Source: an uncultured bacterium
GTDB taxonomy: Bacteria; Patescibacteriota; Patescibacteriia; Patescibacteriales; UBA12465
DNA: 64,000 nt
Direction of reading: 5' to 3'
Assembly (NCBI GenBank): GCA_903945435.1
Contig: CAJAVM010000001.1
Span: 9,071-73,070, forward strand
The first letter of the stretch is position 1, and every line of letters begins with the position of its first letter. The notes under the pieces were generated by a model, which made no database searches, was not told the DNA's origin, and saw only the letters and a list, made by a program, of their open reading frames with translations. The position numbers and the translations under genes are program-made. Below are positions 1 to 64,000 of this stretch, piece after piece.

Positions 1-450
1 TTTATCCATTTCATTCAAAAACATTCTTCGACTATCCCTTAAGCCTTTTTTTAATTTTGGTTTTATCTCTCCTGTAAACTGCTTTAATATCTCAATAACA
101 TCTTTTGGGATATTCCAAAGCTCTACATACTTATCAACCCATCTTTTATCTATTTGGTTAAATCCTTGTGGATTGCTAACTAATTTTACTTGAAGATTTT
201 GAATATCTTCTTGCGATTTTAATTTTATAATAATTCGTACCCTTACTTGAACGTCTGCCTTATAGCTACCAACAACTTTAATAGCTTTTACATACTCAAT
301 ATTATCAAGGGTATAGCCCATAGCGTTCAGCCACGCTTTTGCCATCGCATCAGTTTTCCAGGCGTTAAATTTTTTTATAACATCTGCTTCATTTTTAAAA
401 CCATTTTTTGCTGTTTGCGACCCGCGTTCTACCAGGTTTACTTCGGGCAT
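1..450 (-). CDS. Type II restriction endonuclease, HinP1I/MspI-like, N-terminal 150 codons (3' end lies beyond window start)
   Basis: ORF absent from the supplied track because it runs off the edge. ATG at 450-448, 6 nt downstream of the methyltransferase stop. My translation: MPEVNLVERGSQTAKNGFKNEADVIKKFNAWKTD...VVGSYKADVQVRVRII...IQNLQVKLVSNPQGFNQIDKRWVDKYVELW. The D-x(n)-QVK pattern fits a PD-(D/E)XK core. The N-terminus parallels my recollection of R.HinP1I (LVELGSKTAKDGFKNE ... QVKLVSN..GFNQIDK.W). Confidence 0.7.
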   Translation of the reverse strand, partial: MPEVNLVERGSQTAKNGFKNEADVIKKFNAWKTDAMAKAWLNAMGYTLDNIEYVKAIKVVGSYKADVQVRVRIIIKLKSQEDIQNLQVKLVSNPQGFNQIDKRWVDKYVELWNIPKDVIEILKQFTGEIKPKLKKGLRDSRRMFLNEMDK

Positions 451-456
451 ATTTTT

Positions 457-1434
457 TTAATTACTTATAAAATTTAATAAACTTTGCCCAACCGATTGTA
501 TAGTGCTAACTGTCATGGCGTTTCCAGCCTGACTTAATAAATGAGAATCGATTATTTGTCCCTTGGCTTTTTTTGCTATTTCTTGTGGAAAACCCTGTAA
601 AAGAAGTGATTCAAAACCAGACAATTTTCTAAATTTATTATCTCTTACGTACATTATTCCGTGCCGCCCAGTCCTCAATGTTGGAACACAGCCATCATAT
701 AACCTTAAATCAGATTGTCTTGTATCAATAACGACGCCGTCTTTTTCTAATATCTTTTCGATTTCGTGTTTATTCTTGTTATATTTATTATTTAAATATT
801 TTATAAAAGTATTATACGATTTATGGTCTTTATCAAACTCTAATTTCTCCTTATCCATTAAATACGTTTTAATGTTTGGGGTTTTTATAGGTTCTGGCCA
901 AAAAAATTCTTTATTTTTTTTAACTAAATTTTTTCTCACGCCAACAAAATAAATCCTCTCTCTCATTTGCGGAACGCCATAGTTAAGACTATTTAAAACT
1001 TTATAAAATACTTTATATCCCGCTTTATCTAATTCGTCTAATATAATTCTTAATGATTCTCCTCCTTCATGATTAACTAAACCTTTAACATTTTCTAAAA
1101 TAAAATATTTAAGATTTTTATCTTTCATTATCTTGATAAGCCCATAAATAATTTGTCCCCTTTCGTCTTTCATTCCTTTTCTTTGGCCATTAATTGAAAA
1201 GGATTGGCACGGGAAACCGGCGATCATCATATCAAAATTAGGAAGCTCTTTTGTATTAATTTTCATTAAATCGCCAAAGTTTTGCTCTTCTGCCCCAAAA
1301 AATTTTCTATAAGTTTCTTCTGCGTTTTTGTCTATTTCTGAGAAAGCGAGACAATTTAAGCCTAAATTTTGCAAACCTAAACGCCCAGCCCCAATTCCGG
1401 AACAAAAATCTATAAAGGTTAAATTATTAGGCAT
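457..1434 (-). CDS. DNA (cytosine-5)-methyltransferase
   Basis: 325-aa ORF with the full C5-MTase motif set: FCSGIGAG (I, SAM binding), GFPCQSFS (IV, catalytic PCQ), ENVKGL (VI), QMRERIYFVG (VIII), GNAMTV (X). Confidence 0.95.
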   Translation of the reverse strand: MPNNLTFIDFCSGIGAGRLGLQNLGLNCLAFSEIDKNAEETYRKFFGAEEQNFGDLMKINTKELPNFDMMIAGFPCQSFSINGQRKGMKDERGQIIYGLIKIMKDKNLKYFILENVKGLVNHEGGESLRIILDELDKAGYKVFYKVLNSLNYGVPQMRERIYFVGVRKNLVKKNKEFFWPEPIKTPNIKTYLMDKEKLEFDKDHKSYNTFIKYLNNKYNKNKHEIEKILEKDGVVIDTRQSDLRLYDGCVPTLRTGRHGIMYVRDNKFRKLSGFESLLLQGFPQEIAKKAKGQIIDSHLLSQAGNAMTVSTIQSVGQSLLNFISN

Positions 1435-1535
1435 ATATATTGAAACTAAATTATTTAATATTGTATTTTACTTTTTTAAGTCTAGGAAATCAATAAATTT
1501 GACTTTTACTTAATAATACACCAAAATACTACGTT

Positions 1536-1745
1536 ATGCTAGATAAAAGAATACAGTCTTTGAAAGAAAAACTCAAAGAACAGATAGAATTTGCAAAAGA
1601 CCAATATAATTTGGGCGGGTTTAGTAATGCCGTGTATGGATTTGTTGAAATAATAGAAAATGATCCTGTTATATCTAGATTTGTGAAAATAAAAATAGAC
1701 CAAGAATACGAAGTTCAAAGAAAGACTACAAAGCTGGAAAAATAG
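1536..1745 (+). CDS. hypothetical protein (possibly the 5' part of a frameshifted 257-codon gene)
   Basis: 69-aa ORF with no recognisable motif. It ends at TAG 1743-1745, immediately after an A5 run (1738-1742). The frame of the next ORF is already open from 1679. Confidence 0.4.
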   Translation: MLDKRIQSLKEKLKEQIEFAKDQYNLGGFSNAVYGFVEIIENDPVISRFVKIKIDQEYEVQRKTTKLEK

Positions 1746-1825
1746 ATAATGATACAAAGTTAAGAGCAAACAGCCTTCATAGAGCTAACGCTTTTTGGCA
1801 CGATTACTATTGTCTATTTAAAGAA

Positions 1826-2308
1826 ATGCATGACGTTATTAAAATAGACAAATGCGATGCCTTGGGGATACCGGCTACAAATATATGTGAATCAAATTTA
1901 TTTTGGTATGGTCTTGATGATAGAAATTATCTAGAGTCATTGTCTGCAGAGGAAAGAAGGTTTCAAATTGATGATTTCCAAAAATGTTACCGCTCTCTTA
2001 TAGGATTAATCAATGCCGATCCTATTTTATTAGAAAAAATTGAAAAAGAGTGTAATAATGTAAAAGAATCACCCGAAACAATAAATATTAATAGCGATAA
2101 AAGTGAAACATATTATCAATTCTTATCTCAAACAATTGATAATGATGACACCGGGGCTATAAAAACATTACAAGAAAAAGTTGATATGCGGGTTTATGCT
2201 AAGTATGTGCTTAAAGAAGGAAGCTCCATTGAGAAGCGAGAGTTACTAGCTAATTTGAAGAGTAAAATTATGCTGAAAGACAAAAAATTGACGTTATTTA
2301 AAGAATAG
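1826..2308 (+). CDS. hypothetical protein (possibly the 3' part of a frameshifted gene)
   Basis: 160-aa ORF. Its reading frame is open upstream to 1679 and reads ...IDNDTKLRANSLHRANAFWHDYYCLFKE before the annotated Met. No recognisable motif. Confidence 0.45.
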   Translation: MHDVIKIDKCDALGIPATNICESNLFWYGLDDRNYLESLSAEERRFQIDDFQKCYRSLIGLINADPILLEKIEKECNNVKESPETININSDKSETYYQFLSQTIDNDDTGAIKTLQEKVDMRVYAKYVLKEGSSIEKRELLANLKSKIMLKDKKLTLFKE

Positions 2309-2340
2309 AAATATTTTTTAAAAATTGGTATACTAATGTT

Positions 2341-3234
2341 ATGCCATCACAACAATTAATAAAAATTAAATTTGACGGACAATTACATCAAGTAGATGCG
2401 AATACTTTTATTAATTCTTTGATTAACTTCTGCGAAGTTATAAAACAAGTTAACTCGGAAATAGATTCAGATCACCCAGTTGAAATAAAAATTACCGCCC
2501 TCGAAAAAGGTAGTTTTATTACCGGAATATCACTACAGGCAAAGGATATAATTGACCAATTATTTACTCGGGACAATATTGGGTACCTAGCAGATATGGT
2601 AACTGTGGTAATAGGCTCTTATCAAATAAAGAAGTTTCTCGGTGGTAGCAGACCTACGGAAATAACACAGAAAGGAGATAAAATTGAAATAAAAGATAAT
2701 AAAGGTTCTATTATTTTAATAGATAATAGGACTTATAATATTTACTCAAAAAATCAGGCTGTAAGCGATGCTATTGCAAATAATTTTGCATCTCTTGAGG
2801 AAGATACATCTATATCTAAATTTGAAATATTAGACGACAAAGAGGATGTTATATTTTCTGCAGACAGAGAATCATTTACAGATCTTGCAAAAAAAGTTGA
2901 AGTTGAACAAGAAAATTCAAAAACAACTATAATTTCCGCTAATCTGATTATTTATAAATTAATTTTTGATAAAAATAATAGAAAATGGGAATTTTATTAT
3001 AACGGAAATAAAATTTCAGCAAATGTTATAGATGATGATTTTTTCAAAGAAATTGATCAAGGCAAAGCATTCTCTAAGGGCGATCAATTGACCGTTGATC
3101 TACAAATAAACCAAATATTTGACGATGCTGTAAATGCTTATATAAATCACTCTTATCAAGTAAATAAAGTAACTAGCCACACGCCGAGAGCAACCGCCAA
3201 AAAGTTACCATTCTTATCTAACAGCGAAGAATAA
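2341..3234 (+). CDS. hypothetical protein
   Basis: 297-aa ORF with no recognisable motif. An extended -10-like TGgTATACT at 2326-2334 ends 6 nt before the ATG, so the mRNA may be leaderless. A hairpin terminator follows. Confidence 0.6.
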   Translation: MPSQQLIKIKFDGQLHQVDANTFINSLINFCEVIKQVNSEIDSDHPVEIKITALEKGSFITGISLQAKDIIDQLFTRDNIGYLADMVTVVIGSYQIKKFLGGSRPTEITQKGDKIEIKDNKGSIILIDNRTYNIYSKNQAVSDAIANNFASLEEDTSISKFEILDDKEDVIFSADRESFTDLAKKVEVEQENSKTTIISANLIIYKLIFDKNNRKWEFYYNGNKISANVIDDDFFKEIDQGKAFSKGDQLTVDLQINQIFDDAVNAYINHSYQVNKVTSHTPRATAKKLPFLSNSEE

Positions 3235-3239
3235 TAAAA

Positions 3240-3263
3240 ATCAGCTTACTATAGCTGATTTTT
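3240..3263 (+). terminator. Rho-independent terminator
   Basis: TCAGCT-tactat-AGCTGA hairpin followed by TTTTT, directly after the 3234 stop. Confidence 0.6.
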
Positions 3264-3319
3264 AAATTTACAGTTCTCTATCCCACGTGCCCACAGGTAA
3301 GTGGGTATTTAGAATTTAC

Positions 3320-3343
3320 CAAAAAGCCCCGTAAATACGGGGC
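3320..3343 (-). terminator. Rho-independent terminator downstream of tRNA-Ser
   Basis: GCCCCG-taaata-CGGGGC hairpin with a T5 run on the minus strand (A5 at 3321-3325 on the plus strand). Confidence 0.6.
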
Positions 3344-3372
3344 TCATGGGTCTGTCCGATACTAAATTGTCT

Positions 3373-3462
<90 letters not shown>

Positions 3463-3560
3463 TAATCTATTCAAATTTGTGAATAACTACTTTTTATTTT
3501 ACTGATTTACCAGAAAAATGCAAATATGCTATAATAGAAAGATAATTAACTACAAAAAAT

Positions 3561-3974
3561 ATGCCTATTTTAAACTGGACACAAGAATATTCTGTAGGGG
3601 TAAAGGAGCTTGATGAACAACATCAAAAATTAATGAAGATGCTCAACACATTATTTATTTTATATGAACAAAACAAATTTAATAATGTTGACGTTAACCC
3701 AATATTTCAAGAGTTAAATGATTACGCTAATCTTCATTTTAGTACCGAAGAACATTATTTCAATTTATACAATTATCCTAAAAAAATGGAGCACCTTGCT
3801 ATGCACGAAGTGCACCGCCGAAAAATTACTGAACTTAAAGGCGAATATGATTCCAACAACAGTGCAAAAACTTTATTTGCCATCAGTAATTTCTTAAACG
3901 ACTGGTGGATCTGGCACATCAACAATGCTGATAAAGAATACACATCCTACTTTAACGCTAACGGCTTAAAATAA
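3561..3974 (+). CDS. hemerythrin-like metal-binding protein (bacteriohemerythrin family)
   Basis: 137 aa. The N-terminus W..EYSVGV.ELDEQHQKL, the later HFSTEE.YF and H..H spacing are typical of the hemerythrin cation-binding domain. TGCTATAAT extended -10 at 3527-3535. Confidence 0.8.
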   Translation: MPILNWTQEYSVGVKELDEQHQKLMKMLNTLFILYEQNKFNNVDVNPIFQELNDYANLHFSTEEHYFNLYNYPKKMEHLAMHEVHRRKITELKGEYDSNNSAKTLFAISNFLNDWWIWHINNADKEYTSYFNANGLK

Positions 3975-3978
3975 ACAA

Positions 3979-4009
3979 AAGACCCGACTTACATCGGGTC
4001 TTATTTTTT
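3979..4009. terminator. bidirectional Rho-independent terminator
   Basis: AAGACCCGA-cttaca-TCGGGTCTT hairpin flanked by an A-run and a T-run, between convergent genes ending at 3974 (+) and 4014 (-). Confidence 0.75.
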
Positions 4010-4013
4010 GCGT

Positions 4014-4721
4014 TTATCTCCGCTTCGTCATTTTAGAAAATAATGGCCCATACATATCATCCTCAATACTAATTAATAACTCCTTCGGGCTAATTCTTTC
4101 ACAGTATTCAATTTCGGCTTTTTCAATCAAAGCTAGTGGACGACATTCGCTTCCCTCTCCCATGGTAAATACTGCAGCGGCAGCCAAACTATCAACTACA
4201 TCAACCCGCGAAAATTTAAATTTTCTACCATATATATCTCGCTTACCGCGGTAATCTTTAATAGCGCAAAAACCTGCATATCCAACCCCAACGCCAGTTA
4301 CACCAGCCCTCAAAGGCATTGTACGGCTATCAGTGATGAGAATACCGAGATTCTTAACTTTATATCTCGCTTTTAACTCTTTATGCAATATCTTGGCCGT
4401 TTTAAAGCTATCTTTCGGTAAGAGAATATACTTACCATCAGCATTTGACTCATCAATGCCCGCTGAAGCCATCACCATCCCATCTTTAATCGTTAACCAA
4501 ACATATTTAGTAGGAATAGCTAAATCACTTTCTGCTTTTATTAATTCTTCCTTAGTATAAGAACCATCATCCTCAACTACTCTTCCTTCAGCTAAAGCAA
4601 CTATTTTAGAAGTAATAACCAAAACTGAGCATTCGGGTATTTTTTTAAGATGAGCAACAATAAAATCTATCAGATTATCATTCTCTTTAAAGATTCTAGT
4701 TTTAATTGGCTTAATAATCAT
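4014..4721 (-). CDS. F420-0:gamma-glutamyl ligase (CofE)-like family protein
   Basis: 235 aa. VITSKIVALAEGRVV, ASAGIDESNADG and LGILITDSRTMPLRAGVTGVGVGYAGF match the CofE/FbiB N-terminal-domain pattern. Confidence 0.7.
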   Translation of the reverse strand: MIIKPIKTRIFKENDNLIDFIVAHLKKIPECSVLVITSKIVALAEGRVVEDDGSYTKEELIKAESDLAIPTKYVWLTIKDGMVMASAGIDESNADGKYILLPKDSFKTAKILHKELKARYKVKNLGILITDSRTMPLRAGVTGVGVGYAGFCAIKDYRGKRDIYGRKFKFSRVDVVDSLAAAAVFTMGEGSECRPLALIEKAEIEYCERISPKELLISIEDDMYGPLFSKMTKRR

Positions 4722-4722
4722 A

Positions 4723-5364
4723 TTATTCTGTCTTTTCTTTCAATAAATAAATACCTAAATAAGATAAAGGCGTATATAGAGCGCCCATTAGAACCTTAAA
4801 CAACCACCAAGAAACAATAATACTTATTAAAGTTTTAGTAGGATAAATTCCTGCAAAAGCAATAATCATAAAAACTGCGGAATCAAAGAACTGAGACCAT
4901 AAGTTAGAAAGAAGAGACCTCAACCAAAAAACTTTAATACCCATTTTTTCTTTAAAAAAGAAAAACGATAATACATCTTGATATTCAGCAATTAAAAATG
5001 CGGCCAAAGAGGCAACCGCCAAACGAACTGAGGTTCCAAAAACTTGAGCATAACCTTCTTTCAGCCAATTACCATCAGGCGACCATGGTAGCGCTAACGA
5101 TAAAAAAGAATAAGCAATAAACAAGGCCGTACTAATGAATCCGGCCAAAACAAAGAGTTTAGCGACGCGGCGACCATAAACTTCACCGACAACATCAGTC
5201 ATTAAAAAAACTATCGGAAACGAAAAAACAGCCACTGATAGATGCGAACCAAAAAGAAAAGGCATCATTTTTAATCCCAAAGTATTGGCCGCTAAAAGTG
5301 AGGTCAAATATAAAACTAAGGCAATAAACAATTTTTTAAAGGCTCGTTCAGAAAGATTCATCAT
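4723..5364 (-). CDS. yhhQ: queuosine-precursor transporter, YhhQ/VUT (DUF165) family
   Basis: 213 aa, polytopic. The FPIVFLMTDVVGEVYGRR motif and the later QFFDS are typical of YhhQ. Confidence 0.7.
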   Translation of the reverse strand: MMNLSERAFKKLFIALVLYLTSLLAANTLGLKMMPFLFGSHLSVAVFSFPIVFLMTDVVGEVYGRRVAKLFVLAGFISTALFIAYSFLSLALPWSPDGNWLKEGYAQVFGTSVRLAVASLAAFLIAEYQDVLSFFFFKEKMGIKVFWLRSLLSNLWSQFFDSAVFMIIAFAGIYPTKTLISIIVSWWLFKVLMGALYTPLSYLGIYLLKEKTE

Positions 5365-5397
5365 AATTTTTATTTAAACTTTATTACAAATAACTTT

Positions 5398-7104
5398 TTA
5401 TCTAATAACATCAATTATCACATAACCATTCTGATTATAAACCTGACGAAAATTATTAGACAAGAAAAGTTTTTTATCAAACTTAATTTCTTTTTCTTCT
5501 ATACCTTCAATTATTTTATCTAAATGAAAATATAAATAATAGCTTTCTTTATCACTATAAAAAATAAATCTTTCGAGTTCGCCATAAGGGCAATTCTTAA
5601 TCTTACTATACAATTCATCCCCAGACTGCGAATTAGCTAAAGCCTGTACATACTCATAACGTTTCGAAAATATAGCACCAGGATTATTGTTATGCTGATT
5701 AAAATAAAGCAAATGATTAATAGGTAAAAAGGCAGTAATTTGCGGGGTGGTATGCAAGGTTAATCTTGAGCTTACTAATTTATCTTGCGTTAAATAATTA
5801 ATCAAATCCACAACAGCCTGGTTCGCCTTTCTTGATTCTACGCGTCGCATACGCACAATTGGGTCATCTACAAAAAAGCCAAAAATAGACTGCGAGGCAA
5901 AATACATAACACCAATCACACAAACTACTGCATAAACATTTTTATTATCATTAATTTTAAAATACAGGAATATTCTTTCAAATCCATAAGCGGCTGCAAT
6001 TGTTAGAATTACTGGGGACCACACATAAAAACCGCGGAACTCTTGAAAAGGCGTCTTAAATATCAACAACATGGCCATACCAATTCCCCACCAGATAAAA
6101 GCGACTAATAATAAACATCCTAATTGTTTAATAAAAATACGCTGACGATATAAAATTAAAACTCCTAGACCAAACAATAAAATTAAACTATTAATTCCAT
6201 TCAATTGAAACATTGGTAGCCAAAGATTCAAACCACTAGGAGTAAAAAAAGATGTTTGCCAGCTCTCCATGCCATTTTTTATATAATTTACAATCATTGG
6301 CACTAAAAATGGTAAAGCTACTACTAAAGCAACTAGCATCGTCTTAAAAAGAACAAAAAAGTATTGGAACAGCTTCTTGCTGTTATCTTTAAAGCCTAAA
6401 ATAAATAAAGCTATGGCCGCAAAAATAAGCCACAGATAATAAACCATAAATATTATCCCGGCGATTAATCCATGTATTAAAATCTGTTTATTATTTAACT
6501 TACCCGAAATGATTTTAATATATAAACTGATATACCAGAACATAGTCGCGACGGCGGTAATAATTTCATATGGTTTTCCAAACAGTAAATCTTTATCCAA
6601 GACTGTAATAACTAATAAAGGAACTAAAAACATAAACATCGCTCCGGGCATCTTTTCTCCAAATATACCCAAAGTCTTTTCTCGCAAAAGATATTTTTGA
6701 AAATAATATAAAGCAAGTGGGAAAAAAAGAAAAAAAGAAAAAGCAGCTAATTTAAAAATTACAATCCCATTTAAATTAAACAATTTCCCAATAAAACTAA
6801 AAATCCAGAAAAATGCTGGGGGATAAAATGGTGGTAAATTATGATATGCAAAATCTGCCCCAAAGCCAACATGAGCAAATGCATTATACATCGCGGCGAT
6901 TGTTATTTCGTCGCCCTGTAAACCCCAAAATGGTAATTGCAAGTTATTCATCAACAAAAAATAAGAAGTGGCTGAAATTATACCAGTTAAACCTAAAAAA
7001 TAAATAGGATTCTTTCTCTTAAAAATTAAATAAAAAGAAACTGCTATAAACAAAAGCAGTAATAATTTAATCCCAACCAAAATTTGTATATCTAAAAAAT
7101 TCAT
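5398..7104 (-). CDS. polytopic membrane protein, possible GT-C-type glycosyltransferase
   Basis: The 589-aa ORF is trimmed to MNFLDIQILV (ATG at 7104), which avoids overlap with the GtrA gene. At least 10 hydrophobic segments precede a soluble C-terminal domain. The function is inferred only from topology and the GtrA neighbour. Confidence 0.4.
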   Translation of the reverse strand: MNFLDIQILVGIKLLLLLFIAVSFYLIFKRKNPIYFLGLTGIISATSYFLLMNNLQLPFWGLQGDEITIAAMYNAFAHVGFGADFAYHNLPPFYPPAFFWIFSFIGKLFNLNGIVIFKLAAFSFFLFFPLALYYFQKYLLREKTLGIFGEKMPGAMFMFLVPLLVITVLDKDLLFGKPYEIITAVATMFWYISLYIKIISGKLNNKQILIHGLIAGIIFMVYYLWLIFAAIALFILGFKDNSKKLFQYFFVLFKTMLVALVVALPFLVPMIVNYIKNGMESWQTSFFTPSGLNLWLPMFQLNGINSLILLFGLGVLILYRQRIFIKQLGCLLLVAFIWWGIGMAMLLIFKTPFQEFRGFYVWSPVILTIAAAYGFERIFLYFKINDNKNVYAVVCVIGVMYFASQSIFGFFVDDPIVRMRRVESRKANQAVVDLINYLTQDKLVSSRLTLHTTPQITAFLPINHLLYFNQHNNNPGAIFSKRYEYVQALANSQSGDELYSKIKNCPYGELERFIFYSDKESYYLYFHLDKIIEGIEEKEIKFDKKLFLSNNFRQVYNQNGYVIIDVIR

Positions 7105-7105
7105 A

Positions 7106-7519
7106 TTAAATTTCTTTATAAACCCAATGTTTGTAAACAATGAAGTTAAACGTAAACAAGAGACCAATAGATAAAACCCTCACTAACATATAATCTATAC
7201 CAATTACGTCATAAAGCAAGTACATCAAAAGAATCGAAGCAAAATAATTAAAAGCGACTAAAACAATATAACGACCAAATTGTTTAATGGGTTTTTGTTT
7301 TGTTTGAAATGACCAATACTTATTTAATAAAAAATTATAAATAATAATAAAAATTTGATTAATTGCGACTGCCCAAACTGGATAAAGATGAGCCCTCTCC
7401 GTTAAAATAAAAAGTAAACTAATATCTATCAGGGCAGAACTAGAACCGACAACCATAAACTTAATAATTTGATTTTGGGCTTTAAGAATATAGCTTTTTA
7501 ATTTTGATATATAACCCAT
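7106..7519 (-). CDS. GtrA-family membrane protein
   Basis: 137 aa with four TM segments. KFMVVGSSSALIDISLLF ... NFLLNKYWSF is the GtrA-like signature. Confidence 0.75.
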   Translation of the reverse strand: MGYISKLKSYILKAQNQIIKFMVVGSSSALIDISLLFILTERAHLYPVWAVAINQIFIIIYNFLLNKYWSFQTKQKPIKQFGRYIVLVAFNYFASILLMYLLYDVIGIDYMLVRVLSIGLLFTFNFIVYKHWVYKEI

Positions 7520-7565
7520 AGCTCTTAAAAAGACGCATCGTTGATTAACTTTATATAACTTAACT

Positions 7566-8006
7566 TTATACGACTAAGCCATTCTTAATAACTTCAGATA
7601 CTCTATTAAGCTCAGCTCGAGGAATTGCTGGTAAATTATCAGCCGTAAAAATAATTTTTCCGTTTTTAATCTTAGCCATTTTACTATTAGTAATATCCGT
7701 TGAGCAACGCTGAGGAATAATAATAAAATGGGCATGAGAAACGCCATACCCATGAACTGCGAACCCCATTCTTTCAGGATGCAAAGTTTCTCGGATTTTC
7801 CTTGATATTCGATGAGCTTTGATAAATATTTCTGTAGCCAAATCTTCTGGAATATCGGAAAAATGATCAATATGTTCTTTAGGGATGACTAAAACCTGAC
7901 CTTCATTTACTGGATGTAAATCCATAAAAGCTAAAATATGATCATCTTCATAAACTTTACTCGACTCTACTTCCCCGGCAATAATTTTGCAAAAGATACA
8001 GTTCAT
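7566..8006 (-). CDS. HIT-family (histidine triad) protein
   Basis: MNCIFCKIIAGE..SKVYEDDHILAFMDLHPVNEGQVLVIPKEH plus the histidine-triad-like GVSHAHFIIIP. Confidence 0.85.
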   Translation of the reverse strand: MNCIFCKIIAGEVESSKVYEDDHILAFMDLHPVNEGQVLVIPKEHIDHFSDIPEDLATEIFIKAHRISRKIRETLHPERMGFAVHGYGVSHAHFIIIPQRCSTDITNSKMAKIKNGKIIFTADNLPAIPRAELNRVSEVIKNGLVV

Positions 8007-8083
8007 ATAATTTAAGATAAAAATGATTAAAATGGTTAAAACTGGTAATTTAATTATAACATATCGGCCCCAACTTGGCTCAT

Positions 8084-9877
8084 TTATTCTACAGTAACTG
8101 ACTTAGCTAAATTTCTTGGCTTATCAACATTTATCCCATTAGCGCTAGCAACGTAATAAGATATGAGTTGTAAGGAGACAATATTAACGAGCGGCGATAG
8201 CTCTTCGGAAACACTAGGAACAGTAATAACAAATTCCGATAATTTTTCAATGGTAGCATCTTTTGTATCGGTAATTGTAATTATACGTCCACCACGTGCC
8301 TGGACTTCCTGCATATTGCTAATAATCTTTTCAAAAATTGGGCCGTGATTAACAATAAATATTACAAACATGTTTTTATCAATCAGGGCAATCGGGCCAT
8401 GTTTCATTTCAGCCGCTGGATAACCTTCAGCATGAATATAAGAAACCTCTTTCAGCTTTAAAGCGCCCTCAAGCGCTACGGGAAAGTTTATTCCCCTCCC
8501 TAAATATAAAAGATTTTTTGCATTAACAAGATTCTGAGAAATTTCTTTGATAGTCTCTGCCTGATCTAAGATAGATTGTATTTTTTCTGGGATAGTTAAC
8601 AATTCCACACTCAAATCTTTATCGAGTTGGCCACTAATTTGTTCTTTCAAGTACAAAGCCAGCAAGACTAAAGAGGCAACCTGAGAAGTAAAAGCTTTAG
8701 TACTAGCAACACCAATTTCTGGTCCAGCATGTAAATAAATCCCAGACTTTACTTCACGCGAGATAGTAGAGCCAACACTATTAATAATTCCTAATGTCTC
8801 ACAATTCTTAATTTCTCTTAACGCCGCTAAAGTATCAGCAGTTTCTCCTGACTGTGAAATTACAACTAACAAATTATTTTCTCGTACAATTGGACTGCGA
8901 TAACGGAACTCCGAAGCATAATCTACTTCCGTCGGAATCCCCACAATTTTTTCTAATAAATATTTTCCGATTAAAGCCGAGTGCCAACTTGTTCCACAGG
9001 CGGTAATAATTATTTTATCTATTTTTTTTGAATCAAAATTAACTGAGAGCTTTATTTTATCATCCTTAATTCTACCACGCAGAGCATTAGCAATAGCTTT
9101 CGGCTGTTCAAAAATTTCCTTAAGCATGAAATGTTCAAAACCACTTTTTTCAATTTCTTCGATTGTCCATTTGATTTCTGTAATTTGATTATTAATACTA
9201 TGCCCATCTAAACTTTCAATTTTATATCCACTCTCGGAGATAGTAGCAATTTCGTTATCCTCTAAATAAATAACTTGATTAGTATATTCAATAATCGCCG
9301 AAGCATCAGAAGCAATAAACACTTCATCTGGACCAATTCCTAAGATTAGCGGTGACCCGCGACGTGCGGCTACTAATTTATTTTCACTGGTAGAAATAAC
9401 TGCCAAACCAAAGGTTCCTTCTAATAATCTAACTGCCTCTAAAACTGCTTGTTCTAAATTACCTTTATAAAATTTTTCGATTAAATGAGAGATAATTTCG
9501 GAATCGGTTTCAGAAACTATCTTATGTCCTTCTTTTTCCAATAAAATTTTCAGACCTTCAAAATTTTCTACGATTCCATTATGAACAACGGCAATATTAT
9601 GATGACAATCATAATGTGGATGGGCATTAATTTCATTAGGTCGGCCATGTGTCGCCCAACGTGTATGAGCAATGCCAATTTGGCTATCTAAACTTTGCTT
9701 CTCCAATTCTGTGGCTAGCATTTGGATTGGGCCTTCTTTTTTAAAAGTTCTTAAAGCACCATTTTCTAAAACACAAATACCGGCACTATCATAACCACGA
9801 TATTCCAATCTTTTTAAACCCGAAAGTAAAATAGGCGTAGCTGATTTTTTTCCTAAATAACCGACAATACCACACAT
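8084..9877 (-). CDS. glmS: glutamine--fructose-6-phosphate aminotransferase (isomerizing)
   Basis: Start moved to MCGIVGY (obligatory N-terminal Cys after Met; ATG at 9877). Class-II amidotransferase domain plus two SIS domains (SQSGETADT), ending in the canonical KSVTVE. Confidence 0.95.
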   Translation of the reverse strand: MCGIVGYLGKKSATPILLSGLKRLEYRGYDSAGICVLENGALRTFKKEGPIQMLATELEKQSLDSQIGIAHTRWATHGRPNEINAHPHYDCHHNIAVVHNGIVENFEGLKILLEKEGHKIVSETDSEIISHLIEKFYKGNLEQAVLEAVRLLEGTFGLAVISTSENKLVAARRGSPLILGIGPDEVFIASDASAIIEYTNQVIYLEDNEIATISESGYKIESLDGHSINNQITEIKWTIEEIEKSGFEHFMLKEIFEQPKAIANALRGRIKDDKIKLSVNFDSKKIDKIIITACGTSWHSALIGKYLLEKIVGIPTEVDYASEFRYRSPIVRENNLLVVISQSGETADTLAALREIKNCETLGIINSVGSTISREVKSGIYLHAGPEIGVASTKAFTSQVASLVLLALYLKEQISGQLDKDLSVELLTIPEKIQSILDQAETIKEISQNLVNAKNLLYLGRGINFPVALEGALKLKEVSYIHAEGYPAAEMKHGPIALIDKNMFVIFIVNHGPIFEKIISNMQEVQARGGRIITITDTKDATIEKLSEFVITVPSVSEELSPLVNIVSLQLISYYVASANGINVDKPRNLAKSVTVE

Positions 9878-9887
9878 AAAAATATAA

Positions 9888-10676
9888 TTAATAATTGATA
9901 AAAGTGTTGGTCTTAGACCGTATTTGAAAACCAGCTTTTTGATACATAGAAACAGCCATTTCCGAGCCAACCAAGCAGGCCTCATTATAACCCAATCTTT
10001 GCGCTTCTTGAAGTAAAACTTGCATCATTAAACTAGCATATCCACAACCACGAGCTGATTTAGCGGTTCCAATATTTTCAATAGAAAAGTTATCAAACGC
10101 GTAATATCCACCCGTAGAAACAGGGGTATCATTTTCGTAAATAACAAAAAATTTCAAATGCTGACTATCATTTCCTAAAACTAGCTTATCTAAAAAACCG
10201 AATTTACGATTATAATCAACTACCTGGTAGTTGAAAGCTTCAGCAAAAATTTTCTTAAAATGTTCTAAACTTTCAGATGTATCTACTGAGACTACTTTAA
10301 CATTATCAGGAAGGACATAATTAAAAATTTTATTTTTTAAACCTTGATTTATCATAACATAACCCGCATCTTTCAACTTAAATCCGTTAGCCGGCAGAAT
10401 ATCTTTGCAAACATGAGTAGCGGGAGCTTTAATACGAAAATCTGCTTCGCCAAAAAACTTTTTAATTGTTACTAAATCAGCCGCACTAAAAGAATCTCCC
10501 AACACATGAACATAATTATAAAGACTATCAATATAGGGGTCAGTCTTAATCAAAAAAAGATTGTCCAAATTTTTTTGAACAAGGTTAATGCCTACCTTAT
10601 TTTTTACGTAATCCAATAATTGATAAACCGTATAACGGGAGGGGTCAGTAGCGAATAAAGTCTTATTTATTTCCAT
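9888..10676 (-). CDS. GNAT-family acetyltransferase with N-terminal extension
   Basis: 262 aa. The C-terminal acetyl-CoA pocket pattern RGCGYASLMMQVLLQEAQRLGY ... MYQKAGF is present. Confidence 0.6.
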   Translation of the reverse strand: MEINKTLFATDPSRYTVYQLLDYVKNKVGINLVQKNLDNLFLIKTDPYIDSLYNYVHVLGDSFSAADLVTIKKFFGEADFRIKAPATHVCKDILPANGFKLKDAGYVMINQGLKNKIFNYVLPDNVKVVSVDTSESLEHFKKIFAEAFNYQVVDYNRKFGFLDKLVLGNDSQHLKFFVIYENDTPVSTGGYYAFDNFSIENIGTAKSARGCGYASLMMQVLLQEAQRLGYNEACLVGSEMAVSMYQKAGFQIRSKTNTFINY

Positions 10677-10691
10677 ATTATGTATTTTCAG

Positions 10692-11102
10692 CTATTTTCT
10701 AATTCTCATTCCGGTTTTAAATAGTTCAAAACCAAATTTATTATAGAATGGTATTAACAAAGCTTTATTTTCTGGGTCAGCGAATAAACTAATTGAGCTA
10801 AACTTCTTATCTTTGGTAAAAGCTAACAAATTATTCATTATCATTTTTCCTATTCCCTTACCTTGATAATCTTTATGGACAACAATATCATAAAACATAC
10901 ACATAACCCCATCTTCAACGATTCTACCCATACCAACGAGTTTATCTTCATCGAATACACTATAAACAAAAGACGACTTATCTAAAATTTCACGCCATTT
11001 TTCTTCTCCTCGTTTAGTACACCAGCCCACAGAAAATCTAAGAGCATTTATTTGCTCCCAGTTTATATCCTTATTTGTTGATTCTGTTAATTTCATATAC
11101 AA
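10692..11102 (-). CDS. GNAT-family N-acetyltransferase
   Basis: 136 aa. IVVHKDYQGKGIGKMIMNNLL and FYNKFGF are classical GNAT motifs A/B. Confidence 0.8.
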   Translation of the reverse strand: MYMKLTESTNKDINWEQINALRFSVGWCTKRGEEKWREILDKSSFVYSVFDEDKLVGMGRIVEDGVMCMFYDIVVHKDYQGKGIGKMIMNNLLAFTKDKKFSSISLFADPENKALLIPFYNKFGFELFKTGMRIRK

Positions 11103-11175
11103 AAATTATAACATGTCGCTCCAAAATGATGAACTCCTACAAAAAATAGCCCTAAATAGGGCTATTTTCAATCTG

Positions 11176-11265
11176 CGGAGAGGCGGGGATTCGAACCCCG
11201 GATAGGAGTTAGACTCCTATAACAGGTTAGCAACCTGCCGCTTTCGACCGCTCAGCCACCTCTCC
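11176..11265 (-). tRNA. tRNA-Ser (anticodon GCU), no encoded CCA
   Basis: Reverse complement is GGAGAGGTGGCTGAGCGGTCGAAAGCGGCAGGTTGCTAACCTGTTATAGGAGTCTAACTCCTATCCGGGGTTCGAATCCCCGCCTCTCCG. It has anticodon loop TTGCTAA, a long variable hairpin and a CGGGG-TTCGAAT-CCCCG T-arm. Confidence 0.9.
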
Positions 11266-11329
11266 AATTTTTTTTATTTTTATGGTATAATCACTATATA
11301 AAATATCAAAACCATTGTCAAACAAAAAT

Positions 11330-11848
11330 ATGCCGGAAAACAACTTAAAATCATTAAAATGGCAAGTTCCTGAGTATCATGCTCCGGAAAGAAGTCGTTC
11401 TTGGTATATTATCGCTTTCATCTTTATCGCTATATCATTATTCTTTTGTTTCTTTTCCATTAACTCTTGGAAATTAGAATTCTTAGGATATAATTCAAAT
11501 TTCCTATTTGCATTAATAATGATAATGGCAGCTATCTTAACTATCTTTAACGAGAGCCGCCCGCCAATGGTCGTCGATGTTGATCTTGGTCCCGAGGGAA
11601 TTAAAATTGGTTCTAAATTTATTGATTATGATGAGATAAAACATTTTGCAGTATTATATAAACCAAAACAAAGTGTAAAAAGCATGTACCTAGAATTCAA
11701 AAATTCTATTCGTCCTCGTCTAGCTATTCCTTTAAGACGTATGGACGCCCTTACAGTACGTAACTATTTAGTTAGATATTTAGACGAAGACTTAGAAAGA
11801 ACCGACCCACCATTATCCGAACAGTTGACGAAACTGCTAAAACTATAA
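11330..11848 (+). CDS. hypothetical membrane protein
   Basis: The track ORF starts at TTG 11315. I prefer ATG 11330 (MPENNLKSLKW), downstream of a TGgTATAAT extended -10 at 11283-11291. Two TM segments precede a soluble C-terminal domain. Confidence 0.6.
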   Translation: MPENNLKSLKWQVPEYHAPERSRSWYIIAFIFIAISLFFCFFSINSWKLEFLGYNSNFLFALIMIMAAILTIFNESRPPMVVDVDLGPEGIKIGSKFIDYDEIKHFAVLYKPKQSVKSMYLEFKNSIRPRLAIPLRRMDALTVRNYLVRYLDEDLERTDPPLSEQLTKLLKL

Positions 11849-11868
11849 TAAGATAGGAACAGTTTTTA

Positions 11869-11943
11869 GCATCCATCGTTCAACGGATAGGACGCCAGCT
11901 TGCGGAGCTTGAAATCCAGGTTCGATTCCTGGTGGATGCACCA
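11869..11943 (+). tRNA. tRNA-Arg (anticodon GCG as folded by hand), CCA encoded
   Basis: GCATCCATCGTTCAACGGATAGGACGCCAGCTTGCGGAGCTTGAAATCCAGGTTCGATTCCTGGTGGATGCACCA. It has a perfect 7-bp acceptor, a GTTC/GGAC D-stem, a CCAGC/GCTTG anticodon stem (one C-U mismatch), loop TTGCGGA, and a CCAGG-TTCGATT-CCTGG T-arm. Confidence 0.8.
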
Positions 11944-11959
11944 ACACAAATTAATTATA

Positions 11960-13996
11960 ATGATTAATTTAGACTCAAAAATCACTGACATTTCCCGAGT
12001 GGGAAAAGTCGGCGCAAAACTTTTAAAAAAGCTCGGTCTGGAGAATATCCAAGACCTGCTTTTTTATTTGCCATTTCGCTATGATGATTTTAGTTCACTT
12101 TCAAAAATAGCCGACTTAAATGCTGGCCAAACAGTAAATATCCGTGGCGAAGTACAACTGATTCAAAACAAACGAAGCTTCAAAAGGCGCTTAAATATTA
12201 CCGAGGCTTTAATTAGCGATGAGAGCGATTCTATAAAAGTGATTTGGTTTAACCAGCCATTTATAGCAAAAAATATTAAAGTTGGTGATTTAGTTTCTCT
12301 AGCAGGGCGCGTTTCAGAAAGCCAAGGTCAACTAACCATGAATTCTCCTCAATACGAAAAAGTTTATTCTAATGAATTAATTCATACTCAGGGTTTAATT
12401 GCTAATTATCATTTAACTGAGGGACTCTCTCAAAAACAACTAAGATATTTTATACGACAAGTTATTCAACTCTCAGACATAGTTGAAGAATGGTTACCGA
12501 CTAATATCATAAAAAGGTTTGAGTTGCTTAATCTAAAAGATGCTTTAAAAAAAATCCATTTCCCTAAAAATTTAACAGACGCTGAAACTGCGAGACAACG
12601 TTTAGCTTTTTCAGAATTATTTTTGCGCCAATTAAAATCGCAAATGATAAAAAAAGAATTAAGTTCACAGAAAGCGATAACTATTAAATTTCAAGAACAA
12701 GCCACGCGTGAATTTGTTTCTAATCTTCCCTTTCAGCTAACTGATGATCAGAAAAAAACTGCCTGGGAAATACTTAAAGATATAGAAAAACCGCGACCAA
12801 TGAGTCGACTCATTGAGGGTGATGTTGGAAGCGGAAAAACTATTGTCGCAATCATGGCCATGTTAAATGTTGCCTTAAATAAAAAGCGCTCCGCACTCAT
12901 GGCGCCAACAGAGATTCTAGCCGAACAACATTTTAGGTCCTTAAATCAATTATTTAAAGGCTTAAATATAAGTGTAGAGCTAATGACTGGCTCTAAAAGA
13001 AATAAAGATGCCGGTAAGTCGGATATTATAGTTGGGACTCATGCGCTTATTCAAAAAGGAGCTGACTTTAAAGATTTAGCCTTAGCTATTGTTGATGAAC
13101 AACATCGTTTTGGTGTAAACCAACGTCAAAAAATTCTTGATTTCAATAAACAAGATAATGTTGTCCCACATTTTTTATCTCTTACGGCGACTCCTATACC
13201 CCGCTCTTTAGCCCTTGCTATATATGGCGATTTAGATCTTTCGATTATTAAAGAAATGCCTAAAGGCCGTAAAAAAATTATTACCAAATTAGTAAAAGAA
13301 GGTGAAAGGAAAAAAGCTTATAATTTTATCAGACAACAAATAAAATTAGGTCGCCAAGCTTTTGTAATTTGTCCATTAATTGAAGACTCCGACCAATTAG
13401 AAACAAAATCCGTAAAAGCGGAATACGAAAAATTAACAACAGATATATTTTCTGATTTAAACATCGGCCTATTACACGGTAAAATGAAGTCGATCGATAA
13501 GGAGGCGGTCATGAAAGATTTTTTAGAAAAGAAAATTGATATTTTGGTTTCAACTTCCGTTATTGAAGTCGGGGTTGATATTAAAAATGCGAGCGTGATG
13601 CTAATTGAGGGAGCGGAACGTTTTGGCCTTGCACAACTTCATCAATTTAGAGGCCGCGTTGGCCGTAGTGAGCATCAATCTTATTGTTTACTATTTACTT
13701 CCAAGGAAGAAATCACAAACGAAAAAACTATTGATAGATTAAAGGCGATGGAAAAATATAGCGACGGCTTTATGCTTGCAAAAATTGATTTGAAATTACG
13801 CGGGGCGGGAGAAATTTATGGTGATACTCAAAGTGGTTTTCCGGAGTTACAAATCGCTTCGCTATTTGATTATGAACTTATAAAAAAATCCGCTGATGAG
13901 GCTGCGGAAATAATTAAAGCAGACCCAAATTTAAAAGCACATCCTCTCTTAAAAATAAAATTGGGCGAATGGGAAAAACTAATTCATTTAGAATAA
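11960..13996 (+). CDS. recG: ATP-dependent DNA helicase RecG
   Basis: Start trimmed to MINLDSKITD (ATG 11960) so that it does not overlap the tRNA. Wedge/OB N-terminus, GDVGSGKT Walker A, DEQHRFG, TATPIPR and QLHQFRGRVGR helicase motifs. Confidence 0.95.
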   Translation: MINLDSKITDISRVGKVGAKLLKKLGLENIQDLLFYLPFRYDDFSSLSKIADLNAGQTVNIRGEVQLIQNKRSFKRRLNITEALISDESDSIKVIWFNQPFIAKNIKVGDLVSLAGRVSESQGQLTMNSPQYEKVYSNELIHTQGLIANYHLTEGLSQKQLRYFIRQVIQLSDIVEEWLPTNIIKRFELLNLKDALKKIHFPKNLTDAETARQRLAFSELFLRQLKSQMIKKELSSQKAITIKFQEQATREFVSNLPFQLTDDQKKTAWEILKDIEKPRPMSRLIEGDVGSGKTIVAIMAMLNVALNKKRSALMAPTEILAEQHFRSLNQLFKGLNISVELMTGSKRNKDAGKSDIIVGTHALIQKGADFKDLALAIVDEQHRFGVNQRQKILDFNKQDNVVPHFLSLTATPIPRSLALAIYGDLDLSIIKEMPKGRKKIITKLVKEGERKKAYNFIRQQIKLGRQAFVICPLIEDSDQLETKSVKAEYEKLTTDIFSDLNIGLLHGKMKSIDKEAVMKDFLEKKIDILVSTSVIEVGVDIKNASVMLIEGAERFGLAQLHQFRGRVGRSEHQSYCLLFTSKEEITNEKTIDRLKAMEKYSDGFMLAKIDLKLRGAGEIYGDTQSGFPELQIASLFDYELIKKSADEAAEIIKADPNLKAHPLLKIKLGEWEKLIHLE

Positions 13997-14020
13997 CCAC
14001 GAGTCTTAACTATAAATTTA

Positions 14021-14048
14021 GACAAGAAAAAAAGCATCTTTTTGAAGG
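14021..14048 (+). terminator. Rho-independent terminator after recG
   Basis: AAGCATC-tttttgaag-GATGCTT hairpin followed by T7. Confidence 0.7.
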
Positions 14049-14100
14049 ATGCTTTTTTTAAGACTTTGGTAGCCTTAGGATGTGTGAGACTTTTGTAGCC

Positions 14101-14388
14101 TCAGGCTGTTTTTGTTTTTTTGGTAAATAGATTACCAATTTCTTTTTGCCAGGCAGAAAGAACTAAAAGGATTAACAATGTGATTGCGGCGATTCCAGAC
14201 ACACATCCGGCATCGGGGTTAGCCTTGAGAATGTCACGGAACCAAGGAAGAAAGTCTCCTGTACCACGGCCTTCAAAAGCATAAAATATTAATGACCCGA
14301 CATAATACACCCATAACACAAAGTTAATAACGACAAAGGCGGCAGCGATAATTCCAACGCTAGCGGCAATAAGTTTTAAAGTCTTCAT
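14101..14388 (-). CDS. small hypothetical membrane protein
   Basis: 95-aa ORF with three hydrophobic segments, driven by a perfect consensus promoter. Confidence 0.6.
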   Translation of the reverse strand: MKTLKLIAASVGIIAAAFVVINFVLWVYYVGSLIFYAFEGRGTGDFLPWFRDILKANPDAGCVSGIAAITLLILLVLSAWQKEIGNLFTKKTKTA

Positions 14389-14438
14389 AATCAGCGATTT
14401 TTATTGTTATACAATGTTAATTTAAATGAACTAAAAGA

Positions 14439-14467
14439 ATTATAGCATATTATCTAGCTATTGTCAA
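14439..14467 (-). promoter_or_regulatory. sigma-70 consensus promoter (TTGACA-17 nt-TATAAT)
   Basis: Minus-strand read: TTGACA (14467-14462), atagctagataatatgc, TATAAT (14444-14439). Confidence 0.75.
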
Positions 14468-14521
14468 TACTTAAGAAATGTGTTGTTTCCTTGCCTATAT
14501 ATTAGCCATTTTCGAAGATAC

Positions 14522-14550
14522 TTGACAATAAGCTACTTATATACTATAAT
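14522..14550 (+). promoter_or_regulatory. sigma-70 consensus promoter (TTGACA-17 nt-TATAAT)
   Basis: TTGACA 14522-14527, a 17-nt spacer, TATAAT 14545-14550. It is divergent from the 14439-14467 promoter. Confidence 0.75.
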
Positions 14551-14598
14551 GTTTCTATCATAAATAGTCCTTTTTATTAACAAACAAAATTTCGCGTA

Positions 14599-14817
14599 AT
14601 GACTAAACAAAAAGTTATCAGAGCGATTTGCGCTCGGGAAAGTGGTTCGATTCAGAACCCAAGGGTTGAAGAAAAAAGAGTTATCGTTGATTTTATCGGC
14701 GAAACCAACAAAGAGCCCAAACCGGTTCTGTTTACAAACTTGAGATTCCCAAATCACAAGTTCCAAGCGGCCGCGGAAAAGCTGAAAGATTCCGTATTGG
14801 AACCAAGCCCAGCGTAA
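14599..14817 (+). CDS. small hypothetical protein in a GC-rich islet
   Basis: 72-aa ORF (MTKQKVIRAICARESGSIQNPRVEEKRVIVDF...) that fills the GC-rich stretch between a perfect promoter and a strong terminator. There is no obvious Shine-Dalgarno sequence, and an antisense ORF also stays open. Protein versus RNA identity is unresolved. Confidence 0.45.
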   Translation: MTKQKVIRAICARESGSIQNPRVEEKRVIVDFIGETNKEPKPVLFTNLRFPNHKFQAAAEKLKDSVLEPSPA

Positions 14818-14844
14818 AACGCAAAACAACACAAAACACAAAAA

Positions 14845-14875
14845 ACGAGCCAGATTCCTTCAGCTCGTTTTTTTC
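14845..14875. terminator. bidirectional Rho-independent terminator
   Basis: ACGAGC-cagattccttca-GCTCGT hairpin with A6 upstream and T8 downstream, between the convergent 14599-14817 (+) and radA (-) genes. Confidence 0.75.
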
Positions 14876-14902
14876 TTGATTCAATAATTATCTAAATAAT
14901 TT

Positions 14903-16252
14903 TTATTTTATAAACTCAACTAAATCATTTAAATTTTTAATCTTGGTAATTTCTAACTTTCCAGATTTAACTTCAGTATTCGGGATAAGGGCGGCTTTAA
15001 ATCCTAAACGTTCAGCTTCTTTCAATCTTTCCTCTAATCTAAAAATATTTCTTACTTCCCCGCCTAAACCAACCTCTCCTAAAACTATGGTATCACGTTT
15101 AAATGTTTTATTTAAATGTGAAGAAATAATTGCTGCTACCGCCGCTAAATCAAGCGCCGGGTCAGAAATTTTTAATCCACCAACAACATTTAAAATTATA
15201 TCCTGAGCTAATAAGTTAATATTTGTACGCTTAGAAATAACCGTGCTTAAAACCTGTAATCTATTCAAATCAAATCCGCTCGCTTTTCTTTGCGGATAAC
15301 CGAAGACTGTTTTAGAAGCTAGTGCTTGGAGGTCTATCATAAATGGTCTAGTTCCTTCAATTACACAACCAAGAACCGACCCCGAAATATCACCAGCACC
15401 AGTTTCAATAAAAACCGCGCCTGGATTTTTTACTTCCTTAAACCCGAGACTCGTCATCTCTAAAACTCCAAGTTCATTAACCGAACCAAAACGATTTTTA
15501 GTAGAGCGGAGTAAAGAATAATTATGACTTGTTTCTGATTCTAAAGATAAAACAGTATCAACAATATGTTCTAAAGATTTAGGACCAGCAATCTGACCAT
15601 CTTTAGTAATATGACCAATCATTAAAACAACAATATCATTTTCTTTTGCTAACTCTAGAAACTTAACTGCCGTTGCTCTAATCTGGCTAATACCGCCAGC
15701 CTCAGAAATTACCTGACTTGAATATACTGTTTGAATAGAATCAACAATTAAAATATCAGGCCTTAAAGATTTAGCCGCTGATACAATCTTTTCAACATTC
15801 GTTTCTGAGATAAATTTTAAATTATCTAAATTACAATTTAATCTATCTAAACGGCTTTTAACTTGAGCCGCCGACTCTTCACCGCTAGCATAAATAACCG
15901 ACAAATTACTATCTTTAGAGCCAGCAATTTGAGCGACTAAAGTTGATTTACCTATCCCTGGTTCTCCACTCAAAAGCACTAGCGAGCCCGGCACTAATCC
16001 CCCGCCTAAAACTCTATCTACCTCTTCTAAGCCTGTTTTAAGGCGTTTTAAAGCGCTGGATTTAATACTACGCAAATCTAGAACTTTAGCGACGCCTATT
16101 TTTTTCATCTCCTCCGCTTTTTCTTGATGAGAATCTAAAATCTGTTCATTCAAAGTTCCCCAAGACCCACATTCCAAACAGCGCCCACTCCATTTAGGAG
16201 ATTGGGCGTCGCAGTTGGAGCAAGTAAAAATTGTTTTTATAGAATTTGCCAT
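14903..16252 (-). CDS. radA: DNA repair protein RadA/Sms
   Basis: N-terminal zinc ribbon CSNCDAQSPKWSGRCLECGSWG, Walker A GEPGIGKST, the KNRFG motif and a Lon-like C-terminal domain. Confidence 0.95.
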   Translation of the reverse strand: MANSIKTIFTCSNCDAQSPKWSGRCLECGSWGTLNEQILDSHQEKAEEMKKIGVAKVLDLRSIKSSALKRLKTGLEEVDRVLGGGLVPGSLVLLSGEPGIGKSTLVAQIAGSKDSNLSVIYASGEESAAQVKSRLDRLNCNLDNLKFISETNVEKIVSAAKSLRPDILIVDSIQTVYSSQVISEAGGISQIRATAVKFLELAKENDIVVLMIGHITKDGQIAGPKSLEHIVDTVLSLESETSHNYSLLRSTKNRFGSVNELGVLEMTSLGFKEVKNPGAVFIETGAGDISGSVLGCVIEGTRPFMIDLQALASKTVFGYPQRKASGFDLNRLQVLSTVISKRTNINLLAQDIILNVVGGLKISDPALDLAAVAAIISSHLNKTFKRDTIVLGEVGLGGEVRNIFRLEERLKEAERLGFKAALIPNTEVKSGKLEITKIKNLNDLVEFIK

Positions 16253-16260
16253 TATTTCAT

Positions 16261-16890
16261 TTATTTAACCCAGTATGCCTTATCAACTAGCCAATCACCA
16301 TTCACTTTCTGTAAAGAAATTTCAATATTTTGATTATAAGCCTTCCCCTCATTTGCTTGGCCAGTACTCTCTCGACGTTGGGTGGTTACAATAATTTTAG
16401 CAGTCCCGGCGACATCATCATATTCTGCGATCTTGCTTACAATTGCTTCAGTGATAATTCCATAATACTCATCCCCATCTTTAGCCTCCGCTCTAAGACC
16501 AGCAACATATTCATCGGCCCAAATCTTCATATCATCAGTCATGAAAAGATTTAAATCAGTAAAATTACTATAATCAGAATAATTTGAAAATGAACCTATG
16601 CGGCGAGCTATTAATTCAGCTAATTTAATTAAATCGGTCTGATTAGTTGTGTGAGCTTTTTCTTTGCTAGGATCATATAGCTGATAATTTCTATCTCTAT
16701 CTCCCGGCGTAGTAGTCGGAACCTCGTCCACGGATGGAGATGACTGAGCAGTTATCATTGGAGGGGTTTCAATTACTATTGGCTCTGGCGCTTTATTACC
16801 TACAAAAAAACTGAAATAGATAATGAGCCCAAGAATAATAAGACCTAACACAATCATGATTATTCCTAGCGACTTACGATTGGTTTGCAT
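16261..16890 (-). CDS. hypothetical bitopic membrane protein (possible VirB8-like NTF2-fold component)
   Basis: 209 aa: an N-terminal TM (LGIIMIVLGLIILGLIIYFSFF), a Pro/Thr linker and a ~130-aa globular C-terminus. It sits directly downstream of the VirB4-like gene. The VirB8 analogy rests on topology alone. Confidence 0.3.
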   Translation of the reverse strand: MQTNRKSLGIIMIVLGLIILGLIIYFSFFVGNKAPEPIVIETPPMITAQSSPSVDEVPTTTPGDRDRNYQLYDPSKEKAHTTNQTDLIKLAELIARRIGSFSNYSDYSNFTDLNLFMTDDMKIWADEYVAGLRAEAKDGDEYYGIITEAIVSKIAEYDDVAGTAKIIVTTQRRESTGQANEGKAYNQNIEISLQKVNGDWLVDKAYWVK

Positions 16891-16926
16891 ATGTTTAAAA
16901 ATTTATTAAATATCAAACTAGCTCAG

Positions 16927-18828
16927 TTATACTGAGCCTGATTCCTCTCTTTGACTATCATCAAATTCTTTTTTAGCTTCTTCAAGTTCTAATAACTGAC
17001 GTGGGTCAGAAGTAATCAGTTGGTCTTCAGTATATGAGGCAACTATTTTCATCGCTACGTGTTTATTTCCAGCAAAGAAGATTCCTTCTCCGATGCCGCA
17101 TTCTAATAATAAATATCTTTCACCCTCAGTTAAGATAAAGGTCTTCTGAACTAAATCTATCGCCGCTGGAGATTGTTTGAGTAATATCTGTAAAGAAGAA
17201 TTATTTACAATTGCTTGACCGTAAGGCGAGGTTAAAAAATCATTTACATCTTGAGTAATAGTCGTTACCCCGAGATAATATTTACGACAACGTTTAACAA
17301 GGGCAAAAATAAATTTAGCACTATCTTCATGTTGCATCATCCACCAGGCCTCATCAATAACTAAAATTCTTTTTTTCATTTCACTCCTTACAACATTCCA
17401 AATATAGTTAACAATGGTATAAATCGCAATCGGTCTAAGTTCATCTTCCAAATCACGCACAGAGAAGCAAACTAATTGATTATCCATCTCTACGTTAGTT
17501 GGTGAATTGAGTAAACCAGCAAAAGTTCCCTTAGTATATTTTCTTAACCTTAAAGCTAATTCTGCACCCCCTTCCATGCCGTCTAGAACTTGTTCTAAAT
17601 CAGACATGGTTGGCGGTTCTATTTTTGATAAATCAGAATCAGGAGTAATATCTTTTTTAGCGTATGATTCTAACAGGGCTCTATCAACAATTGAATCTTC
17701 ATCATAATTTAAAGTTCCCAACATTAAACGCACTAAACCTTTTAAAGTAATAACCGCGCTTCTGATAATATCTTTCGGTCTGGCTTCACCGCCAATTGAA
17801 CGAGGTAAATCAAAAGGATTAATTTTATTTTCACTAGATAAAGAAATATTAATATAAGTTCCTCCAACCGCTTCAGCTAAATGTTTATACTCGTATTCAG
17901 GATCAATAACGATAACATCTGTTCCTAACATTAAAGAACGTAAAATTTCTAATTTAATTGCATAACTTTTACCAGCACCAGAAGTCGCAAACACTACCGA
18001 ATTAGCATTCTGCAAAGAAAATCTATCAAATAAAATTAAACTATTGTTATGACGATTAATGCCATACAGAATTCCACGGTCACTAGTCAGCTCGCTAGAA
18101 ATGAACGGGAAAGACGACGCAACTGGTGAAGAATTCATGTTAAAAGCAATATACAATTCATCATTACCTAAAGGTAAGGTAGAATTAAACCCTTGTTCTG
18201 ATTGATAATAAACACGACGAGAATAAACTAAACGTGAACCGAAAATATCTTCAACTTGGTCAGAAACTCTATCTAAATCTTCCATATTCTCCGCATATAG
18301 AGTTACATATAGAGCAAATTGAAAAAACTTTTCTGTCCCCTGAGTAAGAGCATCGCGCAAATATTCAATATCACGCAAAGCTGTTTCTCGAAGCGGGTCA
18401 CGGGCTGCCCCCTTTTCTGCATCGGAAATAATTTGAGCCTCTAAAGTTCCTACTTTATTTTTTAATTGTTTTAAAATAATAGAACTAGAAATCGGATAAA
18501 AAAACATCGAAATATCGAAGGTCAGATTTAAATTAATAATCGGTGCAAACCAACCAATAGAAATATAACGCGGATAACTAATAACAAAAATGGTTCTTAA
18601 AAATTTATCTCCTAAATATAAATGATTAGGCTGAACTTTAAGACTAGCAGGAGAAATAATATCCTTCACCGATAAAACACCGCGACGGAAAGCCTTCTCT
18701 TCTTCAATAACTTCCCTAGTTAAAATCGGATCAGCTTCAATTTCCGGCCCAGCTTGCTGAGCATTAAAACTAACTGGGGTATTTAAAGTTATTTTATTTG
18801 GTTCTTCTCCTTTATTAAAATTTATCAT
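16927..18828 (-). CDS. virB4: VirB4/TrbE/PrgJ-type type IV secretion ATPase
   Basis: 633 aa. Walker A FATSGAGKSY, Walker B RILVIDEAWWMM and the downstream GVTTITQDVNDF are typical of VirB4-family ATPases. Confidence 0.85.
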   Translation of the reverse strand: MINFNKGEEPNKITLNTPVSFNAQQAGPEIEADPILTREVIEEEKAFRRGVLSVKDIISPASLKVQPNHLYLGDKFLRTIFVISYPRYISIGWFAPIINLNLTFDISMFFYPISSSIILKQLKNKVGTLEAQIISDAEKGAARDPLRETALRDIEYLRDALTQGTEKFFQFALYVTLYAENMEDLDRVSDQVEDIFGSRLVYSRRVYYQSEQGFNSTLPLGNDELYIAFNMNSSPVASSFPFISSELTSDRGILYGINRHNNSLILFDRFSLQNANSVVFATSGAGKSYAIKLEILRSLMLGTDVIVIDPEYEYKHLAEAVGGTYINISLSSENKINPFDLPRSIGGEARPKDIIRSAVITLKGLVRLMLGTLNYDEDSIVDRALLESYAKKDITPDSDLSKIEPPTMSDLEQVLDGMEGGAELALRLRKYTKGTFAGLLNSPTNVEMDNQLVCFSVRDLEDELRPIAIYTIVNYIWNVVRSEMKKRILVIDEAWWMMQHEDSAKFIFALVKRCRKYYLGVTTITQDVNDFLTSPYGQAIVNNSSLQILLKQSPAAIDLVQKTFILTEGERYLLLECGIGEGIFFAGNKHVAMKIVASYTEDQLITSDPRQLLELEEAKKEFDDSQREESGSV

Positions 18829-18838
18829 ATAGACTTAT

Positions 18839-19516
18839 CTAGTCGCCAAATTTCATTTTATCTAATTCAACTAATTGTTGATTTTTAGCAGTTTCCGGAT
18901 TGTATGTTTTATAATATAACTCAATTAAACTTTGAGTATCTAGTCTAGCTACCGCTACGCCCATTGATTCTAAGCCGCCAATTGCGCTATCTAAACGACG
19001 GTCTAACATTTCCTGATAACGATTAAATGTTTTTTCTTTTAACTTAATTACTGTTGCCGGTCTAAGAGCCTCTTTAATTAAACTAAAAAATCCTTTGCGC
19101 TTATCGGTTAACGGATCATACGGAACAACAACTAAAAATCTTTTACTCATAATTCTCCCCAAGGAAGTGAGTTCTTTAATATACTCAATATAATCAGCGG
19201 TTTGAAGTTTCAGTAATTTATTTGTTTGGGCTTTTTCTTTTTCTTTTAGATAATTTAAATAATTATCAATATCTAATTCTCTTGACTGAACAACTATTTG
19301 TAAAGTAAAACTTAGATTATTTAAAAACCTAACGTAAGAACTAATAACTGCATTTTGCTCGTCTTCACTTTTTAAAGCAAAGTTAATACTGGAAACAAGT
19401 AAAACTGCTCGCAGAGTTCCGTCTTTCATGACGACCGTATTATCTTTAATCTCAGCAATATCTAAATATTCCTGGGTAGAAACGCCTATTTTGTTGCCTG
19501 CTAATTTATTAGCCAT
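18839..19516 (-). CDS. T4SS-associated hypothetical protein
   Basis: 225 aa, between the PrgI-like and VirB4 genes. QEYLDIAEIKDNTVVMKDGTLRAVLLVSSINFALKSEDEQNAVISSYVRFLNNLSF..QIVVQS resembles the N-terminal region of Gram-positive VirB4-type proteins. Confidence 0.4.
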   Translation of the reverse strand: MANKLAGNKIGVSTQEYLDIAEIKDNTVVMKDGTLRAVLLVSSINFALKSEDEQNAVISSYVRFLNNLSFTLQIVVQSRELDIDNYLNYLKEKEKAQTNKLLKLQTADYIEYIKELTSLGRIMSKRFLVVVPYDPLTDKRKGFFSLIKEALRPATVIKLKEKTFNRYQEMLDRRLDSAIGGLESMGVAVARLDTQSLIELYYKTYNPETAKNQQLVELDKMKFGD

Positions 19517-19525
19517 AAAAAAAAT

Positions 19526-19948
19526 TTATTCACCACGATATCGCCCTTTAGTATCAACAATTAGGGCAACTTCGGCTAAGCGAGATTTTTTATAATATTC
19601 TTTTGGTTCTGGTTTACGTTCAATTTTTGTAACAACATCAATATTTTTTTCTTTATTATTCATGATTGTATTATTATTCCAAACTCTTAACCTTGGTCTT
19701 CTTAAGGTTTGAGTTGCATTCAAAAGAAAAAAATGAAAAGGTCGACCGTTAACTTTTACGAATGCAAACAAAGTAGCAATAATAAAAACAATAATGGCAA
19801 TTGTCAAAAAAAGAGCAAAATCAAATAAGCGATAACTAATTCCGATTACTAAAGCGCTTCCTAAAAATATAACAAACTGACGAGTAGTAATCGGTCCAAT
19901 AATTTTACTTTCAATATCTATAAATTGTGGAACGGTAAATTGTTGCAT
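19526..19948 (-). CDS. PrgI-family (VirB3-like) membrane protein
   Basis: 140 aa. MQQFTVPQFIDIESKIIGPITTRQFVIFLG followed by two TM segments is the PrgI-family pattern of Gram-positive conjugation systems. Confidence 0.7.
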   Translation of the reverse strand: MQQFTVPQFIDIESKIIGPITTRQFVIFLGSALVIGISYRLFDFALFLTIAIIVFIIATLFAFVKVNGRPFHFFLLNATQTLRRPRLRVWNNNTIMNNKEKNIDVVTKIERKPEPKEYYKKSRLAEVALIVDTKGRYRGE

Positions 19949-19954
19949 AATAAC

Positions 19955-21364
19955 TTAGAAAATCAATTTACTATTAAGATTCATAATTGCTTCAATCTCT
20001 GCTAATGTTAGGCCTTCCTGTTTATTTTTCTCACGCTTTTCTATAGCTTCTTTAAGCGGCAAGTTAGAAATAACTGCTTCCTGAACTATGTGTAAATATA
20101 AACGGCTAACCGGACTCTTACGCCAAGCACTAATTCCAGCAATCATTTTTTCATAACCGTCTTTTTCTAATAATTTGATTTTATTAAAAATTTTAACAGT
20201 AATCTCTTCAGGAGTTTTACCTAAACGACGAAAATTAACTAAATCTAAAAATTGAATTTCTTCCATTGGTCCCATTATTTTAGGAGCAGGTTTAACATCG
20301 TGCATGATTGGGCGACTAGAACTAGGCGCCACATCTCCTAAAATAGATTTTCTCGCAACAACCGGTCTAGGAGGAACTATAGTTGAAACTACCGGTATTG
20401 CAGCACTTATAGGCGGTTTAGTATCGGCAAATATTTTTTTTATAAAACTATTATTTTCTGGTTTACGGACAATTGGTTTTTGTGGATCAGTCGGAGTCCA
20501 TTTTGCAACAACCGGTTCCTTTACAACTTGAACTGGTTTTTCTACCAAAGGTGTAATTGGAGTTACGACTGGAGCCGAAGTTTTAACAGGATTCAAAATT
20601 GCATCAGGGGTAGTTTCGGAGATAGGTTGCTTAACTGCTCCCTGAGTAATCGGAGCGGCGATTCTTTTTGTTTCCCCGGATGCTAAAGCCCTTTTTAAAT
20701 CATATTCTACAATCGGATTAGAAAGACTATTTACTTTAGGAGTCGGTATAGCGCCTCCATCAGAAGCAGAAACAATTTTATCTAAACGAGTTAATGGAGC
20801 GACGCTGTTTACTAACGATGAGCTTGGAATTTCATCATATTTGAATTTATTACTATCACAAACCTTCAACACCCTATCAATTTCAAGCACGCTAAGATTT
20901 AAACCGCCAGTAGCAATATCTTTTGCAAGAGACGCCCTAGTATCAATACGACTGCGCACTCCCCTTAGATATATGGCTAATATTTTATTTAATCGTTCTA
21001 TTAAAAATTCACTCGCCAAAACTAGGCCAGCTTCTTTAATTAAAATATTTATATCTTTAGATAAATCTAACGAACGACGTTCGGTAGATAAGCCAACATA
21101 ATCAGAAACGTTGATAAAAATTTTTTCCTTGAGCTCTTGCGTAATTTTTTCTGCCTGCTCAGGAGTTAGCCCAAATTCTCCCACAAAGATTGAAGACAAA
21201 TCTTTCAAAGATAAACCCTTAATCATCACTTTCATCACAATCATCGCTAAATCAACTCGATAACGGCTCTCAATTTCAGCTAAAGAAGCCATCGCTTCTT
21301 TCGAAGAAACCTTATCTTTTAAGTCCTTTGGCAAACTGTTAAATTGTTGTAGATAGTCAAACAT
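19955..21364 (-). CDS. hypothetical protein with central Pro/Val-rich linker
   Basis: 469-aa ORF with helical N- and C-terminal domains joined by a PVVTPITPLVEKPVQVVKEPVV...-type low-complexity region. It is the first gene of the T4SS-like block. Confidence 0.55.
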   Translation of the reverse strand: MFDYLQQFNSLPKDLKDKVSSKEAMASLAEIESRYRVDLAMIVMKVMIKGLSLKDLSSIFVGEFGLTPEQAEKITQELKEKIFINVSDYVGLSTERRSLDLSKDINILIKEAGLVLASEFLIERLNKILAIYLRGVRSRIDTRASLAKDIATGGLNLSVLEIDRVLKVCDSNKFKYDEIPSSSLVNSVAPLTRLDKIVSASDGGAIPTPKVNSLSNPIVEYDLKRALASGETKRIAAPITQGAVKQPISETTPDAILNPVKTSAPVVTPITPLVEKPVQVVKEPVVAKWTPTDPQKPIVRKPENNSFIKKIFADTKPPISAAIPVVSTIVPPRPVVARKSILGDVAPSSSRPIMHDVKPAPKIMGPMEEIQFLDLVNFRRLGKTPEEITVKIFNKIKLLEKDGYEKMIAGISAWRKSPVSRLYLHIVQEAVISNLPLKEAIEKREKNKQEGLTLAEIEAIMNLNSKLIF

Positions 21365-21370
21365 TATGTA

Positions 21371-21416
21371 AGAAAAAACAAGAAAAATAAACAGAAGTTA
21401 TACAATCCTTCTGTTT
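21371..21416 (-). terminator. probable Rho-independent terminator (or leader hairpin)
   Basis: AAACAGAAG-10 nt-CTTCTGTTT hairpin (21389-21416) followed on the minus strand by TATTTTTCTTGTTTTTT. It lies after the PPDK_N gene and only a few nt before the 21364 start codon. Confidence 0.5.
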
Positions 21417-21480
21417 ATCATTTTAACATATTTTGACTAAAATTGAAAAGGCAAATACTAATGTAAATGCGAGACCAAAA

Positions 21481-22419
21481 CTACAAAGTAGTTATTGGCC
21501 GACTTTGAGTAATATAGAATTTTCCCTTCTCATAAGCCCACTCAATATCGCAAGGAAATTTATAATGTTGTTCAATAGCTAGACAAACTTTAGCTAGTTC
21601 AATTATCTGTTTTCCGGTGAGCTTCTGCTTAGCTTGAGCTGATTTAAGAACCGGGACCCATTTAATCCCTTTGCCAGGCGCTTTAACTATTTTGCGCTCT
21701 TGTTCAGAGATATTAATATCAATAATATCCATCTCTTTTTTACCTAAAACGTATGAATCCGGCGTTACTGATCCAGAAACAATGGCTTCTCCCAACCCAT
21801 ATCCTGCTTCAATAATCATTTGATTTCTATCTTGAGTAACTGGATGAACCGTAAAAGCAATTCCAGAAATTTCAGAATCAACCATTTTTTGAACGACAAC
21901 CGCAACACTGACCTTAGTTTTCAACATCTTTTTCTCATGACGATAGAAGATGGCTCGCGGAGTAAATAAACTCGACCAACATCTTTTTACATTATCGAGT
22001 AAAGTTTTTTCAGTTGTGTTTAAATATGTTTCTAATTCTCCAGCCCAAGAAGCAGCTGACGAATCTTCCGCTGTAGCGCTAGAACGAACAGCAACATATG
22101 GTGCTTTTAATTTTTTGAATTCTTTAACAATATCTAAAGATAAATCTTTAGGCATACTAACGCTCCTAATTAAAGCACGAATCGAGGATGAGGCGCCATC
22201 AACCGAGTTAACGTCTTTATAATTAACTTTTTTAAGTTGTGATTCTAATTCTTGAGTTAAATCAGTTTCTTCCAAAAACCTATCAAAAGCCTCAGCTAGA
22301 ATAACAAATCCAGGAGGAACTTTTAACCCCGCCTGAGTCATTTCTCCAAGCGATGCCCCTTTACCGCCAGCAATAGCAGCATCTTTTTTACCTATCTGAG
22401 AAAATGGTTTGATTAACAT
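21481..22419 (-). CDS. stand-alone PPDK_N-type ATP-grasp nucleotide-binding domain protein (PEP synthase N-terminal domain only)
   Basis: 312 aa. GGKGASLGEM, VPPGFVI, VAVRSSATAEDS..ASWAGE, VAVVVQKMV..SGIAFT, EAGYGLGEAIVSG and CDIEWAY..GKFYITQSRPIT give a full PF01326-like motif series. The protein stops where a swivel domain would begin. Confidence 0.9.
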   Translation of the reverse strand: MLIKPFSQIGKKDAAIAGGKGASLGEMTQAGLKVPPGFVILAEAFDRFLEETDLTQELESQLKKVNYKDVNSVDGASSSIRALIRSVSMPKDLSLDIVKEFKKLKAPYVAVRSSATAEDSSAASWAGELETYLNTTEKTLLDNVKRCWSSLFTPRAIFYRHEKKMLKTKVSVAVVVQKMVDSEISGIAFTVHPVTQDRNQMIIEAGYGLGEAIVSGSVTPDSYVLGKKEMDIIDINISEQERKIVKAPGKGIKWVPVLKSAQAKQKLTGKQIIELAKVCLAIEQHYKFPCDIEWAYEKGKFYITQSRPITTL

Positions 22420-22495
22420 ACATTTATAATATTATTTATTATCATTATTATTTTAGCATCAATAATGTTGAAGCTCAATTTTATTAATTAAAGAC

Positions 22496-24304
22496 TTAAC
22501 TAATAACATCAACTTTTCCATGAGTCGCATCGACATCAATAATCATTCCATCTTTTAAAATTTTAGTTGCAATCTTTGTTCCCACAACACAGGGAATCCC
22601 CAGTTCACGTGAAATAATGGCTGCATGACAAGTAATCCCGCCAACATCAGTTACTATCGCTGAAGCTTTTTTAATAGCGGGTATTAAATCGGGAGTAGTT
22701 GCAACCGAAATTAAGATATCACCATCCTTCATCTTCACCATATCCGCTATCACATTAATCACTTTGGCTTCCCCGCGCGCTCTTCCAGGAGATGCGCAAT
22801 CACCAGCTAAAAGTTTAGTATCTTTTATTTCTTCTTTTAAAATATTTAATTTTGAAATAAAAACTTTTGCTTTATCACCAGTTAGAAATACATCCGTTTT
22901 TGGTTTTTTGCTTGAATAATAAATACTAAAACTATATCTTTCGTTAAGCATTTCGGCGGAAATCTGCTCGCCCCTTAACATTTTCGATAATTCCTCGGGG
23001 CTTAAGTAACGAACCTGTCGCAAAGACAAATAACGACGTCTTCCTACCTCACGATAAACATTTTCTAAAACAGAAATTGCACAAAATAAAGCATCTTTTC
23101 TAGCTCCCTTGGTAAAAACCAAATCTCTAGCAAACTTCAAAATTCCTAAATGCTCAAAGTCGATAATTAATTTTTTAGCTAACTCGGCCTGTCGTTTTTC
23201 TGTTTTTAATTTATTTTCTTCTATTTCTTGCAAAGCTTTCGCAGGATTTATATTTTGTCTAATGAGACTACTTAAAATATCAATAAAATATTCCTGATTC
23301 CATCCTGGTCCCACCATTCCATAACCCAGAAAACCAAAATCGTCAGTATGCTTTTTTAATCTAGCGGCTATTTTTTTATCAACCTTATTAATATCTAAGG
23401 CAACAATGCGTGATTCCGTTAAACTAAAATATTTTTTTAATTTATCATCCGCTAATATATCTTTCAAAATCAGAAGAAGCGCTTTATATTCTTCAGCTGA
23501 TTTGGATGGCTGTAAAGGTGTAGTTAAAATTGAAAATACATCCCCCATTGATAATCCGGCCCCTTTTACTTTATCATCCAAATAATTCATCAAGTATTTC
23601 GAAAAGGTCCCATCACCAAAGTCTAAAACGGTTTGCGGAATATGAAGCAAATGGAGATTGAGATAAACTTTAAAAAATTTATCAAACGTATTGGCTAATT
23701 CAACGTCAGAATAAGCCTTTAAATTTGTACTTTTTAATTTTTCCGAGGCTTGATAAAGTTTTTGAGCATTTGTATTTAAATCATCAATATATTTTTCTCT
23801 CCAACTGGCGTCACTTTTAACACGAGCGAATATTTCTGTGCTTAAATCATAAAAATCTTTTTTATTCGCTAAAAGCTGACAAAAATTATTTTCAAAAATA
23901 GTTACTAAGGTATTTAAACTAGTCTTAAAATTATAAAGCCGACTAAACTTATTTGCCATTCCTTCATTCCAGGCTGGAGAAGTAAAAAGCGGATAATAAT
24001 TAGGCATTTCTTCCAAACAAAAAATCTCTGGACCATTTTTACCAGCATTATATTTTTTAAACATCGACGCTAGGTCTAGGAAAAATTCATTTTTTTGATT
24101 AACAAAAAAATATTTTTTATTATCAACAATTTCATTAATTAAAATACCTCCCTTTACTAAATTAGCCAGTTCTTTATGAACATTAGCCTGATCTAAGTTT
24201 AAAGTTTTTACAATTTCGCGTGCATAATATCTCTTCTCGATATTTGCAAAGAAGAAAGAAAGGATGTCTAAGCGGGCCTGTGAACTAATTAAATAATTTA
24301 GCAT
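22496..24304 (-). CDS. winged-HTH + helical central domain + C-terminal PEP-utilizer phosphohistidine swivel domain protein (paralog P1)
   Basis: 602 aa. The N-terminus [13 protein letters not shown]...[30 protein letters not shown] is ArsR/TrmB-like. The C-terminus is [59 protein letters not shown]. Confidence 0.85.
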
Positions 24305-24310
24305 ATATTG

Positions 24311-24360
24311 TATATAATTTATGTTTTATAAATTATATAAATGTATTGTTTTATTGTCAA
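24311..24360 (-). promoter_or_regulatory. consensus promoter of P1 overlapped by a perfect 12-bp inverted repeat (candidate operator)
   Basis: Minus strand: TTGACA (24360-24355), 17 nt, TATAAT (24337-24332). The palindrome TATATAATTTAT-gtttt-ATAAATTATATA spans 24311-24339 and covers the -10 element and the transcription start region. Confidence 0.6.
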
Positions 24361-24400
24361 TACTTATTGTAAAAAATACAATAAAATAAACAGCTAACCA

Positions 24401-26281
24401 TTAAGCTCTCTCAATTACTTTTACAATTCCCTTATCGGCATCAACTTCTACTAAATCCCCATCGTGGAGTGCTTTAGTAGCGATTTTAGTCGCAATTACG
24501 CATGGTTTACGCATTTCTCGGGCAACAATAGCGGCATGGCTAGTTACCCCGCCCTGATCGGTTACAAAAGCGGCCGCCTTTTTCATAGCTGGAACTAAAT
24601 CAGGTTGAGTAGAGATAGAAACCAAAATATCTCCTTCTGCCATTTTTTTCATATCAGAAATTACATTAACAATTCTAACTCTCCCTCTAGCTTGGCCGCG
24701 ACAACCACATTGTCCCTTAAGTTCAGATGTTTCGACCTCCTCATGCTTTTGAATATATTTTTCAGTAATAGTTTTTGCCGCTGCGCCACTATAAAATAAT
24801 TCAGTATCTTTAGCTGTATAGTAAACACAAAACTCAACTCGTCTTTTTACTTCAGCCTTATCTATTAAGCCATCAAACAACGCCGCCTTAATCTCCGAGG
24901 ACTTCATAAAACGTAACTCTTTTAATTTTACACCAACTCGGTCAGCAATTTCCTCTAAAATAAACGTTGTTTTATAAAGAGCAAACAATTGAGCATAACG
25001 ACGATAGGTTTTAGTAACCATAAAATCTCCCCAAGCAGAAAAAAAGCGCTGAATATCTTTGGTTAAATTTAACTTTTTAATTAAAGCTCCTCTCTCTTGC
25101 AATGTCTTGGCTGTATGAGCTTCTTGGTCCGCAAATGTTTCGGCTAAATGTGCATCGCCATTAACCATTCTGACTAATTCCTTCAAATAATGTTCAAAAT
25201 CATAAACACCCTGCTCTTCTGTATAAATAAATTTGGTATAAAAATATTTATGATAATGGTCTTCTAGCTGCGACATTATTTCTGGGGAAATTTTTGCCTT
25301 TAGCCCACGTACTATTTCAGAAAATTTCGCTTCATACTCTTCACTGTGTGTATAGAGACCAAAAAATTTAACATCTTCTTCTTTAAATTTTCTAAATAAC
25401 TCTTTAAAAATGGCCAGTTGCGCCGGATTTTGCTGAACCATAATCCCAATCTTCATTAGGTTGTCCTGCTCCTCTTTTAAACGTGAGGCTTTATCGGGCT
25501 GAGTTAAGAGAGAAAGATATTCTTCAATATTATCTTCAACTACTCCTAATTTCTTCAAAATGCTTTTACCGCGATTGGTTAAGTTATCACCAAACATATC
25601 AGCGGCAACTGGAATCCAACCATAGCGATAATAATCGAGATGAATATCTTCATGTTTTTGATAATACTCCCAAATTTTTTCTTTACTTAATTTTTCCAAG
25701 CCACTTTCCGGAATATCTTCAACTACTTCATTAAGTTTATCTGAATAAAATCTAATTTTAGAATTTACTTCTTCCATAAAATCAATATCCCCCAAAAATT
25801 TATCAACTAAATGTTCACCACCTTCATGGGCGTCAGCCTTATCAAAATAAAAACAAAGATTATAACCATGATAAACACCTACTATCTGTTTATAAGCATG
25901 CCCACCCGGTTCTTGAAAGCCGTTAGTAAAACAATAGAAAGGGATAGCCATAAACCAAGGGCTAATATTTACTATTTCCTCTGCTAGAAACCAATCGTGC
26001 TTAAACATTTTTTCAAAATCGCGTCCATTATTTTTTGCTAGTAATAATTTAAGCTCATCGATTGCTTGATAATTTTTATTTAAAATATAATATTTTTTCT
26101 TCCCAACAGTCTCCTGGCTTACGATTCCCTCTTCAATTAAACTAGTTAATTCGCGTGAAACATTAGCGCTATTTTTTTCCAAGGAATTAGCTATTTCACC
26201 TAAATAAAACTTAGTTCCTTCGGATTGGCTCAGAAGTTCCAATATTTCATAGGTAGTTTGTGATTTGAATAAATTTTTCAT
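24401..26281 (-). CDS. winged-HTH + helical central domain + C-terminal PEP-utilizer swivel domain protein (paralog P2)
   Basis: 626 aa. N-terminus TTYEILELLSQSEGTKFYLGEIANSLEKNSANVSRELTSLIEEGIV. C-terminus GDILVSISTQPDLVPAMKKAAAFVTDQGGVTSHAAIVAREMRKPCVIATKIATKALHDGD. Confidence 0.85.
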   Translation of the reverse strand: MKNLFKSQTTYEILELLSQSEGTKFYLGEIANSLEKNSANVSRELTSLIEEGIVSQETVGKKKYYILNKNYQAIDELKLLLAKNNGRDFEKMFKHDWFLAEEIVNISPWFMAIPFYCFTNGFQEPGGHAYKQIVGVYHGYNLCFYFDKADAHEGGEHLVDKFLGDIDFMEEVNSKIRFYSDKLNEVVEDIPESGLEKLSKEKIWEYYQKHEDIHLDYYRYGWIPVAADMFGDNLTNRGKSILKKLGVVEDNIEEYLSLLTQPDKASRLKEEQDNLMKIGIMVQQNPAQLAIFKELFRKFKEEDVKFFGLYTHSEEYEAKFSEIVRGLKAKISPEIMSQLEDHYHKYFYTKFIYTEEQGVYDFEHYLKELVRMVNGDAHLAETFADQEAHTAKTLQERGALIKKLNLTKDIQRFFSAWGDFMVTKTYRRYAQLFALYKTTFILEEIADRVGVKLKELRFMKSSEIKAALFDGLIDKAEVKRRVEFCVYYTAKDTELFYSGAAAKTITEKYIQKHEEVETSELKGQCGCRGQARGRVRIVNVISDMKKMAEGDILVSISTQPDLVPAMKKAAAFVTDQGGVTSHAAIVAREMRKPCVIATKIATKALHDGDLVEVDADKGIVKVIERA

Positions 26282-26285
26282 ATAT

Positions 26286-26350
26286 TTGTCTATCAGACAA
26301 TAAAGATTGTCTTACAAACAAATAATATCGTAAAATAGCGAAAGAGTCAA
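26286..26350 (-). promoter_or_regulatory. promoter of P2 (TTGACT-17-TATTAT) with downstream AGACAAT-N4-ATTGTCT palindrome (candidate operator)
   Basis: Minus strand: -35 at 26350-26345 and -10 at 26327-26322. A perfect 7-bp inverted repeat lies at 26295-26312, with a third TTGTCT half-site at 26286-26291, between the -10 element and the ATG at 26281. Confidence 0.55.
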
Positions 26351-26399
26351 GGATTCTATTATAAAAAATACTAAAAATATGGGGATAAAGTGTTATATA

Positions 26400-26428
26400 T
26401 TGACAAATTACTCATAATATTATATAAT
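26400..26428 (+). promoter_or_regulatory. sigma-70 consensus promoter (TTGACA-17 nt-TATAAT)
   Basis: TTGACA 26400-26405, spacer aattactcataatatta, TATAAT 26423-26428. A ~90-nt leader follows, containing a CCCGTA-ggt-TACGGG hairpin just before the AAAGGA ribosome-binding site. Confidence 0.75.
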
Positions 26429-26519
26429 ACAGGGATTGAACATTAAAAATTTCTATTATATAAACCAGGCAAAAAGCCAAAACGACCTCTGGTCCCGTAG
26501 GTTACGGGGCTCTTAAAGG

Positions 26520-27116
26520 ATGAAAAATCTTATCTATCTTAGACACGGGAAAAAAGACGGGGAAAACATTGCCAAAGATGCCCTTGATTCAATTGTGAAA
26601 AATGGTATTCCGGTTATTAATAACCTCTGCGTACGCCAAACAATCCGCACCCATTTGGGAACGGAATATGACCGGACAAGGCAAACAATCATGGCCTACG
26701 TTTGTTTCTTGGCCGGAGACGCTCAGGATAAAACCATTAATTGTGCCATTCATGGTGACATCCCTGCTGACCCGCGCCTGGGAAATAAAGCATTGTTTGA
26801 CGAATGGACTTCTAATCCTGAAGTCACTGCTGACGCTAACGCCCGCAACTGGTACAGAGCGTACGAAGATTACAACCCGATGTTCATTACCAGGGTTCAG
26901 CTTGACGCTCTCGCCGCATTACGCGACATCTTCGCTCAAGCGAATGATGGCGAACTCATCATTTCTATCGGCCATACGCCGATGATAGAATGGCTGGCCT
27001 TTGCACTTGATGCATCGGAAACAATTTCTCGCGACATCAAGTTGCAAGAATTGACCGGTTTCCTGATTACCGAAGACAACGGTCACATATATGTAACCGC
27101 CCAAATCGGATTCTAA
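26520..27116 (+). CDS. histidine phosphatase superfamily (PGAM/SixA-like) protein H1
   Basis: 198 aa. N-terminal LRHGKK (RHG catalytic motif), R..QT, and a late SIGHTPMIEW (second catalytic His). The gene is markedly GC-richer than its flanks. Confidence 0.7.
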   Translation: MKNLIYLRHGKKDGENIAKDALDSIVKNGIPVINNLCVRQTIRTHLGTEYDRTRQTIMAYVCFLAGDAQDKTINCAIHGDIPADPRLGNKALFDEWTSNPEVTADANARNWYRAYEDYNPMFITRVQLDALAALRDIFAQANDGELIISIGHTPMIEWLAFALDASETISRDIKLQELTGFLITEDNGHIYVTAQIGF

Positions 27117-27149
27117 ACACAAAACAAAAAAACAACAAAAACCCTACCG

Positions 27150-27689
27150 ATGAAAGTAACCGCTGTACTACACTTTGACAAAGCCGCAGGCTTTATTGAT
27201 TCTTCTTCAGCTGAATTAGCAGCTAACCCCGGATTATCCTACAAAGGATTCAAAGACGCTTTAAGTATTTGCCAGAGGCTTGAACTTTTAGGTCCGTTCG
27301 ATGGAATGTTCGTCTCTCGCTTAGCCCGTGCACTCGATACCGCTTCGGTATTAGCAATGTATTTAAACATGGATTTTCAAACCATGTTTGGACTCGGACA
27401 AGCCGGAAATAAAGAAGGCGACAAAATTGTTATGTACCCAGGATTCGAAAACTCATGCTTCACTGGTTGGCAAAACAATGCGTTATCTTCTTTAGAAGAA
27501 CTTGCACTGCACGGTTACGGACACGTACTTATTGTAAGTCACAGACCAATTATTTGGTCATTGTGCGCTTATGCTCAAGGAATAACGACAGAAGAAGAAA
27601 TCTCTGCCTTAGTTATGAAGGGATTCAGCGATGAATCCATCTATCAGTTCGAATATAATTTCGGACTTCTACAATTGAATACGCTGTAA
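27150..27689 (+). CDS. histidine phosphatase superfamily-like protein H2 with degenerate RHG motif
   Basis: 179 aa. VSRLARALDTASVLA and VLIVSHRPIIWSL fit His_Phos_1, but the N-terminal motif reads VLHFDK (Arg replaced). Confidence 0.55.
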   Translation: MKVTAVLHFDKAAGFIDSSSAELAANPGLSYKGFKDALSICQRLELLGPFDGMFVSRLARALDTASVLAMYLNMDFQTMFGLGQAGNKEGDKIVMYPGFENSCFTGWQNNALSSLEELALHGYGHVLIVSHRPIIWSLCAYAQGITTEEEISALVMKGFSDESIYQFEYNFGLLQLNTL

Positions 27690-27710
27690 AAGCAAATTCT
27701 CTATACAACA

Positions 27711-27746
27711 ATCCCGACAAGCTCAACACTTGCCGGGATTTTTTTA
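27711..27746. terminator. bidirectional Rho-independent terminator
   Basis: TCCCGaCAAG-ctcaaca-CTTGcCGGGA hairpin followed by T7, between convergent H2 (+) and paralog P3 (-). Confidence 0.7.
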
Positions 27747-27755
27747 TTCAAAATA

Positions 27756-29267
27756 TTATTTTGTAATTATTTTAATAATTCCTTTATTTGCATCTACTTC
27801 GATTAAATCGCCGTCTTTAATAATTTTAGTTATATTCTTAACGCTAATCAGACAGGGCTTTTTCATCTCACGAGCAACAATAGAAGCATGACAAAGTAAT
27901 CCTCCTTCTTGAGTAACGAAAGCAGCCGCCTTTTCCATTGCCATAATATAAGAGGGGAATGTCATAACAGCAACAAAAATATCACCGCGCTTAACCTTGT
28001 TTATCATATTTGGATTAATTACCACCTTAGCAATCCCTCGTGCTTTACCTCCAAAAGCAATTACACCTTTCATCCCTTGATGATCATTCTTAAATATTTC
28101 TAAATTCTGATTTTTAACAAACGCCTTAGCCTCTTGCCCATCAAACATTTGAATTTTTTTATCTCTGATAACTGCCCACCGTTTCTTTCGTTTTTTTATT
28201 AGTTTAATATATTTAATATTCCCGGAAATAAAATAGTCACTTACCTCTTCCAAGGTTAAAAATAAAATATCTGAAAAAGATAGTGCTAATCGCCTCGCCA
28301 TTTCTTGTACAATAGGCGTCATTTTAGAAAAACCACGATTCAACTCATCAGTCCTATACGTTCTAATATATACATATTCACCGATAAGTTTAAGTGTATC
28401 TCTATCAGTTGAGCTCAGATGATATTTTTTCGAAAAATTTAATAAAGCTTTACTCCTCTTAGAAATAGTCTCCTGTATTAATTTCAATTCTTTGTGCCAA
28501 TCAGTTTTAACAATCTCTCGAATTCTATTTATAACATCATCGGGCGTAAATGGTGAACCCATCATCCAGCGCACACTCAGCCAAGAATAATCTTTTAAAA
28601 ATTTAGATATCAACCGTTTGGTGGCGGGCATTTTTTTTAAATCTACAGAATTAAAACCGGGACGCAGCAAAGTCTGCTTCTCTTTTTGACTCTTGAAAAT
28701 AATGTCTATAATTTTTAGAAGTGCCAGTTTTTCTTTCTGAGCATAATTGTACTTTATAGGTAAAGATAGCTCTTGTTTAAAATACTGTGCGTCTTTTTCG
28801 TTCTTTATTCGAGAAGATATAATATTATCCAATAATTCATCAAGATATTTTTCCATCACCCAGGGGACAACTAGAAAAGCAGTAAACTGTCGTAACTTTT
28901 TTCCAGACAGCATAAATAATCTATTAAGGCTTTTATCTGATATTATAGATAAGTCATTAGCAGAAATTAAGTTATCAATATACTTGATAGTCGACGTACC
29001 CTCAGCTTCGCACTTTTTTGCAATAGACCATAAAAATTTATTACCCTCACGCTTATGTCTGGCTACCTCATAATTAATAATACTCTCGCGGCAACCGACT
29101 TCCCAGTACAAATCATTTGGTTCATAAAAATGAGCATCCGGAAATTTTTTAATCGGAATAACGCGTTTAATATTATTATACTCGTTAGAATATATATTAA
29201 TCGAGTAAGAAAAAGGTACGTACGCCCTATCTACAATGTATTCCCATCGATTAGTTTTTTTGATCAT
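27756..29267 (-). CDS. helical domain + C-terminal PEP-utilizer swivel domain protein (paralog P3)
   Basis: 503 aa. YIRTYRTDELN central motif. C-terminus GDIFVAVMTFPSYIMAMEKAAAFVTQEGGLLCHASIVAREMKKPCLISVKNITKIIKDGD. Confidence 0.85.
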   Translation of the reverse strand: MIKKTNRWEYIVDRAYVPFSYSINIYSNEYNNIKRVIPIKKFPDAHFYEPNDLYWEVGCRESIINYEVARHKREGNKFLWSIAKKCEAEGTSTIKYIDNLISANDLSIISDKSLNRLFMLSGKKLRQFTAFLVVPWVMEKYLDELLDNIISSRIKNEKDAQYFKQELSLPIKYNYAQKEKLALLKIIDIIFKSQKEKQTLLRPGFNSVDLKKMPATKRLISKFLKDYSWLSVRWMMGSPFTPDDVINRIREIVKTDWHKELKLIQETISKRSKALLNFSKKYHLSSTDRDTLKLIGEYVYIRTYRTDELNRGFSKMTPIVQEMARRLALSFSDILFLTLEEVSDYFISGNIKYIKLIKKRKKRWAVIRDKKIQMFDGQEAKAFVKNQNLEIFKNDHQGMKGVIAFGGKARGIAKVVINPNMINKVKRGDIFVAVMTFPSYIMAMEKAAAFVTQEGGLLCHASIVAREMKKPCLISVKNITKIIKDGDLIEVDANKGIIKIITK

Positions 29268-29292
29268 ATAATCTTTTTAGAATAGCGCCCTA

Positions 29293-30222
29293 TTACGCCC
29301 TTATTTTATCAGCAACATTCATTGAACTTTTAATCGCATCTTCAAAAGAGATACGGCGTCTAATTATTTTTTGTATTGTCTCTTTAGCAACTTCGATTTC
29401 TCTTTGTTCACCATTATCCTGATAAGCTAATTTAATAGTTTGTTCTTGGCCTTTATTTAGAATATTAATATGTATACCTTCCGTTTCCGTCCAACCATTT
29501 TTTAAGTCAGCAATAAATTCATCACGCGCTTTTGCCCCAGATTGCTCTTTGATAACCTCGGCCAAAAACGGCTCAGCGACCGATTGATGAGTCGCTAAAT
29601 ATCTTTCCAGATGACTCGGAAATTCCTCGCCCTCTTTTTTCTTATCAATAGCTAAACGATTAAAATTATTTCCAACCTTACTATATTTATCAACAATCTC
29701 AGCAATGTTTCCCGCTTGACGTAAATAGGTTGTAGAAATATTATCACCTTTTGTAATCGCCAACATATCACTTTCATTAGCGAGCCAATCCATGTACCTG
29801 CCAGCCTTAAAGGCGGCCATTCCTTCCGCTTCAATTGGTCCATCAAGATTAAAAGCCAAACGTTCATCACGATATATTTTTTTACCAACTTTAATTTCCT
29901 CAGATATTTTTTTATCCATTTCTTCCAAACTATCATTAACCCCAATATTTTCCTCATTAGCTCCCATAATTAACATCGCTGTTTCTGCAGTTCTATCCAT
30001 CGGACTAGCGCCAGCAACTGCAACATTAATATCGGGATTCATTTTTAATCCTTTATCATGTGCCAACTCCCTACCTTCAGGTGTTAATAGTAATTCTGAG
30101 TTTAGTCTATTAGGATCATTCTCTTTTTTACTATGACGGAAGATTTCTAACTTAATCTCCGTTGTTAGCGGTTTTTCGGCTTCCGCTTGTTTTTCCGGAG
30201 TAAATTTAAATGAGTTAAACAT
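29293..30222 (-). CDS. histidine phosphatase superfamily (PGAM-like) protein H3
   Basis: 309 aa. IFRHSKKE (RH motif), LLLTPEGRELA, GASPMDRTAETA and a late ATHQS. It is embedded between paralogs P4 and P3. Confidence 0.65.
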   Translation of the reverse strand: MFNSFKFTPEKQAEAEKPLTTEIKLEIFRHSKKENDPNRLNSELLLTPEGRELAHDKGLKMNPDINVAVAGASPMDRTAETAMLIMGANEENIGVNDSLEEMDKKISEEIKVGKKIYRDERLAFNLDGPIEAEGMAAFKAGRYMDWLANESDMLAITKGDNISTTYLRQAGNIAEIVDKYSKVGNNFNRLAIDKKKEGEEFPSHLERYLATHQSVAEPFLAEVIKEQSGAKARDEFIADLKNGWTETEGIHINILNKGQEQTIKLAYQDNGEQREIEVAKETIQKIIRRRISFEDAIKSSMNVADKIRA

Positions 30223-30227
30223 ACAAT

Positions 30228-31685
30228 TTATTTTTTTAATATTTTAATACTTCCTTTATTTGCATCTACCTCTAGCCAGTCATTATCTTTTATTTCTTTA
30301 CTTACATGAGCTACGCCAACAACACAAGGTATTTTCATTTCCCGACTAATTACAGAAACGTGGGCAGTAATACCGCCTTCTTCCGCTACAATAGCGGCGA
30401 CTCTAGATAAAATCGGTACAAAATCTGGCCCAGTATTCATCACGACTAAAATATCTCCTTTATTTACTTTGTGAAAATCTTTCGGCGAATGAACAACTTT
30501 AGCTCTTCCACTCACCTTACCGACGCAAGCAGTTCGCCCCTTAAATTCGCCAGTAATATTTTTAGAGTAGGTTAAAAACTTCTTTTCATATTTATCAGCT
30601 AATGCGCCAACATATCTTGCTCTAATTTTGCCAGTTAAACTAACAAAAACCGAATGCCTTTGATAAATTAGAGCTTCTTTTTTATTATATTTACCAGTTA
30701 ACGCTAATTTGATAGCGTCTAAATGACTTAAGTCTTTGATAAAACCGGCTTTAAGTCCTGTACGTTTAGATATTTCCTGAAAAATAACTTCTCCAAATAA
30801 CTGCAGTTTATTAGTCGAAAATTTAAAATAATCTTTTAAATAACTTACCTCTCCGGCAACTTTGGCTACCTTTTTATCGGCTGAAGATAATCTAGTAATC
30901 ACCAATCGTTTTTCTTTTTGTTCTTTTTTGAAATTATCTTTAAGAGCTTGTAAAAGTTTAACCGGATTACGTTTAATTAACGCTGATAATCTATTTTCAT
31001 AACTCGCTAGAGTTGCAAGCGGCTCATCATAGTAACCGAGCGTTAACCAATAAAATTTATTATAAATTTTATTGAGTTCTTTTTTGTAGATATCTGATTT
31101 TATATTAATGGTTTTGTTTTTTACCTTACTAGCTAAAGTTAATAAAGCAATATTTTCTTGAGTTGCAAAACTTTGACGAGAAGAAGCTGATAAAAGACTG
31201 CTATAATCTGCTGTTTTTAAATGACCAGATGAATTTTTAAAATATTCCAATACGCCGCGGTCTATCAAACGCAAAGTCATAGCTGCTTTATGAAGCTCCT
31301 GAGTTTGTAAATAATAAAAAGCTAAAAGTTCACTTAATTTTTTATCATCTAAAGCAACGATGTCCAAAGAACTAATATGTTTTATGGCTCGTTCACGAAT
31401 TTCAGTTAAATAATTTTCTAGCCTGATTAGTAGTTCAGGTTTTTTAGAAAATTTATCTAACACCGATAGAAAATGCCCCTCATCTTTCAAGGCGTAGTAA
31501 ATTTGAAACTTACTATCCTTGTATTCAACGATAGTAATCGTATTAATAGGAAATAAATTATGTTTTTGCCAACAATAGTTAGCTACTACCTCGGCAATGT
31601 AAAGATGCGAGGAGCGACTCGCTTCAAGAATTATATCATAGCCAGTTAAATCAAATATTCTATTATCCAGCGCGCCTTTTTTCAT
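30228..31685 (-). CDS. helical domain + C-terminal PEP-utilizer swivel domain protein (paralog P4, most divergent)
   Basis: 485 aa. C-terminus GDILVVMNTGPDFVPILSRVAAIVAEEGGITAHVSVISREMKIPCVVGVAHVSKEIKDND. Confidence 0.8.
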   Translation of the reverse strand: MKKGALDNRIFDLTGYDIILEASRSSHLYIAEVVANYCWQKHNLFPINTITIVEYKDSKFQIYYALKDEGHFLSVLDKFSKKPELLIRLENYLTEIRERAIKHISSLDIVALDDKKLSELLAFYYLQTQELHKAAMTLRLIDRGVLEYFKNSSGHLKTADYSSLLSASSRQSFATQENIALLTLASKVKNKTINIKSDIYKKELNKIYNKFYWLTLGYYDEPLATLASYENRLSALIKRNPVKLLQALKDNFKKEQKEKRLVITRLSSADKKVAKVAGEVSYLKDYFKFSTNKLQLFGEVIFQEISKRTGLKAGFIKDLSHLDAIKLALTGKYNKKEALIYQRHSVFVSLTGKIRARYVGALADKYEKKFLTYSKNITGEFKGRTACVGKVSGRAKVVHSPKDFHKVNKGDILVVMNTGPDFVPILSRVAAIVAEEGGITAHVSVISREMKIPCVVGVAHVSKEIKDNDWLEVDANKGSIKILKK

Positions 31686-31686
31686 A

Positions 31687-32988
31687 TTATCTTTTTAATA
31701 TTTTAACGATTCCGTGATTGGCATCGACTTCTATCAAATCACCGTCTTTAATTACCGTAGTCGCAATTTTAGTCCCAATAACACAGGGCTTTTTAAGCTC
31801 TCGAGCAATAATAGCAGCGTGACAAGTTAGCCCACCCTCGTTAGTAACAAAGGCGGCTGCTTTTTTCATAGCCTGCAAAAAATCAGGCGAGGTCATATAT
31901 GTAACTAGGATATCTCCTTTTTGTACTTTAGACACTTCTTTAATGCTAAGTACTACTTTAGCAATTCCCTTAACGCAACCTAGCTGAGCAGTCATCCCTT
32001 TAATCTCAGAAGTTTCTTCTTTACTAACTTGTTTAGAAAAAATATTACCATCCATCATGCAGACCTTCCCTTGATAATCAACACATGACATATTACTAGA
32101 ATATTTTTGTAGTTTCCCTGATATTAAATCGCTAAACTGATAATATTTTAAATCTTGAAAACTCATCCCGTATTTTTTAGCTGCTTCTTTCAAAATTGGA
32201 CGAGATAAAAAAATCAATTCATAGAAAGCATCGGTTCTTCTCGTTCTTAAATAAACTAATTCCCTCGCCTCCTTATATATGTTTACTAAAGGTTTTGGGA
32301 TTTCTGGATAAATATGATTTTTATGTTTTTTGATATTAGATTTATGCTCTTTTAACTCCTCTAAACTATAGGGACGCGCAAAACCATCGCGAGCTCTCAT
32401 CCAAGAATATTTTTTTCTAATTTCTTTCAAATCAATTCCGGTACGCATTTCCGCCTCCATCAGTTCAAGTGCATTTTTTTTATCAGGATAAGCCGCATCA
32501 CCAATATATTTATCAATATCGGTTGAAATATATTTAGCAGTTTTGGTTTTCATTTCCTTCCATAGAACGTGTTCCAACATATGTGCCGACCAAATATATG
32601 AACCTGTTTTATGAAAAATATCATCTAGTATTAACAGCTTCTTGTTAAGTGGAGTCTTTTTATCGCGACAAAGAGAAACTACTTGGGCATAACTCTTTTG
32701 ATAAAATATTTCTAAGCTATCAGATATTTCAGAAATACGATGGGCTTTAAGCCAATCTTTTAACGTTGGGACTATATCGTCAAATACTTCATCGGACCAA
32801 TACCAATGGCCCTCAGTAAAAACAAAGGATTTTAGCTCCCAGCCCTTAAGCCCAATTTTTGTAAATGCTTCTTTTGAAGCAGAGCCTGCTAAAAGAGACA
32901 TCATAAAAGCATAAAAATTACGCTTTAACCAAAGCTCCCATTTATACTTAAGGACTTGTTTTAAAACTTGTTGGGATTTTTTAGCCAT
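31687..32988 (-). CDS. helical domain + C-terminal PEP-utilizer swivel domain protein (paralog P5)
   Basis: 433 aa. YLRTRRTDAF motif. C-terminus GDILVTYMTSPDFLQAMKKAAAFVTNEGGLTCHAAIIARELKKPCVIGTKIATTVIKDGD. Confidence 0.85.
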   Translation of the reverse strand: MAKKSQQVLKQVLKYKWELWLKRNFYAFMMSLLAGSASKEAFTKIGLKGWELKSFVFTEGHWYWSDEVFDDIVPTLKDWLKAHRISEISDSLEIFYQKSYAQVVSLCRDKKTPLNKKLLILDDIFHKTGSYIWSAHMLEHVLWKEMKTKTAKYISTDIDKYIGDAAYPDKKNALELMEAEMRTGIDLKEIRKKYSWMRARDGFARPYSLEELKEHKSNIKKHKNHIYPEIPKPLVNIYKEARELVYLRTRRTDAFYELIFLSRPILKEAAKKYGMSFQDLKYYQFSDLISGKLQKYSSNMSCVDYQGKVCMMDGNIFSKQVSKEETSEIKGMTAQLGCVKGIAKVVLSIKEVSKVQKGDILVTYMTSPDFLQAMKKAAAFVTNEGGLTCHAAIIARELKKPCVIGTKIATTVIKDGDLIEVDANHGIVKILKR

Positions 32989-32989
32989 A

Positions 32990-34405
32990 TTATTTTAATA
33001 TTTTAATAATTCCCTTATTTGCATCAACTTCAACCATATCGCCATCTTGCAGTACCTTGGTCGCTATCTTAGTTCCAACGATGCAAGGCTTATTTAACTC
33101 TCGAGAAACAATCGCCGCATGAGATGTTATTCCTCCTTCATTCGTAATAATCGCGACCGCTTTTTTCATAACCATCATAAAAGATGGCGAAGTATAGTGA
33201 GCGACCAATATTTCTCCAACTTTAAATTTTTTAAAATCTTGAGGGCCCATCACGAATCTCACCTTACCCTTAGCGATTCCAGAAGAAACTGGGACACCTT
33301 TAATTTCTGTAACGGCAGATTCTTGTGCTAAATATTTATCAACTACCTTTTTTACTAAATCTGTTTGATAAATAAATAATTCGTGAGTACTTTTTTGATT
33401 GGCTGACGTAAAAATAATCATTTCACGCTTAATTCTTTTTTCAAGAATATCTCTGCTAGGTAAAATCCTCTTTTCTAAATATAAAATTATTTCTTGATTG
33501 GTAAGATTCACGGCATGATAATAAGAAAACCAGGATAACTCGTATTTAACTAAATCGGATAATTTATCAAAAAATACGCGCATTCCGGTTAAGGCCTGGT
33601 TATAAACTTCTATTCTATCCGTTCTAATATTTACATATTCATGAATAATATTAGCCATTAATTTATCCTTGCCCTTTAAAAGTCTAATTGCTTTCTGATA
33701 AGCTCTTTTATTATTAGATATGGTTGAGCGATAGCTCTTGATTGCCTTAATAACATCAGGTTTAGATATCTCTTTTATTTTTTTATCAATATCTTTTTTA
33801 TCCATTAGCTTTTCCTTCAAAGAATACTCATTAAGCCAGGCATACTTTTTTATTAATTTATCATAATTGATATTTTTTCCCATCTTTACAAGTTCAAGCT
33901 GAAATTCCTGATATTTAAACAGCTGAGTTGGGCCAGAAATATCGGTAATAAGTTCAGTATTTTTCGACTTAGCAGCAAAACGATGATATAAATCATCTTC
34001 AATAATATATGGAGAAATAAAATAGACGCTAAAAGAATTTAAGGTTTTATCCCACATTTTATAAAAATTCAACAAACTTGTACGGTCTGTTTTTATTCGT
34101 TTTGCTTTTTGTCCACACTGAATTAAATTTTTACCTAAAATTTTATAAGCACTTAAATGTTTAGAAAAGTTTTTTTCCTGCAATATATTATCAACAAAGC
34201 TTTTATATTTCTGATGAGCATTTTTCTCTATCCAAATAGAATCTTTCCCATCTGGTAGCGGAGTATACAAGGAAGAAATCCCTAAAATATTACGACAAAA
34301 AATACCGACGATACAAGCTCTCTGTACAGTAAAAGGACGAGAAGCCATTACTTCGTATTTGTCCTTATTTTTAATTATTTGGTTGGCCAGCTGACTTTCG
34401 GTCAT
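32990..34405 (-). CDS. helical domain + C-terminal PEP-utilizer swivel domain protein (paralog P6)
   Basis: 471 aa. NIRTDRIEVY motif. C-terminus [60 protein letters not shown]. Confidence 0.85.
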   Translation of the reverse strand: MTESQLANQIIKNKDKYEVMASRPFTVQRACIVGIFCRNILGISSLYTPLPDGKDSIWIEKNAHQKYKSFVDNILQEKNFSKHLSAYKILGKNLIQCGQKAKRIKTDRTSLLNFYKMWDKTLNSFSVYFISPYIIEDDLYHRFAAKSKNTELITDISGPTQLFKYQEFQLELVKMGKNINYDKLIKKYAWLNEYSLKEKLMDKKDIDKKIKEISKPDVIKAIKSYRSTISNNKRAYQKAIRLLKGKDKLMANIIHEYVNIRTDRIEVYNQALTGMRVFFDKLSDLVKYELSWFSYYHAVNLTNQEIILYLEKRILPSRDILEKRIKREMIIFTSANQKSTHELFIYQTDLVKKVVDKYLAQESAVTEIKGVPVSSGIAKGKVRFVMGPQDFKKFKVGEILVAHYTSPSFMMVMKKAVAIITNEGGITSHAAIVSRELNKPCIVGTKIATKVLQDGDMVEVDANKGIIKILK

Positions 34406-34406
34406 T

Positions 34407-35747
34407 TTATTTTTTTAATATCTTAACCGCCCCCTTATTGGCGTCTACTTCAACCATGTCTCCGTCTTTCAATATTTTAGTCGCATTTTTAGTACCAATA
34501 ACACAGGGTTTTTTCATTTCTCTAGCTAAAATTGCCGCATGACAAGTAATGCCCCCTTCATCGGTTATAAAAGCAGATGCTTTTTTCATCGCCATCACCA
34601 TACTCGGCGTTGTCATAGATGCAACTAATACGTTCCCCTTCTTGAAATCATCCATATCCTTAGGACTATGAATTATTTTAACCAAGCCAGTCGCAACCCC
34701 CGGAAAAGCAGTGCGGCCTGTAATAATATCACTAATCTCTTTTTCTGAACCTAGCTTCTTAAAATAAGCTATTTCTTTTCCAGAAAATATTCTTGTTTTA
34801 CCATGACTGAAACAAGAAACAAATTCTTGTTTTCTAGCTTCTAATATTTTCCGAGTCGGTATATTATTTTTGACTAATTCATCATATGAACAGTGGATTA
34901 CATCTTCATAACCCATTTCTAAACTAGCTGCTAAATTTGATAATCGCTCGTGATAGGCAAAAAATATTTTATTTAAAATATCTGTTCTATGTGTACGATA
35001 ATATATAAAAAATTGCATTACATCAACATAATAAGATTTTTCACCTAATATTTTTTTAGCTTGTATGATAGCCTTTTTAGTTTCTTTTCTATTTTTATCA
35101 TCACTAAAATTTTTATCCTTTTTTAAATCTTTTAAAATATCAAAAGCTTCTTTATTGCTCAAAAAATGATGTTTACCGTAGCGAGAAAAATTCCAAGAAT
35201 GTTTTTTTATAAAACCATTAATATTTTCAGTTTTTAAAAACCAACGTTTTATTTTTTGATCCAAATTCAATTCTAAGGGAAGATTCAGATGAGACATTAA
35301 AATATCTACTTCTTTAATCGGAACTTTTTTGTTTAATTCTTTTCTTAAATAATCATCTATTGCGTCATCACAAATATGATATAAAGCTAGAGCCGGTTGA
35401 TAAGCGAGGTACTGCGTAAATAAAGAGGTAAAATCTTTTGGTGTACCCGCTTTCATTGTCTGTAAGATTTCTTTTTCTCGTTGTAAAGTTATTTTCTTTA
35501 AATGTAAAAAATTATCTTCGCTTTTTAAAACGTGTCTAGTTGCTTTTTGAGCAAAATCAACTAAATGGTACTCGGGATAGTAAAAAATACCCTCAATTTC
35601 AATAACGTCTTGTAATTTATAACTTAAACCTAAAAATTCTTTCCATTTTTTTTGATTACTAAAACCGATAAAAAACAAAGAGGCCATTAATGGACAGTAA
35701 GGTCGATTAACAGTTTTGATAAACTTTACTCCTCGATATTTAAACAT
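34407..35747 (-). CDS. helical domain + C-terminal PEP-utilizer swivel domain protein (paralog P7)
   Basis: 446 aa. YYRTHRTDIL motif. C-terminus [60 protein letters not shown]. Confidence 0.85.
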   Translation of the reverse strand: MFKYRGVKFIKTVNRPYCPLMASLFFIGFSNQKKWKEFLGLSYKLQDVIEIEGIFYYPEYHLVDFAQKATRHVLKSEDNFLHLKKITLQREKEILQTMKAGTPKDFTSLFTQYLAYQPALALYHICDDAIDDYLRKELNKKVPIKEVDILMSHLNLPLELNLDQKIKRWFLKTENINGFIKKHSWNFSRYGKHHFLSNKEAFDILKDLKKDKNFSDDKNRKETKKAIIQAKKILGEKSYYVDVMQFFIYYRTHRTDILNKIFFAYHERLSNLAASLEMGYEDVIHCSYDELVKNNIPTRKILEARKQEFVSCFSHGKTRIFSGKEIAYFKKLGSEKEISDIITGRTAFPGVATGLVKIIHSPKDMDDFKKGNVLVASMTTPSMVMAMKKASAFITDEGGITCHAAILAREMKKPCVIGTKNATKILKDGDMVEVDANKGAVKILKK

Positions 35748-35753
35748 AAACCT

Positions 35754-37253
35754 CTATTTTATTATTCTAACTACTCCTTTATTAGCATCGACTTCTACTA
35801 AATCTCCATCTTTTAATATTTTAGTAGCGATTTTAGTTCCAATAATACAAGGGGTTTTCAATTCGCGTGAAACAATCGCCGCGTGACATGTTACTCCGCC
35901 AGTATTAGTAATAATAGCAGCCGCCTTATTCATAGCAGGGACTAGAGAAGGATTAGTCGAAAAACTAACTAAGATATCGCCTTCTTTAAATTTTTCTAAA
36001 TCACTCAGAGCATTTACAATCTTAACAGTTCCCTTTACCTTACCCGGATAAGCAGTATTACCTTTTATTTCGCGGCTTTCTTTAATAGATATATCAATCG
36101 GAAAAAACATTTCTTTATACTTGAGTGCTTTCGGTCCAGAATAAAACTTTTCTTTACCATTAACTAAAATTACCGCCAAAGCTTGATAACGACGACTCAA
36201 TTCTTCAACTAGAGGCTTTTTCCCCTTCATAAGCCAAGCCTCTATTTCTGCAGGAAATAAATATTTAGCTAGTGTCGCCGTACAATATAAACGACGAGCG
36301 GCCTCCTGAAACCATTTATGCATTGCGAAATTTAATCTATAAATCTGAACTTCTTTACGAAGTTCCTTAATATAAGAAAATTCTTGTAAGGCGATAATTT
36401 GCTTTTGCAAATTCTTATCAAGGCCCTTCATCATTTTCTCTTGCCATTTTTTCAGAACAATTTTCTCATTCTTTTTATTAAACAGGGCTTGCGTTGGATT
36501 CTTTTTATATCTTTTTAATAAATCATAATAATAGCTAACATCAGCCGCCTGACCATCATAATAAAATTGCATCCAGCCAAACTTTTTTACTAAACTTTTT
36601 AAATCTCTCAACATTTCTTTCGGTAAATCAGTTATCTGTTTACTTTTAAGAAATACTGCCCACGATTTTGATTGCTTCTCCCAACTAACTAAACAATTCA
36701 AAACTGCAATTTGTTCTTTATATAAATATGTATCAGCTAGCGGAGTTATTAAGCGGCTAAAAGTAGTTTCTAAATCATTTATATTTTTTACATATTTACC
36801 TAATGATATTTTTACTCTATCGGATAATTTATCATCGCTCATATCCATATATGCCGGTATACCCGCTAAATAACCGCAACCAATCCAAATTTTATGGAAT
36901 TCATCATACCAAGCAAATAACTTTTTATCACTTATTCCCTTCAAATCAAAGGCTAACAATTTATTAACAAAAATATTTATTTTACGGAAAGAAGCTAATT
37001 GATTAGAAACAATACGACCAACGAATTTATCGTCTTTATTCATCTGTTGCTCAAAATAATTTCCACTCCCAGCAAATCTTTCATGAATAGGTCCCCAAGT
37101 TACTTTTTCTTTTTCGAAAATATAAAGATTATCGATGTAAATTCCTCTCCCAGTTAATTCATAATTAACATGACCAAAGATCTCATTCCAAAAAATCCAC
37201 GGATGAGGAGGAATATTATAGTCTTCAACTAAAATTGTAAATTTTGGTTTCAT
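35754..37253 (-). CDS. helical domain + C-terminal PEP-utilizer swivel domain protein (paralog P8)
   Basis: 499 aa. C-terminus [60 protein letters not shown]. Confidence 0.85.
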   Translation of the reverse strand: MKPKFTILVEDYNIPPHPWIFWNEIFGHVNYELTGRGIYIDNLYIFEKEKVTWGPIHERFAGSGNYFEQQMNKDDKFVGRIVSNQLASFRKINIFVNKLLAFDLKGISDKKLFAWYDEFHKIWIGCGYLAGIPAYMDMSDDKLSDRVKISLGKYVKNINDLETTFSRLITPLADTYLYKEQIAVLNCLVSWEKQSKSWAVFLKSKQITDLPKEMLRDLKSLVKKFGWMQFYYDGQAADVSYYYDLLKRYKKNPTQALFNKKNEKIVLKKWQEKMMKGLDKNLQKQIIALQEFSYIKELRKEVQIYRLNFAMHKWFQEAARRLYCTATLAKYLFPAEIEAWLMKGKKPLVEELSRRYQALAVILVNGKEKFYSGPKALKYKEMFFPIDISIKESREIKGNTAYPGKVKGTVKIVNALSDLEKFKEGDILVSFSTNPSLVPAMNKAAAIITNTGGVTCHAAIVSRELKTPCIIGTKIATKILKDGDLVEVDANKGVVRIIK

Positions 37254-37257
37254 ATAT

Positions 37258-37671
37258 TTATTTAACTCTCATGAGGCTCGACTTATATTTTTCCGGATGA
37301 TGAGCCGTAAGCCTTTTGATTTCACAAAAAAAGCGCTCATTAGCAATAAATTGCTCAAGCGCTTCTAAATCTACTTGTTGATCATAACCTAAACAAATAA
37401 CATCAGGACGTAATTCTTTTACTAACTGCCATCTATCAACTGAATTTCCAAGTATCACTCGCCCTTTTATTCCCAACTCCTTAAGGGCTTCCTCTACTTT
37501 TTGACGACGAGTTTCTTCGCCTTCCTGAGGTAAATGCTTTTTTATTTTTAAAACATTCTTATCACGAGCGACAATAGCGATAAGCTCATCCCCAAAAACT
37601 CCGGCCTGAGATAAATAAGAGAGATGGCCGGGATGAAGATTATCAAAAGTTCCAAACGCCATGACGCGCAT
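37258..37671 (-). CDS. cytidylyltransferase-like family nucleotidyltransferase (RibL/TagD-like)
   Basis: 137 aa. FGTFDNLHPGHLSYL is the (H/T)xGH nucleotidyltransferase signature, and the size fits the minimal Rossmann-like fold. Confidence 0.65.
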   Translation of the reverse strand: MRVMAFGTFDNLHPGHLSYLSQAGVFGDELIAIVARDKNVLKIKKHLPQEGEETRRQKVEEALKELGIKGRVILGNSVDRWQLVKELRPDVICLGYDQQVDLEALEQFIANERFFCEIKRLTAHHPEKYKSSLMRVK

Positions 37672-37678
37672 AGGCTTA

Positions 37679-38830
37679 TTATTTCACTTCTTTTTTCAAG
37701 GCTGCGACTTTATCAGTTTTTTCCCAAGCAAACTCATTTCTACCAAAATGACCATAAGCAGCCGTCTTTTGAAATACTGGCTTCTTAAGTTCTAAAGTAT
37801 TAATAATAGCACTTGGTCTAAAATCAAAAACTTTTTCAATTGCTTTTAAAATATTAGTCTCTGAAAATTTACCTGTTCCAAAAGTATCAATATAAATACC
37901 AACTGGCTTAGCAACGCCAATTGCATAGGCAACTTGCAATTCACATTTATCAGCTAACCCAGCGGCTACTATATTTTTCGCTACATAACGAGCCATATAA
38001 GCTCCAGAGCGGTCTACTTTTGAAGCATCCTTCCCTGAAAAACAACCGCCACCATGACGAGCATAACCGCCGTATGTATCAACAATAATTTTACGACCAG
38101 TAAGCCCTGTATCAGCTCCCGGACCACCAAAAGTAAAGGCACCAGTCGAATTGATAAAGACTTTAGTTTTTTTATCAAGCATTTTTCCTAAAACCGGAGT
38201 AATGACCTGTTTTAAAATATCGGCTCGAACTTTAGTTAATTTAACTTTTGCGCTATGGCAAGCAGCAATAACAACTGTTTCAACTCTTATCGCTTTTCCA
38301 TCATGATATTCAACTGTTACTTGAGATTTTCCGTCTGGTTTTAGATAAGGCAAGATTTTTTTATGTCTTACTTCCGCTAAACGAGCAGCTAATTTATGTG
38401 CAAGAACAATTGGTAAAGGCATTAATTCTTTAGTTTCGTTACAAGCATAACCATACATTAATCCTTGGTCTCCAGCCCCCTGTTCTTTATGTTCACCCTT
38501 TCCTTCATCAACTCCTTGAGCAATCTCTTGACTTTGTTCATGAAGTGCAGAAACTATTCCAACACTATCACAATCAAACCCTGATTCAGCATCGCTATAA
38601 CCAATATCCTTTAAAGTACGACGCACAATCTCATCAACTTTAACATATTCCTTGGTTCTTACTTCACCACCAACAACTACTAAGCCGTTGGTAACGAAAC
38701 ATTCAACCGCAGCATGACTCTCTGAGTCATGGCGCAACATTTCATCTAAAATACTATCGCTTATTCGATCGCAAACTTTATCAGGATGCCCTTCGGTAAC
38801 CGACTCCGAAGTAATTAGTTTAATATTCAT
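37679..38830 (-). CDS. metK: S-adenosylmethionine synthetase
   Basis: [39 protein letters not shown] and other MetK signatures across 383 aa. Confidence 0.97.
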
Positions 38831-38867
38831 ATTTTTTATTTTATTTTTTCAAATTTAAATTTCAAGA

Positions 38868-40124
38868 TTAAGTTCCTAAATTCCAACTTGATAAATAAGC
38901 GGCCTGTTCTTTACTTAATTTATCAATCGTAATCCCTAATGACTTTAATTTTAGACCAGCAACTCTTTTTTCAATTTCCTCAGAAACATTATGGACTTTA
39001 ATATCTAATCTTTTTTTGCTACTTACTACACTTTCAGCGGCTAAAGCTTGAGTAGAAAAACTCATATCCATTACACTCGCTGGATGACCTTCAGCGGCAG
39101 CTAAATTTACTAATCTCCCTTCGGCGAGTAAATATATACGTTTACTACCAATAATATATTCATCAACTTGGTTTCTAACTTGATAATTAACTTTTTTAGC
39201 CATTTTTTTTAAGGCTGGGATATCGATTTCAACATCAAAATGGCCAGAGTTACAAACAACCGAACCGCTCTTCATGTTTTTAAAATGATTAGCGACGATA
39301 ACATGCTTATCGCCAGTAATAGTACAAAATATATCACCAACTTTTGAAGCTTCATCCATAGTCATAACTTGAAAACCATCCATCGCTGCTTCTAAAGCTT
39401 TTATTTCATCAACTTCAGTTACAATAACTTTAGCACCCATCCCTCTGGCTCTCATCGCAAAGCCTTTTCCACACCAACCATATCCAGCAGTAACCACATT
39501 TTTTCCAGCAATTAAAGCATCGGTTGCACGAATAATTCCGTCTAAAGTAGACTGGCCAGTTCCATATCGATTATCAAATAAATTTTTAGTCTTAGCATCG
39601 TTAACAGCAATAACTGGTAGCTTTAATTTACCGTGAGCATCAAGGGCACGAAGTCGAATAACGCCGGTAGTAGTTTCTTCCATGCTCCCTAGAATATTTT
39701 TTGCATCAGCAACATATTTATTATGAAGCAGTGAAATTAAATCGGCACCATCATCCATGGTAATTTGTGGCTTATCTTTTAAGGCCTGATTAAGATGTTC
39801 GTAATACGTTTCATTATCTTCACCGCGAACAGCCATCACTTTTATTCCGTGATTTTTTACTAAAGTCGCGGCGATATCATCTTGAGTAGAAAGCGGGTTA
39901 GAAGCAACCAAAGTTATATCAGCACCTCCAGCTTTAAGAGTTAGCATTAAATTAGCCGTCTCAGCGGTTACGTGCATACAAGCGGAAATTCTCTTCCCTT
40001 TAAAAGGTTTGGTACGAGAAAACTCTGCTTTAATAATATTCAAAACTGGCATATCCAATCCGGCCCATTTTAGGCGTTTTTCTCCGGCGGCAGCGAGTCT
40101 TATGTCTTTGATGTGACTAGTCAT
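38868..40124 (-). CDS. ahcY: adenosylhomocysteinase (short, 418-aa form)
   Basis: NAD-binding GYGWCGKGFAMRARGMGAKVIVTEVDEIKALEAAMDGF, NSGHFDVEID, and the substrate domain MDDGADL. The start overlaps the upstream gene's stop as ATGA. Confidence 0.93.
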   Translation of the reverse strand: MTSHIKDIRLAAAGEKRLKWAGLDMPVLNIIKAEFSRTKPFKGKRISACMHVTAETANLMLTLKAGGADITLVASNPLSTQDDIAATLVKNHGIKVMAVRGEDNETYYEHLNQALKDKPQITMDDGADLISLLHNKYVADAKNILGSMEETTTGVIRLRALDAHGKLKLPVIAVNDAKTKNLFDNRYGTGQSTLDGIIRATDALIAGKNVVTAGYGWCGKGFAMRARGMGAKVIVTEVDEIKALEAAMDGFQVMTMDEASKVGDIFCTITGDKHVIVANHFKNMKSGSVVCNSGHFDVEIDIPALKKMAKKVNYQVRNQVDEYIIGSKRIYLLAEGRLVNLAAAEGHPASVMDMSFSTQALAAESVVSSKKRLDIKVHNVSEEIEKRVAGLKLKSLGITIDKLSKEQAAYLSSWNLGT

Positions 40125-41098
40125 AAATTTATCTTTTCTTTATAATTTTTATAATATCTTTTTTGTAAATCTTTAACTGTAAAACTGTGAGTTTGAGTCC
40201 CATATTTTTCAACCGTATAGACTGAAATTGTTCCGGCTAACTGGCTACAAGTCTTTAGATTATAACCTTTTATTAACCCAAAAATCAACCCCGACCGATA
40301 AGCATCTCCGGCTCCGGTTGGATCTGAGGTATTTTTTGGGTTTGCTGGTTTAACCAACATTTTTTTACCATTCTGATAAATTTCTGAGCCTTTACTACCC
40401 TTGGTAATTATTAAAATTTCTACTTTTTGGCTTAAAGCCTTTATTTCTAAGCCCAAGGACTTAGAAATAAAATTCATTTCATAATCATTACCTATTAAAA
40501 CTTTTGCACCTTTAATAGCCTTGATTAATTCAGTCGCTGAAAAAGCCTGGACTACTTGCCCGGGATCAAAAATAAAAGGAATTTTTTTATTTCGATAAGC
40601 TGCGGCATACTGCAACATCATCTGCGGATTATCAGGAGCAATAATCGCTAACTTAATATTATATTTACTACAAGCTGAAGCAATGGCTTTAGCCGCATAA
40701 TTTTTTAAATAAGGACAAGGATAAAAAGCAGAGATTTGATTATCATTCTTATCAGTAATAATATGAGCGGCGGCTGTTGGACTAGTCTGATTTTCTTTTA
40801 TGAATTCAAGGTTGAGTTTATTTTTTAACATCCAATCACGATATGGTAAAAAATCAAAACCAACCGCCCCGAAGACGATTGGTTTTTCTTTTAAAAGAGA
40901 AAGATTATAAGCAATATTTCCGGCGGTACCGCCAAAACTAGTTTTAAGATTATCAACAACGAGACTAAGATTTAATTGATGAAACTGATGTGGTTTTCCG
41001 GCAACAATATTATCGGAAAAAACACCGGGGAAATCCATAATCTTATCAAAAGCGATGGAACCGGAAACTGCTATTTGCGGATTTTTATCTTTTAGCAT
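40121..41098 (-). CDS. PfkB-family carbohydrate/nucleoside kinase (adenosine kinase plausible from context)
   Basis: 325 aa. GGTAGNIAYNL near the N-terminus and the DPTGAGDAYRSG PfkB signature near the C-terminus. Confidence 0.8.
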   Translation of the reverse strand: MLKDKNPQIAVSGSIAFDKIMDFPGVFSDNIVAGKPHQFHQLNLSLVVDNLKTSFGGTAGNIAYNLSLLKEKPIVFGAVGFDFLPYRDWMLKNKLNLEFIKENQTSPTAAAHIITDKNDNQISAFYPCPYLKNYAAKAIASACSKYNIKLAIIAPDNPQMMLQYAAAYRNKKIPFIFDPGQVVQAFSATELIKAIKGAKVLIGNDYEMNFISKSLGLEIKALSQKVEILIITKGSKGSEIYQNGKKMLVKPANPKNTSDPTGAGDAYRSGLIFGLIKGYNLKTCSQLAGTISVYTVEKYGTQTHSFTVKDLQKRYYKNYKEKINL

Positions 41099-42086
41099 CT
41101 TTGCGAGCCTCTGCTTTTTTAAGGCGTAATATTTCCTGACTAATAGCTTTATATTCTAAACTTGATGGAGAATAACTGTTTAATATTTCTTCCATCTCAG
41201 CTGTACGGGGGGTTATTGGGCGAGAAACGGGAGTTGGGGCTGGGGCGACAACTGGAGGCACGCCGGGAATAGAGGCGGGGCGCATTGATGGTGCCACCTT
41301 TGCAACAACGGAATCGGATAATACATCACTATTGATTTGAGGATCTTCTTGGGGAACGTAATTTTTTAAAGCTTCTTCTACAAGCTTACTATTACTAACT
41401 GGCTCTAAAATTCCTTTTCTAAAAATAGTAAGTTTACCATTTATCATCATTGGATATTCTTCCTCAAATCCTCGAGGCTCATCGGAAGGCGCACCTAAAT
41501 CGTCAAAGAAATTAAACAGAAACTTTAAATGCTCATGCTCCGCTTCAGTCATATCCTTTGAGTTTTTGAGTTCCATCATATACTGTGCTCTAGCTAATTT
41601 ATCTTGGGACTCTAAACCAACTTTTACCAAATAATCTTTAAGCCAATCCTTTACAGTTTTGATTTCTGATTGACTAGTTATTTTTTCCGAGTTTTCTGTA
41701 AGGGCTTTTCTTATTTCTTCTTTAAATTTATTACGGTCTTCAATCACTAACAAAGACAACATTTTAATATTTAATTTACGGCTCAACTCATATTCCTCTA
41801 AACCAAACTGAAAACAAAAATTATCTTTAAATAAGGAAAAAATATTTTTATCATCCAAAGATGGCAAGGCTATAAATCTCAACTTTAATGTTAAATCTTT
41901 ATAAAAAGCGGAGAGCCTGGCATCACTCTGTAAGGTCTGGAAATTGGCCTCTAGTGCTTTCTCTAAAACTTTAACTAATTCTAGAGCTTTTGGCTGATCA
42001 TCATTTACAATAATCCCCCTAACAACATCAGATATTAAGTCTTGATAATCTTTTTCCAGAATTTTTTTATATTTATCGTCCTGCAT
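41085..42086 (-). CDS. hypothetical protein with C-terminal Pro-rich segment
   Basis: 333-aa ORF. The helical body is followed by APSMRPASIPGVPPVVAPAPTPVSRPITP. Same strand and tight spacing with the membrane-protein genes upstream. Confidence 0.55.
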   Translation of the reverse strand: MQDDKYKKILEKDYQDLISDVVRGIIVNDDQPKALELVKVLEKALEANFQTLQSDARLSAFYKDLTLKLRFIALPSLDDKNIFSLFKDNFCFQFGLEEYELSRKLNIKMLSLLVIEDRNKFKEEIRKALTENSEKITSQSEIKTVKDWLKDYLVKVGLESQDKLARAQYMMELKNSKDMTEAEHEHLKFLFNFFDDLGAPSDEPRGFEEEYPMMINGKLTIFRKGILEPVSNSKLVEEALKNYVPQEDPQINSDVLSDSVVAKVAPSMRPASIPGVPPVVAPAPTPVSRPITPRTAEMEEILNSYSPSSLEYKAISQEILRLKKAEARKDAKR

Positions 42087-42088
42087 AA

Positions 42089-44716
42089 TTAGGATATAAA
42101 AGATTTAGCGTTATTATATTTTTGATCAAAGTTTTCAATTGTAGCAATATTACCTAAACGTTCTTTGATAGTGTTTATTAAACTATCTTTAGCGCCATCT
42201 GGAGTAACAGAAAATTCTCTAAGCAAGGCAGCGTTTTCTGGTTTTTGTAAAGCATCATAGACATGCTTAGCGGCGCTTTCATTCATAGTTTCGATATTCT
42301 TAATACCAGGAGCATTATTAATCGCTTGTAATTTTAAGACGCCTCCAACATCTAAATGAAAGTCCCCACCTTCATCGTGATAACCATAAGCAAGGCGATT
42401 ATTATTTCTAATAAATGCTTGTAATTGTTGTTTACCAGTTTCCACATCTCTAATTTCATTATGCTCTTTATCAGTAGTTTCACGCCAACGACCATCTTCC
42501 ATTAAATACGCAGAAGTTGCACCCCAATGGTTAGTTCCTTTATTAATTTCGGCAACCTGACTTCCTAAAGCAAACGATTCTTGTTCATTAAATCCGGCAT
42601 AATTTTTTGCACCTTTGGTAGATAATTGGCGCATCATGTCTTTAAGACCGACATGGTCGGTTCTTCCAGCTAAAGGTTGCAAAAATTCATTGTCATTTAC
42701 ATCTTTAGCCATCTTAAGCATAACCGCCTTAATCATGTTCTTATCACGAGTTCCAATCGCGCCCTTAAGCATGCGGAACAACTCTGAAGGATCATCAATA
42801 TCACGCAAATCTCCCATTTTCTTCTGGACAGCCGTTTGTTCGGCTAATCTAGCCTGACGAGCATATTTAGGAATATTATCGGAAGCTTTTTTATCTAAAG
42901 CATCAACAGAAGTTTGACGCTGTTTGACTTGTTGTCTTGCTTCAAATTTATCTTTATCAGTAAATATAGTCGTTTCATTGTCTCTAGCCCAAGTATCTAT
43001 TCTTCCTAAATGGTTTCTTTCTTCTTTTGCCGACTCTCTTTCAGCTTCCGTTTCTAATTTTGATTTTTGTAGTTCAGCTAATTTATCCTCATCTTTATAT
43101 TGGCCTTTACCATTTTCTCTTGCTATTTCTGTATCTATAGATCTAACTTTTGCATCAGCTGCAGCAAAGTTTCCATAAGCGACACGCATTTTTTCATCAA
43201 CATCATCTCTCATTTTTTGCTGCTGAGGAATGCTCGCACTCATGTAATTAGATTCAAAACTTTCACGCTCAAGCTCTTTTGCTTCTACGGCTTTATCAGC
43301 AATTGCCTGATCCTGTACTTTTCTCATTCTCGGAGCCCCCTTCAATTGTTTAATAATTCCAACTGGTTTAATCCCCTTCCAATCAGACAACCTATCCCAA
43401 GCATCTGCTGGTCCAGCAGTCATCGCCATCACGCCAGAAAATCCTCCTTTGTTCATTCTATCGGCCGCATTAACAACCCCTCGAACATATTGGTCATTCT
43501 TCTTTTCTTTTCGTCTAGCCTGTAATCCCGTCCAAACTCGTTTCAAATTCAAATCAACAATCCCTTTTTCTTGTAAAAATTTATCATTAGCCCACCCAGC
43601 AGAACCTTTAGCGCCCTTCCAGGCTAATAATCCTGCGCCAGCCGCTGCGCCGATAGCTAACTTATTCCCCTTACTCGCAATGCTACCCGCGAAACTAGCA
43701 GCTGAGCCACCAATTTCTTGAGCAACTTTCATGCCTCCCAAAAGCATCGCAATCGCAATAATAAATTTAATCATTAGGTCTGAAGTCCCATATACACACT
43801 CCCCGTCAGCCCCAATATCGCAAGTAATATCCTGAGAAGTATCCTTGAAATCTCCTACAACATCATTCCCTTTGTCGCTAAAACTAACTAAAGATGTAAA
43901 TGATAACCAAATAAAAAATGCTAGTACAGGACCAGTAATTAAATTTTTAGTAAATTCACTCCACCATTCTGAAGAAAACTTCGCACCTCCAGGAAAAGCC
44001 GCAGTTAAATAGGCAAATGGAGACAAAACAACATAAACCCAAATCATTACAATACGCATGACCAACATGCCCACCATGGCGGTAATTGTAATTAAAGTAA
44101 TAACTAAATAAATAACAGATAAAACATAAGCTGAAGCTACTGTCCAACCGCCAACTTCTTTAATACCATTTAAACTTTGCCAGCCCGTAATACCTAACAT
44201 ATCAACCAAACTTCCGGCGGCAACGTCCTTAAAAGCATTAACAAAAGTAAGCATGACTACTTGTGATAAATCAATTAACAAACCACAAATAGTTTTAGAA
44301 AAATTAATCAAGATAGCCATTAAAATTAATTTTGGCAACCATTTCTTATAACTATAGTTTTCAATTCTTAAAATCGTAGCAAAAGCAATAATCAATAAAA
44401 TAACAACAAAAAACATGTTGGAAATATCTCTAGCAATCACCCAACCATTTACAATCGCTGCTGATTTAATAAAATTATTATACTGAGCAACTTGAATTAA
44501 GACGGCCATCAACTTAACTAAAATCCAACCTAAAATAGAGGCGATTCCTTGAGCAAGCCCGCCAATGAGCCATGTAACCCAGCCAGTTCCAGAGCCACTA
44601 TCTTGTGCCCAGGCGGCAGTTTGTGGAAATAAGAAAGCGGCAGAGACAATAACAATAACAGTAAAAATTGCCCACGATTTTTTATTTAGCTTAAGTTTCT
44701 TCATGCTGATTTTCAT
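42089..44716 (-). CDS. large polytopic membrane protein with long coiled-coil/soluble C-terminal half (possible VirB6/TrbL-like channel component)
   Basis: 875 aa. A signal-like N-terminus is followed by ~8 hydrophobic segments (aa ~40-350) and a ~500-aa charged region (KELERESFES..., KSKLETEAERESAKEERNH). The VirB6 analogy rests on topology and context only. Confidence 0.4.
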   Translation of the reverse strand: MKISMKKLKLNKKSWAIFTVIVIVSAAFLFPQTAAWAQDSGSGTGWVTWLIGGLAQGIASILGWILVKLMAVLIQVAQYNNFIKSAAIVNGWVIARDISNMFFVVILLIIAFATILRIENYSYKKWLPKLILMAILINFSKTICGLLIDLSQVVMLTFVNAFKDVAAGSLVDMLGITGWQSLNGIKEVGGWTVASAYVLSVIYLVITLITITAMVGMLVMRIVMIWVYVVLSPFAYLTAAFPGGAKFSSEWWSEFTKNLITGPVLAFFIWLSFTSLVSFSDKGNDVVGDFKDTSQDITCDIGADGECVYGTSDLMIKFIIAIAMLLGGMKVAQEIGGSAASFAGSIASKGNKLAIGAAAGAGLLAWKGAKGSAGWANDKFLQEKGIVDLNLKRVWTGLQARRKEKKNDQYVRGVVNAADRMNKGGFSGVMAMTAGPADAWDRLSDWKGIKPVGIIKQLKGAPRMRKVQDQAIADKAVEAKELERESFESNYMSASIPQQQKMRDDVDEKMRVAYGNFAAADAKVRSIDTEIARENGKGQYKDEDKLAELQKSKLETEAERESAKEERNHLGRIDTWARDNETTIFTDKDKFEARQQVKQRQTSVDALDKKASDNIPKYARQARLAEQTAVQKKMGDLRDIDDPSELFRMLKGAIGTRDKNMIKAVMLKMAKDVNDNEFLQPLAGRTDHVGLKDMMRQLSTKGAKNYAGFNEQESFALGSQVAEINKGTNHWGATSAYLMEDGRWRETTDKEHNEIRDVETGKQQLQAFIRNNNRLAYGYHDEGGDFHLDVGGVLKLQAINNAPGIKNIETMNESAAKHVYDALQKPENAALLREFSVTPDGAKDSLINTIKERLGNIATIENFDQKYNNAKSFIS

Positions 44717-44736
44717 ATTTGATTATTCGATTGAAT

Positions 44737-45411
44737 CTATGAACCCCACTTAGTAATTCCTAAAGAGCTCCATACCCATCCAAAGGCCTGGCTAATAAAT
44801 GCCATCGGATTGGTAATAATTTGCAATAAAGCACCGATAATTACTAAAATTATAAAAATTATTAACAACAACACTAAATCCAAGGCTAATAACATCATGC
44901 TTTCTCCAATATTAGCACAGCCGTTCACCTTATCAACTTTATCACTTAAACTTTTACCCATTATCGATTCCCGAGCAGAATTACTGCCAGGCATAATACC
45001 CGACTCTAACCACTCCTCACCCAACTTACAAAATAAACTTTTTCCAATTACTATTCTTAAAAATACATGAATATTTATCCAAATGAGCGTTAATCCGAAA
45101 CTAGCAGGTAAGTTTATCCAAGATTCAGCTAATAATTTGCTCAAGGCTTTTCTGGTCGGAGCTTTGGCTTTTGCCTTCAATCCACCCTTTACACCCCCTT
45201 GTTCTTTCTTAGACTCTTCTCTTTTAGCCGCAATTACTGCTTCTCTTAAAGTTTGAGGTTCTTCTGATGAACCAGCTTGATTTCCAGATTGGCGCTTAGC
45301 CTCATTTAAAGCTCCGGCTTTATCGCTACTAGATTCAGAGGGGTTCATCAAACGACTATCAAACTGTTCGTCAAATCCAACACGAGAATTAGATGCATTA
45401 CTTTGAGCCAT
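44737..45411 (-). CDS. hypothetical membrane protein
   Basis: 224 aa: a disordered Ser/Lys-rich N-terminus followed by two or three hydrophobic segments (LTLIWINIHVFLRIVIG; LLALDLVLLLIIFIILVIIGALL). Confidence 0.5.
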   Translation of the reverse strand: MAQSNASNSRVGFDEQFDSRLMNPSESSSDKAGALNEAKRQSGNQAGSSEEPQTLREAVIAAKREESKKEQGGVKGGLKAKAKAPTRKALSKLLAESWINLPASFGLTLIWINIHVFLRIVIGKSLFCKLGEEWLESGIMPGSNSARESIMGKSLSDKVDKVNGCANIGESMMLLALDLVLLLIIFIILVIIGALLQIITNPMAFISQAFGWVWSSLGITKWGS

Positions 45412-45430
45412 ATTTTAATTAGTTCAACAA

Positions 45431-48400
45431 TCAATTAAAAGAACCCGTATTATCCCAATTATCCCAAACTTTAATCTTAATATTTGGAGTCCCATAGTTT
45501 TTATCATAATAATGATAAATTACATGAGGGTTACCAGTATATGGTCTGTGATCCTGACCAGTAATAGCCTGCCTATTTCCGTCTCCCCATTCAATATAAA
45601 TCATTCGGAGTGGTTGTTGTTCCGGATTAACAATAGTATTAAATTCTAAGCTATAAACACCGCTATGATCAACCTTCATGCCAGAACCAATATTAGTATC
45701 AACGCCATTATATTTAAGTTTGACGTTTGCCCCTGGTATAGATGGTTCAGCTACTGTAGCGGTTTTACTCCAATTACCAGTCGAATCAGGAATATAGGAA
45801 CCATCGGAATATTTAAAGGACCCGTAAGATTGTAAGAAAATAGTACTTAACACATTCGAAGCTACTAAAGTCTCACTATTGGCCCAAATCGGCCGACAGA
45901 TACCAAATCCACCGTCAGAACAACTCTTTCTATTAATATACTCTCCATCATTATTACCAGTAGAATAAGTAACTGCGCCATTAGTTGCTACGCTATAATT
46001 ATTAGGCATGAAAACACACATGACATTAGGATTATCGCTACAATAACCAATATTCATACAAGCAGTACCAGAACAATCATAAGGACGACCGCTAAAAATA
46101 GTTTGTTTATCTTTCAAATAATATTGATTTTGCAAAAAAATTGGACCACTATTTAAAATATCATATGTTTCAGGAATAGTGGCTGATCCGAACGGAACCC
46201 CATTACGTTGACGACCATAGAATTGTAAACCAACCGAAGGACTGGCTAAGTTAAAGAAATCTGGAGTCGTAACTGCCCAACGTGGATCTGCGGTAATACC
46301 AGTTCTAACTACCCAGGCCTTATTTATTCCACTACTAGAAACGACTTGAGCAAAGTTATTACAAGTAAAATTAAATACTTTATCTCTATCACCAATATTA
46401 GCAGCTAAATATTGCAACCCTTGCTCATCAACCGCTGGATGATTATTATCGAAGATTCTAATCGGTGGTTCGGCATTAGTCGCTTCGTCAACTGGCTTAC
46501 ATTGGCCAGCGGCATCATCGCTACATTCGCTATTAGGGCCGGCGACAAATAATTTACCTCCGTTACCTGCCTGGAACCAAGCTGACTTATAGAACTTAAC
46601 TTCTTCGCAATTATTAGGTTTACTATCCAAAGACGCTGCAAAAGGAAGGCCAACAGCCGCTGTAGTTAAAGGTCCAACTCCAAACAAGAAGAATGGTGAG
46701 CGCTCATTAGGTACGCAATAAATAAATTCATTGTTCCAACTTATTTTAGAATTAACATGGATTGCTTTATAGTTAACTGAGTCTCCACAATACGTAAGAG
46801 CATAGGAGGAAGCCATTTCTCCGCACCAATCCCAATTAAGATAAACGGGGTTCCCTGAACTATCTGTTCCCGTTTGGCCCACTATACCGCCAGCCCCCGC
46901 AACGTTAACGCAGTCAGGACTATATGGATACATTGGATCAGTACCATTAGGATTTGTAGTACACTTCACATTATTTCCACCAGTAACATAATAACTATCA
47001 TCTTTATCCTGAGTATTGAATACTAAGTTTGTAATAATCTTTTTAGCAAATTTAACATTAGCATTAACTCCAGTACAATAACTCAAACCAGTTGGACCGT
47101 TATAGCCCAAACTTTGACTACCAAGGACGGAAGAACTAACTCTATCAACTGGGTACCAAACAGTACAAACCGATGGATTATTTTTATCATGCTCTAAACA
47201 ATAACCTTCTAAACCATCTTTAATAACATTCTTACTTTGGTTCTTACAACTTAAACTACTATTAGTCGGGTATAAACGACATTCACGAGCGGCATACCTA
47301 TCAACTCCGACCTGAAGAACTGGCTCAATATTAATATCATCAAAATAAGCCTCTCCTTCAGCCGAGCCTTCACCCGAACCAGAACGTAGGTAAATTCTAA
47401 TTTGAGGATTGGTGTCACCAGCTGTAAATTTATGTATTTGTCTTGACCAACCACTAGCACTAGAAGCAGTAAATACTGTATCTATCGGCGAATCTTTAAC
47501 ATCAATAATCACTTGAGCTTGAGAACCAGAATTTTTTGTATTTAATAAATAGTTAATATAATAGTCCTGCTTAGCGGATAGATTAATCCAACCACCTTCT
47601 GGTTGAGGAGAAACACTATAAGCCGCTGGGACTTTAACATAACTCTTACCAGAAACTGGGTAGTCCGGTCCATTATCTTTTGGTTCTCTAACAATTAGCT
47701 GTTTAGCAATATTTGTAAAACTACAATCTCCGCCAGCAATGCCAGCAATTCTAGCAATTCTAGCACAAGATAGAGATGGGATTAGTTCTTCGAAGTCATA
47801 ATGAGCCTCGCTATTTAATCCAACCTCTTTCATATTACTAATATTATACTTATTCCAGAAAGAGTAGCCAGTTGCATTCTCAGGTTTTTCAATATTAGTT
47901 GAAGTTACCGAAACAAAGTTATTGCATTCGCCTCTATCATTTAAGCTATTACATTGCTTCATTGAATAGCAAATTTCTGCGCCAGTCTCATCCTTAGAAT
48001 AAGTTGAACAGTCAAGCCAACCAGAACAAACTCGATTTGGTCTAACTTTTATTAATTTATTAGCAGCACAAGAGCCAGTCTGGCTTGAGTTACATTTAAC
48101 TGGTGAAGTTTTAGCAATGCTAGCATAAGGATCAAAGAATCCCGTTAAATTAACTAATCCACTAGCGCCAGCAATAACTCTTTCATTAAATAATACGCAG
48201 CCATTATCAAAATTTACCAAACCGTTGCAGCTTGTTTTATCAATAGTTCCCGCTAATTGATACCCGATTGCCAATTCCCTAACTTCCGCTGAACCAGAAA
48301 GAGTTGCGGTTGAATTATTGAAAGAATTAAAGATTGCAGTTTTTATTGTTCCTCCAATACTAATAATTTTAGTCGAAGTTCCTAAAGTATTATTGATTAA

Positions 48401-51400
48401 TAAAGGCTTAACATCATTTGTAAGAGTTAGCGAAGCATCAGGAACGTTAGCAAGAGAAGTTGATGTAGCAGATAATAAATAAAGTTTATTCTTCTGTAAG
48501 GCGACGACTGCTGTTCCTAGAACTGATAAGTTTGGATTAAACTGACTCACTGGATCAATATATTCACTACAACCAGAGGCCTTAATATCACATAAACCAG
48601 CTTCTTTAGTAGGAACTGGAATCTGATTTCCAGCACCACCCAAACCAATAGTTTTAAAATAAGAAACATCGCAAGGATAATCTCCATTATCTATAATACA
48701 AGGCTTACCCGCACAATCATCAACGCTAGAGCAAGCAGCATAATTTTTTTCTGCACCATCAATCTTACCGCTTGAATTAGTATCGCAACGTTTAACCGCT
48801 GCTCGATACCAACCTTTTTGATCAGATCTTTGATCTTGAGGAATACGATAAGTACAAATATTATCACCTGGATCACGGAAATAACTTAACCCGCCGTCAT
48901 CGCTATTTTTCCATTCTTCACAACCCAAACCAGACGAATCACACATAGTGCTACCGTAAAGATTAGGATTGTTTATTTTAAATGTATCCGACCAGAAAGT
49001 TTTACCAGCAGTAATTTTCGCCTGACCTAACATACTACAACCTAAATCTTTTTGGTTACAGCTCTTTTTTGCATCATAAACAATATATAAAGCGCTATCA
49101 GCTGAAACTTTTACGCAATCAGGTTCAGTAGCATCACATTGTTTATTTCCATCCTTATCGCCCCATAAGCCGGCACCATAAGGGACATAATTTTGAGTAC
49201 TAACTACTTGCTCACAACCAATTGAGGACTGATCACAGATATTAGAGAATGTATGCAAGTTATGATTAACTCCTGCTTTATCAGAATAAGCGGCACAACC
49301 GAGATTATAATCTTCACCCTGATAATTATCTAGATTATCATAGTAACAGACTGGAGGGATTTTGCTTGATGACCTTATTAGATAGAATCGATCGGTGATT
49401 TCAGTAAGAATAAAATTATCAAGATGGAAATCATTATTAGCAGTAATTACTAAAGTCTCATTAAGAGAAATAGCGTGATTCAAGTTTTCTAAATTAGCTG
49501 AATATAATTGCCAATTTCCACCACCAGAAACTTTAATAGGATTACCAGAATTAAATTCTGCTTTTTCTTTTGTATCCGGATTATAAATATAAATTTTCAA
49601 ATCAGTGCCAGCAGGAGAACTTGCTAAAAACTTTATGCTATATGCTTTTCCTTGTCGAACAGTTCCACTAACCTTCAATTGAGCCGCCTGATTATCGCCA
49701 GCCATGATTTGCTTAATTAGTGGCATTCTAGTCGCTAAAGTTTGTACGTTACTACCAATCTCTGAACAAGAACTAGCACTACTATTATAATATAAGGAGT
49801 GACCTCCTTTATTACTAGAAATTGTATCTAACTTAATTCCATTACTACAATTAGAAGCCCAAGCAGTAGAAGCAGATTCAAAATCATAAGAAGCAGCTAA
49901 ACGGATATTATTACCCTCGTTACCATTATATTCACGACAACCGGTTTCACTAGCGCTGCATTTCTTACCTTCTCCCGGAATGCCCTGATAAACACAAGCT
50001 TTATGAGTGCTATTCCATACACCGCCATTTACACAAGAGATGCAGGCCCCTTCGCTATTATCCCAGCTCTTATTTGTACCCGAACACTGTGCTTTAGTTA
50101 AGCGTCTATCATAATTTTTTTCAGTTATACGATAGGCTCGACAAGAATCCGAACAAGTAATAACACTAGAATTTAAATGATAGAAAATTTCTCCAGTTGA
50201 AGTATAGAACTGCTGACAATTTGGATTATATACTGGACTATTTACTGGGGCATTAAAAATAGTTTCGTTACAAGAAGCACTATCATCAATAATTGAAACT
50301 GGGGCGTTATTAATATCTTTTTGTAAACTATACAAACGAAGTTGATAACCAGTTCCCGTCCCCTCCCAAGTATAGAAACCGCCGCAAGTTGCTTGGCTAG
50401 GTTTAACACATTGCTTTAAAGCAGAATAATATTCTTTATTCTCACCACCAGCAGTTAAGTCATCTAAATTTGTAAATTCATTACAGCCAACCGATTCAGC
50501 ATTACAAGCCTCAGCAGTTTTTGGAATAATATTATCTGCTTGAGCAGAGTTGAAATAAGTTTCGCGTGCAATATAAACATCGTAACCTACACATTCAGAA
50601 GGACAATAATCCATGCTATCAACTTTGGCGGGCACAGAGAAATTACTATTTGCTGATTTGAATAAATCACAACCAACTTCTGATTGACTACATTTTCTAG
50701 CATAATTGGAACATTTTGCTGGAGCATTATCTTTTAGGCGATATCCAACTCCACTACCATCATTTGTATAACAAGCACTTTCTAAATATTGAGGTAATAA
50801 TTTTTGATAAACCTTAGAAGAACCGTAAGAACTGTAACCAGTATCATAATTACTCATCTCGAACTTTATATTTTTTACATAAGCAGTTACAGAAGATGAG
50901 CCATAAACAGTAATCGAAAAATTTGGTTGACTAAAATCGTCACCCGCTTTCCTGACTAAGCTTATGTGCTGCCATTGACCAGTAGTGCTATTGCTATAGA
51001 CCTCGCTACCGATAGATAAGCGTGAACCACTACCAGATGAAACAAAAACATCAGCACTTAAAGTATAAGCTTGTCCAGGAACTAATTCTAAATTATTAGG
51101 TAACAAGGAGCCATTAATAATTTCTGAATTAGAATTAACAGAAACATTTAACGTTCCCGCTATCTTCAATGCTTTACCTGTATTTCCTCCTGGTTCAACA
51201 GAAGAATCGACAATGTCAGCTTTTGAAGCAGTAATCGGCCAGTCATTTAGAAAATTAGTTGTTGACGAAGCACCAATACTATCATTTATAAAATCTGAAT
51301 TCATTATTAAATTAGCGCCCCAAGTTGGCTTAATACGCATAAATTCTGAACAGCCTTCATCTTTAGCAGAACACTCACTAGCATTTTTATTAAGATAAAC

Positions 51401-53425
51401 GTCAGTTGATGCATTCCAGATAGTCATCCCCTTAAGAGTATCGTATGTTCCCGCATAAGAATATCGCTTGCATCCAGCATTTTCAGAATTACATACACCA
51501 TAATCTAGGGTATTTTCTAAATAAGCGATTTTTTTACCAGATACAGCACTAACAAAAGCCTGGCAAGTATTATCTATCGGCGCACAAGTATCACCATCAA
51601 AGCTCCAAGTTCTCTTTTCTTCATTACAATATCCATAAGCTTCACAACCGCCATCATTATTTTCTTTAATACAGGTTTGATTATCGGCACAATAATTATC
51701 AGCCCTCACAATACTAATTTCAGCCGGAATATATGGATTATCGCCAACAGCTAACTGAGCTGGGGTAACATTTTTATTAACAATTTGAGCGCTAAAACCT
51801 TCTTTTTTACAATAATTAACCGGCGCTTTTAAGACCCAATTTGGGTCAACTAATCCAGTACACCAACCTTGATCTTGAGCATCAAATTCAGAACTAAACT
51901 TAGTATATTCATCATAAGGATCGAAACAAGAAACTAAATCAGATATAGTAGATTTTTTAATTATTCCCTTGCCTTGAAAAGCTTTTATTTTTTCAAATAC
52001 CAATTCCCAACTAGCAGGAACTATTCTATAAGTACGTAAAATAGAAATATTTCTATAAGAATAGCTACTTTCGTAAGAACCAGTCTGACTATCTAATGTA
52101 AAACGCCAATCTCCATGTAAAGAACCATCTTTAAGTGCTTCAGCTACAGTTTTCTGCTCTGAAATACCCTGCATGAATTTGCTATCAATTACACAATTGG
52201 TTGGTCCAGGGTTATTTTTATCAGGACACATCGCTAACTCAGAAAGAACATCATAAACTGAACCAGCACCAAAATTTGGCTGAATTAACTTAGTAGTTAT
52301 ATCTTTTAAAAGAGTTTCCCCGCCGCCAGTATTTGGGTCTTGTTCAATACCATTAGAAACGCTAGCTGTACTAGCACTTTTCTGACCAATACTCTGAATT
52401 AATTTATTAAAAGCAGTAACTGATAACTGACTTAAAAATAAATTAGCCGCATCAACAAAAGCATCGCCAGTATATTTACCGAAGTTGCTAGAATATTGAT
52501 CATATGCACCGCTAATTTGCAGTTCAGCTTGATTAGGAAGTGAAATCGGCTTATCATCGATAGTTAACGGATCCAACCAGCCGCCCTTACCTAATAATTT
52601 TGTCTTCGCAACTGTTTCTCCTTCAATTTGCTTAGTCGACATATCAGTGCTTGCGGACCAATATATTCCCAGCTCGCTAGAGGTAGGGTCAAAGACATCA
52701 GCAATTTTATTTAAAAATTGAGGATCTTTAAAATCGGTATACTTTTGAGCGGCATCACCCCAATTTTGAATCATTTTTGTAGCCGTACAAGCTGGAGCTT
52801 GGGGCTGGTTAGATTGAGATAGCCCTAAACCAATTTTTACCTTTGCCTCTAAAGAGGCTGGCTGACAAAAATTAAAAGTTAAACCAGTCCCAGCAGTTGA
52901 GGCTTTAACGTTACAGGCAGCTGCCTTTGTCTCACATTTTGAATCACAATCATAATCGCCATTACAATTATTAAAACAAGTGTCGGCCTCTCTCTCACAT
53001 TGTTCGGGAGAATTACTATTTGTTAAATTATTAGAAAAATTTTCTAAAAAAGAACCAGCCGCCTCATCACCCACTTGAGCCATATAAGCTCCCCAGTCCT
53101 GAGTTACAAAAAGAGGCTTTTGACCTTCGCCGCCAGAACCAACCCAATTAGCGGAATCATAAGCGATTTTATTTAAGGCGGTTCGCAGAGTTTGTTGGAA
53201 AGCCAATGAACCACCCTTCTGCCAAAGCTTTTTTGCAACTTCAGTCACCTTATCCCAAACTAATTTAGGAATATCAGTAACCGCCATCTGAGCTTTTGCT
53301 GGTTTGAGTGGTGCAAATAGGGCAGAAGACATTAAAATAAAAAATAGCAAAAAAATTGCAATCTTTTTGCCTAAAGTCTGACGCTTCTTCTTTTGGGAGA
53401 AAGAAGGCTCCATGTTATTATTCAT
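45431..53425 (-). CDS. giant (2664-aa) secreted/anchored Cys-rich surface protein with three lectin/CBM-like beta-sandwich modules and a C-terminal PKD-like domain
   Basis: Uninterrupted 7995-nt ORF with an N-terminal hydrophobic anchor/signal IAIFLLFFILMSSALFAPLKPAKAQ. C-x5-G-C-x2-aromatic repeats recur through the protein. Three modules end in KNIKFE, LDNFILTE and YFDDINIEP (approx. DNA 50860-51325, 49391-49900, 47320-47815). The C-terminus IEWGDGN...HVIYHYYDKNYGTPNIKIKVWDNWDNTGS is PKD-like. Confidence 0.85.
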   Translation of the reverse strand: MNNNMEPSFSQKKKRQTLGKKIAIFLLFFILMSSALFAPLKPAKAQMAVTDIPKLVWDKVTEVAKKLWQKGGSLAFQQTLRTALNKIAYDSANWVGSGGEGQKPLFVTQDWGAYMAQVGDEAAGSFLENFSNNLTNSNSPEQCEREADTCFNNCNGDYDCDSKCETKAAACNVKASTAGTGLTFNFCQPASLEAKVKIGLGLSQSNQPQAPACTATKMIQNWGDAAQKYTDFKDPQFLNKIADVFDPTSSELGIYWSASTDMSTKQIEGETVAKTKLLGKGGWLDPLTIDDKPISLPNQAELQISGAYDQYSSNFGKYTGDAFVDAANLFLSQLSVTAFNKLIQSIGQKSASTASVSNGIEQDPNTGGGETLLKDITTKLIQPNFGAGSVYDVLSELAMCPDKNNPGPTNCVIDSKFMQGISEQKTVAEALKDGSLHGDWRFTLDSQTGSYESSYSYRNISILRTYRIVPASWELVFEKIKAFQGKGIIKKSTISDLVSCFDPYDEYTKFSSEFDAQDQGWCTGLVDPNWVLKAPVNYCKKEGFSAQIVNKNVTPAQLAVGDNPYIPAEISIVRADNYCADNQTCIKENNDGGCEAYGYCNEEKRTWSFDGDTCAPIDNTCQAFVSAVSGKKIAYLENTLDYGVCNSENAGCKRYSYAGTYDTLKGMTIWNASTDVYLNKNASECSAKDEGCSEFMRIKPTWGANLIMNSDFINDSIGASSTTNFLNDWPITASKADIVDSSVEPGGNTGKALKIAGTLNVSVNSNSEIINGSLLPNNLELVPGQAYTLSADVFVSSGSGSRLSIGSEVYSNSTTGQWQHISLVRKAGDDFSQPNFSITVYGSSSVTAYVKNIKFEMSNYDTGYSSYGSSKVYQKLLPQYLESACYTNDGSGVGYRLKDNAPAKCSNYARKCSQSEVGCDLFKSANSNFSVPAKVDSMDYCPSECVGYDVYIARETYFNSAQADNIIPKTAEACNAESVGCNEFTNLDDLTAGGENKEYYSALKQCVKPSQATCGGFYTWEGTGTGYQLRLYSLQKDINNAPVSIIDDSASCNETIFNAPVNSPVYNPNCQQFYTSTGEIFYHLNSSVITCSDSCRAYRITEKNYDRRLTKAQCSGTNKSWDNSEGACISCVNGGVWNSTHKACVYQGIPGEGKKCSASETGCREYNGNEGNNIRLAASYDFESASTAWASNCSNGIKLDTISSNKGGHSLYYNSSASSCSEIGSNVQTLATRMPLIKQIMAGDNQAAQLKVSGTVRQGKAYSIKFLASSPAGTDLKIYIYNPDTKEKAEFNSGNPIKVSGGGNWQLYSANLENLNHAISLNETLVITANNDFHLDNFILTEITDRFYLIRSSSKIPPVCYYDNLDNYQGEDYNLGCAAYSDKAGVNHNLHTFSNICDQSSIGCEQVVSTQNYVPYGAGLWGDKDGNKQCDATEPDCVKVSADSALYIVYDAKKSCNQKDLGCSMLGQAKITAGKTFWSDTFKINNPNLYGSTMCDSSGLGCEEWKNSDDGGLSYFRDPGDNICTYRIPQDQRSDQKGWYRAAVKRCDTNSSGKIDGAEKNYAACSSVDDCAGKPCIIDNGDYPCDVSYFKTIGLGGAGNQIPVPTKEAGLCDIKASGCSEYIDPVSQFNPNLSVLGTAVVALQKNKLYLLSATSTSLANVPDASLTLTNDVKPLLINNTLGTSTKIISIGGTIKTAIFNSFNNSTATLSGSAEVRELAIGYQLAGTIDKTSCNGLVNFDNGCVLFNERVIAGASGLVNLTGFFDPYASIAKTSPVKCNSSQTGSCAANKLIKVRPNRVCSGWLDCSTYSKDETGAEICYSMKQCNSLNDRGECNNFVSVTSTNIEKPENATGYSFWNKYNISNMKEVGLNSEAHYDFEELIPSLSCARIARIAGIAGGDCSFTNIAKQLIVREPKDNGPDYPVSGKSYVKVPAAYSVSPQPEGGWINLSAKQDYYINYLLNTKNSGSQAQVIIDVKDSPIDTVFTASSASGWSRQIHKFTAGDTNPQIRIYLRSGSGEGSAEGEAYFDDINIEPVLQVGVDRYAARECRLYPTNSSLSCKNQSKNVIKDGLEGYCLEHDKNNPSVCTVWYPVDRVSSSVLGSQSLGYNGPTGLSYCTGVNANVKFAKKIITNLVFNTQDKDDSYYVTGGNNVKCTTNPNGTDPMYPYSPDCVNVAGAGGIVGQTGTDSSGNPVYLNWDWCGEMASSYALTYCGDSVNYKAIHVNSKISWNNEFIYCVPNERSPFFLFGVGPLTTAAVGLPFAASLDSKPNNCEEVKFYKSAWFQAGNGGKLFVAGPNSECSDDAAGQCKPVDEATNAEPPIRIFDNNHPAVDEQGLQYLAANIGDRDKVFNFTCNNFAQVVSSSGINKAWVVRTGITADPRWAVTTPDFFNLASPSVGLQFYGRQRNGVPFGSATIPETYDILNSGPIFLQNQYYLKDKQTIFSGRPYDCSGTACMNIGYCSDNPNVMCVFMPNNYSVATNGAVTYSTGNNDGEYINRKSCSDGGFGICRPIWANSETLVASNVLSTIFLQSYGSFKYSDGSYIPDSTGNWSKTATVAEPSIPGANVKLKYNGVDTNIGSGMKVDHSGVYSLEFNTIVNPEQQPLRMIYIEWGDGNRQAITGQDHRPYTGNPHVIYHYYDKNYGTPNIKIKVWDNWDNTGSFN

Positions 53426-54059
53426 TTTGTTTATTTAAAACTTCCTGATAGCTTTTAAGAAGATCCTCATCACTTATCTGATCCAACATTTCTTTGCTAG
53501 CGCCACCATCTATAAGTAATTTTCTTAAAGTTACAGCATCAACCTGTCCGGCGAGAGCATTCTTTAATTCCGTTTCATTAGTTCCGCTTGCAATATTTAT
53601 TTCGCCCATACTCGTCACTCCGTCTACTAAATCACTTGGAGTACTTGAATTATTTTTAGTCGCAAAATTTTGTTCTCCGTTACAAGTTTGACCAATTGGA
53701 CAGCTGGGGTCAGTTCCATTTTTTATTTCATCACCATCCCAAACACCATCACTATCCGTATCTTCATTATAAAGTGAAGTCTTATAAATACTTAACTCGT
53801 CATTATCAGAAAGACCGTCCTTATCAGTATCTAAGGTTGAGAAATCAAGTGCTAATTCCGGAGTAGTCGTGGAAACTCCATTAAACTGAAGTGGGTTTGT
53901 AATTCTAGCTCTAAATTGAAGAACGCCAAAAAATATTATCGCAACTCCGACAACAGATAAAGAAATTACCGCAATTTTTTGCGGCTGAGGCATATTTTTA
54001 AAACCGTATTCTGAAGAATTATTATCAAGATTATTATCTAACGGCATAAATGAAATCAA
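53418..54059 (-). CDS. membrane-anchored protein with thrombospondin type-3-like calcium-binding repeats
   Basis: 213 aa. N-terminal TM IAVISLSVVGVAIIFFGVL, then DTDKDGLSDNDE and DTDSDGVWDGDE (D-x-D-x-D-G-x-x-D TSP3 pattern). Its stop overlaps the giant gene's start by 8 nt. Confidence 0.7.
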   Translation of the reverse strand: MISFMPLDNNLDNNSSEYGFKNMPQPQKIAVISLSVVGVAIIFFGVLQFRARITNPLQFNGVSTTTPELALDFSTLDTDKDGLSDNDELSIYKTSLYNEDTDSDGVWDGDEIKNGTDPSCPIGQTCNGEQNFATKNNSSTPSDLVDGVTSMGEINIASGTNETELKNALAGQVDAVTLRKLLIDGGASKEMLDQISDEDLLKSYQEVLNKQNE

Positions 54060-54089
54060 ATCGTTTTTATAACGATAAAGTTGATTTTA

Positions 54090-54929
54090 TTATACCATAA
54101 ACGAGTTTAACTCCGCAAATAATTTATGCCAATTATCAAGACTCAAATCTTCAGCTCTAATTTTTAAATCTAAGCCAATTTTCTGTAAAGCCTGAGTGAT
54201 AATTTGTTGGTCAATTTGCAACCCACCCGCTAAATTATTTTTCAGCATTTTGCGTTTAGCACTAAAACCTGATTTCACCATTCTAAAAAAGATTTTATCT
54301 TTTTCCAAGTTATATTTTCCAGGACGTAATTGTATTTTAATAACCGCGCTATCCACTTTCGGTTCTGGCCAAAAATTTCCCGCCGCCACTTTTTTCACAA
54401 TCGAGACATCCGCATAATATTGGATAGAAACAGCAAGCATGCTCATTTCAGAGGGCTGAGCAATAATTCTCTCCGCTACTTCCTTCTGCAACATTAAAAC
54501 CAATAACTCAGGTTTTTTTTCTCCGGTAAGCGCTGTGCGTAAAAAAATTGAAGTAATATTATAAGGAAGATTAGCCACAATTTTATATTTACCTTTAAAC
54601 TCAGAGCCAATATTAAATTTCAAAACATCTTCATTAACAATCTTAACCTTTTCTTCATTGCGTGATTCAAAACCTATTTTGAGATAAGAGGCGAGCTGGT
54701 CATCAAGTTCAACGGCAACTACTCTTTTAGCTTCTTTAGCTAAACGAACAGTAAGAAACCCTAATCCAGGACCCACTTCTAAAACTTCATCTTGGGAACT
54801 AATTTCAGCCGCTTTTACAATATCATTATAGATACGTTCATTAATTAAAAAATTCTGCCCCTTAGAACGGCTCGGTTTTATATCAAAAATTTTACAAATT
54901 TCTCGTGTTTTTGAAACTAAATCTTCCAT
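54090..54929 (-). CDS. rsmA: 16S rRNA (adenine1518/1519-N6)-dimethyltransferase
   Basis: SKGQNFLINE, VLEVGPGLGFLT and ANLPYNITS are KsgA/RsmA signatures. Confidence 0.92.
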   Translation of the reverse strand: MEDLVSKTREICKIFDIKPSRSKGQNFLINERIYNDIVKAAEISSQDEVLEVGPGLGFLTVRLAKEAKRVVAVELDDQLASYLKIGFESRNEEKVKIVNEDVLKFNIGSEFKGKYKIVANLPYNITSIFLRTALTGEKKPELLVLMLQKEVAERIIAQPSEMSMLAVSIQYYADVSIVKKVAAGNFWPEPKVDSAVIKIQLRPGKYNLEKDKIFFRMVKSGFSAKRKMLKNNLAGGLQIDQQIITQALQKIGLDLKIRAEDLSLDNWHKLFAELNSFMV

Positions 54930-54937
54930 TTAAATTT

Positions 54938-57364
54938 TTAGTTAATAACTATATTTAATAATTTTCCCGGAACGAATATTCGCTTAACAATTTCTTTATT
55001 TTCTAACCATTTTTTTACATTCTCCTGTTGAGTTGCTAACGCAAAAGCCTCTTCTGCAGAAATGTCCGCGGCAACTTCAAGAGTCGCTCTCAATTTTCCA
55101 TTTATTTGAACAATTAAATTAATCGTATCATCTTTAATTAGAGCCTTATCATATTCAGGCCAACTACTTAAGAAAATGCTTTCCTTATTTCCAGATTGCT
55201 CCCAGATTTCTTCAGCTAAATGTGGTGCAAAAGGTGCTAAAATTTGAATAAACTTTAAAAAATCAGTTTTAGATATTGGTAAAGCCGACTCTTTGATTTT
55301 ATATTCACTAATATCATTAGCTAAAATCATCATTGCTGAAACGGCGGTATTTAAACGAAAAGCCTCAATATCTTCAGTAACTTTTTTAATAGTTTTGTTG
55401 AGTAAAGAAATTGATTTCTTATTTGCTTGATAATTATTTACTTCTGCAAATAATAAAATCTTCTCTAAAAATTTACGAGCACCAATCACACCATTTGTAT
55501 TCCAGCTACAAGCCTGTTCAAACGGGCCCATAAACATTTCGTAAACACGCATCGCATCTGCTCCAGATTTATGAACAACATCATCAGGATTAACAACATT
55601 ACTCCAGCGCTTACTCATTTTTCTTCCATCTTCTCCCATAATCAAGCCGACATTTTTTAATTTAGTAAATGGTTCGTCATGGCTAACAACCCCAATATCA
55701 AATAAAAACTTATGCCAAAAACGTGCATAGATAAGATGCCTAGTAGCATGTTCCGCTCCGCCAACATAGAAATCAACCGGCGACCAATATTTTTCTTTTT
55801 CAGTATCAACTAATGCCTTACTATTATTAGGATCTATATATCTCAAATAATACCAACATGAACCAGCCCACTGAGGCATAGTATTAGTTTCTCTTTTTGC
55901 GGCTCCGCCACACTTTGGGCATTTAGTATTAACCCATTCACTAATAGCCGCTAAAGGCGATTCTCCTGTACCAGTTGGCTCATAACTTTCAACATCCGGC
56001 AATTTTAAAGGTAATTCTGTTTCTGGAATAGCAACGACGCCACAATGCTCACAATGAACAAGCGGTATCGGCTCACCCCAATATCTCTGACGAGAAAAGA
56101 CCCAATCTTTCAAACGATAATTAATTTTTCTAGTTCCCAATTGATTATTTTCTAACCAATCAATCATCTTTTTTCTAGCATCGCTTGATAAGAGGCCATC
56201 GTAATCTTCAGAATGAAATAAAGTCCCATCGTCAGTAAATGCAGCCTTACCCTCAAAAGGAATTTTTCCGTCAACAGAAACTACCGACTTAATTCGTAAG
56301 CCGTATTTTTTAGCAAACTCATAATCTCTTTCATCATGAGCAGGAACAGCCATTACGGCTCCAGTTCCATAAGAATTCAAAACATAATCGGCAATAAAAA
56401 CTTCTACTTCCTCATTATTAAAAGGGTTGATCGCCTTAATTCCCTTTAATTTAACTCCAGTTTTCTCTTTGCTCGCGCTAGTTCTCTCCATTTCTGGAAC
56501 ATTTTTTAAAGATTCAATATATTTTTCCGCTTCCGCCCAATTACTAATTTTTTCTTTTAGATTTAAAACAAGTTCATGCTCAGGTGCAACCACTAAATAA
56601 GTACAACCAAAAATAGTATCAATCCTGGTAGTAAAAACGGTTACTATTTCGTTAGTATCAGCAATTTTAAAGATGGCTTCAGTCCCCTCACTTCTACCTA
56701 TCCAGTTTCTTTGCATCTCCTTAATAGAATCATCCCAATCAATTAATTTATCTAAATCATTAAGAAGCCTATCAGCATAATCGGTAATTTTTAAAACCCA
56801 CTGACGCATTGGCTTTTGTTCAATCTCACTTCCACAACGTTCACATTTCCCATCCTCTAAATCTTCGTTAGCTAATCCAGTTTTACAAGACGGACACCAA
56901 TTAATTGGTTCACTAGATTCAAAGGCTAAGCCTTTTTCCCACATCTTTAAAAATATCCATTGAGTCCATTTATAATAATTCGGATCGGTAGTATTTACTT
57001 CCCTTTCCCAATCATAAGAAAAGCCTAAGATTTCCAACTGACTTTTAAAATGAGCAACGCTTTCAGCAACTGAAATTTTAGGATTAACTTTATTTTTAAT
57101 AGCATAGTTTTCTGCTGGTAAACCAAAGGCATCAAAACCCATCGGATGCAACACATTATACCCCTGCATGTTGCGCATACGTGCTAAAATATCGGTTGCA
57201 ATATAACCTTTTGGATGGCCAACATGAAGACCGGCACCTGATGGATAAGGAAACATATCTAAAATATAGTATTTTGGCCTGTCTTTCCCTTCTTTAGTTA
57301 AATAAAGACTAGTTTCTTTCCAATGCGTTTGCCATTTCTTTTCAATTTCTTGATGATTATACAT
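54938..57364 (-). CDS. leuS: leucine--tRNA ligase
   Basis: 808 aa. MFPYPSGAGLHVGHPKGY (HIGH), the KMSKRW (KMSKS) motif, a Zn-binding CP1 insert and the N-terminus EIEKKWQ..W. Confidence 0.97.
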   Translation of the reverse strand: MYNHQEIEKKWQTHWKETSLYLTKEGKDRPKYYILDMFPYPSGAGLHVGHPKGYIATDILARMRNMQGYNVLHPMGFDAFGLPAENYAIKNKVNPKISVAESVAHFKSQLEILGFSYDWEREVNTTDPNYYKWTQWIFLKMWEKGLAFESSEPINWCPSCKTGLANEDLEDGKCERCGSEIEQKPMRQWVLKITDYADRLLNDLDKLIDWDDSIKEMQRNWIGRSEGTEAIFKIADTNEIVTVFTTRIDTIFGCTYLVVAPEHELVLNLKEKISNWAEAEKYIESLKNVPEMERTSASKEKTGVKLKGIKAINPFNNEEVEVFIADYVLNSYGTGAVMAVPAHDERDYEFAKKYGLRIKSVVSVDGKIPFEGKAAFTDDGTLFHSEDYDGLLSSDARKKMIDWLENNQLGTRKINYRLKDWVFSRQRYWGEPIPLVHCEHCGVVAIPETELPLKLPDVESYEPTGTGESPLAAISEWVNTKCPKCGGAAKRETNTMPQWAGSCWYYLRYIDPNNSKALVDTEKEKYWSPVDFYVGGAEHATRHLIYARFWHKFLFDIGVVSHDEPFTKLKNVGLIMGEDGRKMSKRWSNVVNPDDVVHKSGADAMRVYEMFMGPFEQACSWNTNGVIGARKFLEKILLFAEVNNYQANKKSISLLNKTIKKVTEDIEAFRLNTAVSAMMILANDISEYKIKESALPISKTDFLKFIQILAPFAPHLAEEIWEQSGNKESIFLSSWPEYDKALIKDDTINLIVQINGKLRATLEVAADISAEEAFALATQQENVKKWLENKEIVKRIFVPGKLLNIVIN

Positions 57365-57371
57365 ATAAATA

Positions 57372-58139
57372 TTAACTAATATCCAGACCCACTGGAGCGT
57401 GGTCGGAACCAGTCTGTTTATCTAAAATAAAGGCTTTTTTTAAGTATTTTTTAAGTTTATCGGATACACAGAAATAGTCAATCCGCCATCCGACGTTACG
57501 CTCCCGAGCGCCGCTACGGAAACTCCACCAAGAATATTGGATTTTATCACCATTAAGTTCTCGGAAAGTATCAATAAAACCAGCCGCTAAAAATTTATTC
57601 ATAAAAGCACGCTCTTCAGGAGTAAATCCCGGGCTTCCGACATTTTCCTTAGGTCTTGCTAAATCTATTTCTTGATGAGCAACGTTAAAATCACCGGTTA
57701 TTATAACTGGCTTTTTCTTTTCTAATTTTTTTGAATATTCTAGAAGCTTTTCGTTAAACTCAAGTTTATAATCTAAGCGACTGAGCTCATTATTAGCATT
57801 AGGAAAATAAACATTAAATAAATAAAAATCTTTAGTCTCGGCGATTTGCACACGACCTTCAATATCAAATTTTTCTTCCTCTAAACCATTCTTGACACCG
57901 ATAAAATCGCGCAATCCTTCTTTTACTAAAATAGCCGTTCCGCTATAACCTGGGCGCTTAGCACAATTCCAATATTCTTTATAACCCAAGAAATCAAATT
58001 CAACCAATTCCCTAGCAGAATCAGAAATCTTCACTTCTTGCAAACATAAAATATCAGGCTTTTCCTGTTTTAAAAAAGTAGCAAAACCTTTTTTTGCAAT
58101 CGCTCTTATTCCGTTAACATTCCAAGAGATTAATTTCAT
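57372..58139 (-). CDS. xth: exodeoxyribonuclease III
   Basis: MKLISWNVNGIRA, LCLQEVK, GDFNVAH and SDHAPV are AP endonuclease family 1 signatures. Confidence 0.93.
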   Translation of the reverse strand: MKLISWNVNGIRAIAKKGFATFLKQEKPDILCLQEVKISDSARELVEFDFLGYKEYWNCAKRPGYSGTAILVKEGLRDFIGVKNGLEEEKFDIEGRVQIAETKDFYLFNVYFPNANNELSRLDYKLEFNEKLLEYSKKLEKKKPVIITGDFNVAHQEIDLARPKENVGSPGFTPEERAFMNKFLAAGFIDTFRELNGDKIQYSWWSFRSGARERNVGWRIDYFCVSDKLKKYLKKAFILDKQTGSDHAPVGLDIS

Positions 58140-58187
58140 AAACTATGTTATAATATAAGCATACTGGAAACTGGATATTTTTTCAAT

Positions 58188-58955
58188 TTGAAAAAAACTA
58201 TGAGCCTACAAGAAAGAGTTGAATACGCGGCCATGAAGGCACGTCACGAAAACAAATTACGCGCCTGGTATAAAAAATGGTGGGGGGTATTATTAATAAT
58301 ACTGGCGGCCATATTTTTAATTTTTGTAATTGCCTCAGGAATATATGTTGTTCAACAAATTCAAAAAATAAATGACGGCGGTTCAACTCAATATTTAGAA
58401 GAACAACGTCAAGCTTATATAAACGCAATCAACAGATCGGCCAACAATGTTTCCGGCCCACAAAATGCTAGCATAACTATTATCGAATTTTCTGATTTTG
58501 CCTGTCCATACTGTAAACAGTCTTATACTGGATTAAAAGCAATTAGAGAAAAATATTCGGATAAAGTAAGGATCGTTTATCGTGACTATCCTCTTCATGA
58601 TAATTCTATTTTCCTCGCTCTTTCTGCACGCTGTGCTGGGGCACAGGGAAAATTTTGGGATGCGCATGACCTACTTTTTAAAAATCAAGATAAATTTAAT
58701 ATTCCTTTAGCAGAACTAGAAACATTAATGCCAAATTTAGCAGTAGAGTTAGATTTAGATGTTAATCAGTTTAATACTTGCCTTGAAGAGCAAAGTTATT
58801 TCTCTCAAATTAAAAAAGACTACGAAGACGGGGACTATCTTCAAATTCAAGGAACACCAACCTGGTTTATAAATAATAGTCGTCTAACTGGATACATACC
58901 AGCAGAAAAATTACAGGAGATGATTGAGGGGATGCTTAATCTAGAAACAAAATAA
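58188..58955 (+). CDS. DsbA-family thiol:disulfide oxidoreductase, membrane-anchored
   Basis: N-terminal TM, then a thioredoxin fold with the active site FACPYCK. The start may be TTG 58188 or ATG 58200. TGTTATAAT extended -10 at 58146-58154. Confidence 0.85.
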   Translation: MKKTMSLQERVEYAAMKARHENKLRAWYKKWWGVLLIILAAIFLIFVIASGIYVVQQIQKINDGGSTQYLEEQRQAYINAINRSANNVSGPQNASITIIEFSDFACPYCKQSYTGLKAIREKYSDKVRIVYRDYPLHDNSIFLALSARCAGAQGKFWDAHDLLFKNQDKFNIPLAELETLMPNLAVELDLDVNQFNTCLEEQSYFSQIKKDYEDGDYLQIQGTPTWFINNSRLTGYIPAEKLQEMIEGMLNLETK

Positions 58956-58956
58956 T

Positions 58957-59496
58957 ATGGAACAAATAAGAATTCATGGTCGTGGCGGACAAGGCGTAGT
59001 AACGGCCGCGGAATTGATTGCGATTGCCGCTTTCAATGAAGGAAAATATGCTCAAGCTTTTCCAAATTTTGGAGTAGAAAGAACAGGCGCCCCTATTCAA
59101 TCATATGCTAGAATTTCTAGCGAACCAATAATTACCAGGGAGCAAATATATCATCCAACAGTTCTTATTATTCAAGATGCAACTCTTTTAGATACAGAAA
59201 ATATAATTCACGGAACAAATAAAGAAACTGTTTTTATTATTAATGCTCCAAAAAATTATCAACTAAAGATAAAATTGCCTTCTAAGAAAGTATTCTTCTG
59301 TGCAGCTACAGAAATTGCCTTAAAAATATTTGGAAAAAATATTGTAAATACTGTAATTCTTGGAGCCTTTGCTAGACATTCTGGCTTAGTAACTTTAGAA
59401 GCCCTTAAAATAGCCATCAAAGAAAAGTTTCACGATAAAGGAATCAGTATTATTGAAAAAAATATTAAAGCAATTGAGCAAGCTTATAACGACTAA
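58957..59496 (+). CDS. porC: pyruvate:ferredoxin oxidoreductase, gamma subunit
   Basis: IRIHGRGGQGVVTAAELIAIAAF..G.YAQAFPNFGVERTGAP is the classical gamma-subunit N-terminus. Confidence 0.9.
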   Translation: MEQIRIHGRGGQGVVTAAELIAIAAFNEGKYAQAFPNFGVERTGAPIQSYARISSEPIITREQIYHPTVLIIQDATLLDTENIIHGTNKETVFIINAPKNYQLKIKLPSKKVFFCAATEIALKIFGKNIVNTVILGAFARHSGLVTLEALKIAIKEKFHDKGISIIEKNIKAIEQAYND

Positions 59497-59514
59497 GGAT
59501 TAAGGATACTCCAT

Positions 59515-59775
59515 ATGAAAAAAGGACTAATTATAAAACCGAATACGGCACTAGACAATAAAACTGGGGCCTGGAGAACACATCGACCAATTACTAATCA
59601 AGATAAATGTATTGGTTGTTCTCTATGCGCAAAACTTTGTCCAGAGGGCTGTATCGAAATGATCAGTATAAATAATAAACAAAAACCGAGAACTGATTAT
59701 GATTACTGTAAGGGTTGCGGTTTATGTGCAAAAGAATGTCCAGTCAAAGTAATCGCTATGAAAGAAGATTATTAA
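59515..59775 (+). CDS. porD: pyruvate:ferredoxin oxidoreductase, delta subunit (2x[4Fe-4S] ferredoxin)
   Basis: Two CxxCxxCxxxCP motifs: CIGCSLCAKLCP and CKGCGLCAKECP. 86 aa. Confidence 0.9.
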   Translation: MKKGLIIKPNTALDNKTGAWRTHRPITNQDKCIGCSLCAKLCPEGCIEMISINNKQKPRTDYDYCKGCGLCAKECPVKVIAMKEDY

Positions 59776-59782
59776 AAATAAA

Positions 59783-60949
59783 ATGAAAAAAACTAACATA
59801 CAACATCGCGTTAAGGACCACATTCTCGAAGGCTCAAAAGCAATAGCACTCACTATTAACAATATAAATCTTGATGTTGTTTCTGCTTATCCCATCACTC
59901 CTCAAACTCACATAGTGGAAGATTTAGCACAATTTAAAGCCGACGGAAAAGCTGAATATGAGTATATAAGAGCAGAAAGCGAATTTGCAGCTGCCTCAAT
60001 AATATTAGGTGCTTGTGCGACTGGAGCTCGAGTTTATAGCGCAACCAGCTCTCAGGGTTTATTGCTAATGGTTGAAGTTTTATATAATATTTCTGGCATG
60101 CGCTTACCGATAGTAATGACTTGTGCTAATCGTGCCGTTAGCGCACCAATTAATATTTGGAACGATCATTCTGATGCAATGGCGGTTAGAGATAGTGGCT
60201 GGATGCAATTCTTTGCCGAGAATCATCAAGAAGCAGTCTACCAACATTTATTAGCTTATAAAGTTGCAGAGAAAATGAGCTTACCAGCATTAGTTAATGT
60301 AGACGGTTTTATTTTAACTCATTCTTATGAGCCAGTTTCCATCCCTAGCAAAAGTTTAATTAAAAAATATCTTCCTGATTATAAACCAGAAACCGGGACC
60401 TATTTAGACCCCAATAACCCAGTTACCATGGGTGGATTTTTTTCTTCAGATTCATATTTCAAAACTCGAGAAAATATTGTTACGGATTTCAATTTAAGTT
60501 TACAAGAAATTAAAAAAGAATATCGTAAATTAAAAAAAGTTTTTAACTTTAAAGATGATAGTAATGGTTTAGTAGAATATTCTGGTCCCAAAAAACCAAA
60601 AGTGATTTTAGTTACTATGGGCTCACTCGCCGGAACCATAAAAGAAACTATTAAAGATTACCAAGAAGTCGGCTTATTGAAAATTACTACTTTTAGACCA
60701 TTTCCTAGTGAAGAAATTATTAAAGCAGCTGGGATGTGCGAAAATATTTCTATCATTGAAAAAGCTGTTAGCCCGGGAAGTGGCGGGCCATTATACAGCG
60801 AGATAAGAGCGGCGATTTCTCAAACAGGAAAAAGAAATATCAAAAATTATATTGTGGGTTTAGGAGGAAAAGATATTAGCCAAAAAATGATTCAAAAAAT
60901 AATCAAAGATTCAAGAAATAAAGGTAAACAAATAACTTTTATAGGCTAA
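59783..60949 (+). CDS. porA: pyruvate:ferredoxin oxidoreductase, alpha subunit
   Basis: 388 aa. VVSAYPITPQTHIVEDL, SATSSQGLLLM and a domain III tail are typical PorA features. Confidence 0.9.
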   Translation: MKKTNIQHRVKDHILEGSKAIALTINNINLDVVSAYPITPQTHIVEDLAQFKADGKAEYEYIRAESEFAAASIILGACATGARVYSATSSQGLLLMVEVLYNISGMRLPIVMTCANRAVSAPINIWNDHSDAMAVRDSGWMQFFAENHQEAVYQHLLAYKVAEKMSLPALVNVDGFILTHSYEPVSIPSKSLIKKYLPDYKPETGTYLDPNNPVTMGGFFSSDSYFKTRENIVTDFNLSLQEIKKEYRKLKKVFNFKDDSNGLVEYSGPKKPKVILVTMGSLAGTIKETIKDYQEVGLLKITTFRPFPSEEIIKAAGMCENISIIEKAVSPGSGGPLYSEIRAAISQTGKRNIKNYIVGLGGKDISQKMIQKIIKDSRNKGKQITFIG

Positions 60950-60951
60950 AT

Positions 60952-61935
60952 ATGAAAATTAATTTATTTAAATCAATTGTAATATTCGCTTTCATAACAC
61001 TTTTTTCTGGTGTAATTTTATTAACTCAACCCTATACCGCTTACAGTGCCAATGTTCTAGAATTTACTCCACAAATTCCAATTCCTGGAATGGGGAATTC
61101 TTCAGCTGTTGGGAAAGAGGTAAACGGGGTAATGCAGAGTGATTTATTAGCACGATATATTAAAGCTGTTTACGATTACGGCTTAGCCGCCGCTGGTGTT
61201 TTAGCGGCTATTGTGTTAATGGGGGCCGGCCTTATCTGGCTAACTTCGGGAGGCAATGAATCAAAAATTACTCAAGCTAAAGATTTAATTGCTGGAAGTA
61301 TTACTGGTCTCATTATTTTATTTGGCGCCTGGATGTTACTTAATACTGTTAATCCAGAATTACTTAAATTAAGAGCAATAAGCCTTACAAGATTAACAGC
61401 TGATCAAGATTATTTAATATCTAGCTTAAAAAATGCTCCTACAGATTTAAAGTACGGCTGGATTTGCATGACTGGAGATTATCAGAGATGTGAAGATAAC
61501 AATCCCCCATCTATTAATCTTGATAATAATATTTGCCGTACTGGAGGAGCGTCAATAAATGCAGAGCCAAGTAATGCAGAATGTCCTTATAATCGGAAAA
61601 AATGCTGCGGACAAAGTAACAGTGTTACTCAAATGGCCGATAACTTTTGTCAAAATAAAAGTGATTATACTCCCTGTTCTATTAACACAACTGCAGTTGT
61701 TAAAGGATATTGCTATCAAAAAAAGTGTATCAATACTAAATTGTGTTGCCAATGTGGACAAGGAGGCGTAGGTGGCGTTTATTTGTACGTAACTTGTAGA
61801 AATGACGTTACTCTGAGCGAATGCTCTAGCTGGTGTATAAATGGCTGGGTAGGCTCAGCTTGGTTAGGATATGTAGGCGGTAGCGAATCATATTCTTGCG
61901 CGGGCGGAGCTATGAGTTATTGTCGAACAAAATAA
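60952..61935 (+). CDS. T4SS-pilin-like (TrbC/VirB2-type) membrane protein with Cys-rich C-terminal domain
   Basis: 327 aa. After the signal peptide, LARYIKAVYDYGLAAAGVLAAIVLMGAGLIWLTSGGNESKITQAKDLIAGSITGLIILFGAWMLLNTVNPELL is the two-TM pilin core seen in CPR 'type IV secretion system pilin' proteins. The C-terminus has more than 20 Cys (CCGQ, CCQCGQ). Confidence 0.7.
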   Translation: MKINLFKSIVIFAFITLFSGVILLTQPYTAYSANVLEFTPQIPIPGMGNSSAVGKEVNGVMQSDLLARYIKAVYDYGLAAAGVLAAIVLMGAGLIWLTSGGNESKITQAKDLIAGSITGLIILFGAWMLLNTVNPELLKLRAISLTRLTADQDYLISSLKNAPTDLKYGWICMTGDYQRCEDNNPPSINLDNNICRTGGASINAEPSNAECPYNRKKCCGQSNSVTQMADNFCQNKSDYTPCSINTTAVVKGYCYQKKCINTKLCCQCGQGGVGGVYLYVTCRNDVTLSECSSWCINGWVGSAWLGYVGGSESYSCAGGAMSYCRTK

Positions 61936-61937
61936 TT

Positions 61938-62813
61938 ATGAATACAAAAAATAAAAATAAATTTCTTTCACCCGGTCATAACGCTTGTTCTGGCTGCGGG
62001 CAATTATCAGCGGTTCATGCTGTAATGCGAGGATTAACCCCCGATACTATAATTGCTAATGCAACTGGTTGCTTAGAAGTAACTACAACGGCTTATCCTC
62101 AAACTTCTTGGGGGCTGCCCTGGATACATTCTTTATTTGAGAACGCCTCTTCGGTTGCATCAGGAATTAGAGCGGCTTTAGATAAACAGGGCAACCATAC
62201 AACAAAAGTTTTAGTTCAAGCTGGAGACGGCGGGACTTATGATATTGGACTAGGGCTGATTAGTGGAATGTGGGAAAGAGGGGAAAACATTTTATACATT
62301 TGTTACGATACCGAATCATATTCTAATACTGGAATTCAAGCTTCTGGTTCAACTCCTTATGGCGCCGCAACTACAACTACTCCAAACGGCGAAAAATCAG
62401 TTGGCTCAACTCAAGTAAAAAAAGATATGCTAGCCATCGCTTTAGCGCATGGTTTAAAATATGTTGCCCAAACAGCAGCTGGCTTTCCTGATGACATAAC
62501 TAACAAAGTAAAAAAAGCTTTAGCCGTTTCTGGTCCAGCTTATATTCAAATTCTCAGTCCTTGTATTCCTGGCTGGAAAATAAATTATGACGAAGCGGCA
62601 ATGATGGGGAAACTAGCCGTTAAAACTGGACTATATCCGATTTTAGAATATACAAACGGGAAATTAAGTGCATCTAGTATTAATGCAAACTTTAAAGCAG
62701 AGCCGGTAAACACCTACCTAAAAGGTCAGGGGCGCTTTAAACATTTAACCGAGGAAGATATAAAACATATTCAAAGCCTTGCTGAAGAAAATATTAAAAA
62801 ATATAGAATATAA
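61938..62813 (+). CDS. porB: pyruvate:ferredoxin oxidoreductase, beta subunit (TPP-binding)
   Basis: Start moved to MNTKNKNKFLSPGHNACSGCGQ (ATG 61938; the track ORF starts at 61896, inside the previous gene). GDGGTYDIGL TPP motif and CIPGW. Confidence 0.9.
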   Translation: MNTKNKNKFLSPGHNACSGCGQLSAVHAVMRGLTPDTIIANATGCLEVTTTAYPQTSWGLPWIHSLFENASSVASGIRAALDKQGNHTTKVLVQAGDGGTYDIGLGLISGMWERGENILYICYDTESYSNTGIQASGSTPYGAATTTTPNGEKSVGSTQVKKDMLAIALAHGLKYVAQTAAGFPDDITNKVKKALAVSGPAYIQILSPCIPGWKINYDEAAMMGKLAVKTGLYPILEYTNGKLSASSINANFKAEPVNTYLKGQGRFKHLTEEDIKHIQSLAEENIKKYRI

Positions 62814-62815
62814 GT

Positions 62816-64000
62816 ATGCGTTTAGCGATTCTTAAAAAAAATACAGTTATTAAATTCGCGAGTTTAATTTTTCTGTTTGTTTTATTATCGCCAACCTTAG
62901 TTTCGGCCGCGGCTTGCCAATGGGAAGTCCTTACCATCAGTTCGAGCCCTAGTATGATTGGAGGAGGAACTACTTATTCTGGCGGTTGTAAAGCCAACCA
63001 AGGTTATACTCAAGATAATACGGGAGGATGTGCTGGTATTACAAAACCAGAAACTACTTCTATGCTTGGACAAATGGCAATTTGTTGTTGCCAACCAAAA
63101 AGTGGGGCAAGCGTTCCTTCTAAGGCTCCTAAATTTGAAATTCCTGATTTACAAGTAAGCCTTACCGGTTTAACCCTAACTCAACCGAAATGTGTACAAG
63201 GAACAAATGGAGAATATACTTGCAAAGTAAACTGGCTAGGAGAATATATAACTTGGATTTATAACTATGCCTTAAAAGTTGCCGGCATTCTAGCGGCGAT
63301 TGTGATGATGGCCGGAGGCGTGATGTGGTTAATTTCTGGCGGTGATGCAGGAAAAGTTGGCCAAGCTAAAGAAATGATAATTGGTAGCATCACTGGACTT
63401 ATTATTCTCTTCTCTTCTTATTTATTATTAATCCAAATAAATCCTGATTTAGTAAATTTCCGGCCAATAACCATCGGCGCTTTAAGCGACCAACAGGTAA
63501 GCAGTTTAATAGACTCAAAAAATGGCGGCTTGTCGGATACTTATCGTAATGCAAACTGTGCGACTGATCAAGAGTTAAAAAATGGGGTAGACTTCTATGC
63601 AACTGGCTATTGCCGTCCTACTTGGGCCGATACTAAGAAATTTTATTGTGCAATCGCCATGAACTGCTCTTGTCCTGGAGGTGATGCTGGAGTGGATACA
63701 TCTCAAAATTGTGATGAGTTTTTTCCCAAGTTTAAAAATTATCACCCTTGTAAACCATTTACTAAAGATACTAGTTACTGCAATGCAACCAAGAGCGGAA
63801 CTCCTCCAGGTCCCGGAACTATTGCTGGACCAATAAAATGCGGAAACTTATCGCTCGGGGATAAAGTTTGTTTTAACGGAAAAAATTATACTATTACTGA
63901 CTCTGGAGGAGCTATTGAGGGGAAAAGAATTGATATCTGGACGGGAGATTGTTCAGGTGCTAGCTCCGTAACCGGTACAGGAGTTTTAACAAAAGGCGCC
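62816..64000 (+). CDS. T4SS-pilin-like membrane protein fused to a C-terminal 3D (MltA/RlpA-like) domain; 3' end beyond window
   Basis: ORF not in the track because it runs off the edge. ATG at 62816, with 395 codons open to 64000. Signal peptide and Cys-rich N-terminal domain, then a pilin core WLGEYITWIYNYALKVAGILAAIVMMAGGVMWLISGGDAGKVGQAKEMIIGSITGLIILFSSYLLLIQINPDL paralogous to 60952-61935. This is followed by FYATGYC... and YTITDSGGAIEGKRIDIW (3D-domain signature). Confidence 0.75.
   Translation, partial: MRLAILKKNTVIKFASLIFLFVLLSPTLVSAAACQWEVLTISSSPSMIGGGTTYSGGCKANQGYTQDNTGGCAGITKPETTSMLGQMAICCCQPKSGASVPSKAPKFEIPDLQVSLTGLTLTQPKCVQGTNGEYTCKVNWLGEYITWIYNYALKVAGILAAIVMMAGGVMWLISGGDAGKVGQAKEMIIGSITGLIILFSSYLLLIQINPDLVNFRPITIGALSDQQVSSLIDSKNGGLSDTYRNANCATDQELKNGVDFYATGYCRPTWADTKKFYCAIAMNCSCPGGDAGVDTSQNCDEFFPKFKNYHPCKPFTKDTSYCNATKSGTPPGPGTIAGPIKCGNLSLGDKVCFNGKNYTITDSGGAIEGKRIDIWTGDCSGASSVTGTGVLTKGA

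Follow-up and report, generated by a model that had tools for sequence, protein, structure and literature searches.

Two winged-helix swivel-domain proteins of a candidate-phyla-radiation bacterium as probable autorepressing H subunits of a split dikinase

The window analysed here, a 64-kb stretch of DNA from a candidate-phyla-radiation bacterium, encodes eight paralogous proteins with a C-terminal phosphohistidine swivel domain (PF00391, Pfam search), and two of them, P1 and P2, start with a winged helix and have palindromes in their promoters (Table 1). The question raised by this locus is whether P1 and P2 are dedicated transcription factors controlled by histidine phosphorylation, as a sequence-only reading had proposed, or enzyme subunits that control their own genes. 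Our overall explanation, which we regard as probable, is that they are H subunits of a two-component dikinase resembling rifampin phosphotransferase (RPH), to which an N-terminal winged helix was added, and that they repress their own genes.

Table 1. Features of the P1/P2 region, in window positions
Feature	Positions	Strand	Description
Stand-alone ATP-grasp (PPDK_N) gene, putative I component	21481-22419	-	312 aa; PF01326, E = 6e-101
P1 gene	22496-24304	-	602 aa; P2-type architecture
P1 His560 codon (swivel His)	22625-22627	-	
P1 winged helix, residues 1-88	24041-24304	-	recognition helix at 24152-24190
P1 A/T palindrome	24311-24339	-	TATATAATTTAT-AAAAC-ATAAATTATATA; 12-bp arms, 5-nt loop
P1 promoter	24332-24360	-	TTGACA-17-TATAAT; 12/12 consensus positions
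Possible second P1 site	24346-24360	-	TTGAC-n5-AACAA; overlaps -35 element
P1 candidate operator	24367-24381	-	TTGTATTTTTTACAA, 15 bp; consensus TWGTA-n5-TACNA
P2 gene	24401-26281	-	626 aa (ORF list); PF00391, E = 3.6e-25; winged helix 1-93, then RIF-binding-domain-like central domain, swivel ~500-626
P2 His582 codon, putative phosphocarrier histidine	24536-24538	-	in GGVTSHAAIV (translation)
P2 winged-helix domain	26003-26281	-	recognition helix SANVSRELTSLIE at 26132-26170
P2 operator	26286-26321	-	36 bp, four half-sites; consensus TTGTYT-n3-ARACAA, twice
P2 operator, 15-bp palindrome	26286-26300	-	TTGTCTGATAGACAA (gene strand)
P2 operator, 15-bp palindrome	26307-26321	-	TTGTTTGTAAGACAA (gene strand)
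P2 promoter	26322-26350	-	TTGACT-17-TATTAT; read from sequence
Two genes divergent from P2	26520-27689	+	
Gene for 198-aa protein with RHG motif	26520-27116	+	possible divergent histidine-phosphatase-superfamily protein
His_Phos_1 protein gene	27150-27689	+	
Six H-type paralogs without winged helix	27756-37253	-	27756-29267, 30228-31685, 31687-32988, 32990-34405, 34407-35747, 35754-37253; PF00391 in each; pairwise BLAST and alignment
His_Phos_1 gene interrupting the H-type paralog run	29293-30222		

The AlphaFold2 models (pLDDT 85.9 for P2 and 90.3 for P1) show a helix-helix-helix-strand-strand topology at both N-termini, with helices at residues 8-19, 27-34, 38-50 and 74-93 and strands at 54-59 and 62-67 in P2. 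Foldseek matched these N-termini to SmtB, CzrA, HlyU and SqrR with target TM-scores of 0.6-0.7 (SmtB and CzrA at 0.6-0.69 for P2; HlyU and SqrR for P1). At the sequence level, the P2 winged helix gave weak HTH_5, MarR and IclR matches in the Pfam search and E = 0.003 with an ArsR/CzrA profile, while matches of the P1 and P2 N-termini to Csa3, CasR and PDC-M05A models ranged from E = 3e-13 to 7e-7; the PDC-M05A winged-helix model gave E = 3e-13 for P1 and 8.6e-12 for P2, and the Csa3 model matched both N-termini (E = 7e-7 for P1). Models, fold matches and sequence matches thus agree that both N-termini are winged-helix folds of the DNA-binding kind, as had been proposed, and we infer the DNA binding itself. 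Alignment of the eight swivel paralogs also confirmed that the N-terminal extension, about 90 residues long, occurs in P1 and P2 only; these two are 28% identical and alignable over their full length. Full-length orthologs number more than 100 for P2 and about 60 for P1, and in P2 the recognition helix xANVSREL is nearly invariant, N40, R43 and E44 do not vary among 38 orthologs, and His582 is invariant in the ortholog alignment. P1 and P2 resemble ArsR/SmtB, MarR and Csa3-type regulators in fold, position of the recognition helix, probable dimer on short palindromes and putative autoregulation. However, metal-ligand Cys or His residues are absent from their N-terminal domains, and where such regulators have a small sensor site or a CARF domain as effector module, P1 and P2 have a dikinase H subunit of about 530 aa.

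For the full-length models, the best Foldseek match was RPH-Lm (5FBU; E = 6e-12 for P2 and 7e-14 for P1), and the part beyond the winged helix matches the rifampin-binding and swivel domains of rifampin phosphotransferase. This fold match indicates that, as modelled, the non-DNA-binding part is the RPH-like H component of a two-component small-molecule dikinase (HpeHI, CreHI, PpsAB type) and not a free-standing phosphocarrier. The central-plus-swivel architecture that had been described is indeed common to the paralogs, but the fold and literature matches recast it as a dikinase component. The central helical and swivel domains align with RPH-Lm (5FBU, 5HV1; PMC4844700), the P1 family profile covering RPH-Lm residues 529-866. 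RPH Arg666, which is needed for the second phosphotransfer (PMC4844700), and Lys670 align with the invariant K399 and K403 of P1 (K424 and R428 of P2), and a basic residue occupies the Arg666 position in all eight paralogs. By contrast, the likewise essential Glu667 of RPH has no counterpart (G400 in P1, T425 in P2), so catalysis by P1 and P2 is putative, and no rifamycin link is implied. While RPH is a single chain with an N-terminal ATP-grasp domain, the winged helix takes that place in P1 and P2. Their central domains have a mean column identity of 61% and many invariant aromatic and charged residues.

HpeHI, CreHI and PpsAB (the phenylphosphate synthase type) are characterised two-component RPH homologues with an identical domain split: the H subunit combines an RPH-like substrate-binding domain with a C-terminal swivel His domain, which carries the phosphocarrier motif T/S-x-x-G-G-x-x-x-H, the ATP-grasp domain forms a protein of its own, the I subunit, of about 310-340 aa, both subunits are encoded by neighbouring genes, and HpeH is able to dimerise (PMC12167813). 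The present locus has the same arrangement, and His582 of P2 stands in a motif of this type. The ATP-grasp gene lies two genes downstream of P2, and its product matches solely the N-terminal third of the PEP synthase, RPH and PigC models. At seven other loci (L081, L082, L084-L086, L132 and L134) an ATP-grasp gene likewise lies 3' of a winged-helix H gene, with a gap of 4-76 nt at six of them and in the window, and with a paralog in between at L085. The ATP-grasp orthologs are 73-95% identical. At L087 the P2 ortholog stands alone, and for a 318-aa ATP-grasp ortholog the longest contig likewise measures 831,406 bp. No terminator-like site was found between P2, P1 and the ATP-grasp gene in the window. 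The predicted role of the ATP-grasp protein is to phosphorylate the swivel His in all eight H-type paralogs, P1 and P2 included. The locus differs from the described systems in that one I gene stands alongside eight H paralogs, the host belongs to the Patescibacteria, has a reduced genome and is not a degrader of aromatic compounds, sequence identity outside the swivel domain is low, and the described H subunits all lack a DNA-binding domain (PMC12167813).

Here, we need to consider that P1 and P2 might be dedicated transcription factors after all, in which phosphorylation of the swivel His switches DNA binding, the central domain serves for docking or sensing and not as an active site, the ATP-grasp protein is the kinase and the histidine-phosphatase-family neighbours are SixA-like phosphohistidine phosphatases. 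SixA, a branch-1 member of the histidine phosphatase superfamily, dephosphorylates phosphohistidine, and the cluster has three genes resembling this superfamily, one of which lies divergently to P2 at five related loci. The presence and conservation of winged helix, swivel His and operator fit such a reading, as does the absence of Glu667 in both proteins. However, the central domains are conserved at the level usual for enzymes, the basic residues of the RPH phosphotransfer site are kept, also in the six paralogs without a winged helix, and phosphorylated small-molecule products are an equally possible target of the phosphatases, as in the Hpe pathway (PMC12167813). We consider such a switch unlikely. 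A precedent would be the PTS-controlled PRD regulators LicT, MtlR and LevR, whose activity is set by histidine phosphorylation through a phosphotransfer chain that reports substrate flux. In those proteins, PRD and EIIA/EIIB domains are phosphorylated by HPr or EIIB, whereas in P1 and P2 the phosphorylated module would be a swivel domain of the Enzyme I/PPDK type; no PRD domain turned up here, and no PTS genes among 26 scanned ORFs.

Re-reading of the sequence confirmed both promoters and both palindromes. For P2, the palindrome AGACAAT-CTTT-ATTGTCT at 26295-26312 and a further half-site at 26286-26291 had been noticed; both are present. The palindrome is the inner half of a larger element, whose fourth half-site, TTGTTT as read on the gene strand, lies at 26316-26321 and had been overlooked. 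With this half-site the element consists of two 15-bp palindromes, 21 bp centre to centre, and extends from just after the -10 element down to 4 nt before the ATG. When we required at least 18 of the 24 specified consensus positions, the operator was found in 34 of 38 distinct orthologous promoters, which span 46-90% protein identity; two more are weak (16-17 matches) and two not recognisable. The P2 palindrome is thus conserved in orthologous promoters, the point on which the earlier reading was to be judged. In 26 of the 38 the distance from operator end to ATG is exactly 4 nt, -35 hexamers of the TTGAC type and -10 hexamers resembling TATTAT occur at equivalent positions in most, and the G at half-site position 3 is invariant (144/144 tabulated half-sites). 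A matrix built without the window scored the two P2 sites at 19.2 and 17.7 bits, ranks 1 and 2 in 64 kb, the next site reaching 13.0; as the window holds no further strong site, the P2 regulon may be limited to its own gene. A near-invariant recognition helix is thus paired with a conserved half-site, and the stretch between the -10 element and about +33 is where a repressor would typically bind. Repression of the P2 gene by P2 is well supported by these comparisons but inferred.

The P1 palindrome behaves differently. It covers the -10 element, with its centre near the expected transcription start, and in 300 composition-matched shuffles no palindrome reached its arm length; three other perfect inverted repeats of at least 12 bp with short loops occur in the 64 kb. 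The 7-bp arms of the P2 palindrome have P of about 0.036 within their own 69 nt, and such placements number 85 in the window against 33-56 in block shuffles. The earlier judgement that the P2 palindrome is the more convincing is accordingly contradicted by the window statistics but upheld by the comparative data. Of 13 orthologous P1 promoters, all with TTGACA at -35, 12 have at the -10 element a perfect inverted repeat of 8-18 bp (P 0.017 or lower against shuffles); its arm sequence varies, with changes that track -10 hexamer variants, and its loop ranges from 4 to 17 nt. Since the P1 recognition helix, QANVHKEL, is nearly invariant while the palindrome is kept as a palindrome only, the A/T palindrome is unlikely as a sequence-specific operator and probably not the autoregulatory site of P1 it had been taken for. 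A better candidate for the P1 winged helix is TWGTA-n5-TACNA, 6-7 nt upstream of the -35 element, although this assignment draws on 13 promoters and an A/T-rich motif. It is found at the equivalent place in 12 of them (L086 has a variant, TTGTT) while the adjoining sequence varies, L100 shows the symmetric change TAGTA..TACTA, and only one other window site fits the pattern. A possible second site with this geometry begins 21-22 bp further on, which mirrors the P2 operator spacing, and reads TTGAC-n5-TACNA in several orthologs; the evidence for it is weaker because it has bases in common with the -35 hexamer.

Would these elements be bound by P1 and P2 at all? They might be sites of another regulator, or structures (a 5'-leader hairpin at P2, a cruciform or a hairpin in read-through transcripts at P1), with the winged helix serving dimerisation or protein contacts. 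The P1 palindrome does behave like a structure, with pairing kept while sequence and loop length vary, but with the -10 hexamer inside its left arm, the hairpin cannot arise in transcripts that start at this promoter. At P2, the inner half-sites could form a 7-bp hairpin at the mRNA 5' end (-6.0 kcal/mol), and in L081 and L084 the two inner arms have changed in a matching way. However, that energy is not unusual (z = -1.6), there is no Rfam match, half-sites 2 and 3 of one promoter resemble each other no more than those of different promoters do (P = 0.16), and the first half-site abuts the -10 element and hence would not be transcribed. Moreover, the half-site sequence itself is conserved, not pairing alone, and the operator stays with the P2 gene in loci whose neighbours are unrelated, which points to P2's own product as the binder. 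We find this alternative improbable. It is highly improbable that P2 is a master repressor of the P2-P1-ATP-grasp unit that also acts on TTGT-n7-ACAA in the P1 promoter, with P1 reading its variable palindrome by DNA shape. In favour of this, three of four window matches of that motif lie in the P1 and P2 promoters and the recognition helices are similar (ANVSREL in P2, ANVHKEL in P1), but the P2 matrix gives the upstream site of P1 less than 9 bits, and P1 orthologs without an adjacent P2 keep this site (L085, L086 and L132).

Because the central-plus-swivel part is a dikinase H component, the simpler model is an enzyme subunit that represses its own gene, and by analogy a dedicated phosphorylation-gated factor would not be required. 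In BirA, the biotin ligase and bio repressor, repression is driven by the reaction intermediate, which builds up when little acceptor is available. BirA and RbkR, the archaeal riboflavin kinase and regulator (PMC5397151), likewise join an N-terminal winged helix to an enzyme and bind a palindromic operator at genes of their own pathway, as we propose for P1 and P2. The likeness concerns the mode of action only: their enzyme folds are unrelated and form no covalent phosphoenzyme intermediate, and P1 and P2 belong to neither family. In the autorepressing-subunit model, the shared ATP-grasp subunit would load a phosphoryl group from ATP onto His582 of P2 or His560 of P1, and the swivel domain would hand it to a small molecule held by the substrate-binding central domain. 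P2, probably as two dimers on one helix face, would bind its two palindromes and shut down its own transcription, and P1 would probably do likewise through the sites at and upstream of its -35 element. By analogy with BirA, the signal that releases the DNA would most likely be the catalytic state of the enzyme, either substrate occupancy or a build-up of His~P without acceptor. In this window, repression by P2 might in addition reduce any transcription that runs on into P1 and the ATP-grasp gene; as each of these has a plausible promoter of its own, such control is uncertain. This model does not account for the large palindrome that covers the -10 element of P1. Fusions of enzyme and repressor are a known kind, and the present one would be a variant built on a dikinase H subunit.

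Finally, the two genes divergent from P2 have a perfect TTGACA-17-TATAAT promoter at 26400-26428, and an ORF of 194-211 aa without a Pfam match occupies the position equivalent to 26520-27116 at L081, L082 and L084-L086.

Each of the two neighbouring genes P1 and P2 had been assigned a promoter and a palindrome of its own in the sequence-only reading, and all of these elements are present where it placed them, on the minus strand. Read in this direction, the P2 promoter is TTGACT-17-TATTAT, followed by AGACAAT-CTTT-ATTGTCT and a further AGACAA; a fourth half-site, TTGTTT, had been overlooked. The features discussed here are listed in the table.

Features of the P1/P2 region and its surroundings, in window coordinates
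Feature	Coordinates	Strand	Size
Type IV secretion-like gene set	14903-21364	minus	
ATP-grasp gene (I subunit)	21481-22419		312 aa
P1	22496-24304	minus	602 aa
Shine-Dalgarno region inspected, P1	24282-24310		
Inverted repeat of P1 promoter	24346-24357 / 24378-24389		12 nt per arm
TWGTA-n5-TACNA site of P1	24367-24381		
P2	24401-26281	minus	626 aa
Shine-Dalgarno region inspected, P2	26282-26285		
P2 element, palindrome nearer the ATG	26286-26300		15 bp
P2 element, palindrome nearer the -10	26307-26321		15 bp
Fourth P2 half-site, TTGTTT	26316-26321	gene strand	
Promoter of 198-aa ORF	26400-26428		
GC-rich hairpin-like motif	~26485-26515		
Histidine-phosphatase-like gene, first	26520-27116	plus	198 aa
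Histidine-phosphatase-like gene, second	27150-27689		
Histidine-phosphatase-like gene, third	29293-30222		
H-type paralog array	27756-37253	minus	
Genes directly upstream of paralog array	37258-41098	minus	

Within the window alone, the P2 palindrome with its 7-bp arms is marginal (P ~0.036). When we compared 38 distinct promoters of P2 orthologs, the pattern TTGTYT-n3-ARACAA-n6-TTGYYT-n3-ARACAA was present in 34 with at least 18 of its 24 specified positions, two more (L089 and L123) matched weakly at 16-17 positions, and two had no convincing copy, L119 and the partial locus L131, a duplicate of L091, being set aside. The palindrome noticed earlier is the inner half-site pair of this larger element and is conserved in orthologous promoters, a point on which the sequence-only reading had made its interpretation depend. 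The element consists of two 15-bp palindromes with centres 21 bp apart, and since this spacing corresponds to two helical turns, two dimers would lie on the same side of the DNA. The whole begins at the -10 element and finishes exactly 4 nt before the ATG in 26 of the 38 promoters. A matrix built from the orthologs, with the window left out, ranked the two palindromes first and second window-wide (19.2 bits for the one nearer the ATG and 17.7 bits for the other), and the next-best scores in the window, 13.0 and 11.8 bits, both lie in coding sequence and within the shuffle range, giving no convincing further P2 sites. The half-site G is kept without exception in the 144 half-sites tabulated, and the recognition helix of P2, xANVSREL, is nearly invariant. 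Our main argument that the product of P2 itself binds the element is that the element remains with the P2 gene at loci where the neighbours are unrelated. On these comparative-genomic grounds we regard the P2 element as a conserved operator, and autoregulation of P2 is strongly indicated.

An RNA hairpin would be another explanation of the P2 element, and we rejected it since the sequence is conserved and not the pairing alone, the potential pairing partners among the half-sites resemble each other no more within a promoter than across promoters (covariation test, P = 0.16), the folding energy is ordinary (z = -1.6), and the first half-site abuts the -10 element; a search of Rfam with the element returned no match. 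Because the operator ends so close to the ATG in most orthologous promoters, the P2 leader is short (~30 nt) and filled largely with operator sequence; it is also A/U-rich. No recognisable Shine-Dalgarno sequence precedes P1 or P2.

The P1 promoter, TTGACA-17-TATAAT on the minus strand, carries the palindrome TATATAATTTAT-AAAAC-ATAAATTATATA, which overlaps the -10 element and had been the leading idea for the regulatory site of P1. None of 300 shuffles equalled this palindrome with its 12-bp arms, and the 64 kb contain four perfect repeats as large, this one included. Among 13 P1 promoters compared, the -35 hexamer TTGACA is invariant, and 12 contain a perfect inverted repeat of 8-18 bp that covers the -10 element and the stretch just before the ATG. 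The arms vary, for example ATAATTTTCTT, AAGATTGATTAA and TGTATAAT, tracking the variants of the -10 hexamer, and the loop is 4-17 nt long, whereas the recognition helix of P1 is nearly invariant. Since such variation would not be expected at the site of a dimeric winged helix whose reading head is fixed, the A/T palindrome is unlikely to be the P1 operator, and the earlier proposal of autoregulation, although strongly indicated for P2, was wrong about the role of this palindrome in P1. Its left arm contains the -10 hexamer, so that transcripts from the P1 promoter are unable to form the hairpin. The palindrome may have a role in transcripts that read through from the co-oriented paralog upstream, or as DNA. 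A different site, TWGTA-n5-TACNA, is conserved in sequence 6-7 nt upstream of the P1 -35 element, and is changed symmetrically in one related promoter (L100). Another site built to this geometry lies 21-22 bp beyond it, over the -35 element, and this paired layout repeats that of the P2 operator. We suggest these sites as a candidate P1 operator, with less support than that of P2. In the same promoter, a 12-nt inverted repeat (92% complementary, arms 20 nt apart) flanks the upstream site and the -35 element, and ATTGT and ACAAT cores, which also form the core of the P2 half-sites, occur four times.

P1 and P2 share 28% identity and are alignable over their whole length. The Pfam scan placed the phosphohistidine swivel domain PF00391 at the C-terminal end of eight window ORFs (E = 2e-23 for P1 and 4e-25 for P2), and its motif T/S-x-x-G-G-x-x-x-H reads GGITCH560 in P1 and GGVTSH582 in P2, both invariant in the ortholog alignments. 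Alignment of the eight swivel paralogs confirmed that the N-terminal extension, of about 90 residues, is confined to P1 and P2. AlphaFold2 models from the ortholog alignments were confident (pLDDT 85.9 for P2 and 90.3 for P1), and in these models each N-terminus begins with two helices and the recognition helix, continues with a beta hairpin as the wing and closes with a long helix. Foldseek matched these domains to SmtB, CzrA, HlyU and SqrR (target TM-score 0.6-0.72, rmsd 2.2-2.8 Å), and HMM searches matched both to the winged helices of PDC-M05A, Csa3 and CasR (best E = 3e-13 for P1 and 9e-12 for P2); Pfam HTH_5 barely reached its cutoff on P2 (22.4 bits against 22). The sequence-only reading had made its interpretation depend on a DNA-binding fold here, and the models, Foldseek and the HMM matches agree on a winged helix-turn-helix, which is such a fold. 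The likeness to ArsR/SmtB metal sensors is limited to the fold, since the Cys/His ligands are absent: the N-terminal 90 residues hold no Cys for the alpha-3N or alpha-5 metal-ligand clusters, and one His in P1 and none in P2. A PTS-controlled regulator of the PRD-containing kind does not fit, as neither protein has a Pfam match to PRD and the 26 window ORFs scanned include no PTS components. PADLOC matches were restricted to the winged-helix domain of P1 and P2, and the remaining proteins matched none of the defence protein families.

For the enzyme part, the best Foldseek matches of P1 and P2 were to the rifampin phosphotransferase RPH-Lm (PDB 5FBU and 5HV1; query TM-score ~0.5; E = 6e-12 for P2 and 7e-14 for P1). 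The P1-family profile aligned to RPH residues 529-866 (E = 3e-22), and this alignment came only with the profile search, the P1 central domain alone giving no matches among PDB sequences. By both methods, the central domain has the fold of the rifampin-binding domain of RPH. RPH is a single chain of ATP-grasp, rifampin-binding and swivel domains, in that order (PMC4844700), whereas P1 and P2 contain no ATP-grasp domain and the ATP-grasp domain is encoded separately, in a protein with PF01326 as its sole domain (E = 6e-101) whose gene remains adjacent to the winged-helix H gene across related loci. The same domain split is found in HpeHI, CreHI and PpsAB, in which the rifampin-binding-like domain and the swivel domain belong to the H subunit, with the ATP-grasp protein as the I subunit (PMC12167813). 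Judged by predicted fold and domain split, P1 and P2 have the architecture of H subunits of a two-component small-molecule dikinase. A PEP synthase or pyruvate phosphate dikinase was rejected, since similarity to PEP synthase, PPDK and Enzyme I is confined to the swivel domain, the Pfam scans gave no match to the PEP/pyruvate-binding TIM barrel PF02896, and every NCBIfam score was far under its cutoff. In the profile alignment, RPH Arg666 and Lys670 correspond to the invariant K399 and K403 of P1 (K424 and R428 of P2). The Arg666 position is Lys or Arg in all eight paralogs and the Lys670 position is Lys or Arg in P1 and P2, but the Glu667 position is Gly or Thr in these two and not conserved, so that catalysis by P1 and P2 is plausible only.

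At loci with 67-90% identity, the winged-helix H gene is followed by the ATP-grasp gene and then by type IV secretion-like genes, and at 53-61% identity P2 stands alone. In the one stand-alone case checked, a 318-aa ATP-grasp ortholog was found with a longest contig of 831,406 bp, as for the P2-bearing contig. The ATP-grasp protein is conserved more than the H subunits (73% against 61% for P2 in this genome), which fits one I subunit serving many H partners. The window contains eight H-type paralogs with divergent central domains and one ATP-grasp gene, and the number of H paralogs varies among related loci from one to at least five visible within the flanks fetched. Based on these observations, we suggest a battery of kinases with different substrates and a common nucleotide-binding subunit. 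The paralog array is immediately preceded, on the same strand, by genes for a cytidylyltransferase-like protein, SAM synthetase, S-adenosylhomocysteine hydrolase and a PfkB-family kinase, which likewise stand before the array in the related locus L082. This is a possible hint that the H paralogs act on nucleoside or methyl-cycle metabolites. The type IV secretion-like set directly after the ATP-grasp gene comprises PrgI-like and TraC-like proteins, a VirB4/TraG-type ATPase and a protein of 446-541 aa that has no Pfam match, in an order kept in the related genomes compared (L081, L082, L084-L086 and L132).

More than 100 full-length orthologs of P2 (40-90% identity) and about 60 of P1 were found, and those with names come nearly all from Patescibacteria metagenome-assembled genomes; relatives of P2 include a ~536-aa branch without the winged helix. 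Among 1.84 billion cluster representatives, searched exhaustively with P2 residues 1-230, there were 206 matches in all, and about 15-20 clusters of proteins of 590-626 aa matched over the winged helix as well as the beginning of the central domain, so that the fusion is rare. A contig scan with the full P2 alignment and generic swivel patterns gave distant swivel proteins and not orthologs, its useful yield being L006; for the metagenome scan, the P2 alignment minus the swivel domain worked. L006 is a locus of a Candidatus Micrarchaeota archaeon (JACRGC010000011.1, 5962-7794) encoding a 610-aa protein with winged-helix, central and swivel domains, P1-like in its EEMPxxYP, FAKGFRKD and GGITSHAAIV motifs, with a second swivel paralog nearby. 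The presence of this P1-like fusion suggests exchange between CPR bacteria and DPANN archaea. Some members are already labelled as a swivel-domain protein plus ArsR regulator in the automatic annotation of IMG, and we found nothing relevant in the literature on fusions of winged-helix or HTH domains to swivel or dikinase domains. Taken from these sequence comparisons, P1 and P2 appear to represent an enzyme-repressor fusion on the H subunit of a two-component dikinase, restricted to CPR and DPANN lineages.

With the folds, the split dikinase architecture and the conservation and position of the operator established, a mechanism can be outlined. P2 would bind its operator and repress its own promoter, and this may also reduce read-through into P1 and the ATP-grasp gene, as no terminator-like site lies between the three genes. 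The ATP-grasp protein would phosphorylate the swivel His of P1 and P2, and the phosphoryl group would then be passed to a small molecule. More speculatively, the release signal could be the catalytic state of the enzyme part, which we propose after the examples of BirA and RbkR. In BirA, a reaction intermediate that accumulates without acceptor drives repression. RbkR is a further example (PMC5397151).

The sequence-only reading had offered a stronger idea, that P1 and P2 are dedicated transcription factors gated by phospho-His, and we consider this unlikely. In its full form, the swivel His would signal through its phosphorylation how ATP-driven loading by the shared ATP-grasp subunit balances against discharge onto a small-molecule acceptor, and this state would directly gate operator binding by the fused winged helix, in a manner specific to CPR bacteria and DPANN archaea; this too we hold to be doubtful. 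If phospho-His gating were true, it would represent a one-polypeptide regulator controlled by its phosphoenzyme intermediate, a PTS-like flux sensor made from dikinase parts. Since the ATP-grasp gene is located downstream, such a regulator would further determine how much of the common subunit is available to the whole battery of paralogous kinases. For the catalytic-state signal that we propose, control of DNA binding by the enzyme would be a new way to wire metabolite flux to transcription; if the catalytic state does not control DNA binding, P1 and P2 would be another enzyme-repressor fusion of the BirA or RbkR kind. To our knowledge, very few transcription factor-operator pairs have been described in the candidate phyla radiation, since its members are almost all uncultured. 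A factor with a precisely defined 36-bp operator, obtained from sequence alone, gives a pair that is testable in vitro or in E. coli. For the two-component small-molecule dikinases, recognised only recently, the finding would add three things: a presence in reduced-genome episymbionts, the combination of a single ATP-grasp subunit with many substrate subunits, and members carrying their own DNA-binding domain.

Three histidine-phosphatase-like genes lie in the cluster, and they fit either phosphohistidine phosphatases or the dephosphorylation of phosphorylated products. The first, divergent from P2, has a perfect TTGACA-17-TATAAT promoter and encodes a 198-aa protein without a Pfam match; with an RHG motif at its start (LIYLRHGKKDG) and GHTP near its C-terminus, it looks like a divergent member of the histidine-phosphatase superfamily, and in BLAST it resembles its His_Phos_1 neighbour weakly, over the region of the second catalytic His (E = 0.019). 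In L081, L082 and L084-L086, the equivalent position is taken by an ORF of 194-211 aa that has no Pfam match either. Just upstream of the start of the 198-aa gene is a conserved GC-rich hairpin-like motif, CCCCGT(A/T)A(C/G)CTACGGGACCAGAG, which also occurs in the upstream regions of L081, L082 and L084, and in L088 CCCCGTTAA-like repeats are found on the flanks of a long P2 leader.
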